Assembly (NCBI RefSeq): GCF_035084215.1 | Contig: NC_090333.1 | Location: 45,942,001-46,006,000, forward strand | Origin: Heptranchias perlo | Taxonomy: Eukaryota | Reading direction: 5' to 3' | Length of the DNA: 64,000 nt | The notes under the pieces: generated by a model | Told to the model about the DNA's origin: nothing | The model's input: only the letters and a program-made list of their open reading frames with translations | The model's database searches: none | Shown: positions 1-64,000 of the stretch, in pieces | How the letters are laid out: every line of letters begins with the position of its first letter | Position numbering within the stretch: position 1 is the stretch's first letter | Translations under genes and position numbers: made by a program

Positions 1-148
1 ACAGACCAACGTTCGCAGCAAATTACCCAGCTTTCAGGAGAACAGCGTCCACGACACCACACAACCCTGCCACGGTAACCTCTGCAAGACATGCCAGATC
101 ATCGACACAGATACCACCATCACATGAGAGGACACCACTCACCAGGTG

Positions 149-520
149 CATGGTTCATACTCCTGTGACTCGGCCAATGTTGTCTAACTCATACGTTGCA
201 GGAAAGGATGCCCCAGAGCATGGTACATTGGCGAGACCACGCAGACGCTGCGACAACAGATGAACGGACACCGCGCAACAATCGCCAGACAGGAGGGTTC
301 CCTCCCAGTCGGGGAACACTTCAGCAGTCAAGGACATTCAGCCACCGACCTTCGGGTAAGCGTACTCCAAGGCAGCCTTCGAGACACACGACAACGCAAA
401 ATCGTCAAGCAGAAATTGATAGCCAAGTTCCGCACCCATGAGGACGGCCTCAACCGGGATCTTGGGTTCATGTCACGCTACACGTTACCCCACCAGCGAA
501 CAAAAGTTATCTGTTTTTAA
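149..520 (+). pseudogene. GIY-YIG endonuclease domain of the PLE ORF, with an in-frame TAA at the first motif tyrosine
   Basis: Motifs NVV*LIRC, YIGET, RxxxH, HF and GLN; ORF 260..520 is the distal part. Confidence 0.85.
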
Positions 521-747
521 TATAACGGGTCATTTGCTGTATTTCTCTTCCTTCCGGATGTTTCTATGTTTCTGCCTCTCTCTCTCTGTTTTTTTTTGGT
601 TGTTTGTATATTCGGTGGCCCTGTAGGTAACACCTCTCTGTCTGAACACTTTGATTGCCTTGGCAACGGGCAGTTGGAAAGACTCTCTGTAATCACCAGG
701 TATTGTTCTGTGATTTATAAATGCGAAAGGTTCGAGGATTTCTTGAC

Positions 748-788
748 ATTCACCTGAAGAAGGAGGAAGCCTCCGAAAGCTTGTGATT
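748..788 (+). ncRNA. Minimal type-I hammerhead ribozyme motif (PLE-associated)
   Basis: ATTCAC-CTGAAGA-A-GGAGG-AAG-CCTCC-GAAA-GCTT-GTGATT: CUGANGA and GAAA core boxes, 5-bp stem II, palindromic AGCT stem III, stem I TCAC/GTGA. Confidence 0.75.
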
Positions 789-1045
789 TTCAAATAAAAT
801 TGTTGGACTATAACTTGGTGTTGTAAAATTGTTTACAATTGTGCTTTTATTGAAAAATGCACCATTTTACATGCACCATTTTACCATCACACAACATGAT
901 GTCCTTTACTAAAAAAAAACAAATGCCATCATAACCTAGAAATTACAGTTGTTGGTGTTAGTGAACAAACAATACTTGTTTGTGTGATATTCCTCTGTCT
1001 TTTATTTTAACTGAGGCATTAACAATTTATTTTAAATGGGTTAAA

Positions 1046-1673
1046 GGTCCTGAAAATCCACAGACTGTTGATCCCTGCATAAGTGGGATCCACCCACTTG
1101 GAACCTCAGACACTGACCCCACCGGAGCTCATGGGGCAGGAGAGGTTCCCTAATTAGAACAGTATTGGTGGGCACCCATGCCACTATGGGGGCATCTCGG
1201 GTGCCCACCTGATCAGGGACCAGGGGTGGTAGGAGAAGCATTGCTGATTAATCCTTCAGATTTTTCCCGTCAACCCTGACTTACCTTTAAATTTTCAAAG
1301 GACCTGTTGGCCAAAGAGCATCGATGTGGAGTTTTTCGGTGCTCCAGGCCAAGATCCAAGACCCTCAGGTTGTCCTCACTGAAGCCAGGAAAAATGATGG
1401 AATGCTTCCTCCCTACTGGCATACCATCTGTCCAGTGTAACCCAGGCCGGTGTGAGGAAAGTCCTAACCTGTGAATCCCTTTCCTGGATATGTACCCCCA
1501 ATATCGGGACTATGTTTGGGCAGATAGAGGTTCCATCCCAAAGAAACCCATCTGGAAACAGAGTGCAAGCCAGGACCTGGAATTTCTGGGCTCAGCCTAA
1601 TTTCCGGGCTCTCCACTGCACTCAAGGCATAATGTCAAAAGTGTGCTGGAAAGGCAATTAAAAATTCAGCACC
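1046..1673. mobile_element. Possible non-autonomous DNA transposon (MITE-like)
   Basis: GC-richer block bounded by a short imperfect inverted repeat, GGTCCTGAA ... TTCAGCACC. Confidence 0.35.
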
Positions 1674-1690
1674 AATGTGCCTATTAAAAT

Positions 1691-1787
1691 TTGTAAACAA
1701 TTTTACAACACCAAGTTATAGTCCAACGATTTTATTTTTAATCCCACAAGCTTTCGGGGGCTTTCCCCTTCCTCAGGCGGTGGAAAG
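1691..1787 (-). mobile_element. ~100-bp mini PLE terminus carrying a hammerhead motif
   Basis: Reverse complement matches the PLE end at 745-840 (CTGAGGA...GAAAGCTTGTG...GTTGGACTATAACTTGGTGTTGTAAAATTGTTTACAA). Confidence 0.85.
1743..1785 (-). ncRNA. Minimal hammerhead ribozyme motif, variant stem II
   Basis: Reverse complement is CTGAGGA-A-GGGG-AAAGC-CCCC-GAAA-GCTT-GTGGG; an A-T pair of stem II in the other copies is G-C here. Confidence 0.7.
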
Positions 1788-1809
1788 AGGAATATCACAC
1801 AATGGCTAA

Positions 1810-2010
1810 CGGCAATTTCTACCACTTGTTTGTGGTGCCATAGGTTGTATTAACTGAGTCCTCATGTGCAACCAGTGTGTATCAGAAAATCACAGGTGCA
1901 CTGTGCATGATTTTCTGTTTATTGAAGTCAATGGACAGAAAATCATGGGCAACACTTCCACCATTGTACATTATACACGGGTGTTGGGCAAAGGCTTGGA
2001 AAATCTACCC
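1810..2010. mobile_element. Decayed palindromic MITE
   Basis: Central hairpin at 1906-1947, CATGATTTTCTGT-ttattgaagtcaatgg-ACAGAAAATCATG, with perfect 13-bp arms. Confidence 0.55.
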
Positions 2011-3439
2011 TTATAAGCCATCATGATAAATGAAACGTATTACTTTTCCAGTCCTTTCCTCTCCTCCTCAAAAACGAAGTCAAACAATTTTCATGAACAC
2101 AGTAGCCCTTTAAACCAGCCAATAGCAGGTCGATGACTGGTATGTGTTAATCTCTTCCTTTGATGTTTCCCTCATTGCTGTTTAGTGTCACACATATGCT
2201 GGCTGCCTTTACCAGTTGGCTCAGGTGAGAGCAGGATTTCACCATGTGAAAAATCAAGAAAGCTAAGCTACTTTGAACCACACTAATGCTCCTATGTGCC
2301 AGCACACCCTGTCATTGAATTTCTTTTCCATTTTCACAACTTTTAATAACCCAGCTGGGTTGCATCTGAAGATTATGATTCTATTTATTGCAGACATCCC
2401 CTAGTCATTAGTAGACTGAGATTAAACAAGAGACTGTTTAATAAAGCATTAAGTATGTTGAGTGACTGGGAACATTAAAAGTAGCACTGTATTTATTGAA
2501 GAGATTTCATTACTTAAAATTGTTACTTATTACATGCTGTCTATTATAATCAACAGCAGTGTTGAATGATTGAGGAAGGATGGTATTTACTATTTGTTCA
2601 TTTGAGAACCACAATATTCACTTTAAATACAAACATTTCACAGTTATTTAGCTCTAATGATATGCTGGATGATAACGTTGACCTTTTTTCCCTCACTATA
2701 GCAGGAACATTTAGTCTTAACGAAGATTCTGCTATAATTCCAGACTAGGGACTGATCGTATCTGAAGCACAGCTCTAAGTGCTGACCCTAAAGAATAAGA
2801 CGTAGGATGTCTAAAATGATGTAGGCACAGCATAACGAATCAGTGACTCAGACAGTTAATCTACCTTCAATAAATGAATCATTCTATCAGACTGGCATCT
2901 CTGTTAAATAGCTCAATTACCAAATATCTACGCCTGTCAAAAATGCAATAAAGTTTCTTACACGTGTACCTACACATTTTATTACTGTTGGGAACGGTGA
3001 AGAGTTTAAGCATCAGACTACAGAAGTTAAAAATATTGAAGTTAAGGGTGAGAAGGGAAGTTAGATGGAACTGTTTTTATACAAAGATACACAAAAGTGA
3101 CCATTGAACTGCACAGTAAATGAGTTCAAGGGGTAATTGGATGTTTTTTAAGAGATATAGGGAAAATTATGTCAGTGAGGACCCATGCTGGATTTTTCAA
3201 TTTCAGGCAAGGCTCCACCTCCAGAGAGATGCTCCATTTTAACTGCTCCCCTGCTTCTTTTCCACCAACTGGGGAAACTTACAATTTCCCCTTGTGAATC
3301 GGTGCACATGCAGCATGTACGTATCTTGTTTTGGTAGTGTTCTTCGTGTTTGTTGCTTGCTACATTTAATGGGCCACATGAGGGGGCAACATTACACAGC
3401 ATCTTTGGAAAGTAAATGAAGAGTTGCTAAAGTGCTGTG

Positions 3440-3760
3440 CATCCTCTATCTGTGATGCCCGACCGAGCTAGCTGTAAAAGTGCTAGTGAGGTACATTGTA
3501 AGGTAGCATTGTGCAATTAAATAAAGTTTGAGTACATTGAACTTGGCAACCGTTCTGAGAATAGCAAATCTCTTCCTCACCCCCCTCAGGTGGGGCACAG
3601 GTTTGATGGCATTCACTCTTGCACCCACCTCCATCCAGCAATCTCTGCCATTGCTTATGACTGGAGGATGGCCTTCAGCTCCAAAAAGCATTCAAATGTG
3701 CTTCAGTGAATGGAGCACTTCTGATTCATGCTCTTGCTCAGCCATTTTGATCTCTTTGCA
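3440..3760 (-). pseudogene. Myb/SANT-like DNA-binding protein remnant (Harbinger accessory ORF type)
   Basis: LFGAEG...WMEVGARVNA...VRKRFAILRTVAK fits the WxxVAxxVNA...KxxxDL trihelix pattern; stop codon and decay upstream. Confidence 0.6.
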
Positions 3761-4859
3761 GTAGCAGAACAGTTTTGAGGAAACCACCAGCTTATCAAGA
3801 GTTGCTGGTGTTAGATAACCTGCCCTTTGACCCCAATGCACACTTAATGCAGTATGCATTATGTGCCAGGCATGCCACAAATTTATGTCAATCAACTGAC
3901 TTCACATTATAGTACAAGACCAACTCACTGCACTGCTGGGCATGTGCAGTGCTGAGGAGCAGTGGTCCCAATGGCACTGTGGTGGGACCATATTATGCTT
4001 GCTTCGAGTCCTACCAGTGTTGAATGATTCACTCATGCTGATTACCAGTGTCCCACACATTTCTTCCTTGAAATACTTTAGCACAGTAGGATATATGCAA
4101 TTTGCTCAGAGTATTTATTAGTTTTTAGCCCCTTAAACCTATCCATTCCCTCTACAATATTGATTTCAAATCATCTATAATATTTGAAGTATTACAAAAA
4201 TTATTAAATTAGTATAATCCTCTTCACTAAATACTTCTAGACACCCACCCCCCACTGGAAAAAAAGTAGCAGAATTACATGATGCATCCAGCAGGAAGGT
4301 TTTCAAGAAAGCTAAGCTCTTGATGGACAGCCCCTTTTCATTTTCTTACAGGTTACAAGGAAAAGTTACCATTATACCTGTGACACATATGTTCGAAGCT
4401 GTCACAGGGAAAAAAAAAGCTGTTTCTTTAATGCCTATGTAGAGTTTTCGATCTACAACAAGACCGAAACTGAAACCTCCCAAGCTTTGTTGACAGTGAA
4501 AGCTTCCTAAGTGCAATTAGGGCTGAAATTCTTCAGACAGCTGGCCACAAGAAAGAGATCACGGTAGTAGAGGAGCAAATTAATGAAAATGTATGCAAAA
4601 GAGAAGTGTACTGTAAATTCTAGAAGGGTACTCAGCCAATTAAAATCCAGGCACAGCAATTTCAAAATTAAGCGGCTCCCTAAGGATCTCTTTATAATGG
4701 CACTTGTCTCATTAAGTTGACTCTAAACCTAGTTGGGAAAATTCTTCCATTCAGACATCAGTTGGAAACAGAGGAGATTGCCATGAGTAGCAGCGCCCCC
4801 CCCCCCCCACCCCCCCCCCCCCAACCAAGCAGGCAAAATCGTCACCCATTCTACATCAG

Positions 4860-5131
4860 ATGGTTATGATAATTGGCAAAGGAACCAAAAGGGAGGTGAG
4901 GAGAACATTGTTTACACAGCGAGTTGTTATAATCTGGAATGCACTCCCTGAAAAAGGAAATAAAAGCAGATTCAATAGTAACTTTCAAAAGGGAATTGGA
5001 TATATACTTGAAAAGGAAAAATGTGCAGGGCTATAGGGAAAGAGCAGGGGAGAGAGACTAATTGCGTAGCTCTTTCAAGGGGCTGGCAGAGACAACATGG
5101 GCCAAATGGCCTCCTTCTGTGCTGTATTCTA
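4860..5131 (+). mobile_element. CR1 LINE 3' fragment
   Basis: FTQRVVIIWNALP-coding end plus 3' UTR ...GGGCCAAATGGCCTCCTTCTGTGCTGTA, shared with 22000-22220. Confidence 0.85.
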
Positions 5132-5478
5132 TCAGGTTGAAAGATGTGGTCATTACTAACTAACTAGATACTTTATCTCTGACCTCTTTGATAAAATCTC
5201 TTAACTGGAGAAAATGGTTTGATATAATCACACTTCAGTTACACCTCATCAGCTTATGATACTACCAAAAAGTTAGGAAAAAGGATCCACATATAACATT
5301 TTTACCCGTTGATTTTCAACCCTGCATCATGGAGCACAGTAATTCTTTATGTTATCCGATAAAGCTTAGAGTGAATTTGACAGTCAAGTAAGTAATGCTA
5401 CAAATGAGATGAAGGCTCATGCATCTCGTGAACACAGAAAGTCATACCTTTCAAATGAGATCCTTATTCAGGTTAGGC

Positions 5479-5516
5479 GTTGGACTATAACTTGGTGTTG
5501 TAAAATTGTTTACAAT
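5479..5516 (+). mobile_element. Extreme 3' terminus of the PLE family (~38 bp)
   Basis: GTTGGACTATAACTTGGTGTTGTAAAATTGTTTACAAT is identical to the end of the copy at ~802-840. Confidence 0.8.
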
Positions 5517-5779
5517 AATTTATAGAAGGCATGACTACTTTACTCTTCATGGAAATGTAATATCTTAATTCCCTTCCGCTCCCCCCTTACCAGTTCCAAG
5601 CAAGTAAAAACTAGTTTGTGATCTTTCTAATTTTACCTTAAGTTCTACTGGATTACATTCTGGGTCACCCACATTTCTCTTGATAGGGTAAAATGCCAAT
5701 AATTTGTAAAGCTCCTTAACTCCAATTAGGATGAAGTTACTCCAATAGATTTACAGTTTTAAACTTTTCCGCCCAATTT

Positions 5780-6125
5780 TATCTCCTTTTCTCCCCCCTT
5801 CTGAAGGTGTTGCTTCAATATGGTTCCATGCGTCCCAGCACTCCCAGTAGCTCACCCAAGTGGCCATTTTTCAAGAGTGAATGAAGTTAGTGAGTGTCAG
5901 CAGGCTATTCAAACATGGAAGGCATGATAGCCAAGCTCAATCCTGTCCTCATTCACCAGCCACATATGTATCCTTTCCAGTCAGAGACTACTAAATTGGC
6001 TTTTTCTCTTCTCTAGCCCAGGGATCCTGAGGCCCATGGCAGCTAAGTTAGCACAGTCCTAGAACCTCATGGTCTATATGACTTAATACCACACTGAGAA
6101 TTGTATCTACCAAGCCACCATGGTA
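5780..6125 (-). mobile_element. Old tRNA-head SINE family copy
   Basis: Colinear similarity to 12395-12680, 21215-21605, 25780-26300, 61850-62240 and, on the opposite strand, 32690-33000 and 62530-62885. Confidence 0.55.
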
Positions 6126-6229
6126 GCTCCAATTGTTATTGTGTAGGGTTCACAATAGAATTGTTTGTAAAAATTAATAATACTTGGAAAATATCAATGA
6201 GTAATTTTGAATAAGTGTCAGGATTTTCT

Positions 6230-6967
6230 TGTTTTCAATTGCTGAACATGGGAATGCTGCTGCCAAATCAGGAGGAGGAGGATCAGCAGCAAGGAAGGCA
6301 GCAAAGACCTGCACAGGCTGCAAGAAGAGGGTGAAGGAGGCAAGAGGCTCAGGCTCAGTATTACAAAGTGGGAGTATTCAGAAATCGAACATCATACCTG
6401 AACCTCACAGAGAAGCAGTATGTAAGATGACTGTGTTTCAACAGTGAGATAGGCACGTACCTGTGACACCTGATAACTGGAGCCCAACACCAGGGCACGC
6501 ACGGCACTATCTGTGGCAGTGAAGATCAGCATGCCTCTAAATGTTTATGCCTCTGGCTCCTTCCTAACTGCTCCTAGTGACATCAGTTAGTTTGCTTGCA
6601 GATGGTGATTTAGCAGGTCCCTAATGCACTGTTTGGAAGTCATCAACAGTTCATTAGCTTCCCCATGGAGTCTGCCAAGTAGGAAGAATGAGCACTGGGA
6701 TTTGCCCGCATTGTTGGATTCCTGAAGGTGCAGGGCATTATAAACTGCATGCATGTAGCCCTGCGTACTCTCCATCATGAACCAGCACTGTTTCTCAACA
6801 GAAAGGACTTTCATTCACTTAATGTTCAACTTGTTTGTGACCTCAGGCAGCGAGTCATGCAGGTCTGTGCCCAGATTCCTGGCAATAGTCATGACACTTT
6901 CATACTGCGCCAGTCCTCAATAGTCAGTTGGTTAGCAGGCTGGCTGCTGGGGAACAAGGGCTATCCC
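6230..6967 (+). pseudogene. PIF/Harbinger (HARBI1-like, DDE_Tnp_4) transposase remnant
   Basis: Motifs ALSVAVKI..LNVYASGSF, QGIINCMHV, FLNRKDFHSLNVQLVCD, PGNSHD and WLLGNKGYP; frameshifted; cut by a LINE tail at ~6968. Confidence 0.9.
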
Positions 6968-7200
6968 TCACCACCACCTGCACGTTCCCATCCAAGTCAC
7001 ACAACATCCTGACTTGGAAATATATCGCCGTTCCTTCATCGTCGCTGGGTCAAAATCCTGGAATTCGCTACCTAATAGCACTGTGGGAGTGTCTTCACCA
7101 CACGGACTGCAGCAGTTCAAGAAGGCGGCTCACCACCATCTTCTCAAGAGCAACTAGGGATGGGCAATAAATGCTGGCCTTGCCAGTGACGCCCACATCT
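6968..7200 (+). mobile_element. 3' tail of a CR1/L2-supergroup LINE, inserted into the Harbinger transposase
   Basis: High similarity to 33512-33742 (GSKSWNSLP...GGGCAATAAATGCTGGCCTTGCCAG). Confidence 0.85.
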
Positions 7201-9009
7201 ACCTTTCTCTTCTTGGATAAGTACACGAGGGCTACTTGTTAGTACAGAACTTAAAAATCAGGGATCAATGATACAAGACATTGAAACGCACGACAAGAGG
7301 TGATCAATGATATAAGAGATTGAGAAACTGGGTCAGACAAACAGTGGCAGACATGATTGCCATCTCTTGACAATAATGGCTATTAGATGCGAGAGCTTGC
7401 ATAAGTGATTTCAGCTTCTTATAAAACCCGAACGGTAGACTTGGCTAGCAGTGCCACCCTAACAAGCTAAATAAAGAAATGAAGATTCAGGAGAAATTTG
7501 AGGGCTGGATGAAACTGTTCCGTGATATGTTTGACACCCGGGTTAGATTTTCTTCCTTTTATATCCAGGTCTAAATATTGTTATCATAAGGGATGATGTT
7601 CAACCTGTAATTTTGAAATTCCATTTCAATGTACAACAGCTATGAATAGATGATAGCTGCTTTCCTATTGTTGGACCCCCCATGTTAGTGCCACTGGCTG
7701 GTGATGTGCAGATCTCGGTAAAAGAATTGGTCTTTTCAGTTGTCTTAGCAAATCCAGCAAGATTATTTAGGAATTGCCACCAGCTGCTAAAAACCTGTGC
7801 ATTGGGAGCCGGCAGTACGAACATGGCAGCACAGTAATATAATATGCTCCAAGTATGCTATTTTGGATGTTCTATCTGCCTCCTGCATCCTCACTAGGGT
7901 TCCTAGTTGATTCTTTTCTCTATCTAGCCTGAGGAAGGAGAGAGCTTCTCACCTGGGCCCATTAGGCATTGGATGCGCAGGTGGCATGCCACTAGAAGAA
8001 GGTCCTGCAAGGACATCAGCTTCACTGAGATGATTGACACTTCAGTCCTTGAGGGCTCCATCGATACAGTCCAAGTCACAACCTGACACCGAGGTAGCAC
8101 AATGTAGGAGTAAGAGATTAGGGTCAAGGGTGAGAAGAGTTTTAACGCAAAGAACAGTCAAGATGATAAATAGCAGTAGTAATAGGGCATAATGAAGGGA
8201 TAATGTGGTAGCAAACAAGTGCAGACAATTTCTTAGGTCGCTTTCTACAAGTGTATGTCCCATTGCCTTGTCCTCAGTGCTCTCAGAGATGTATATTGAA
8301 GTACTAGAGAACAAATCCTTTTTGAATCACTGCCTGATAATTACTTCAGTCAATATAAAGGGCAAGCAAAAGCTCTCAGCTGTGCAATAATTACAGTGCT
8401 CTCTGTCTCGTCAATATTAACTATAACATCCAGGCCAGGGTGTTCACCATTAGATTAGAAATGGAGGTCACAAAAGAGAAGAGTTATCAGTAAATAATAT
8501 GATACTTTACTTGTACCCGTTGTGTAGCGAGGTCTGAGATTCTAGTTGAAGCAGTTTAGTTCAATAACAGAATGGAGTGGGTCTGCTCAGAAAACTTAGC
8601 TTTAATAAACTTTATATAGATGCCATTCAAACCTTTTATACTGAACATATGTGGGGTAAATTTCCTTACCATATTCAGCACATTAGCAGTACAGAAGATG
8701 TTTCAGGCAGGAGAATTGGGCTGAAGCCACTTCTGCCTGATTTCTGCTATTAAAGCACTTCCCAGATTCCATTTTGAACCTTCCCACAATCTGCCACCTA
8801 GCCCAGGTTGGCCTCATTTACATTTATTATAATGAGGGCCAGTGGCGCTACAACTCTGTGTTTTCTGATTTTACACTCCTAATGCACTCTGGCTAACTTA
8901 GACCGGGATCTATAAGATGCAACAGCTGCCAGGATCAGCTGATACAGGTGAAAGTGAGGAGTTTCTGAGCCTGAGGAGTCTGGAGAGTTTCAATAGCGAT
9001 TTCCGCAGT

Positions 9010-9160
9010 TCATAGAATCATACAGCACATAAGGAGGCCATTAAGCCCAGCGTGCCTGTGCCGGCTCTTTGAAAGAGTTATCCAATTAGTCCCACTCCCC
9101 TGCTTTTTCCCCATAGACCTGCAAATGTTTCCCTTATCCAATTCCTTTTTGAAAAAAACA
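9010..9160 (-). mobile_element. CR1 3' UTR fragment
   Basis: CATAGAATCATACAGCAC...GGAGGCCATT...CTCTTTGAAAGAG is the reverse complement of the CR1 tail at ~22140-22220. Confidence 0.85.
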
Positions 9161-9258
9161 ATTTTTTTGCCATTCTACTTACAGACTTCTGACAGAATTA
9201 GACCACTGTCAGATTTTTGGCCCCTACCCCCTGCACTGAGGGCTTCTCAGGGGCAGGA

Positions 9259-10720
9259 ATGGCATTTCCTATGGCCATTCTCCTGTATGCCATTATCATG
9301 GAGGAGAAGGAGCAGCAGCACATGATGGAGCAGAGGAGAGACAGGCAACAGTTAAGGAGATGCAGCCAACAACACAAGTCACAAGAGGTCCTGTCTGGGC
9401 AGTTGTGCACAAGAAGAGTGCACTTTGCCAAAGAGGCTCTGTCAGCCATTGCAAGAGAACCTGCAGCCACATTCATCTGCCTGGAGTACTCTCTCTGTGG
9501 CTAGGAAGGTGATTACTGCCCTCAACTTGTTTTTTTTTCCAAAAATATACTTTATTCATAAAATATCACATTCCAAACATACACAATACAGAGTATACAA
9601 TTTGCAGGTTACATCAAGTACAGTTCAAGGAACACATTGTACATAATTACAGTTCATGACACTCCAGGGTGCCTCATTGCATTACACTCAATACAGATGG
9701 TTGATTACAGATTCATTACAAGTACATTACAGATTCATTACAGGTACATTACATCAATTTGAGTTCTACATTCTGCCCAGGGGGGTTTTTCCCTGATTTC
9801 AGCCCCTCGGTATACAATGGTGGGAAGGCTCTAAACGGTTGCCTTTCCCCACAGAGTCCCTGAGCACATAGTCCTGGACCTTGGAACATGCCAGTCTGCA
9901 ACACTCGGTCGAGGACAGCTCCTTGCACTGGAAGACCAACAAGTTTCGGGCAGACCAAAGAGCGTCTTTCACCGAGTTGATTGTCTTCCAGCAGCAGTTG
10001 ATGTCTGTCTCGGTGTGCATCCCTGGGAACAGCTGGTAGAGCACAGAATCCTGTGTTACGGAACTGCTCAGGACGAACCTGGACAAATACCACTGCATCT
10101 CTCTCCAGACCTTCTTTGCAAAGGCACATTCCAGAAGGTGATGGGTGACGGTCGCATCCCCACCGCAGCCTCCTCAGGGACAACACGCGGTAGCGCTGAG
10201 AGTCCGGCAGTGCATGAAGGATCTGACGGAAAGGGCCCTTCTCACCATCAGCCAAGCTATGTCTTGGTGATTGTTTGAAAGCTCTGGCGATGAGACGTTC
10301 TGCCAAATGACATTGACAGTCTGCTCGGGGAACCAACCGACAGGATCCACCATCTCCTTTCCCCTCAGGGTCTCGAGGACGTTATGTGCGGACCACTTGC
10401 TGATCGCCTTGTGGTATTTCAGGCAGCCACAGGAGACCTGTGCAATATCAGCCAGCTAGCAGTATGGGCACGCATTCATCAAGTGACTGACACCCTTTAA
10501 GGTGAGCTGGGGAATTCATCACCATCTCATCACTGCAAGGCAGCTGCAAGATAGGGCCATTCAGTTTTGCGGGATTGCTAGCTTCCCCAAGGTCCAGGGT
10601 GAAAACACTGGCACCCACATTGCATTGCATTGCGAGCTCCCACTGAACAATCCCTCAACTTCATTAACAGAGGATCTTCTACTCCAAGGAGATTGGATGA
10701 ATGCAGGGGAGAGGGGTTGG
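9259..10720 (+). pseudogene. Harbinger transposase remnant split by a Tx1-like LINE
   Basis: The left part ends ...LSVARKVITALNL at ~9528 and resumes at ~10417 with FQAATGDLCNISQLAVWARIHQVTDTL, then ASFPKVQG..GTHIAL. Confidence 0.85.
9529..10415 (-). mobile_element. Tx1/L1-clade LINE, 5'-truncated 3' end with zf-RVT region and poly(A)
   Basis: Minus strand encodes CP.GGCGG..TVTH.LLECAFAKKVW and KDALWSARNLLVF; AATAAA (reverse complement at 9551-9556) precedes a poly(A) at ~9530-9538; there is a short tandem duplication in the 3' UTR at ~9703-9752. Confidence 0.85.
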
Positions 10721-10949
10721 GTTTTACGGTGTGGGCAGGTCGCAACATGTGGGCTGGGACAGGCTCGATGGACCAGCTGGTCTTTTCCTGTCCTCTTTTT
10801 CCGTATGTTTTCAGATGAGGCACCTGCACCCAATGAACAATTGTCCCTGTCCCCAGCCAGGCATCACGTGGCCTTCCATCAGCAGGGAAGGCACATAAGG
10901 ATATTTAGTCCTGCAAGAGCTGCAGCGCAGGCCTGCTTCCTGAACTTTC

Positions 10950-11610
10950 TTGCCAGGAATTTCCTTGGGATTTCTCCCGATCGGCCACTGTAACTTTGGC
11001 AGAACATTGGTGGAAACCCGTTTATGCAAACTTCAGGTGGCATCAGAGACCTGATGTTACAGATCTGCTGACAGAACCCCTTAAAGTAAATAAAAGATTA
11101 TTAAAGCTTTGCATGCAGCTCAGGCTTATATTACATGATGAAGAGTTAGGGAGCTTTTGAACCATGGAGCAGCGTGAAGGAAGTGTGTTGGTTACCATGG
11201 TGCCCAAGGAAAAAAAATAAACAGTGGTAGTGCCAAACAAAATTATTTTTCTTTATGTTCTTTGGGGATCCAGGCATCAATCCCAGCCTGGACCCCCACA
11301 TGGGCGTACTTCCATCTCGGCCAGCAAGATATACCTGGTCTGACTAGACATGCCTCCAATTGACCATATACCGAGCCTCCTCACTGAAAGCCTGAGGCAC
11401 AGAATCTCCAACATTTAGATACCTCACCCATAGCCCAACCCCACCCCCGAAAACGATGGCCATGTTTGTGACAAGTGGGACAGGTTTTTAAACAGTACAG
11501 TGCAGACACATATTACATCTTCCCAGGGTTTTAATTCAGCTTAGCATGGTCCTTCTCAGGGAGTTTCTGGACATTCGGATTTTTGGAAGCTGCAGCACAA
11601 TTATATCCCC
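10950..11610. mobile_element. Non-autonomous Harbinger-type element (longer relative of the MITEs at 26866 and 43116)
   Basis: Left end GGAATTTCCTTGGGATTTCTCCCGATCGGCCACTGTAACTTTGGC matches the reverse complement of 43190-43240; the right boundary is uncertain. Confidence 0.45.
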
Positions 11611-12394
11611 CACAGTTGGCCCAGGTATTGCGTTTCTTCAGTGCTTCTATTACGTCAAATGCACTTTCAAAATGACGAAATGTAGCCAAGTATAGTATAA
11701 GAAGTGGGTAAAGAGGATTGCACCAATTACTTTATTTGAGTTACTATTACTAAAATTTATGGTTACAGTTAATAGATTACAGGAAATGTAATTAACATGC
11801 ATGTGGGGGAAATCCTACATTATTAATGAGAATAAGTCTTTATAAATGATTTCACTTTGGATCCAAGCATCGGATCCCAGTGTGTTAAATTATTCCTTAT
11901 TGGCCATTATTTAAACTCCCAGTCAAGGTGTAAACGTTTCCCTCCCAAAAGTCATTTATGTTTCGAATGCTCAGCAACAGTCTCGATACTGTCAGAATTC
12001 TATGTTTATTTTACCCACAGAAATCTGCTTGTTTGACAACCCACTATTCTGTACTTCACCACCTCTTGAAATGACAGAATTTCTTACATTTACTTTACTT
12101 GCAAAGCATTTCCTTTCAGTTAGACTGTTACTAAAGAAGTGATTAAGTGTGCTCGTTACCAATAATAGAAAACGTTTTATTGGGCTTTTGACATTCCAAG
12201 TAATTCAATGGATTGGAAATGGGACAGGGGGAAAACATTTAATCATAAAATAAATCTTACCAGCAAATCCGAGAGACCTCCTGCAATCCGGCACCCGAGG
12301 AAAGACTACAGCTATCTTCTGATTGGGTCTGAAGCTCTTTGTTGTGGCCTACAAATAACTGCTTGACCTACCAGCACACATTTTATTTTCCAAT

Positions 12395-12680
12395 TTTCTC
12401 CCCTCCTCTCTTGGGTGCTGACCCTTGCTGGGATACAGTTCCATGACGCTGTACCTCATACAGAGGCTACTCTTCATATGTGAATTCAGAGAGTGAATGC
12501 CAACAAGTAATTCAACTGTGGTGGGGCATCGCAGAGAAGTCCAACCCTGCCCACACAAAACATCCACAAAAGTACTTTAAAGCAGAAGACACTGGATAAA
12601 GATCAGGAGCAGGGACCTTTGCTGAATTTGTTCCCTCCCTAGTCCAAGAGTATAGAGGCCAATTATAGTACACCTGATAT
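12395..12680 (-). mobile_element. Old SINE family copy abutting the satellite
   Basis: GATCAGGAGCAGGGA...CCCTAGTCCAAGAG..GAGGCCAATT resembles ~62050-62140 and ~21450-21510. Confidence 0.55.
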
Positions 12681-12689
12681 TGGAAAGAA

Positions 12690-15600
12690 AAATGGGGTGG
12701 GGTGTAAAAAGGAGTGAGGTGGAAAACATAAAATGGGGCGCGGTGTAAAACAAGGCGGGGTGGAAAACATAAAACGAGGCAGGGTGTAAAACGGGGCGGG
12801 GTGTAAAATATAAAACATGGTGAGGTGGAAAACATAAAACGGGGCGGAATGTAAAACGTAAAATGGGGCGGGGTGTAAAATGTAAAATGAGGTGGAGTGT
12901 AAAATTTAAAATGTAAAACGGGGCGGGGTGTAAATTGTAAAACGGGGCGGGGTGTAAAATGTAAAACGAGGTGGAGTATAAAATGTAAAATGTAAAACAG
13001 GGCGGGGTGTAAAATATAAAATGTAAAACAGGGCGGGGTGTAAATTGTAAAACGGGGCGGGGTGTAAAATGTAAAACGAGGTGGAGTATAAAATGTAAAA
13101 TGTAAAACAGGGCGGGGTGTAAAATATAAAATGTAAAACAGGGCGGGGTGTAAAATGTAAAATGTAAAACAGGGCGGGGTGTAAAATGTAAAATGTAAAA
13201 CAGGGCGGGGTGTAAAATATAAAATGTAAAACAGGGCGGGGTGTAAAATATAAAATGTAAAACGGGGCGGGGTGTAAAATATAAAATGTAAAACGGGGCG
13301 GGGTGTAAAATATAAAATGTAAAACGGGGCGGGGTGTAAAATGTAAAACGGGGCGGGGTGTAAAATGTAAAATGTAAAACAGGGCGGGGTGTAAAATGTA
13401 AAATGTAAAACAGGGCGGGGTGTAAAATATAAAATGTAAAACAGGGCGGGGTGTAAAATGTAAAATGTAAAACGGGGCGGGGTGTAAAATATAAAATGTA
13501 AAACAGGGCGGGGTGTAAAATATAAAATGTAAAACAGGGCGGGGTGTAAAATATAAAATGTAAAACAGGGCGGGGTGTAAAATGTAAAATGTAAAACGGG
13601 GCGGGGTGTAAAATATAAAATGTAAAACAGGGCGGGGTGTAAAATATAAAATGTAAAACAGGGCGGGGTGTAAAATGTAAAATGTAAAACAGGGCGGGGT
13701 GTAAAATGTAAAATGTAAAACGGGGCGGGGTGTAAAATATAAAATGTAAAACAGGGCGGGGTGTAAAATGTAAAATGTAAAACGGGGCGGGGTGTAAAAT
13801 ATAAAATGTAAAACAGGGCGGGGTGTAAAATGTAAAATGTAAAACGGGGCGGGGTGTAAAATATAAAATGTAAAACAGGGCGGGGTGTAAAATATAAAAT
13901 GTAAAACAGGGCGGGGTGTAAAATGTAAAATGTAAAACAGGGCGGGGTGTAAAATATAAAATGGGGCGGGGTGTAAAATATAAAATGTAAAACGGGGCGG
14001 GGTGTAAAATATAAAATGTAAAACAGGGCGGGGTGTAAAATATAAAATGTAAAACAGGGCGGGGTGTAAAATATAAAATGTAAAACAGGGCGGGGTGTAA
14101 AATGTAAAACGGGGCGGGGTGTAAAATGTAAAATGTAAAACAGGGCGGGGTGTAAAATGTAAAATGTAAAACGGGGCGGGGTGTAAAATGTAAAATGTAA
14201 AACAGGGCGGGGTGTAAAATATAAAATGTAAAACGGGGCGGGGTGTAAAATGTAAAATGTAAAACGGGGCGGGGTGTAAAATGTAAAACGAGGTGGAGTA
14301 TAAAATGTAAAATGTAAAACAGGGCGGGGTGTAAAATATAAAATGTAAAACAGGGCGGGGTGTAAATTGTAAAACGGGGCGGGGTGTAAAATGTAAAACG
14401 AGGTGGAGTATAAAATGTAAAATGTAAAACAGGGCGGGGTGTAAAATATAAAATGTAAAACAGGGCGGGGTGTAAAATGTAAAATGTAAAACAGGGCGGG
14501 GTGTAAAATGTAAAATGTAAAACAGGGCGGGGTGTAAAATATAAAATGTAAAACGGGGCGGGGTGTAAAATATAAAATGTAAAACAGGGCGGGGTGTAAA
14601 ATATAAAATGTAAAACGGGGCGGGGTGTAAAATATAAAATGTAAAACAGGGCGGGGTGTAAAATATAAAATGTAAAACGGGGCGGGGTGTAAAATATAAA
14701 ATGTAAAACGGGGCGGGGTGTAAAATATAAAATGTAAAACGGGGCGGGGTGTAAAATATAAAATGTAAAACGGGGCGGGGTGTAAAATATAAAATGTAAA
14801 ACGGGGCGGGGTGTAAAATATAAAATGTAAAACGGGGCGGGGTGTAAAATGTAAAACGGGGCGGGGTGTAAAATGTAAAATGTAAAACAGGGCGGGGTGT
14901 AAAATGTAAAATGTAAAACAGGGCGGGGTGTAAAATATAAAATGTAAAACAGGGCGGGGTGTAAAATGTAAAATGTAAAACAGGGCGGGGTGTAAAATAT
15001 AAAATGTAAAACAGGGCGGGGTGTAAAATATAAAATGTAAAACAGGGCGGGGTGTAAAATGTAAAATGTAAAACGGGGCGGGGTGTAAAATATAAAATGT
15101 AAAACAGGGCGGGGTGTAAAATATAAAATGTAAAACAGGGCGGGGTGTAAAATGTAAAATGTAAAACAGGGCGGGGTGTAAAATATAAAATGTAAAACAG
15201 GGCGGGGTGTAAAATGTAAAATGTAAAACGGGGCGGGGTGTAAAATGTAAAATGTAAAACAGGGCGGGGTGTAAAATATAAAATGTAAAACGGGGCGGGG
15301 TGTAAAATGTAAAATGTAAAACAGGGCGGGGTGTAAAATATAAAATGTAAAACGGGGCGGGGTGTAAAATGTAAAATGTAAAACGGGGCGGGGTGTAAAA
15401 TGTAAAATGTAAAACAGGGCGGGGTGTAAAATATAAAATGTAAAACGGGGCGGGGTGTAAAATGTAAAATGTAAAACAGGGCGGGGTGTAAAATATAAAA
15501 TGTAAAACGGGGCGGGGTGTAAAATGTAAAATGTAAAACAGGGCGGGGTGTAAAATATAAAATGTAAAACGGGGCGGGGTGTAAAATGTAAAATGTAAAA

Positions 15601-18600
15601 CAGGGCGGGGTGTAAAATATAAAATGTAAAACGGGGCGGGGTGTAAAATATAAAATGTAAAACGGGGCGGGGTGTAAAATATAAAATGTAAAACGGGGCG
15701 GGGTGTAAAATGTAAAATGTAAAACGGGGCGGGGTGTAAAATGTAAAATGGGGCGGGGTGTAAAATGTAAAATGTAAAACAGGGCGGGGTGTAAAATATA
15801 AAATGTAAAACGGGGCGGGGTGTAAAATATAAAATGTAAAACGGGGCGGGGTGTAAAATGTAAAATGTAAAACGGGGCGGGGTGTAAAATATAAAATGTA
15901 AAACGGGGCGGGGTGTAAAATGTAAAATGTAAAACAGGGCGGGGTGTAAAATGTAAAATGTAAAACGGGGCGGGGTGTAAAATATAAAATGTAAAACGGG
16001 GCGGGGTGTAAAATATAAAATGTAAAACGGGGCGGGGTGTAAAATATAAAATGTAAAACAGGGCGGGGTGTAAAATATAAAATGTAAAACAGGGCGGGGT
16101 GTAAAATATAAAATGTAAAACAGGGCGGGGTGTAAAATATAAAATGTAAAACGGGGCGGGGTGTAAAATATAAAATGTAAAACAGGGCGGGGTGTAAAAT
16201 GTAAAATGTAAAACAGGGCGGGGTGTAAAATATAAAATGTAAAACAGGGCGGGGTGTAAAATGTAAAACAGGGCGGGGTGTAAAATATAAAATGTAAAAC
16301 GGGGCGGGGTGTAAAATGTAAAACAGGGCGGGGTGTAAAATGTAAAATGTAAAACGGGGCGGGGTGTAAAATATAAAATGTAAAACAGGGCGGGGTGTAA
16401 AATGTAAAATGTAAAACAGGGCGGGGTGTAAAATATAAAATGTAAAACGGGGCGGGGTGTAAAATATAAAATGTAAAACAGGGCGGGGTGTAAAATGTAA
16501 AATGTAAAACAGGGCGGGGTGTAAAATATAAAATGTAAAACGGGGCGGGGTGTAAAATATAAAATGTAAAACAGGGCGGGGTGTAAAATATAAAATGTAA
16601 AACGGGGCGGGGTGTAAAATATAAAATGTAAAACGGGGCGGGGTGTAAAATATAAAATGTAAAACAGGGCGGAGTGTAAAATGTAAAATGTAAAACGGGG
16701 CGGGGTGTAAAATATAAAATGTAAAACAGGGCGGGGTGTAAAATGTAAAATGTAAAACGGGGCGGGGTGTAAAATATAAAATGTAAAACGGGGCGGGGTG
16801 TAAAATGTAAAATGTAAAACAGGGCGGGGTGTAAAATGTAAAATGGGGCGGGGTGTAAAATATAAAATGTAAAACGGGGCGGGGTGTAAAATGTAAAATG
16901 GGGCGGGGTGTAAAATGTAAAATGTAAAACGGGGCGGGGTGTAAAATATAAAATGTAAAACGGGGCGGGGTGTAAAATGTAAAATGTAAAACGGGGCGGG
17001 GTGTAAAATATAAAATGTAAAACAGGGCGGGGTGTAAAATATAAAATGTAAAACGGGGCGGGGTGTAAAATGTAAAATGGGGCGGGGTGTAAAATGTAAA
17101 ATGGGGCGGGGTGTAAAATGTAAAATGTAAAACGGGGCGGGGTGTAAAATGTAAAATGTAAAACGGGGCGGGGTGTAAAATATAAAATGTAAAACAGGGC
17201 GGGGTGTAAAATGTAAAATGTAAAACGGGGCGGGGTGTAAAATGTAAAATGGGGCGGGGTGTAAAATATAAAACGGGGCGGGGTGTAAAATGTAAAATGA
17301 GGTGGGGTGTAAAATGTAAAATGGGGCGGGTGTAAAATGTAAAATGAGGTGGGGTGTAAAATATAAAACGGGGCGGGGTGTAAAATGTAAAATGAGGTGG
17401 GGTGTAAAATGTAAAATGAGGTGGGGTGTAAAATGTAAAATGAGGTGGGGTGTAAAATATAAAACGGGGCGGGGTGTAAAATGTAAAATGAGGTGGGGTG
17501 TAAAATGTAAAATGAGGTGGGGTGTAAAATGTAAAATGAGGTGGGGTGTAAAATATAAAACGGGGCGGGGTGTAAAATGTAAAATGAGGTGGGGTGTAAA
17601 ATGTAAAATGGGGTGGGGTGTAAAATGTAAAATGGGGCGGGGTGTAAAATGTAAAATGAGGTGGGGTGTAAAATGTAAAATGGGGTGGGGTGTAAAATAT
17701 AAAACGGGGCGGGGTGTAAAATGTAAAATGAGGTGGGGTGTAAAATGTAAAATGGGGTGGGGTGTAAAATATAAAACGGGGCGGGGTGTAAAATGTAAAA
17801 TGAGGTGGGGTGTAAAATGTAAAATGGGGTGGGGTGTAAAATGTAAAATGGGGCGGGTGTAAAATGTAAAATGGGGCGGGGTGTAAAATGTAAAATGGGG
17901 CGGGTGTAAAATGTAAAACGGGGCGGGTGTAAAATGTAAAATGAGGTGGGGTGTAAAATGTAAAATGAGGTGGGGTGTAAAATGTAAAATGAGGTGGGGT
18001 GTAAAATGTAAAATGAGGTGGGGTGTAAAATGTAAAACGGGGCGGGGTGTAAAATATAAAACGGGGCGGGGTGTAAAATGTAAAATGAGGTGGGGTGTAA
18101 AATGTAAAATGAGGTGGGGTGTAAAATGTAAAATGAGGTGGGGTGTAAAATATAAAACGGGGCGGGGTGTAAAATGTAAAATGGGGTGGGGTGTAAAATG
18201 TAAAATGGGGCGGGGTGTAAAATATAAAACGGGGCGGGGTGTAAAATGTAAAATGAGGTGGGGTGTAAAATGTAAAATGAGGTGGGGTGTAAAATGTAAA
18301 ATGAGGTGGGGTGTAAAATATAAAACGGGGCGGGGTGTAAAATGTAAAATGGGGTGGGGTGTAAAATGTAAAATGAGGTGGGGTGTAAAATGTAAAATGG
18401 GGCGGGGTGTAAAATGTAAAATGAGGTGGGGTGTAAAATGTAAAATGAGGTGGGGTGTAAAATGTAAAATGGGGTGGGGTGTAAAATGTAAAATGGGGTG
18501 GGGTGTAAAATATAAAACGGGGCGGGGTGTAAAATGTAAAATGAGGTGGGGTGTAAAATGTAAAATGAGGTGGGGTGTAAAATGTAAAATGAGGTGGGGT

Positions 18601-18780
18601 GTAAAATGTAAAATGAGGTGGGGTGTAAAATGTAAAATGGGGCGGGTGTAAAATGTAAAATGAGGTGGGGTGTAAAATGTAAAATGGGGCGGGTGTAAAA
18701 TGTAAAACGGGGCGGGTGTAAAATGTAAAACGGGGCGGGTGTAAAATGTAAAACGGGGCGGGTGTAAAATGTAAAACGGG
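12690..18780. repeat. G-rich minisatellite/satellite of about 200 units: 31-bp C[AG]GGGCGGGG-TGTAAAA-T[AG]TAAAA-TGTAAAA (left) and 24/23-bp units (right)
   Basis: Directly visible tandem periodicity, built from a 10-nt G-box plus 2-3 copies of the heptamer TGTAAAA; degenerate at the left edge. Confidence 0.99.
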
Positions 18781-18835
18781 AGCCAAATTTCAATCAGCTG
18801 TTTTTCGCCTGGCACTAAAAGTTAAAATTACTCCC
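18781..18835. mobile_element. Right terminal arm of a palindromic MITE, continuous with the satellite
   Basis: CTGTTTTTCGCCTGGCACTAAAAGTTAAAATTACTCCC matches both arms of the MITE at 25973-26107. Confidence 0.75.
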
Positions 18836-19919
18836 ATCGAGCCGCCATTTGATGAGAACCTTTAGCAAAATGAGAGAGAACGCAGAGGACATTGGGGATG
18901 GTGAAGAAACAGGAGGGCTCCAACAGTTGGCTACAGTCAGAGATCTTTGGCTGCAACTCATTGACGAAGCTTCAGCTGAACAATCCCTGCTCCCCAGCAC
19001 GAACAGTCATATCCAACTTCTCTCCTAGTCCATCCACCCTCAAATATACTACATCTTACCAAAGACCAACACTGATATTCATGTTAGCTAACATTGTAGA
19101 GTCACCATCTACTAGGGAACATATTGCACACAAAAGATTTTAAAAAGGATCATAATGTTCATGCCTCATTCAACTTAAGAAGCAGTGCGGACAGTTTTTT
19201 TGCCACCAAAGGAACACCTATTCCCCGATGCAAAGGTCAGAAAAAAGGTAGAGGAACACATTGGGCTTGGATTCGACTCCCTTTATATTGCCACGGGAAT
19301 TCCAAGGCAAGGTCTCCACCTACATTCCTGCTCCATTATGGATCATGAATTGCACTCATTAATGGGGAGCAAGAGAGTCAAAAATCTATCCTATCACATC
19401 CTATGCAGTCATCCTCTCTGCCCTTAAAAACCCAACGATACTTAATAAGTTAAGGGACTCATTAACATCATTGATTGGTTTCCGAGAAGATTTTAATTGA
19501 CTGTTAAAATTTACTGCTGACTGATCTATAGCCACAAACATAACCCAGTTCTAGTTCAATGCATTTACAACCACATTACCACCAAAAAGCACACCTACCA
19601 CCGAGCAAATAGAAAGTCCAACTCACAGCCTCAACAAATCTTACAACAAACAAAAGCTAAAATGCACCATGCTAAAAAGAATATATTGTAACTAAACAAA
19701 TCCAGCAACATGATCCATAGCACTAATACTATGTAGTGAAGAACCAAAATGTGACACATTTTAATGCCACCATTTGCAGCTGTACAGAATTGCTGTGATG
19801 GTGATGCACGAGGAAGGTAGGTGTCTTTTTGATGTGCCAGACACAAGTCAAAATTTGATTACTGTACAACTACTGGCTGCTGTCTCCACACTGGGGGTGC
19901 CTGATAATGCTCCGATCAC

Positions 19920-21194
19920 ATTTCCGCCCCTGCCACAATACAGAAACGGCCCTTATCAAATGATATCCTATGTGACAGTGACGATGGTAAACTATCCCTC
20001 CTCATCCTTCTCGATCTGTCTGTGGCCTTTGACACGGTTGACCAATCCATCCTCCCCCGGCGTCCAGCTGGGTGGGACTGCGCTCGTCTGGTTCCATTCT
20101 TATCTATCCAGTTGTAGCCAGAAAATCATCTGCAATGGCTTCTCTTCCTGCTCCCGCACCGTTACCTCTGGAGTCCCCCAAAGATCCATCCTTGGCCCAC
20201 TCTTAGTTCTCATCCACATGATGCCCCTCAGCAACATCATTCGAAAACACGTCAGATTCCACATGTATGCTGATGACACCCAGCTCTACCTTACAATCAC
20301 CTCCCTCGACCCATCCACTGTCTCTCATTTGTCACATTGCTTGTCTGACATCCAGTCCTGGAAGAGCAAAAATTTCCTCCAACTAAATATTGGGAAGACC
20401 GAAGTCATTGTCTTTGGTCCCCGCCACAAACTCCATGCCCTAGCCATGTACTCCACCCCTCTCCCTGGACACAGTATGAGGCTGAACCAGACCGTTCACA
20501 ACCTTGGCAACCTATTTAGCCCTGAGATGAGCTTCCGACCACATATCCGCTCCATCACCAAGACCATCTACTTTCTGCCTCCTTAACATCGTCTGTCTCC
20601 GCCCCTGCCTCAGCTCATCTGCTGCTGAAACCCTCATCCATGCCTTTGTTACCTCCAGACTGGACTATTACAATGGTCTCCTGGCCGCCCTCCCTTCTTC
20701 CACCCTTCATAAACTTGAGCTCATTCAAAACTCTGCTGCCCATGTCCTAACTTGCACCAAGTCCTGTTCTCCCATCACCCCTCTGTCCCGAAACGCCTCG
20801 ATTTTAAAATTCTCATCCTTTTTTTCAAATCCCTCCATGGCCTCACCCCTCTCTATCTCTGTAGCCTCCTCCAGCTCTACAACCCTCCGAGATCTCTGCG
20901 CTCCTCCAATTCTTGCCTCTTACACAGCCCCAATTTTAATCGCTCCACCATTGGTGGCCGTGCCTTCAGCTGCTTAGGCCCTAAGCTTTGGAATTCTCTC
21001 CCTAAACCTCTCTGCCTCTCTGTCCTCCTTTAAGACGCTCTTTAAAACCTATCTCTTTGACCAAGCTTTTGGTCATCTGCCCTAATATCTCCTTACATGG
21101 CTCAGTGTTAAATTTTTTTTGAAAACGCTCCTGTGAAGCGCCTTGGGACGTTTTACTATGTTAAAGGCGCTATATAAATGCAAGTTGTTGTTGT
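19920..21194 (+). mobile_element. L2-clade LINE, 5'-truncated, frameshifted RT and 3' tail
   Basis: FRPCH.TETALIK, LLDLS.AFDTVD, WFHSYLS, GVPQ.SILGP, YADDTQLY and LWNSLP; tail ...GGCGCTATATAAATGCAAG(TTG)n. Confidence 0.93.
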
Positions 21195-21214
21195 GTGCTC
21201 TGTTAAAAAATTCC

Positions 21215-21605
21215 CTCTTCCGCTAATTTTCTCCCTTCAACTGCCAAAGGCATTGAGTCACGGTAGCATATAGTTCCACGGATGCCATCTTCCCTCCAGG
21301 ATCTCACACAACTGACCATTTCACTTGTGCGAATATTGAATGGTGACAGGCCAAATGATCATGGAGAAGCATCACAACCAAGTCCAGTCCTGTTAACATG
21401 CAATGTCCACACACATGCACCTTTTTCAACAGAAGTCACTGGATAGCAATCAGGAACAGGAGTCCTTGTTGAGTTACACCCACCGTAGCCCAGACATACT
21501 GATACCAATTGTAATGCTCCTTCTTCTCTCCAGGTTAATATCAGCTAACTAAAGACAGACTGGGGATTGAACTTGGGACCTTCATGGTTTGCCTGGTCAG
21601 TACTT
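21215..21605 (-). mobile_element. Old tRNA-head SINE family copy
   Basis: The reverse-complement head contains a B-box-like GTTCAATCC (GGTCCCAAGTTCAATCCCCAGTC); the body is shared with other copies. Confidence 0.6.
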
Positions 21606-21649
21606 TCAGTAATTCAGCCTTGCTTTTTAACATTGTTTAACGTTCACTT

Positions 21650-22222
21650 TTTTTATGCTAAACCTTTATAAAACACTGGTTATGCCTCAACTGGAATATT
21701 GTGTTCAATTCTGGGCACCACACTTTAGGAAGGATGTCAAGGCCTCAGAAAGGGTGCAGAAGAGATTTACTGGAATGGTGCCAGGGATGAAGGATTTCAG
21801 TTATGTGGACAGACTGAAGAAGCTGGGGTTGTTCTCCTTAGAACAGAGAAGGTTAAGGGGAGATTTGATAGAGGTGTTCAAAATCATGAACGGTTTTGAC
21901 AGAGCAAATAAGGAGAAACTGTTTCCAGTGGCAAAAGGGTCAGTAAGCAGATTTAAGGAGATCGGTAAAAGACATAAGGAAACATATTTTTACACAGCGA
22001 GTTATAATGATCTGGAATGCACTGCATGAAAGGGTGGTGGAAGCAGATTCAATCATAACTTTCAAAAGGGAATTAGATAAATACTTGAAGGGAAAAAAAT
22101 TACAGGACTATGGGGAAAGAGCAGGGGAATGAGACTAAATGGATAGCTCTTTCAAAGAGCCGGCACAGGCATGATGGGCCGAATGGCCTCTTCCTGTGCT
22201 GTACCTACTATGATACTATGAT
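21650..22222 (+). mobile_element. CR1 LINE 3' fragment
   Basis: LYKTLV.PQLEYCVQFWAPH...LEQRRLRGDLIEVFKI; 3' microsatellite tail ACTATGAT repeats. Confidence 0.93.
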
Positions 22223-22828
22223 ATCAGCAGATTGAGTACAGCTGAATATAATGACATTATTTATAACAAATTATGTAATTGTAGCTTTCTCCTGACACTA
22301 CTGGTGGGTAATTCAAGCCAGTTCACAATTTATGGCTGAATTATACAACCTGATTTGCTTGAACTAGATGCATTTAAATTCATCCCATATCACCCAATCC
22401 AGAATTCAATATAAACTGGGCATTAGAGATTCAGTCAGCACACAGGCAGAAATTTAGGACTTGTGACTGGAGACAGTTTCTATTTATCTGGGTGCAGCAT
22501 ATTTCCCTGATTAACCAAAGGAAGATTATCACTCAGATCAATTTTGCTATAAGTGAAGTGGCTAATAATTTCATTGTGACATAACATTTATTTGTTCGCT
22601 ACTACATTCATTGGAATGTATAAAATTTCAATCAGAAAAGTTTCACTACAGCAGACGTCATTGCCTATTGTGAATTTGTCCAAGGAAAATTCCAGAGGGC
22701 ATTGGGCCATTGAATCAGACACAGAAGGTATTGGTTATACAGGCTGATTGGGATGGGGATTGGGATTTGCACATTGGAAAATAAAAGATTCATCATGTAT
22801 TGATCTGAGGTTGGGAATGCAAGGTAAT

Positions 22829-24948
22829 GGCCCGAAATTTCCTGGAAAGGTGTGAATGGTGACGTACCCCATTAATTATGCCAATCGTCTAGTTATGAAC
22901 TTACTCCAAAATTTCCCGGAAAAGCTTTTTGAATATGCTGCAGCAAGTGTAATGGGAGGTTAGAGACCTCAGAAGCATTGCTGCCAATGGCTAACCCTGA
23001 AAACCTTCACATGCCATTACAACAACTTGTTGAATAAAAGTTTTTCTGATGTCGTTTGTTCGATAAAAGTTTAATAAAGCTGTTTCATTTTCATTGACGT
23101 TGTTCACTGATTGGAAGTTTAATTTCACTTCTTCATGAATAAAAGTTCTATTGTTTGTTACCATATCTGTTGTCCCTCGAGTTTGCAGCCCTCTAGGGAT
23201 CAGTGCACGACGTCATTGTTTCGGACTTCCTCATGCCACTTGATTCCGTGGGTTTGACATGGTGGGGCGGGGTGGTGGGGGGGGGGGTTTACGAGTGTTG
23301 GGGGTTATCACCAGCAATCATCTGTGCTCCCAGCTACTATCTGGCTGCCCTGGTGGATGTGAGCGTGGATTCCTCTGAGGGCCACCACCCCTGGGTGCGG
23401 GGACATGCAGGTCGGGATCCTTAGGTTCCACAGGCATCTTGTCTTTCAAGTGTAGACTAAGCCTTTCTCGAAGGGCCAAATTTTGCAGTGTGCAGCAGAC
23501 CACCATAATCTTTGTCACTTTATCAGGGGTGAACTGTAGGACCCCCCCACCACCCCGCTCACTCCCCACCCCCCAATCTGTCCAGGCACCTAAAGTGAAC
23601 TTTCAGCAACCCAATGGTTCTCTCCACCACATGCCGGGTAGCCGCGTGTGCGTGGTTTTACCTCTCCTGTGCTGCATTGTTGTTGAGATGGGACAGTGTC
23701 ATCAACCAAGGCCTCAGGGGGCTTGTCCCCCAGGACCCATTCTCCTCCTTGTCTCTCCCTGCTGCATAATTCATAGATGGCAGAATGCTGAAGGACGAAG
23801 GTGTTGTGACCGATTCCCCGATGCTCAGAATTTACATGCAGAGCCCTTTGTTAGGCATCACAGATATTTTGCACATTTAGCGAGTGGTAACCCTGCCTGT
23901 TTATTAATGTGACAGGATCCTTGAGTGCAGCCTTCAGCGACACCTGGATACCATCGACAACCCCCGCACAATGTGGAAGCCAGCAAGCATGTGGAAGTTG
24001 ATAGCCCTGACTCTTTGTTCTGCAGGTCCGTTGCCCTGCGGAAGAGGGTATCTGTCACCTGTTGAATGCAGGCTCTCACAGCTCACTGGCTGATGTTGCA
24101 GGGATCTCCAGTGGATGACTGGAAGGAACTGCAGCCATAGAAATTGAGGGCCATGCTTACCTTCATTTCAACTGATAAGACCCTGTGGGAAGTAAACTAT
24201 GGCTTCAGGTCTTCCTGCAGCATTTCACAGAAGTAGCCAATTGCTGCTCTGGTGCAATGCAGTCTGTGCATGCAAAGCTCCTCTGACAGCTGCTGGTATG
24301 ATATGTGTTCCCTGTACACTTTCTGGGGGTGGGGACTAGTAGCGAGTCCAGTGCAGTCTCCAGCCATGGTGCCTCATGCACCGTGCATCCTGCCTCTGTT
24401 CCTCCTCCTCTTCCTCATCCCTGATAATACAGAATGGGAGAACGCTCAGTGGAAAGGCCGTGGCAATCCTTTGACCTTTAATGCCTAGAAAAAGGTAGGG
24501 GTCCTGGAAGTATTGCCTTCAGACACTAACAGGACTCTGAGCGGCAAAACTGAAGATAACAAAGAAGCAGAGAAAAAAATCTGAGAGATCAATTCCAGAT
24601 TGCAAAGACCAAGCTCCACAGCTTTAATGGTCTCCCAGGATGAGAATCATGTGAGAGTCATAAATCATGTCGTTACCAGGTGACCAAGGGCACACCTGCG
24701 CCATTATTTTTCAGCCTAAATGACTGTGGTGAGAAAACTAGTGTAAATCCAGGGAATATGCGATCACAGTGAGTGGAGCTATGATAATCAACTTTTCATG
24801 GTGAAGGTTTCAGCAAAGCAGTGCAAAAGTCATAGGATATTATGGCATGATGTTAATAGTGACGTAACTCGCTTGTACCATCATTCCTGGGACTTTTGCT
24901 CTGAAATACGACATTCTGATGCTGGAATTTTCCAGGAAATTCCTGCCC
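22829..24948 (-). mobile_element. Complete-ended PIF/Harbinger element (transposase remnant only)
   Basis: TIRs GGCCCGAAATTTCCTGGAAA / GGGCAGGAATTTCCTGGAAA (17/20 match); 3-bp TSD AAT at 22826-22828 and 24949-24951. Confidence 0.85.
23290..24470 (-). pseudogene. Harbinger transposase remnant
   Basis: Fragments ALNFYGCSSFQSSTGDPCNISQ, CIQQVTDTLF and CLD..GG.LQFTPDKVTKIMVVCCTLQNLA; many frameshifts. Confidence 0.85.
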
Positions 24949-25779
24949 AATGTATACTGTGCCTGGTCTGAAATATACAAATCTGGGAGCTCACGATGCT
25001 ATCACAGGAGTAAAAGTAACAGGAACTATTTTATAGTTTTCAACAACAAAAATCATTGTATCATTGTATGCATTTTATACAATAATGCTTCGCATATGAC
25101 CTTTAGTGAATCTGAATAAAGGATACGTTTCAGAACTATGGTATAAAATGCTTGAGCTTAAACAAGTTCCAGGTCACTGTATTATCTGAACATCATAACT
25201 CTGTGTCTGCCTTGTAACTCCTTACAGCCATCTGTTGTAGGACATGTTGTCAAATCAGCAGTTTTGCACAATGCATCCAGGGGTCAGACTGAATGTGCTG
25301 TGTAATCAATTACTGGTGCTTGAAATTCCTCAATTTTACTGTGATTTTTAATATTCTTGTATCTTATAAATTTAAACAAGTTGCTATGCACAGCAGAGGA
25401 AGCATGGATTAGTCTTTTATATTAGTGCACAAAACATATTGTTAAATCATCTGTGAGTGTTGAAGGAATCAGCTTCAAAGTTAATAATAGACTAGAAGCT
25501 TTGCATGAATAAATAGCTGTCTGCAGATTTCAACCTCCTAGGTCTTTCTGTTTTTTTTTGGTATAGTTGCTCATATCCTTAGCAACATAAATTAAATTAT
25601 TTATTAGAATAATTAAAAAGTGTGGCAGCCAGCCTGATTCATTGCTTAATGATTCCATTCAGCACTCAAAAATGACAAATAATAATGCCTTTTAACATTC
25701 CCCATATACAATATATATTGAAATGTTCTTTAAAAGGCAATTCCATAAGCACATTTACAATCTTTATTTTCCTTTCATT

Positions 25780-26300
25780 TTTCTCTCTTTCTCTGCTTTC
25801 CTGGTAGCAGTGACTCTCACTGGGGCATGATTCTGTGAGTTCAGGAATTCCGTTACTGTAAAGTGCCCATTCCTTATGTGTATCCAGACAGTGAATGCTG
25901 GCAAGCTACTATTCTGCAGCGGGCATCAAAACCAAGCCCATCCTGTCCTCACCTGAAGGCCACACATCTGAAGGGTAATTTTAAGTTTTATTGCTGGGCG
26001 AAAAACAGGCGAAAGCTAATCGGCAGCTTGTTGGACGAGGTGTAAAATGGGCTGTCGATTCGGTATCACCAGTTTTTTGCCCAGACATAAAAGTTAAAAT
26101 GTTCTCCTTACAATTTCCAGCAAGATTTGCTGGATAATGATTAGAAGGGAGAACACAAAATGATTTTTCCTTCTCTACCTGAGAGCCCTGAAGCCAATTG
26201 TAACATCCTAAATACTAGCCTAACCGAAATCAGTTAACTCAACACAGATTGGAAATCAAACCTGGGACCTTCCTGTTCTATATGGCTCAGTATAACACTA
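25780..26300 (-). mobile_element. Old SINE family copy interrupted by a MITE
   Basis: Head at ~26250-26295 (reverse complement GAGCCATATAGAACAGGAAGGTCCCAGGTTTGATTTCC); body similar to the other copies. Confidence 0.55.
25973..26107. mobile_element. Palindromic MITE (~135 bp)
   Basis: Long imperfect inverted arms GGGTAATTTTAAGTTTTATTGCTGGGCGAAAAAC... / ...GTTTTTTGCCCAGACATAAAAGTTAAAATGTTCTCC; the centre contains GAGGTGTAAAATGGG. Confidence 0.75.
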
Positions 26301-26414
26301 TCAGTACCTTAATTACGCTATTAAAGAAAGGTTTCACAGAAGTGATTGAAATCAGTGGCAGATAAGCTAAAATCAATTCTGCAGCATTTGGTGGCAGGCT
26401 CACGTCTGAGACTC

Positions 26415-27830
26415 CTATAGAACCATGGAGGTACATAAGGAGACCATTTGGCCCATCGTGTCTGTACCAGCTCTTTGGTAGAGAAATTTAAAACTAATCC
26501 CACTTCCTGCTCCTTTCCTATAGCAATGTCTTTTCCTCTGCTTTAAATATTCATCCCAATAGTCCCTTGAAAGATACAACAGTTTTCTGCTTCAAAGGTT
26601 CCCTGTGGCAAAGCATTCCATGCCCCAAGCCCCAACAACTTTCTGTGTACAGAGATTTCTCCTAATCTCTCTTCTCACACCCTAGTGATAACTGAAAATT
26701 GCTGAACCCTCATTATGACTCTCCAAACAGAGGAAATAGCTTTTCTCTAATTTCCCTATCAAAATCCTTTAGAATTTTAAAAACCTCTATTAAATCTCCT
26801 CTTGGTTGTCTCTGCTCCAGTGGAAATAGTCCCAGTGTCTCATGTCTCTCCCGGTATTCTTCTATGGAGTTGAATTTAGATGGGGATGCTCCTGATCATC
26901 CACCATAACATAGGCTGAAGGTCCAGGTAAACCCTGGAGAAATGGCAGAAGCCTCATTTACTCTGGTACTCTGGGTTTTCTGTGGATCTTCTGCCGAAGT
27001 TATGGCGTTGGATTGGGAGAACCCCTGCAGAGATTCAACTTGTATAATTTTAATGCCCTTTCTATAATGGGGCTCCCAAACCTGCACATTGTACTCTTAC
27101 TATGGCCTAACCAATGTTTTCTATGAATTGATCATTACTCCTCTACTCTTGTATTCTATGCCCCTATTTATGAAACCAAAGATTTTATTGGCCTTCTTTA
27201 TAGCTTTATCTAACTTGACTTGCATTTTCAGGGAATAATGTATTTGAGCCCCTAGGTCTCTCTGTTCATCCACACTCTTCAGTGTCTTTCTATTTAGTAT
27301 ATACTGCCATTCCCTGTTTTTTTCTTACAGAATGTGTTACCTCATGCTTATCCGCAGTAAGTTGCATCTACCACTTGTTTTCCCATTCTGCCAATCTGCT
27401 TATGACTTCCTGAAGCCTTTTACAGTCCTCCGCACTGTGTGAAACCACCACTTTTGTGTCATCAGAATATTGAGATTGTGTTTCCTGTACCAGAGTCCAA
27501 ATCATCTAAAGATACTGAGAACAAAAGTGAACCCATCTTTGACCTCTGGGGTACCCCACTTCCAATCCAAGCAACATCCATTTACCTTAACTCTTTTTTT
27601 CTTGTCTGACAACCAACTTTCTCTCCATGTTTCTACATTTCCTATTATATCATACACCTGAATCTTCCTAACAAATTTCTTGTGAGACACCTTACCAAAT
27701 GCTCTCTGAAAATATACATTATATTTACTTCAGTCCCTTTATTTATTCAATCAATCACTTCTGCAAAAAATTCCATTAAATTTGTCAAACATGACTTAGA
27801 TTTAACAAATCCATGTCTTTGGATAATCGA
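26415..27830 (-). mobile_element. Old CR1 LINE fragment (RT to 3' UTR)
   Basis: Minus-strand remnants W.ESWLSDKKKRVKVNG and QVWEPHYRK; CR1 tail at ~26420-26480. Confidence 0.8.
26866..27042. mobile_element. Harbinger-type MITE inside the CR1
   Basis: Ends GGAGTTGAATT...AGATTCAACTTG flanked by TAT on both sides; the right half is similar to 43180-43240. Confidence 0.6.
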
Positions 27831-29029
27831 TGCATTTCTAAATGCTCAATACTCAATGCCCTCCTAGATGATGAGTTTCAGGACTGGGGGCATCCAGGGT
27901 CTGGATGAAATAAAATATTACTTTCTGAGCACCATCAATTCATAGAGTCATTTGAAAATAAGAACCACTTTACAAGAACTGACGGTTGTTGTGAAGGAGT
28001 CCACTAACTATATCTATGCAATGGTGTCTTTATAGAACTTCAATCTACCTTGGAGCATGCAGCACTTCCTGGTTTATCTGCAGCAGAGCACCCCCACCCC
28101 CACCCCCACTTAATAGATGCACCACCAAGCTTTTCATCACAGCAGGGGGTGATGTAAGAGAAGGAGGTTGTTTACAACAAAGCCATGGGCCTCTCATCCT
28201 TATCTGGTAATCTGTCCAAAGAACTGGGATTCATAAAATATTGGAGTGTTGCATCCAACATATGATATACTATAAAAGCAAATGGTATATGGAGCGGATT
28301 TGAAACAATTGAAGCAAATATTGGAGATGTCAAGACTATTGAGAATGTCTGTGTATAAAATGAAAGGGCCAATCTCTGCACGGAAAGCCATAAACAAAGA
28401 TAATAAAGAGACCTCTCACATCCATGGTTGAGATCGCTGCTCATGGTTTTAACTACATCAAAGAGACACAGCCCCAGTAACAAATGGAATGATTGGACAA
28501 AAAGAACGACAATTTCTCCCAAATCCCCCAATTGGTCCAAAACAATATAAAAAGAAGATTTTGCGATGAAATCTCTCTCTCTCTCTCTCACTGCAGTCAA
28601 AGAGTTACAAGAAAGTTCAACAACAGGAAGAAGAAAAAGCCTAAAGTGCTGAAAAGCTGATCACCCTTCAGGCCTTGATGAAAAATCCTTGGTTTAAGGT
28701 TATATATATTAATGATTTACCTGATGTGTGTATGAATTGTTGAATCATTAAATAATAATGTTGCGAATTACTAAGTGTATAACAGGTAGAGTAAGGTAGA
28801 ATAAGTATGTACGGTTTGATTTTGCTTTATGAATGTTCGTATGGATTATAACAGCATTAAATAATTGCTTTTAATTAACGAAACTACAGTGAGGATGATT
28901 TTCTTTGCTTGACTACTGTCCAGGTTCAAAACTCACTGGAAAATCAGGTTTTTCCTACAAAGTGAAATTGTTCTCTATTAGACACTTGTCCATCAGTGGA
29001 ATGTTAGCTTCAACATGCCTATGGTATGT

Positions 29030-29418
29030 CACGTCATGTCACGCTACACGTTACCCCACCAGCGAACAAATGTTATCTGTTTTTAACACAACGGGTCATT
29101 TGCTGTCTTTTCGATGTTTCTGCCTCTCTCTCTTTTTTTTTGGTGGTTTGTATATTCGGGGGATCTGTAGGTAACACCTGTCTGTCTGCACACTGATTGC
29201 CTTGGCAACGGGCAGTTGAAAACACTGTCTGTAATCACCAAGTATTGTTCTGTGATTTATAAATGCGAAGAGTTCGAGGATTTCATTTCCACATTCACCT
29301 GAGGAAGGAGGAAGCCTCCGAAAGCTTGTGAATTTCAAATAAAATTGCTGGACTATAACTTGGTGTTGTAAAATTGTTTACAATTGTCAACCCCAGTCCA
29401 TCACCGGCATCTCCACAT
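29030..29418 (+). mobile_element. PLE pseudo-LTR / 3' fragment with a 16-bp flanking duplication
   Basis: Near-copy of ~470-842; CATGCCTATGGTATGT occurs at 29014-29029 and 29419-29434. Confidence 0.92.
29293..29333 (+). ncRNA. Minimal hammerhead ribozyme motif (best-formed copy)
   Basis: ATTCAC-CTGAGGA-A-GGAGG-AAG-CCTCC-GAAA-GCTT-GTGAAT with a perfect 6-bp stem I. Confidence 0.78.
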
Positions 29419-29779
29419 CATGCCTATGGTATGTTTAATTGTATCCTTGTGCCTTATTCTATTTTCTTTCAGTTAAAGTTCCATTGTAAAAAGCCAGCTA
29501 GCTCAATCCTACTGCTGATTAACCATAGGCCTAATTCTGGGGTTTTCTGACTGCTCCCATGCTGATTGCTGACCTGTGTGTATTACCCACTTCACCATCT
29601 AGCTCTCCTACTGCACAATGACAATGAGGCGGAGTGCTCCTGTTGTGCAACATGTTGTACATATGAAACACTTCTGTACAGAGTGGTAGGGATATTGGGT
29701 AACATCACTCAGATATCAGAAACCAGTTACAAAGCAACATAACCTCTTGATTGGAGAATTATGCGTAGCGAGAGGTCAG

Positions 29780-30075
29780 AATGGAGGAATTCAAAAAGAG
29801 GTAAGGAGACTTTGAGGTCCCAATTGAAATTTTCAAGATAGTGAAGGGAAATAACAAAGCTGATCCAGCCAAGTTGTTCACTGTGGCGAAGGATTCACAT
29901 ACCAGGAGACACAAGTTAAAAAAAATAGGAAATTAGAATTAAAAAGGGAAGTTAGGCAAAACTTTTTACCCAAAGGGTAGTAGAGTTACTAGGAAAAACC
30001 ATTGAAATGGACAGCATGAACAAGTTTAAGAGGCAACTAGATGTATTTCTGAAGAGAGAAAGGATCGGAGGATAT
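29780..30075 (+). mobile_element. Old CR1 3' remnant
   Basis: Decayed IEIFKIVKG, TRRHKL, FTQRVV and FKRQLD motifs. Confidence 0.65.
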
Positions 30076-31439
30076 ACTGAGCATACATACCAGCCATCAG
30101 CTTTTCATGCTGACATCAATGTTTTGGGGCCAGTCCATGTAATAATCAGCATGGCTGGCCTCCTCTCTCCTCAGTGCTGCTCCTACCCAAGTCCTGTTAC
30201 GACTGGAAATAATTCCGACTATTGCATACTGTAGACCTAGTACTGCAGGAATAGGAATTCCCACCTACAGTAAACAGCAGCCGGAATCACTTCTAATAGC
30301 AGCAGGATTCAGGTAGGAACAACACTGAGGGAAATTAATGGCAATGAAGGGAAAAGAAAGGTGGAAATAAACAGCAATGAAGGGGAGAGGGAAGGGGAAG
30401 CGGAGAAAAATGGATGGCAATGAAAGGGATAAGAAAGGTATAAATGAAGGAGAAAATATAAGGGGCAGAAGCTGGGAGTGGCCTTTGGGGCGGGAGAGGA
30501 AGGAAAGTGCCAGCATGAACTGAGAGGGAGTGGGGTGGGAATGTGCCGAGATTAACTAAATGGAGGGGGAGTTGGAAGAAGTCTACCAACTTGAATCGGG
30601 TTGGAGGGGGATAAGAGTTCTAGGTTGAACTGAGTTGGGAGAAGGAGAATTGTAAACTGAAATTGTTGGAGGAGGAGGGATTGTCTCTATGAAAGAATGG
30701 GGAATTGGATGGAGTATAGTGTGAAATGCATCTGGAGGTGATATGCTTCTATAAACTGGGCAGAGGTTTGGAGTGGCAAAGTAGCTGTTGAGGTAACTTT
30801 TGGGAATTGGATGAACTATTGAAAATCCAAATGTAAGTTTGGACATTCCTTTTCTTTAGATTAAAAATCTATCAATTCTGAAGTAAAGAAGTACAGTATA
30901 GAACTAACCAGAATGCATCATTTTTTATGTAAACATTTTTTTCAAAGGAGGGTCCTCCTAGAAATATGCCACCAATTCTATGCCTTGAACAATTGGCTTT
31001 CCTGCTTCAGGTCTTAATATACTCTGTTTCTCCAATACAAGTGAAAGAATGTTGGTTACATTCACAGTGTAGAGTACAAAGCCTGTGGAACTATTTGCTT
31101 ATAATCAGGACCATTCTTGAGTTGTCACCTTTGTGGGGGCTGCGTCAGTGTTTTTGAAGCTATAGGTCAGCTTTTGCTCATCTCCTGGTGATCTTGTTTC
31201 TGTGAAGAAGTGGGTAGGTGGGGCTGATCTATGATTATTGGGGCTAATGGCAATTTCCTGTTCCTACAAATTCTTGTTTCAAAATTATCATAAAGTGTTG
31301 GATTTTCACACAATTTTAATTTTTAGGTTTATTTCATGAATGTTGTCCATTAAGGGATATTCTGCAGTCTGTACATCCTGCTGGTTCCACTTCATAATAT
31401 TCATGATATTACAAAATATTACATTATTACATTATGTTG

Positions 31440-31612
31440 AGTATATTCAAGGCTGAGATCGATAGATTTTTGGACTCCAAGGGAATCAAGGGATATGGGG
31501 AAAGGGTGGGAAAGTGGAGTTGAGGTCGAAGATCAGCCAGGATCTTATTGAATGGTGGAGCAGGCTCGGGGAGCCGTATGGCCTACTCCTGCTCCTATTT
31601 CTTATGTTCTTA
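31440..31612 (+). mobile_element. CR1 3' tail
   Basis: FKAEIDRFL..KGIKGYG plus a UTR ending TTCTTATGTTCTTA; similar to 53430-53610. Confidence 0.85.
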
Positions 31613-32689
31613 AGTTTTCATTATTGAAAACTATTGAAACTATTTTAAAACTGAAATAGACACGTCATCTTAAAGGGTTCCCGCAGATAATCAGAAGCCC
31701 TCTGTGCAGAAGGATTTTAACATTTAGAGCAGTGTGATATGTAGTTTGTGATCTCCATTTTTTTCTATTCTTACGCTGTGACTTTTTTTTTAATGCAGGA
31801 CATGATATTCATGAAAGGAAGAATCTTTGGGCAAAGAGCATAGGAATCCATTACAGACCTTAATGATGTATTAATAATCCATGATTTTCCAACAGTGCCT
31901 ATAAACTTCAGTCATGGGCACCACACTGCGTATCTACAATCAAATAAGGAAATCAAATTTTCTTGAATGTTTAAAATGATTATGTCACTCCTTAACTCAT
32001 TGTTTATTGTGTATGCCTCATTATGGAGTTGTTATTAATCTTCATCATCGCAGTAGGGGTTATATGTTGATGGATACTGTAATAATGAATATGGTTATTA
32101 CTAATCCAGTGTATGTGAATGTAATATAGTACTGTTCATTCATAGTAAAAGGTGTAATCTCATACAGTGCTCAGGAGCACTATACTGTATCACGTTCTTG
32201 GCTATGGTGGTGAGGCAGTTATCAACAAGTGCTAATCAAGTACTGGGATGTTTCTATAGGACATTTAATTACAAATCAAAAGATAGCATTTTAATCCTGC
32301 ACATCTCACTGATTAAACCACATATAGAATATTGTGTGCCATTTTGGGCAGCCTAACTTCAAAAGGAGTAAACTTGTCTTGAATATAGAAAAGAAAATTA
32401 AGAGGAACCATGGCCCAGGTCTTTGAAACACTGAGCACCATGGATAATGTAGATTTAAGTAGGCAATATAGTTTAAACATGCGAGTGCTACTGACAATCG
32501 CATCAGGACCCAAATAGGCTGACATGGCCACCACTTACGTAACTCATTAAGCAATAGCACTTCCACCCAAACTATTTTGCTCTTTCAGATACTGACTGAC
32601 TATCTTTGTTTCAGATGTTTTCAAGTGTAGCAACATGTCTGACAAGTGATGTGTGGTACTATACTTCTGAGGGAGAAATAAATCAGCCC

Positions 32690-33000
32690 CTAAGTCTCAG
32701 TGGTGTGATACTGAGCCAAACAAGATATCTGCGTTCAATACCCAATCTGAGCTGAGTGAGCTAATCTTAAACAGGATGGCAATGGGACTATTAGCGTCGG
32801 AGTCCCTATACCAATGAGGAGAAAAATCAGAGTTGCTGCTCTATCCAGTGAGCCCTGTTGGAAAGTGTGGATGAGGACAAGATCCAGCACATCTTGTGAC
32901 GCCTTTCAATGGAATAACTGACATTCACTGACTAGGCTCACAAGTGAAGAATAGCCACTCAGTAAGATGCTGCAGGGATACACCCATGAAACCCCACCCC
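32690..33000 (+). mobile_element. Old SINE family copy
   Basis: Head GTGTGATACTGAGCC...GTTCAATACCC...GCTGAGTGAGCTAATCT; similar to 62530-62885. Confidence 0.55.
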
Positions 33001-33129
33001 AGTTGGAGTTAATTGGATGCACTCTCCAGTCTGTGGCTACAAGAGCAGGTCAGAGGTTGGGTATTCTGCAGCGAGTGACTCACCTCCTGACTCCCCAAAG
33101 CCTTTCCACCATCTACAAGGTACAAGTCA

Positions 33130-33229
33130 TTTCCACACCGTTCACCTGAGGAAGGAGGAAGCCTCCGAAAGCTTGTGGAATTTAAAATAAATTTGTTGGA
33201 CTATAACTTGGTGTTGTAAAATTGTTTAC
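33130..33229 (+). mobile_element. 100-bp mini PLE insertion with an 8-bp TSD
   Basis: ACAAGTCA at 33122-33129 and 33230-33237; removing the insert and one copy restores the host LINE frame (IYK.QVRSVMEY). Confidence 0.92.
33141..33180 (+). ncRNA. Minimal hammerhead ribozyme motif
   Basis: TTCAC-CTGAGGA-A-GGAGG-AAG-CCTCC-GAAA-GCTT-GTGGAA. Confidence 0.72.
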
Positions 33230-34139
33230 ACAAGTCAGGAGTGTGATGGAATACTCTCCACTTGCCTGGATAAGTGCAGCTCCAACAACACTCAAGAAGT
33301 TCGACACCATCCAGGACAAAGCAGCCCGCTTGATTGGCACCCCATCCACCACCCTAAACATTCACTCCCTTCACCACCGGTGCACTGTGGCTGCAGTGTG
33401 TACCATCCACAGGATGCACTGCAGCAACTCGCCAAGGCTTCTTCGACAGCACCTTCCAAACCCGCGACCTCTACCACCTAGAAGGACAAGAGCAGCAGGC
33501 ACATGGGAACAACACCACCTGCACGTTCCCCTCCAAGTCACACACCATCCCGACTTGGAAATATATCGCCGTTCCTTCATCGTCGCTGGGTCAAAATCCT
33601 GGAACTCCCTTCCTAACAGCACTGTGGGAGAACCTTCACCACACGGACTGCAGCGGTTCAAGAAGGCGGCTCACCACCACCCTCTGAAGGGCAATTAGGG
33701 GTGGGCAATAAATGCCGGCCTTGCCAGCGACGCCCACATCCCATGAACGAATAAAAAAAAAGTCGGGGTCACTGGATAACAATAAGGTTGGGAAATGTGG
33801 TTGATTTTTCTCCCCTAATGCATCGCTGCTTTGTCAACAAATTCAGAAAACTGGTATTTTGGATCCATCAATAAAAAATGACTGCGATATCTTCATGGTG
33901 TTGAATAAATTGAGAATTTATCAAGGAATCTTTGGCATAGTACGTGTGGTGGCAAGTTGTATTCCTCAAAATTTATTATAATTTTATGCAAGTTTTATAT
34001 ATGCACCTTATGTTAATATTTATAGAAATTAAATATGAAAATCTTTTAGCCTAAATGACCTGAGTTCTCAAACCAACTGCACGATTGTCAGAATTATGAT
34101 GAAACTAAAATCGGCAGAGCAGTAGAAACTGAGGACATG

Positions 34140-35300
34140 GCTAAGGATTTGGATCATTTATGCAGACAGGCAGACATTTGGCAGATTAAATTTTAATCTT
34201 AACAAATAGAAAGTATGGTACATTGGATGAAATAATGTGCAACATACAGTACAAAATGAATGGAATAATATTGGCACAGGGTGACTCAGAAAGAAACCTG
34301 GGAGCAATAATGGACCTGTTACTGTCAATGTCTGGACTCTGTGGTAAGGCAATTTAAAAAGCTAACAAAATGATGGGATATACAGCCAGAAGAGTGGAAT
34401 CCAAGTTTACTGAGGTTATACCAAGGTTATATAATACACTGATTATACTAAAACAACGACAATTTGCATTTATATAGCGCCTTTAGCCTAGTAAGTTAGG
34501 CTAGTTTACTAAAATAAAAGGCACTATATAAATGCAAGTTGTTGTTGTAGTAAAATGTCCCTAGGCACTTCACGGGAGCGTAATCAGACAAAACATTGAC
34601 ACCAATTGAAAGGAGATATTAGGACAGGTGACCAAAAGCTTGGTTAAAGAGGTGGGTTTTAATGTGCGTCTTAAAGAGGAGAGGTGGAGAAGTGGAGATG
34701 TTTAGTGAGGGAATTCCAGAGCTTAGGGTCTAGACAGCTGAAGGCACGGCCGCCAATGGTGGGCGAAGGAGATCGGGGATGTACAAGAGGTCAGAATTGG
34801 AGGAGCGCAGAGTTCTCGGAGGGTTGTAGGGCTGGAGGAGGTTGCTGAGAAAGGGAGTGGCGAGGCCATGGAGGGATTTGAACACGAGGATGAGAGTTTT
34901 AAAATCGAAGCTTTCAGGGACCAGGTGAAGTGTTGTGTACAATTCTGGTTACCATGCTACAAAAGGAATGTGCAAGCATTGAAGAAGTGTAACAAGAATG
35001 ATTTCAATAATAAGTGTGATGACTGGAGAGCAAATGTTAAAAAATCAATCTCCAGAGACATGAGAGAGGACAGATAAGGAAGGATTTAATTGAAGTATGT
35101 AAATACTAAATGATTTAGTTAATATAAATCCTGATTATGACTTTAAAATAACGCAGGGCAATTGGCCCAGAGGTCTTAAATGTAAACTAGGCAAAAATAA
35201 ATTTGGAATGATAACTGCCTGAAAAATCTCACAGGCAGGGTAGTGGGGATGGCAATTTTAGAAGATGTGGACGCATGGCTAGGAAATTTAGAATAACAGA
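34140..35300 (+). mobile_element. Very old CR1 RT remnant, interrupted by L2
   Basis: ADIWQIKFN..K, KANKMMGY and LYNTLI before the break; CCVQFWLP.YK after 34920. Confidence 0.65.
34451..34915 (-). mobile_element. L2 LINE 3' fragment (same family as 19920-21194)
   Basis: Reverse complement encodes FDFKTLILVFKSLHGLA...YNPPRTLRSS; tail CAACGACAATTTGCATTTATATAGCGCC. Confidence 0.88.
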
Positions 35301-35665
35301 GAATAAAACTTCAGTAGCCTGAATAACTATTTCTCATCTTTAGGATTTTTAACATAAATTTTGTGCAAATAGTCTAGATTTCTGAAAAGGTTGGGAAACT
35401 TGCAACTAAAATATTCATATCAAAACACTGTCATAGGTAAAGAAGAAATCACTATGTAAGCTCACAAGACCACACATTGTGCCAGAAATTGCTGCAATGA
35501 CGGGTTTGGTGGCGAACGACGTTAATTGAACTTTTGTGCTCGCCATTGACTTCGCACTATATAACGGCACAACAATGTCAATGTTGCTTCTGGGACCTTG
35601 CAGACATCATGCTTATCTCCTTCACCAAACACACGGCACTATAAAAAGTTGAAAACAGACGCAAT

Positions 35666-36530
35666 GGGGGTCATTTTAAACCCCAAGGATGGGTGGGTTG
35701 GGGGCGGGCGGGAAGGAAAAAATTGTAAAAATGTAAAACCCGACCCCAATTTGCCTCCAACCTGCCCACTTCTGGTTTTAACAGAGACAGGTCAAGGGGC
35801 CGGCGACCAACCCGCTCAAAGGAGGCGGGTCAGTCAGTAAAATGTTTTAAGGAAGCTGCTTGCCTCCATTTTAATAGTTATTTTTAACTCCTGGGAGTCG
35901 GGAGTCCCAGGCCTTCTGATTCACGTCACGTAAGAGGAGGCGAGAAGGCCCGGATCAACAGATAAGTGCCTTTAATGCACAGCTAGTGTGCCAGGAGGAG
36001 CAGGAGTATTTCCTCCAGGCCCAACAAGCTTACCTACCGCGATACGACACACGCGATCGGCTGAACCCACCCATCAATATCCGACCCCCCCCCCCGATGT
36101 CCGAACCCCAACCCCAATGACCAATGCCCCGCAGTTTCTCTCCCCCTCCCCCCCACTGTCTCCCACCCCCCTGCTGCCTCCCACCACTCCCAGTGTCCAA
36201 CCCCCCCCCCCCCCCCCCCGGTGATGACTGACCCCCCAGATGAGCGACACCCCCTCCTCAATGGCTGCCCAACCCCCCTCCCCGATGAATGACCCCAAGC
36301 CCCCAGTGTCAGATTTACCTATTGGTATCCGCTCCCTGGCTGCATTCCCGTCCAACTGACAGCCAGCCTGTCAATCTGGCTGGCTGTCGCACAGGAAACA
36401 TGCAGAAAAAATTTAAAAGACGTCCTTACATCAAAATTGTAAGGACGTCCAGGAAACCTATACTTCCGGGTTTCCCGCCCGGAAATGCTCCCACCCACTC
36501 TCTCCACAGCTCGGAGTAAAAATCCAGGCT
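35666..36530. mobile_element. GC-rich non-autonomous element nested in the Harbinger, with a C-rich low-complexity core
   Basis: Begins GGGGGTCATTTTAA and ends TAAAAATCCAGGC, a terminal style shared with 46542 and 60104; poly-C tracts at 36080-36310. Confidence 0.5.
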
Positions 36531-36688
36531 TATAACTTAGATCGAGGTGTGGCACTGAGAAGTGAGTGACCTGCAACTTCTAAAATGACCTTAAATCAAT
36601 TTTTAACAGTTACTAACGATCAAAAAAACTTTTTACAATGCAGTAAAAAGTAATTAACAGTCTAGCACATACACTTTTCCACAGAGAA

Positions 36689-37920
36689 ATGTCTCAAGAA
36701 GTAACGACCGCAGAACTTTGAAGTGGAGGACCTGCAGGCCCCCCGAACGAAGTGGAGAAGAGGCATGAGCGGCTGTTGGAGACTGCAAGGGTGAGGGCTC
36801 CCTGGTACATCAGCATGGTTGTGCGGAGGGAGGTGGCGGAGAGCCTCACTGCAATCTCAACGGTCCCACAGTCAGGGGACGAATGCGGGAAGAACTATAA
36901 CGACCTGACCAGGCAAGTTAAGCATTCTCAGAACCTCAATTCAGAACTCTCTAGTAAAAGTACAAAATGTGTCTGCTTTTTTAAAGGTTGGCTGGTCATT
37001 ACTTGTTTGTTTAAGGCAGAACCCAAAGGCAAGTAAATCGTAAAACTCAGTTGAAGTGGAAGACTACCCAGTGATGAGTTTCACAGCTTTTGTCTGCTGA
37101 AGTGAAGATTCCAATGCATGATAATAAGCCTCTCACACTAAGCAACCCATGCGACGGTCTCTGTGTTTCTCCACGCACGGCAAGTCGGCACACAATTCAC
37201 GGGAGCATGTACAGACGGGAGGAGGGATCACCTTCCTCAAGGAGCTTTCTCCTCCCGGGGATACAGGCCTGCAGCTGCAAGGCTTCCATGGTGAGGTGAA
37301 TGTGGCCCGTGCGGAGGCTGGAGCTGTATTAGCACGGCAAGGTGAGTGTCAAGGCCTCTTGCTTTGTTTCCTGCCCAGGAACTACCCAAGGATGAGACAG
37401 AGACAATGGACATTTGAGATTTGTGAAATGCATGTGTTCAATGGGCTGCGTGTTTACAACCTGTTTAATGGCTACAAGGAAATTAAAGTGGGAGGATGCT
37501 TGTGCAGCATGTGAGCATTGGCATAGGCAGCTTGGGGTGTATGCCTTTTTCGGTATTGTGCATTGAATGTGAAGATAACTATTATGTGATGTGGCAAATG
37601 AACATGTTGCACCATTGTAACATTTTGTTCTTCCTTCCCACAGGTTCACAACAACCCCAGCTGGACAACCTCTGCTAGGTTGTTACGCGGGCTGTTGATT
37701 TGCTTGCCGCGAGCAGTACTGGACTGCAGCTGATGCCCGTGTCCCCCCTTGCAGCGCCACCCGCTGCGGAGACAGTCCAAGGCCATGAGGGACATGCCTC
37801 TGACGAGCAGGAAGGCAGCAGTTCCCAGGGCCACCTCCTTCCATCCCTAGGCTTTGTGACAGATGCACAGGCCTTGCAGAACCCGGCTGCTAAAGGTGAT
37901 CCTCCAGTGTGCTAGCCGCC
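36689..37920 (+). pseudogene. Myb/SANT-like DNA-binding gene remnant, probably multi-exon
   Basis: RPQNFEVEDLQA../VEKRHERLL...RREVAESLTAISTVPQSGDECGKNYNDLTRQVK, then REHVQTGGG...LSP; donor AAG|GTGAGT at ~37341 and pyrimidine-rich acceptor TTCCCACAG at ~37643. Confidence 0.6.
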
Positions 37921-38692
37921 CATCACAGGAGGCAGCTCCCAGTAGTCACAACCCACCTACTCCCGACGTCCTCTTGGAACAACATCCGGAACTCAACTCC
38001 CAGCTCCCAGATCTCGACCGACATGTCAGATGCAGAGGCCGTGCTTGGCATGTCATATGAGGACCGTAAATCACGTCATTAACAGGGTCCTCTACGACAT
38101 TAATTACCAGCCCTAAATGGCTGTGGTGGGAATAATTCATATTAACGTCGTAAATCCAGCAATTTCATGATCGCCATTAAGTTCAATGGAGAGCCTCGCA
38201 GCAAGAACGGACTTTCATCGGCTTTGGTGAGGCTAACGGTGGAGCGGTGCAAATTGTCCCCCAATTCCCAGAGGATCGGATTGCTTTTACTCCGCAAATT
38301 GCTGGATTTTTTTACAAATTAGTAACGGCGAGCGCCGTTAATACATCATTCTAATGATGAGTCTTCCTAGCAATTTCTGGTCCATTAACAATATTCTCCA
38401 ACAAAAACAAAATAAGATAGCACTGTCGAGATAGGATGAGGTGGGGAGAGAGAAAGACAGGAAACAGCAGGTGTGCATAATAATGAGCAGTGACAAAACA
38501 GCTTTGACTGATTAAATTGCAATTAAGTAAATTGCACAATGTAACAACAACAATGCATCAAGTTGAAACCAGGTGGCAAGGGCTAAACTGGCAGTAATTT
38601 GTGCCAAGCAAGTAAAACTAGAACAGGCCATCTGATCACAATCAAACCAGGCACCATATAATTCCTATAATAAACACTTCCCAGGAGCTGAG

Positions 38693-40852
38693 TTGACAAA
38701 ACCTACCGAGTCAGTAAAGCTTCATATATTAGTCCGGTATATAATTCCATCCAGTAGGTTGTCTTTAGTAAATAAAATATTGTCTACCAGAAATCTTTTT
38801 CTGCTTGTAGGAAAATCCGCATCGGAGCAATGGGAGTCTTTCAGAAGGGAGATTGAGACCATACAATGGCAACATGTTCCCGTAAAGGTCAAGGGTGGTT
38901 CCAAGAACTCCAGGGAACCTTGGATGTCAGGGGATATACGAGAATGGATTAGGAAAAAAAGGAGGGCTTTTGGCAGATACAAAAGGCTAAAGACGGAGGA
39001 AGCCCTAGAGGAGTACAAAAAGTGCAGGGGGATACTTAAAAAAGAAATTGGGAGATCAAGGAGGGGCCATGAAATAACACTGGCGAGCAAAATAAAGGAA
39101 AATCCTAAGATGTTTTATAAGTATATTAAGGGTAAGAGGATAGCTAGGGAAAAAATAGGGCCCATTAGGGACAAAAATGGCAATCTGTGTGTGGAGCCGG
39201 CAGATGTAGGAGGGGTTCTAAATGAATTTTTTGCATCTGTTTTCACTATGGAGAAGGACGATGTAGACATAGAAATACGGCAGGGGGACTGTGATATACT
39301 CAAACATATTAACATTGAGCGGGAGGAGGTATTGGCGGTTTTAGCAGGCCTAAAAATGGATAAATCCCCAGGCCCGGACGAAATGTATCCCAGGCTACTG
39401 TGTGAGGCAAAGGAGGAGATTGCGGGGGCTCTAACACATATATTCAGAACCTCTCTGGCCACAGGGGATGTGCCAGAGGACTGGAGAACCGCTAATGTAA
39501 TACCATTATTCAAGAAGGGGAGTAGGGAAAAACCGGGGAACTACAGGCCAGTGAGCCTAACATCAGTGGTAGGAAAATTATTGGAAAAAATTCTGAAGGA
39601 CAAAATTAGTCTCCACTTGGAGAAGCAAGGATTAATCAGGGATAGTCAACATGGCTTTGTCAAGGGAAGATCATGTCTGACTAATTTGATTGAATTTTTT
39701 GAGGTGGTGACTAGGAGTGTGGATGAGGGTAACGCAGTGGATGTGGTATACATGGATTTCAGTAAGGCCTTCGATAAAGTCCCCCACAGGAGACTGGTCA
39801 AGAAGGTACGAGCCCATGGAATCCAGGGTGCCTTGGCACTTTGGATACAAAACTGGCTTAGTGGCAGAAGGCAGAGGGTGATGGTCGAAGGTTGTTTTTG
39901 TGACTGGAAGCCTGTGGCCAGTGGGGTACCACAGGGATCGGTGCTGGGTCCCTTGCTGTTTGTGGTCTACATTAATGACTTGGATATGAATGTAAAAGGT
40001 ATGATCAGTAAGTTCGCTGATGATACAAGGATTGGTAGGGTGGTAAATAGCGAGGAGGATAGCCTCAGTCTGCAGGACGATATAGATGGGTTGGTCAGAT
40101 GGGCGGAACAGTGGCAAATGGAATTTAACCCGGAAAAGTGCGAGGTGATGCACTTTGGAGGGACTAACAAGGCAAGGGAATACACAATGAATGGGAGGAC
40201 CCTAGGCAAGACAGAGGGTCAGAGGGATCTTGGTGTGCAAGTTCACAGATCCCTGAAGGCGGCGGAACAGGTAGATAAGGTGGTAAAGAAGGCATATGGG
40301 ATACTTGCCTTTATTAGCCGAGGCATAGAATATAAGAGCAGGGAGGTTATGATGGAGCTGTATAAAACACTGGTTAGGCCACAGCTGGAGTACTGTGTGC
40401 AGTTCTGGTCGCCACACTACAGGAAGGCTGTGATCGCTTTGGAGAGGGTGCAGAGGAGATTCACCAGGATGTTACCAGGGCTGGAGCGCTTCAGCTATGA
40501 AGAGAGACTGGGAAGATTGGGTTTGTTTTCCTTGGAGCAGAGGAGGCTGAGGGGGGACATGATTGAGGTGTACAAAATTATGAGGGGCACAGATAGGATG
40601 GATACTAAGGAGCTTTTTCCCTTCGTTGAGGGTTCTATAACAAGGGGACATAGATTCAAGGTAAAAGGCGGGAGGTTTAGAGGGGATTTGAGAAAGAACT
40701 TTTTCACCCAGAGGGTGGTTGGAGTCTGGAACTCACTGTCTGAAAGGGTTGTGGAGGCAGGAACCCTCACAACATTCAAGAAGCATTTGGATGAGCACTT
40801 GAAATGCCATAGCATACAAGGCTACGGACCAAATGCTGGAATATGGGATTAG
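38693..40852 (+). CDS. Uninterrupted CR1 ORF2 fragment (RT plus C-terminus, no endonuclease); the first ~35 codons come from the flank
   Basis: KSPGPD, NYRPVSLTS, QHGF, DFSKAFDKV, GVPQGSVLGP, FADD and WNSL with no stops over ~680 codons. Confidence 0.9.
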   Translation: MTKPTESVKLHILVRYIIPSSRLSLVNKILSTRNLFLLVGKSASEQWESFRREIETIQWQHVPVKVKGGSKNSREPWMSGDIREWIRKKRRAFGRYKRLKTEEALEEYKKCRGILKKEIGRSRRGHEITLASKIKENPKMFYKYIKGKRIAREKIGPIRDKNGNLCVEPADVGGVLNEFFASVFTMEKDDVDIEIRQGDCDILKHINIEREEVLAVLAGLKMDKSPGPDEMYPRLLCEAKEEIAGALTHIFRTSLATGDVPEDWRTANVIPLFKKGSREKPGNYRPVSLTSVVGKLLEKILKDKISLHLEKQGLIRDSQHGFVKGRSCLTNLIEFFEVVTRSVDEGNAVDVVYMDFSKAFDKVPHRRLVKKVRAHGIQGALALWIQNWLSGRRQRVMVEGCFCDWKPVASGVPQGSVLGPLLFVVYINDLDMNVKGMISKFADDTRIGRVVNSEEDSLSLQDDIDGLVRWAEQWQMEFNPEKCEVMHFGGTNKAREYTMNGRTLGKTEGQRDLGVQVHRSLKAAEQVDKVVKKAYGILAFISRGIEYKSREVMMELYKTLVRPQLEYCVQFWSPHYRKAVIALERVQRRFTRMLPGLERFSYEERLGRLGLFSLEQRRLRGDMIEVYKIMRGTDRMDTKELFPFVEGSITRGHRFKVKGGRFRGDLRKNFFTQRVVGVWNSLSERVVEAGTLTTFKKHLDEHLKCHSIQGYGPNAGIWD

Positions 40853-40936
40853 AGTAGACAGGGCTGATGGCCGGCGCGGACATGATGGGCTGAAGGACCT
40901 CTATCCGTGCTGTATAACTCTATGACTCTAACTCTA
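38805..40936 (+). mobile_element. Young 5'-truncated CR1 (HER1-like) LINE
   Basis: Intact RT frame followed by a 3' UTR ending ACTCTATGACTCTAACTCTAT. Confidence 0.95.
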
Positions 40937-42296
40937 TAATATTCATTACTTGCATGTCAGGGATCAAGGGACAAGGTGAGGCTCCCTTCCACCCTTCTGG
41001 ATGCCAGTACACCTCCGGGTCAGCCTCCGGGCTCACATTGGGTCCCTTATAGAGGAGGAAGCAGAAACCCCCAGTGTAGGGGTTCTGCCCCCTCTCTTAT
41101 GGCTGGTCTTGTAAGGGGTGGGCAGAGGTTCCCCCCCCAACAAGACCACGCAGGATTTTCCAGCGTAGCCTGGTCTTTTTCCGAGCTATTCTGCCAGAAT
41201 CCCACAGGAGTCCAGCGGAACAGCCAATGAAATTCGGCCCTACATTCGGCCCTACAGCTACATTTTATTGTTTTTTGTAGAAATCATTAGCTGCCACTGC
41301 CCGCCTGCCATCGCTTCCCTCCACCACCCCTCTCCCCCAATCCCGTTCCTCCATTCCTCTCCCCCCACCCACCCCTTCCAGGACTTATCTTAGGGTTGCT
41401 GTTGGCAAGGCAAGCGGCCCAAATTGGCTCGAGCCACTGAGCCGAGCTGCTTATTGAGGTGTGACAGGTGTCAGCAGTTCACCACGATTATTAAAATGAG
41501 GCCCGAGGCCCAATTTCTGACAAGCGTTGGGCCTCTAAGTCGGCTGTCAAATGTCTTTTGTAAGAGGTGTTGAGGTGACATCACATCAATACATCAGCGT
41601 ACTCTGTCATGGAGTCGCAGGAAACTGATTTTTACACATAGCTCTCAGGCCACAAAACTTTTACCTTGGCAATACAATCAGTGAGAGGCACTTGCTCAAA
41701 AAAAGGAAAAAATGAATAATACTTTAACGTACTTCTTGACAAAAATGCCAAATCCACAGAGACCCTGGAGAAGGAGTACATCAGAAAAGAATGATTCATT
41801 GTTTGTGGGGTGAACGAAAAAAGTTGGGAGAAAATAATGTGTGGGGACATATTTTAAAAAGTCTAGAAATAGGCTCAGTCCAATTTACTGCTGTTATAAG
41901 TCTCACAATTATTTTCCATTATTTCATCTCAACTTTTGTTCATTTTTCTATGATTTTATGTTTCAATTTTTTTTGCTCTATTTCTAATTGGAATATAAAT
42001 GAGTCAATTTTAAAGTAGGTACAGTGTGAAAGAAATAATAATTGTCATGCCTTATACCTACATCTCCTGGAGACTAAATCACTGGCCAACTAACTTCTAC
42101 AAGCTTTGCCTTATGATACGTTAAAACCCTAATTTATCTCTACACCAATTCTGAATTCTTAGTGCTTTCTCAAAATTGTTTTCCACTTATTTCTGTATTA
42201 TCCAGAAACTGCCGTGATGCCAAAACAAACTACTTCGCACTTTCCCCAGCCTCTGTGAGTGTTCACTAGGAGATTTCTTTGGAGGGTTGGGGGGGG

Positions 42297-42916
42297 GGGG
42301 CGGAATTGTCCTCCTCAGGGTGGAGTTAACACAGGACAGGACTTCTGCCCACTCCATCGGATTTGGCTCAACTGCAACCCATTTTTCACTTGTTGGGTTT
42401 CATTCCATACCCACAGAGGGCTTCCGGCAGGATTCCTACCTAGAGGGAGCCCACCAGTGTGAGGGCAGAAAATCCTGCGTATGCTGTGGAGAGGATGCTG
42501 CTGCAGCACCAGAAGAGGCAGTGAGAGATTTAACGGAGCAAAAGCACTACAAAGGTGACAGCAAAGCGCCCGCTGAAGGCCTCATGTGAGACTTGGAGGG
42601 AGAGGAGGCCACCTTAAGGCCCTCTCCATTGGGAGAACCCGAAGCCTTCCCAGGACTTATTACCACCTTGCACATGGCAGCCCTGGGAAATGGCAATTAG
42701 TGGGGTAGACGGCAGGGAAATCCACCACTCAGCTCCTGCCCCATAGATGCCATTTGCATGTGGCGGGTGAGGAAGCAGCAGCCAGTGACGGTCCTGGCTG
42801 GGGCAGGGAGAGGGAAATCTGGGTCGAGGCAGTGAGGTGGCGATAGTCCTCAGCACCCAAATTTTCCCTCATTCTTCACCTGATTTCGGTCAGGACCATG
42901 GAGGAGCATTCACCCC
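42297..42916. mobile_element. Non-autonomous DNA transposon (MITE-like)
   Basis: Inverted ends GGGGCGGAATTGTCCTCC / GGAGGAGCATTCACCCC around a GC-rich block. Confidence 0.5.
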
Positions 42917-43115
42917 TCATTGTTCATTTTTCCCTTCCTATTTGTGGGAAGCACCCAATTTCTAGTTGTTGTCTTGTTCTGATGGTACTGCCAAGAGCTT
43001 ATTGTGTGGGACCTGTGTGTAAAAATTCACATTCTAGGACTATGTGAGACAGGTTAATATTGTTGCTTTACTACAATAATTCACCATTTCCAAACACTTT
43101 TAACTAAAGGTATAT

Positions 43116-43240
43116 GGCTTTAATTTCCGCATGATCATCTGCTGGAACTTCAATGGTAGATCCGTTTTCTCAGGGTTTCTGATCTTCAGCCAAAGTTACG
43201 GCGAAAGATTGGGAGAAATCGCAGCAGAAATTCTACCCCC
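43116..43240. mobile_element. Short Harbinger-type MITE
   Basis: Ends GGCTTTAATTTCCGC / GCAGAAATTCTACCCCC; homologous to 26866-27042 and 10950-11020. Confidence 0.55.
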
Positions 43241-43489
43241 TAACATTTTGTTATGTTTGTGTAAACTGAACTATAAAGTAAGCAAGAAATGACTTAATTT
43301 ATAATCCAGCACCCCAATTATTCCCTGAGCAATTCCTATGTAACAGTAGTAACTCATCTCAATGCCCAGATCACATATGCAATTCTATTGATTGTTGTTA
43401 CTAGGATTCAGAAGGGCATAGTATCTATTAGCCTATAATCAGTGCAAACTGCTTCCTAGTTACAACTTTGGCTCTCCATATTAACAGCA

Positions 43490-43770
43490 ACTGGAGAGGA
43501 ACTTGGAAAGGAAGGGGTAAACTCCAGTTGTCGTGGTCCATGTTGGGACCAAAGACATAGGGAAGAAAAGGGAGCAGGTCCTGCTAAAGGAATATCAGAA
43601 GCTAGGAACTAAATTAAAAAACAGGACCTCACGGGTGATAATCTCGGGATTACTACCCGAGCCACCTACTAATTGGCATAGGGATAGACAGATCAGGAAA
43701 GTGAATGCGTGGCTGAAAGACTGGTGTGGGAAGGAGGGATTCCATTTCACGGGACACTGGCAATATGGCA
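43490..43770 (+). mobile_element. CR1 ORF1 SGNH-esterase fragment
   Basis: VVHVGTKDIGKKR...LKNRTSRVIISGLLP...NAWLKDWC.KEGF; paralogous to 48980-49220. Confidence 0.88.
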
Positions 43771-44384
43771 GTGTTATTCATGTTAAAGGGATATTGCCAG
43801 CTGCAATCAACGGACCAGCACCAACTTCCTCTCCTGCCCAGCTGGAAACTAAATAATATCGCCAAAAAACAGGTACACTGAAAAACATCAGGTCTAAACT
43901 AAGTTTAACAGCATGGTAAGTCTTAATGACTGCCTGCCAAACAACTAAAAATTAACTTTTAAAACTATGGAGTCTCATTACTCCTACTTTAATCATTTTT
44001 GGTAATTTAAAAAAAAAATTCTAAAATGTTTTTAAAACTTTTTTCTTCTGTCTCTTTTATTTAATTTATATTTCTTACCCGCTCTTTTTTCACTGTCTAT
44101 AACTGTTTTTACAAATGATTTTAGTATTGCACCTTTCACTTCCTGAATTTTACGTTCCAGCTTACAACCTTTCAAAAATGCTGCAGCCTGATTGGCCAAG
44201 GGGAGAAATCGATCTTCTCGCTTCTCTCATGGGTCCTAGCTTTGCTGGAGCTAATGCTGGGCTCTTCTTGCTTTCAACTAGAGGACGTGTCTGCAGTAAA
44301 GACCGCAGTAAGTTTAGACATTATTTCAGTCGAACAAGCTGTGGCCCGCGTTGCTTTTCCGCTCGGAACAATTTACGGGCCAAT

Positions 44385-45485
44385 ATAGAATAGTCAGCAC
44401 ATATTTCTAAAGGGAAGGTCATGCTTGACCAACCTTATTGAATTCTTTGAAGAAGTAACAAAAAGAGTAGATGTGGATAATGCAATGGATGTAACATATT
44501 TAGATTCTCAAAAGGCCTTCGATAAGGCCTTCATAGTAGACTCGTGACTAAGATCAAAGCAAGTGGAGTCAAGGGATGAGTAGCAGAATGGATAGCAAGC
44601 TGGCTACAAAACAGAAAAGAGAGAGATGGGGTTAAGGGTAGCTACTCAGACTGGCAAATGGTGGGAAGTGGTGTTCCATAGGGATCGGTGCTGGGACCAC
44701 TGTTATTCACTATTTACATAAACAATTTGGACTCGGAAATCAGAAGTACAATTTCAAAATTTGCGGACAGCACCAAATTGGGGGGTATAGTTAATACAAA
44801 GGAAGAATGCGACAAAATACAAGAAGACATTAATAAACTTGCAGGATGGGCATGTAATTGGCAAATGAATTTCAATATAGACAAGTGTGAGGTGGTGCAT
44901 TTTGGTAGGAAGAATAAGGAGGTCACATACTGCTTGGATAATAAGAGTTTAAATGGGGTAGAGGAGCAAAGGGATCTCGGGGTACGGATACACAAATCAC
45001 TAAAAGTAGTGATGCAGGTTAATAAGGCCATAAAAAAAAAACCAAGCAATGGGGTTCATTTCTAGAGGGATAGAATTGAAAAACAGAGAAGTTATGTGAA
45101 TCTTGTATAGAACCTTGGTTAGACCACACATGGAGTACTGTGAACAGTTCTGGTCCCCATATTATAAAAAGGATATAGAAGCATTGGAGAGTCCAAAACT
45201 AGAGGCCATAAATTTAAGATAGTCACTAATAAATCCAAGAGGGAATTCAGAAGAAATTTCTTTTCCCAAGGAGCGGTAAGAATGTGGAACGCGCTACCGC
45301 AAGGAGTAGTTGAGGCAAATAGCAGAGGTACATTTAAGGGGAAGCTAGATTAGCACATGAAGGAGAAAGGAATAGAAGGGTATGCTGATAGGGTTAGATG
45401 AAGAGGGATGGGAGGAGACACGTAGGGAGCATAAACACCGGCATAGACCAGTTGGGCCAAATTACCTGTTTCTGAGCTGTAGACT
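44385..45485 (+). mobile_element. CR1 RT/3' fragment, decayed
   Basis: SQHIF.KGRSCLTNLIEFF, LGPLLFTIYIN, FADSTK and WNALP; CR1 3' UTR. Confidence 0.9.
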
Positions 45486-45534
45486 CGATGTAACTCGATG
45501 TTACAGCAAAGCCCACTTTGCTTGGCTCCCGACT

Positions 45535-46250
45535 CACAAGATAGAGGTGCGGAAGGCCATTCGGCATATCCATCCATCCATCCGCCCCCACATTGTAGCA
45601 TCCAATTGTTTCTTAAATTATTCCAGGGACACGTCGATCACTATTTGTTTGATGAATTTCCTGATATCTACTGTAAAAGTAACTTCTCCAGTTTGAACCT
45701 GTGTGCCCTAATTCTACCCCTGCAGTTTAATTTAAAGTAATATTCTGGGTTAACTGTTTTCGATACCTTTAACAATTTTATGTACCTCTATAAGATCTTC
45801 TCTCAGATATCTCAGCAGCCCAAGTTTCTGCAGATTTTTCTCATTACTCAGACCCCTGACACTGGAGATCAGCCTGTACTGTCTACAGCATTTAAATACC
45901 TCTCTTGTTTCTTAGGATGCACAACTGGACAGAGTATTCAAGGTGCGGTCTGCAGTATGAAATTTGATCATTACCTCCTCTGACTTACATTCTACTGTTC
46001 TGATTATGTAGTTCAACATCCTTTTGGCTTTGTGGATTGCTGTTCTGCGTTGGTTGGATATATTCAGCGTCGAGTCCACTAAGACTCTGAGGTCTCCTTC
46101 AACTTCACCCTTAATTATTTCAACAACGTTCATAGAGTATGGGTGTTATCTATTTTTTCTTTCCATATGTAGCACTTTACACTTGTCTGCATTAAATTTC
46201 ATCCACTATTGTTCTGACCAGTTACATATCTCATCTAATTCATCCTTAAT
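45535..46250 (-). mobile_element. Old CR1 fragment
   Basis: Minus strand DLRVLVDSTLN...KAKRMLNYI.RTVE; CR1 tail at ~45540-45570. Confidence 0.75.
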
Positions 46251-46541
46251 GCCCTCTGAAGTGGTCTAGCAAACCATCCGGTTGTAAACAATTGCTACAA
46301 AGTTCAATAATAAATTTAAAAATCAAACAGATCTACCAGCAGGTACCAAACTCAAACATACTGCATGAAAGATGCTGCCAGATAGCCAGCCATTAGATAT
46401 CCCCCCATGGATCCGGTTACAGTAAAATTATTAATTACGGCTGAAGTTAGGAACTGACACACAAATATATGATGATCCTTGCATACTGTACCACCTACAC
46501 ATTTACTGAGCAGAAACCTTTCCTATTGCAGTAAACGTATT

Positions 46542-47223
46542 GGGGGAAATTTTAATGCCTGCTGGAAACAGGGTGGGGGTCAGTTAAAATGGAGGGGGGA
46601 ACTTTCCCACTGGCCCTGATTTGTCGGACAGAAATTTTAAATTGCAGGCAGCAAGGACACCTGCCTGAAGCCAGCGAGATCCTTTTTAAAATATGCCGAA
46701 AACTGCAATATTAATCTGAGGTCTGAGTGGGGCAGCAGTAGTGGCTTCCCCATCAGGCCAAAGCTATCAGGATGTGAATGCTGGGCCAGAAGAAACCCAG
46801 AAGGATGCTTTTAATTTTTTTCTTTAAAGTTTCCTTGTATGTCAGGGAACAGGAGTTCTCCTCCAGGCTCTACAGGGAAACCTTGGGCCTCGGTTGGAAC
46901 CCCATCCTGATCACTTACTTTAGTGCCGGTGACCATGTCCTCTGGTTTTCGGTGGAGGCCTCCTACCGCCCAATTTTAACGGCCAGAGAGCTGCTTCCCA
47001 CCGATGTCAACAGCAACAAAAACTTGCATTTATATAGCGCCTTTAACATAGTAAAATGTCCTAAGGCGTTGGCTGACTTCCAAGCCTCTTTGGTCAGAAA
47101 GTCAGCCAGTGGCATGCTAATGAAGTCCGGCCATTAAAATCAACTGGGCCACTTGGCTGTTGCTCCCTGATGAGTCGGCAGCTTGCTAGGCCTTGTTCCT
47201 GCCCAGGACTTAAAATCGACCCT
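46542..47223. mobile_element. MITE-like element containing a short antisense L2 tail (~47008-47070)
   Basis: Ends GGGGGAAATTTTAA / TTAAAATCGACCC; internal CAACAAAAACTTGCATTTATATAGCGCC. Confidence 0.55.
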
Positions 47224-47377
47224 ACTGACTTAGTAAGTGCAAGGATAAACATACGGGGGTAATTGACAGCACCACTGTGCTAGATCAATATAATTTTCAT
47301 CTCTTGGACCTGGTTTTGAAGTTAGTCCAGATTCATGGTGTGATTATCTTCTATCTCTGATAATAATAAGGGTATTA

Positions 47378-47890
47378 TCATAGTAGGTACAGCACAGGAG
47401 GGGGCCATTTGGCCCATCGTGCCTGTACCAACTCTTTGAAAGAGCAATTCAATTAGTCCCATTCCCCTGCTCTTTCCCCATAGTCCTGTAAATGTTTCCC
47501 TTCAAGTATTTATCTAATTCCCTTTTGAAAGTTACTGTTGAATCTGCTTCCACCACCCTTTCAGGCAGTGCATTTCAGATCATTAAAATTCGCTGTGTAA
47601 AAAAATGTTTCCTCGTGTCACCTCTGGCTCTTTTGCCAATCACCTTAAATCTGTGTCCTCTGATTACTGGCCCTTCTGCTACTGGAAACAGTTTCTCCGT
47701 ATTTACTCTATCAAAACTGATCATGATTTTAAACACCTCTATCAAATCTCCCCTTAACCTTCTCTGTTCTGAGGAGAACAACCCAACTTCTCCGGTCTCT
47801 CCGCATAACTGAAGTCCTTCTATTAATAAAGCCCAGGATCCCATATGCTTTTTTAATAGCCTTCGCAACTTGTCTTGCCACCGTCAAAGA
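47378..47890 (-). mobile_element. CR1 3' fragment
   Basis: EQRRLRGDLIEVFKI...RGHRFKV...FFTQR on the minus strand. Confidence 0.9.
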
Positions 47891-60794: not shown

Positions 60795-61099
60795 ACCACG
60801 TCACACTTAACTAGTATCCAGAGTGGAACGGTTCAGCACAAATTGGTTACCAATTATTATGGGACCAAATACACTGATCAGCCAGGAGTTGTTGCAAGGT
60901 TTCAGATAATGGAATCCTGCAAAGTCAAGTGATAAAGTCATTATGAACGTGTCTATGGACATTTTGGTCGAGTACTGTAATGACCTAACTGAGAAATGAG
61001 ATAAAGTGGTCAGTATGCGACTCACAGCTCACAGTGTTGAGGTCGTGGCTCTTGGGAAAACAGCAGTATGATGCTCATGAGAAAAGGAAGAAAAACAGA

Positions 61100-61600
61100 T
61101 GCAACTGTCAGTTACAAATACATTTCAGGTCATGTTTGCTGACCTCGTCAGCAGGTTTCCCCAGACTTACATCGCACAGCATAAAGGAATCAAATGATTT
61201 CAAAAACTGTATTGAACTTTTTCTAGATATATTGGTTTACAATGCCTTTGTGGTGCACAAATCTGAAGTGACTTAACACCACAACTGATTACTATCAATT
61301 CTACTCGCAACTGATGGAATCTATCCTGATGGAAACATGAGTCTCATGGTGGATTAAAAAAAAACCTACAGCAGTTCATTGACAAGTAGTTCCTATCAAA
61401 ATCATTTAGCAGAAGCAAAAATTGCTTGGAATACTCACTACCCAGGAATACCATGCAAGAACATGAATTGTTTTGGGGGTGCCTCTATAAGCCTAAGCTT
61501 CCAAATGCACCATGCTGTGAATCAATTTGCACCAGACGTACTGCTGAATATGAAACTAAGAATCAACATGATTATTCTTGTATGCTTCAGAAAAATATAA
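61100..61600 (+). pseudogene. Possible piggyBac transposase C-terminal fossil
   Basis: KNCIELFLDILVYNAFVVHK resembles the piggyBac K..F.LLD.A..NA.V.Y motif; Cys-containing remnants ending ...CFRK follow at about the expected distance. Confidence 0.45.
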
Positions 61601-61849
61601 GAAAAATTACTTCAGCTATTATTACCATGCTGTTCTCACACTTGTGATTACTGGTGTTACAAATGCAACGTGGCAGGCATATTGATTTAATGCATCAAGC
61701 ACCTAGAAGCAGAAGTGTACCATTTTTTTGAAGACTGGTAATACTAATTTTAAGCGTGTGCATCCATTTTCTATATGGTGTGGAAGAGTCCACAATGTAG
61801 TCCCCAGTACTAGCAATATTGTTTGTATGCAATCGGTAGTATCCTTTCT

Positions 61850-62240
61850 CCCCAACAGGCATTGATTACTTACGATGGTGTTGTTCCATGAGGACCAGGT
61901 ATCCTCTGGTACTCCAGCTAAGTGACTATTGTCCACGAGTTCTGAAAGTGAGCATCAGCACTATCTGACTGCAGTGGGCACAATAACCGAGCCCAATTTT
62001 ATCCTCAGCTGACATATAAACTGCGCACTTCCAACAAGAATTGAGGAATAGTGATCAGGAGCAGGAGACTTGGCAATTTTAAATTTTTTTATCTGCTTTC
62101 CCCTTTATCGCCCAGGGTGCTAAGGCCAAATGTAGCAATCCTACTGCCACCAGGTTGAGAATGTCTAATTCATCACCAATCAGTGGTTGAACATGGGACA
62201 TCCCTGGTCTGGATAGACTCACTGAACCATCAGGGGAGCC
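61850..62240 (-). mobile_element. Old SINE family copy
   Basis: Reverse-complement head GGCTCCCCTGATGGTTCAGTGAG...CCAGGGATGTCCCATGTTCAACC; body shared with the other copies. Confidence 0.6.
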
Positions 62241-62529
62241 CGTTAGCCTTTCAAACTAAGTAACCTAAAGCAAATCCTGATTGTGTTCCACGGTAAGTGG
62301 GTATCAAAAAGTTGGTAATGATTTCACCTCTGGTCATCAGTTTTTTAAAATATAATTAGGGTCCTACGGGGGACATGGCTCACAAGAGCTATTAATGATA
62401 CTGAAAGACAGTGATGGGAGTACTCCATTGTTCAGAGGTGCAGCCCTTCTGACAGGTATGATTCTTGTAAAAGTTCCTGGGGTTATGTTTCTTTCAAAAG
62501 AAAACAAAAGGCTTTCAAATGATTGGACA

Positions 62530-62885
62530 GGTGTACACAGTAAGTAGCAGAGCCATACAGACCTCAATGGTCCCAGGGCTAATCCCAGTTAAATACCGAG
62601 TTAGCTGATATTAGCTGGGGGAATAGTAGGGGCATTGCAAGGTAACCAGCACCCCCAGGTTAACACTGGGAAAATCAACCAATGTTCCCATTCTTGATCA
62701 CTATTCATTAACCATTACTTGAAGTGTCCATATATAGATGTTGTGTGAAGACAGGATCTAACTCAGCTATGATGGCCATGCTCAGTGTACATGAACAAAG
62801 GTAATGGGTGAGATACCAATGGGCAACCGCTGCCTCTGGAACCATACTCCAGAAAGGAGTCAATGCTTTTAGGAGAAGGGGATGG
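62530..62885 (+). mobile_element. Old SINE family copy
   Basis: GAGCCATACAGACC...GGTCCCAGG...GAGTTAGCTGAT...GGAACCATAC...AGGAGAAGGGG. Confidence 0.6.
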
Positions 62886-63467
62886 ACGAGGAACAAAGTT
62901 GTGAGAAGGGGACAATGTGTCAGGTCCATTCAACTTGAAAATAAATCATCGAATCTACCAACACTCGCAGTTATACTTTGCACAGAATTGAACTTGACTG
63001 ACTTCTTTTGGAAATTACTGAGAGATTGAAGTATTCTACTGGAAATTTCACATGACACATGGAAGCATGCAACAAACAATAAATCACCATGTCCAAAAGC
63101 TTTGGGGGGTGATTTTCCTGTGGTTTATGCCTGCAGAATGCACAAGAAAAAGTAACAGAGGCCCATGATACCAGGTTTCTATCACTTTTATAGTGCCCTG
63201 AGATTTCTGGCACGTCCTCCGGGGAACGGATTGCCTGCATCTACAGATGATACTGTAACCATATCCTGTTCATGGAATTAATCAATCCAAATTGTTCAGC
63301 ACATTTGATAAGTGTACGGAACTACATATACAATCATTTGAGTATTGTGTTGAAAAGGCGATGGAGCTGATTTTCGTGTAGCCCCTTGTGCCTGGGCACT
63401 AATCAGAGAAAGTGCACTCGAACTGCACTGCACCTGACCAGACTTGAACCCACCTGGATTTCACAGA

Positions 63468-64000
63468 AGAATCATAGAAAGGTTACAGCATGGAAAGAGG
63501 CCATTCGGCCCATCGAGTCTGTGCCAGCTCTATGCAAGAGCAATTCAGCTAGTCCCACTCCCCCGCCCTATCACTGTAGCCCTGCAATTTTTTTCCTTTC
63601 AAGTACTTATCCAGTTCTCTTTTGAACGCCATGATTGAATCTGCCTCCACCACCCCCTCAGGCAGTGCAGTCCAGATCCTAACCACTCGCTATGTGAAAA
63701 AGTTTTTCCTCATGTCACCTTTGGCTCTTTTGTCAATCATCTTAAATCTATGTTCTCTGGTTCTTGACCGTTCTGTCAATGGGAACAGTTTCTCTCTATG
63801 TACTCTGTCTAGATCCTTCATGATTTTGAATACCTCTATCAAATCTCCTCACAACCTTCTCTGTTCCAAGGAGAACAACCCCAGCTTCTCCAGTCTATCC
63901 ACGTAACTAAAGTCCCTGATCCCTGGACTCATTTTAGTAAATCTCTTCTGCGCCCTCTCTAAGGCCTTGACATCCTTTCTAAAATACGGTGTCCAGAACT
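63468..64000 (-). mobile_element. CR1 3' fragment running off the window
   Basis: Tail AGAATCATAGAAAGGTTACAGCA...GGCCATTCGGCCCATCG, then antisense RT C-terminus similar to 53620-54070. Confidence 0.92.

Follow-up and report, generated by a model that had tools for sequence, protein, structure and literature searches.

A minimal type I hammerhead motif at the 3′ terminus of a Penelope-like element in the shark Heptranchias perlo

The 64,000-nt stretch of H. perlo DNA analysed here (the window) carries four motifs that, as judged by sequence comparison, are genuine instances of the minimal type I hammerhead ribozyme (min-HHR) fold, placed in sense orientation at the 3′ terminus of a Penelope-like element (PLE). 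In the reading that we consider probable, they sit in the terminal repeat at the 3′ end of a shark PLE, likely of the Neptune type, whose hammerhead would be a weak cutter 3′ of U782, dependent on two copies pairing via AGCU or on the element's protein aiding its folding, the window copies themselves being likely inactive and copied from uncut RNA. In this way a motif on record from 40 animal species is extended to a shark element, and this young and very abundant shark family offers good material for testing the role of hammerheads in PLEs.

Fold and core of the four motifs

The CUGANGA core was located by pattern search of the window at 754 (+), 1776 (–), 29299 (+), and 33146 (+), which bears out the four copies of one fold reported at these places by the original prediction, and all four passed a descriptor demanding both stems and N-U-H. 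In copy 1 (750–786, + strand), stem I is formed by CAC (751–753) and GUG (783–785), reaching 4 bp when U750-A786 is counted and ending at a mismatch (749/787). It encloses the core CUGAAGA (754–760), an extra A761, stem II (GGAGG 762–766 with CCUCC 770–774), and, 3′ of stem II, GAAA (775–778), G779, C780, U16.1 (781) and H17, which is U782. The predicted cut after GAAAGCUU, with U as the cleavage nucleotide, was upheld and falls at 782/783. From copy 1 to copy 4, stem I measured 4, 4, 6, and 5 bp; the lengths of stem II were 5, 4, 5, and 5 bp.

The loose pattern CTGANGA-N5-30-GAAA gave 10 matches in the window against a shuffle mean of 4.45; when both stems and N-U-H were demanded, 4 of the 10 survived, exactly copies 1–4, the other six being rejected by the stem tests. 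In 100 dinucleotide shuffles the same descriptor, which follows the published min-HHR consensus and was composed after the motif had been seen, found a mean of 0.02 and a maximum of 1. The four copies are mutually 87–94% identical, paralogues of one repeat end, and so count as one motif.

The min-HHR core CUGANGA...GAAA...U-H was present in all four window copies and in two distant relatives, the loci L003 and L005 described below. In these six sequences the catalytic set was invariant, N7 varied among A, G, and U, and H17 varied between U and A, while a single unpaired A between A9 and 10.1, together with the G10.1-C11.1 pair, occurred in every one. Moreover, 15.2-16.2 was G-C in all six, giving a palindromic AGCU and no loop 3, and this invariance means that helix III offers no covariation. 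The stem III palindrome AAGCUU had been proposed; its letters are there, but helix III is AGCU (778–781), with 4 bp rather than 6, because A14 and U17 are core bases in the standard numbering. The 6-bp version was rejected on this ground, and A17 in L005 breaks AAGCUU yet keeps AGCU.

The features of a canonical type I hammerhead (an Rfam model match, a 6-bp stem I with a loop 1–loop 2 contact, and a helix III of its own) were not seen in these motifs, and the conserved part of stem I in the six-sequence alignment is only 3–4 bp. The suggested search with hammerhead models and descriptors had a divided outcome: the minimal descriptor found the four copies, but an Rfam 15 scan of the window at E ≤ 5 returned five weak matches, none to a hammerhead family. 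Single-strand folding z-scores of four 56-mers were weak (–2.2 to 0.0).

The host element

The window opens on the C-terminal end of a Penelope-like ORF (2–517, + strand, recognized by translation), which runs off the left end of the window. It comprises a CX4CxxC linker (CHGNLCKTC, 68–94) followed by a GIY-YIG endonuclease (WYIG...GLNRD) and is broken by two in-frame stops (125–127 and 185–187). In the protein comparison, 46 of 89 longer candidates matched it, the best three (91–94% identical) being named Heptranchias perlo and the next coming from other sharks. One protein of this set, P0002, joins the same endonuclease (EN) to a reverse transcriptase (RT) that scores above the cut-off for RVT_1 and has a DKG motif; by tblastn, its residues 483–642 matched 2–481 at 90.6%, the sole match in the window. 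The EN+ PLE architecture, with RT and C-terminal GIY-YIG in one ORF, is therefore documented through P0002, which is 91% identical, the RT lying outside the window; a Pfam search of the window's EN piece gave no match.

The hammerhead of copy 1 lies in sense orientation, about 270 nt 3′ of where the endonuclease coding sequence ends, and a terminal location in sense to the ORF was likewise found in L003 and L005. The claim of a minimal type I hammerhead in a Penelope-like terminus is sustained by this position after the ORF end and by the match to the published consensus. The host element is likely a Neptune-type PLE, an assignment resting on the linker motif: a CX2-5CxxC linker between RT and EN occurs in Neptune and Nematis, Poseidon being without it (PMC8557442), and only Neptune and Poseidon were found in vertebrates according to the consulted part of a preprint (Li et al. 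2026, bioRxiv 10.64898/2026.07.22.740005).

Copies and insertions in the window

Copy 1 stands in a pLTR-type 3′ terminal repeat region (468–842, + strand) that is 87% identical over 378 nt to 29034–29387 and ends in a small hairpin (820–839) recognized by folding and family comparison. Copy 2 (1691–1790, – strand) is a 5′-truncated piece of about 100 nt with an approximate 5′ boundary, at which no target duplication was found; its hammerhead occupies 1780–1744, with a predicted cut at 1748/1747, and an A-U pair of stem II is replaced by G-C through changes on both sides. A 20-nt inverted match between 980–999 and 1783–1802 (19/20, E 0.006) adjoins its 5′ end. A 38-nt terminal fragment of this family without hammerhead (5479–5516, + strand) is equivalent to 802–839.

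Copy 3 is a 389-nt insertion (29030–29418, + strand) that contains the pLTR-type region, the hammerhead (29293–29333, predicted cut 29327/29328), and a 31-nt tail (29388–29418), flanked by a 16-bp target duplication (29014–29029 and 29419–29434). This clean insertion begins at the last ORF codons, with a few duplicated bases at the 5′ junction. Letters resembling the tail are also found after position 842 in at least 128 contigs of one sequence run (X1). Copy 4, again 5′-truncated and about 100 nt long (33129–33229, + strand), carries its hammerhead at 33141–33179 with a predicted cut at 33174/33175, begins 17 nt 5′ of the core, and is flanked at 33122 and 33230 by a target duplication of 7–8 bp. 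Its surroundings (33095–33740) are presumably a LINE reverse-transcriptase fragment, to go by the look of the translation, and 33510–33740 recurs at 6969–7199 (91%).

Four of the five element ends lie at positions equivalent to 836–842, directly past the hairpin, and one lies after the tail. The predicted cut site is intact in all four copies, the 3′ ends lying 54–60 nt beyond it (4 of 5 ends) or, in copy 3, 91 nt beyond it, and none of the five family fragments starts or ends at the predicted cut. The 5′ truncation and optional 30–40 nt tail of PLEs are both represented (copies of 38–389 nt, a 31-nt tail on one of five ends), and the hammerhead-bearing units in head-to-tail tandem that define non-LTR retrozymes were not found among the window copies, which are single and dispersed. 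The copies occur in both orientations, and those next to each other on one strand are separated by 3.8 and 28.5 kb; lacking close same-strand partners, they are best read as dead and are probably inactive leftovers. In all four of them and in L005, but not in L003, an AATAAA (793–798, + strand, in copy 1) stands 11 nt past the predicted cut, a possible poly(A) signal.

Distant relatives and conservation of the motif

Seven loci (L001–L007) were selected by protein similarity alone, and in two of them, L003 and L005 (63% and 51% identical in the endonuclease piece), a hammerhead was found 3′ of the ORF on the sense strand, against 0.002 motif loci per trial in shuffled downstream regions. The other five showed no motif, their sequence running out 33–703 nt past the coding match, in L006 roughly 90 nt beyond the stop as read by eye; three of them, L001, L002, and L004, are relatives of L005 that break off short of the place where its motif lies. 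Since all five end too early, they were counted neither for nor against.

Over the 325 nt past the ORF in the window (518–842), 751–834 aligned to L003 (E 2e-11), 749–786 aligned to L005 (E 1.5e-6), and nothing else aligned. The hammerhead segment had z-scores of 8.6 (L003) and 9.2 (L005), compared with –0.9 to 3.6 and 0.1 to 1.6, respectively, for upstream segments, the adjoining 50 nt being weak in L003 (z 3.6). The downstream 57 nt reached 5.7 in L003 and 1.0 in L005, so that the hammerhead is not the sole conserved block. In contigs from three further organisms the alignment mainly begins at stem I.

Across the six sequences, 89.2% of cells were paired and four pairs showed two-sided change, slid controls giving 29–50%; a shuffle control is one that related sequences surpass without difficulty. 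Pair 3 of stem II, for example, is A-U, G-C, or C-G, and RNAalifold also recovers stems I and II. Both stems appear to covary with compensatory changes, which is supportive rather than a formal test because the six sequences represent only three families. Among the 40 listed of 93 rows of within-family variants, 3 variants fell in 751–785 (35 nt) and 32 in 440–750 (311 nt), with no overall excess of conservation; none was on the 11 core bases among the rows listed, where about one was expected. The excess conservation at issue in the original prediction is consequently seen against the upstream flank in L003 and L005 and in the covarying stems, but not as an overall excess in the within-family variant rows listed. 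At N7 (758) the usual alternative letter in the contigs is C, and three window copies have G.

A metagenome scan with a single protein gave 192 stretches and no confirmed case, and three scans of viral collections gave no match. L007 1–1304 is a Penelope-like RT-endonuclease fragment, 62% identical to the shark protein, in a bacterial symbiont assembly, where it is most likely contamination by host DNA; three pattern matches from the genome behind it (L008–L010) were set aside, being by eye without hammerhead stems and without the family 3′ end.

Comparison with published systems

The consensus of Cervera and De la Peña 2014 (PMC4209133) includes a base between 9 and 10.1, G10.1-C11.1, and a palindromic 15.2-16.2, and by our own count U17 occurs in 24 of its 56 motifs. 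The one-base insert after A9, the palindrome, and U17, flagged as peculiar in the original prediction, are all present, but since they match this published consensus each is typical rather than peculiar. The shark motifs share with those min-HHRs CUGANGA-H, G10.1-C11.1, GAAA-N-N-U-H, the lack of loop 3, a short stem I, and dispersed single copies; the shark stem II of 4–5 bp is at the short end, and no structural difference was found in the consulted parts of that paper. GAAA-G-C-U-U occurs in 2 of the 56 (Chrysemys and Philodina; our count), in the turtle motif of Fig. S3 after CUGAAGAA. That paper also reports min-HHRs from fish elements of the Xena, Poseidon, and Neptune types, none of the 56 motifs is from a cartilaginous fish, and our literature search found no paper showing a min-HHR motif in cartilaginous fishes. 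By sequence, the shark motif is a further member of the published min-HHR/PLE pairing, with nothing new in the fold.

Similarly, according to the accessible text of PMC8557442, the Neptune and Nematis EN+ PLEs share with the shark element an RT with DKG, CX2-5CxxC, a C-terminal GIY-YIG, 5′ truncation, an optional tail, and a hammerhead near the 3′ end; unlike them, the two shark copies with clear junctions show no microsatellite target. The Poseidon element PAc of Anolis carolinensis (PMC11167929) is alike in having a hammerhead upstream of two 3′ ends, a 30–40 nt tail apart, and an AC-rich stem-loop region, and differs in belonging to a clade without the CX2-5CxxC linker and in a hammerhead that overlaps the ORF start. 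Non-LTR retrozymes (PMC7229834; Li et al. 2026), reported in one chondrichthyan in the latter preprint, likewise carry a type I hammerhead within terminal sequence derived from PLEs, but the shark copies are dispersed single pieces and not head-to-tail tandem units. The small PLE hammerheads of Lünse et al. 2017 (via PMC6765202), with a very short palindromic stem III and dimer cleavage, were likened by description only.

Proposed activity and rival explanations

If the preferred reading is right, transcripts of the active element would have the tandem form pLTR-ORF-pLTR, two motifs would swap the 3′ strands of stem I and share the 4-bp helix III, and G12 and G8 would catalyse a cut that would be a slow side or late step, releasing the RNA from read-through transcripts or controlling dosage. 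Reverse transcription would begin downstream, at the terminal hairpin or the tail end, and proceed from there across the uncut motif. Energy modelling placed the swapped dimer 0.9 kcal/mol above two separate monomers and about 9 kcal/mol above the best cofold; a form with A14 and U17 paired, which would be inactive, lay 2.6 kcal/mol below the swapped dimer. Energies as unfavourable as these fit low unaided activity. In published work, the Schistosoma min-HHR was inactive as monomer and of low activity as dimer (PMC4209133), one of nine Xenopus dimers cleaved (Li et al. 2026), and the anole Poseidon hammerhead cleaved only with protein (Frangieh 2024, PMC11167929), a result that may not carry over to the shark element. 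All 24 listed sequence runs are contigs, in which RNA ends do not show; with this limit, no loose end among the 24 listed of 440 fell at 783. Loose ends before stem I were considered as RNA starts and rejected, as they at least partly resemble subfamily variants.

What the fold does for the element is described as unclear by Craig 2021 (PMC8557442), and several other accounts of it were weighed. In the model of Cervera and De la Peña, two cuts would release a unit-length RNA that circularizes, and reverse transcription of the circle would restore the site and build a partial tandem. The deep conservation of every catalytic base suits such obligatory processing, related retrozymes do form circles (PMC7229834), and a religated circle would also yield copies spanning the site, so that the intact copies are compatible with it. 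It nevertheless appears unlikely: anole hammerhead mutants inserted normally in vitro, with unprocessed RNA as the main substrate and no RNA-seq reads ending at the cut (PMC11167929), Naiad and the majority of Chlamys elements proliferate with no canonical hammerhead, and the window fragments neither begin nor end at the cut. Catalytic silence in this lineage, with the fold kept as a protein binding site, a part of the pLTR promoter, or a 3′ end signal, is less probable again. It would agree with the disfavoured active dimer, the CUU site, a stem I of 3–6 bp, a loop 2 of 3–5 nt, and the AATAAA and second conserved block that follow the motif, and the authors of the motif left non-cleaving roles possible (PMC4209133). 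Against it, the invariant part is precisely the catalytic set, N7 and H17 vary as hammerhead rules allow, and the anole motif cleaves, with rescue of C3G by G8C (C3G/G8C; PMC11167929).

Adoption of one or more dispersed copies by the host for cutting a host transcript has very little to recommend it. The core is intact in all four copies and the family is present in runs guessed to be RNA (X5, whose RNA status is a guess), but intact cores are expected anyway in a family as young as this (87–94% identity), both orientations occur at the spacing given above, and the copies are typical truncated inserts. Chance resemblance in repeat DNA is the least credible account of all. Paralogy of the copies, the lack of an Rfam match, and the weak folding z-scores would permit it, but distant relatives selected by protein keep the motif, its place, and its strand with compensatory changes, and L003 and L005 refute it. 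The weakly cutting min-HHR thus remains the probable reading.

A candidate 3′ RNA structure at the tail

The conserved segment beyond the hammerhead may include a further RNA structure, for which a candidate was found in copy 3 at 29349–29407 (+ strand), with equivalent regions in L003 (1027–1088) and L005 (1394–1447), in three families only. Helix A pairs 29349–29354 with 29395–29400 (UGGACU with AGUCCA in the tail); it was paired in 18 of 18 cells across the three tailed sequences, with a U-A to G-C change in L005. Helix B (29360–29365 with 29402–29407) crosses helix A in pseudoknot order and was paired in 87.5% of cells as aligned, and a hairpin (29368–29381) lies between the two helices. 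The hairpin at 820–839 shows one two-sided change in L003. An equally strong crossed helix pair arose in 5 of 500 shuffles of the window and 13 of 500 of L003, under criteria chosen post hoc, and a single helix of such strength in 29–41% of shuffles; L005 failed the strict crossed-helix test. The model allows that the tail possibly pairs back on the upstream terminus, perhaps as a pseudoknot.

The two start sites of the Anolis Poseidon element in an AC-rich stem-loop parallel the shark ends after the hairpin and after the tail (PMC11167929). No description of a pseudoknot at a PLE 3′ end was found in the literature, the paper checked among those listed concerning a frameshift pseudoknot and the fold in Fig. 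S2C of Frangieh standing outside the comparison. A bolder proposal, which we put forward only tentatively, is that the hammerhead could form the leading half of an extended, conserved RNA module, in which tail helix A, perhaps crossed by helix B, would enclose the hairpin, one reverse-transcription start lying inside the enclosed loop and one just past the knot. If true, this would provide a telomerase-RNA-like template boundary for the telomerase-sister enzyme and explain the Penelope tail, and protein binding at the 3′ module could switch the hammerhead on. Such a 3′ structure would matter more than the hammerhead, as a sequence-level explanation of both the tail and the internal reverse-transcription start.

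Other sequence in the window

A tandem array of about 6 kb (approximately 12700–18800) with mixed 24- and 31-nt units, probably a minisatellite, has on the minus strand reading frames that run very long without a stop. Moreover, a 738-aa stop-free frame (38636–40852, + strand) is endonuclease/reverse-transcriptase-like, and several fragments lie in 48666–56000; by their appearance, the frame and these fragments resemble CR1-type LINEs.

Follow-up and report, generated by a model that had tools for sequence, protein, structure and literature searches.

A tandem array in the window (the whole 64,000-nucleotide stretch analysed here, likely shark DNA) stands directly beside the one surviving arm of a palindromic mobile element, and we put at about 0.7 the probability that this minisatellite developed at this site from a 17-bp word of that same element copy, whose other arm was likely deleted. 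The evidence comes from unit calling and arm comparison within the window and from the contigs of public sequencing runs. The features concerned are listed here by position.

12459..12676, no strand assigned: left flank, an interspersed repeat that we take to be SINE-like, cut off at 12676 (alignment, contig depth)
12693..12918, plus strand: old edge of the array, made of diverged units of 17, 18, 23/24 and 31 bp, some of them paired as 17+24 dimers (unit calling)
12919..17229, plus strand: 31-bp domain of the array, mostly the 17-bp core with two extra 7-bp words (unit calling)
17230..18776, plus strand: 24-bp domain of the array, the core with one extra 7-bp word, and 23-bp variants at its end (unit calling)
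18777..18835, plus strand: surviving arm of the palindromic element, 59 bp (arm comparison, contig depth)
18836..19127, plus strand: right flank, a short low-copy stretch followed by another multi-copy repeat (contig depth, loose ends)
25971..26107, no strand assigned: sibling copy in which both arms are present, with one core word at 26031-26047, inside a repeat that we likewise presume to be SINE-like (fold, word search, alignment)

A polar minisatellite built on a 17-bp core

The array runs from 12693 to 18776 and comprises 218 units of 17-31 bp in 30 variants, its length of 6,084 bp being that of the assembly, as the public-run contigs break inside it. By length there are 126 units of 31 bp, 79 of 24 bp, 10 of 23 bp, two of 17 bp and one of 18 bp. 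Every unit has as its core a G-box followed by TGTAAAA (17 bp), and all 218 can be written as this core plus zero to two seven-base words, or as a one-base variant of that form. With head-to-tail units inside the range of about 10-100 bp, a kilobase size and variant units, the array is a minisatellite by definition; the term satellite used in the original prediction is too strong for a single demonstrated locus with units of minisatellite size, since satellite DNA forms arrays that are very long or spread over several loci and frequently heterochromatic.

Read from left to right the array is polar, passing from unique units through approximately 4.3 kb of mostly 31-bp units to 24-bp and finally 23-bp units. 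Nine of the 11 unique units begin in the first 230 bp, eight of them within 12693-12918 and the ninth at 12919. Old-edge units differ from the modal 24-mer at one to seven positions (five units compared), and their G-box retains the GAGG form of the element family. An exact 289-bp block of 10 units is present at both 12943 and 14265, and the longest identical run of units in the array is 10, compared with a maximum of 8 in 200 shuffles of unit order. The observed/expected CpG ratio is 2.26 in the array versus 0.33 across the remainder of the window, a high value that fits recent expansion.

Two other properties of the array sequence were considered. The G-rich strand has a mean G4Hunter score of 0.99, and four-tract G-quadruplex motifs numbered zero with loops of up to 7 or up to 12 bases and 26 with loops of up to 16. 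In the portions of the CEB1/CEB25 work drawn on here, instability of the repeat variants needs short G-quadruplex loops (PMC5491262). Because the array holds no four-tract motif with loops of 12 bases or fewer and short loops are what destabilise CEB1/CEB25, G-quadruplex drive is unsupported, and we rejected its canonical form as the main cause of the array, which has no adjacent G-tracts with short loops. The 2,000-codon open frames read from the array's minus strand were likewise set aside as by-products of a stop-free repeat rather than genes.

The arm, its sibling and the element family

The last array unit joins CGGG and a 55-bp arm without a gap, and the arm ends at 18835. The original prediction had reported this gapless run, and it is borne out at 18776/18777, where source-organism contigs show no differences. 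It had also placed the same arm in a MITE near 26 kb. The arm is indeed recognisable there, in an element that starts at 25971, but the copies are 68-82% identical rather than the same: the array-side arm matches the left arm of the sibling at 30 of 34 positions (E = 1.5e-7 in the window; 31/38 in the longer alignment) and its right arm at 28 of 36 (26/38 in the longer alignment). The sibling is a 137-bp palindrome with arms complementary at 41 of 59 positions, and as a DNA hairpin it folds at -30.8 kcal/mol (z = -6.9), with none of 200 shuffles equally stable.

A search of the window for GGGTGTAAAAYGGG with up to two mismatches returned 118 matches versus 1.3 expected. Of these, 117 lie in the array and one, at 26038, falls within the sibling palindrome, in agreement with the single word originally described there. 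The 17-mer of the sibling agrees with array unit heads at 11-14 of 17 positions (eight units compared), and the direct repeat around its core word matches at three of four bases. That the only word match outside the array sits inside a sibling copy supports an in-place origin, as does the unit-arm junction, which is gapless and in register with the word of the family.

Several observations concern the identity of the element. MITEs are short, about 100-800 bp, in the description excerpted from PMC12054243. Open frames across the 137-bp sibling gave no Pfam match, and the sibling has the size, the non-coding character and the terminal inverted repeats of a MITE; the array-bearing copy has one arm only. 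When compared with two empty copies of the SINE-like repeat, the sibling insertion carries three extra bases, and its two sides read CTG and TTA, a poor match. Elements of PIF/Harbinger type make a 3-bp target site duplication and have their ends in common with an autonomous partner that encodes both a DDE transposase and a Myb-like protein, as stated in the relevant part of PMC9179366. An Rfam search of 25800-26500 yielded only three weak matches, all far below thresholds. Four other elements in the window with similar ends were compared, and the arm is not common to them (scores of 14-24 versus 52).

To look beyond the window, we used contigs of public runs aligned to the two array flanks at 80% likeness, from organisms A (the source organism), B, C and E; 19 of the 24 public runs listed, those with small shares, were left out of this comparison. 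Summed contig depth over the arm, which is not a copy number, was 435, 138, 353 and 56 in A, B, C and E, respectively, versus approximately 10 over single-copy flank. Behind 18835/18836 the loose ends of the contigs are unrelated to one another (agreement 0.42-0.43), and the end of the element therefore lies there. Thus, the element is interspersed and multi-copy in four organisms and has a sharp end, as a MITE does.

The inner side of the arm was read from the 30-letter loose ends of the contigs listed, with 360 and 174 further ends in existence. Among the 19 listed source-organism contigs aligning to the arm, the majority line reads GCGAGGTGTAAAATGGG just inside it (agreement 0.70), and 12 listed contigs of organism C have TAAAAC as their first letters at the place that matches the word; in organisms B and E, with four contigs each, the core word is not clearly readable inside the arm. 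Since the arm family is multi-copy and 19 contigs carry the core word inside the arm, the array unit very likely derives from the palindromic element. The original derivation of the unit from the inner motif of the MITE is thus supported, with this majority line and up to 14 of 17 positions in the sibling 17-mer behind it, and in this partial check the family does not lack the G-box/TGTAAAA motif.

What is not supported is the view that seed and expanded product lie 7 kb apart. The copy at 25971-26107 is only 7 kb from the array and contains the only other word match in the window, but the array has an arm of its own, which is 26/38 and 31/38 identical to the arms of that copy, the family is multi-copy and the flanks of the two copies are unrelated. 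It is scarcely conceivable that the neighbouring copy itself seeded the array; judging from these comparisons, it is a diverged sibling of the array-bearing element.

A different account is that a subfamily of the element, comparable to miDNA4 or DTC84, already had a short internal array and spread it, and that the present copy later expanded and lost its arm. We consider this the main rival to growth in place, although an unlikely one. One source-organism contig repeats the G-box/TAAAA word at a place away from the array locus, some contigs of organism C align to the unit-like sequence in which both flank references end and extend beyond it, and the 17+24 dimers of the old edge show a divergence equal to that of the flanks between species; short arrays may, from such contigs, predate the array locus. 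Against this account, only one word is present in the sibling copy, and contig depth over the last array unit in the source organism is that of single-copy sequence (11.5 versus 10.4), although filtering may have removed short repeat contigs.

Chance adjacency of array and arm, or an array that is an assembly artefact, would be very improbable explanations. The word is short and simple, and the length of the array is taken from the assembly. However, the array is in exact register with the word of the family, both of its junctions (with the arm and with the left flank) are found in independent contigs of the source organism with no differences, these being possibly from the same sample, and its ordered variant domains are unlike collapse or stutter.

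The flanks and the missing arm

No left arm is present in 1-12692, where the best local score of 25 is at the level of shuffled arms (mean 24, maximum 33; positive control 52). The array is consequently not enclosed by both element ends, in keeping with the absence of a left arm near 12690 in the original prediction. What is found instead is the SINE-like repeat, which aligns to copies in the window at about 21300-21600 and 25850-26300 and is multi-copy in three organisms. Other copies extend about 90-100 bp past its break at 12676, and the array starts at most about 15 bp from that break. A source-organism contig crosses 12440-12750 without a difference, so the left junction is real. A contig seen in two runs from organism C aligned over 12587-12676 (9 differences in 90) and then continued with 844 and 102 unlike letters. 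Because of the length of the match, its depth and its position beside a low-depth contig, we take this contig to be the likely ortholog, though it lies within a repeat. Both the cut-off of the SINE-like repeat and the organism C contig point to the left arm having likely been lost by deletion.

The closeness of the array to the break would also suit a scenario in which an array from another locus was copied in during break repair by way of the common word, replacing the left arm and adjacent DNA, and the 137-bp hairpin is a plausible break site. We regard this as quite improbable, given that no donor array is known and that the diverged unique units at the left edge suggest long residence.

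On the right, the junction of the array-side arm with its flank is common to a related organism. A 397-bp contig of organism C links 35 letters of the arm to 128 of the right flank and continues leftwards for 232 letters in one piece, whereas the source-organism contig at the arm stops after 26 letters of the array. Identical repeats interrupt contigs of this type. As the organism C contig runs on, organism C is probably without a uniform array at this locus. For the left flank, 32 of 282 pieces were listed and the 397-bp contig was not one of them; an organism B contig aligned over no more than 20 letters on its arm side and was therefore not counted as bridging. Together, the contigs point to an old insertion common to the source organism and organism C, with deletion and expansion in the source lineage.

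We therefore picture growth in place as follows. In a multi-copy palindromic family whose inner part carries the word, the array-bearing copy would have inserted before the split of the source organism and organism C, if the likely ortholog is accepted as such. The 17-bp word may then have been doubled by slippage, and its 7-bp TGTAAAA tail would have slipped again to give the 24- and 31-bp units. A deletion, before or after the birth of the array, would have removed the left arm and the remainder of the SINE-like repeat, probably at least 0.8 kb. The uniform 31-bp and 24-bp domains, with old units left at the edge, could reflect recent block duplications, the blocks presumably having spread by unequal exchange or conversion. 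With one end only, the array-bearing element is no longer a transposase substrate. It is also conceivable, though distinctly unlikely in our estimate, that a single event accounts for both changes, with a cut at the hairpin centre, loss of the left arm and of adjacent DNA, and repair synthesis that stuttered on the 17-bp word and so seeded the array.

The window consists of animal DNA rich in repeats, with numerous LINE pieces. A Pfam scan of 150 of the 303 non-LINE open frames of at least 55 aa gave two matches, one to a piece of a DDE transposase and the other to a piece of a LINE-type esterase. That scan of 150 of 303 frames revealed no host exon, and scanning for splice sites did not bring out a recognisable one either. 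A DDE_Tnp_4 remnant is located at 6692-7009, where no ends in common with the palindromic element were seen. The right flank at 18836-19127 is a candidate for the terminal part of a decayed transposase gene, with no Pfam match and only Atlas matches below 0.9. Pattern scans gave no matches in metagenome contigs and none in viral contigs. No gene or function is linked to the array.

Relation to arrays born in mobile elements

Frogs, clams, flies and mammals all provide well-documented arrays born from mobile elements, and the present case is an ordinary new example. In Xenopus, the Xstir tandem repeats derive from a MITE (Hikosaka and Kawahara 2004, as cited in PMC12628747; listed in PMC6947457). 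As here, the source is internal MITE sequence, and Xstir has free-element, array and composite forms; in the account given in PMC12628747, however, Xstir is genome-wide and is explained by the joining of two nearby elements, whereas we describe one locus with a 17-bp core and one arm. In the miDNA4 element of Xenopus tropicalis (Scalvenzi and Pollet 2014, as described in passages of PMC12628747 and PMC12054243), an internal motif occurs once in most copies and is expanded in some, and its arrays, like this one, finish without terminal repeats. According to the same passages, miDNA4 is a Tc1/mariner element for which capture of an existing repeat was proposed and whose ends decay by mutation; in the shark element the unit is its own word and the arm looks deleted. 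The DTC84 element of Donax trunculus (PMC3879986) and TIR-220 of Tetris in Drosophila virilis (PMC4079207) are likewise non-autonomous elements with inverted repeats, and their internal repeats form arrays, of kilobase size in Tetris. In those elements the arrays belong to the family as a whole and have longer units (about 220 bp in Tetris), whereas the shark element is described here from a single array locus.

Minisatellites have also arisen within Alu, B1 and LTR elements. For these, the part of PMC6947457 used here describes slippage first and conversion or unequal exchange afterwards; like our array, they are single-locus and come from a motif in an interspersed repeat. The Haber-Louis model presented there calls for a flanking direct repeat of 5-10 bp, and here the repeat is shorter (three of four bases) and the host is a DNA-type palindrome. 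We found no literature on this shark element, our search having run outside subscription papers and repeat libraries, in which the element may be catalogued.

In conclusion, the locus offers a clean and readable case of the birth of an array from a mobile element, one in which the seed word, an old edge and recent domains can be seen and in which relatives are available for dating. If the origin in a single event were true, one-armed array-bearing copies would recur in shark genomes and would form a natural series for watching the break-induced birth of tandem repeats. The finding would gain greater weight only if such one-armed copies do recur genome-wide, which would tie hairpin breakage to repeat birth.

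A decayed transposase gene and possible further transposase pieces

A coding remnant in the window has a Pfam match to a Harbinger-type family.

6150-7010, + strand: degenerate transposase gene that matches DDE_Tnp_4 over profile positions 2-86 of 158 (E 2.6e-11)

The remnant is interrupted at ~6969 by a LINE-like piece. Elephant shark is reported to lack Harbinger, with other cartilaginous fish outside that test (PMC9179366).

Directly beyond the end of the surviving arm of the palindromic element (18777-18835) lies a second sequence, whose frames were compared with Pfam and Atlas.

18837-19127, + strand: multi-copy repeat

Its frames resemble the end of a Harbinger-type transposase, a reading unsupported by either comparison; perhaps the repeat is the distal end of the DDE_Tnp_4 remnant at 6.2-7.0 kb. 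Frames at 23662-23787 (- strand), for which no Pfam match was found, look like another broken transposase piece.

Inverted repeats and palindromes

30169-30330: short palindrome (66-bp arms, 74%)
34453-34548: short palindrome (32-bp arms, 91%)

The latter has relatives in the window at 21139-21194 and 47014-47068. A 2.7-kb imperfect inverted repeat (50921-53592) consists of two oppositely oriented LINE pieces, ~67% identical.

Stretches with GGG..ATTT and AAAT..CCC ends

46542-47222: ~680-690 bp stretch with these ends
57517-58198: ~680-690 bp stretch with these ends
60103-60794: ~680-690 bp stretch with these ends
22829-22917: 89 bp stretch with these ends

None of these four stretches shares the surviving arm of the palindromic element; they resemble further non-autonomous elements.
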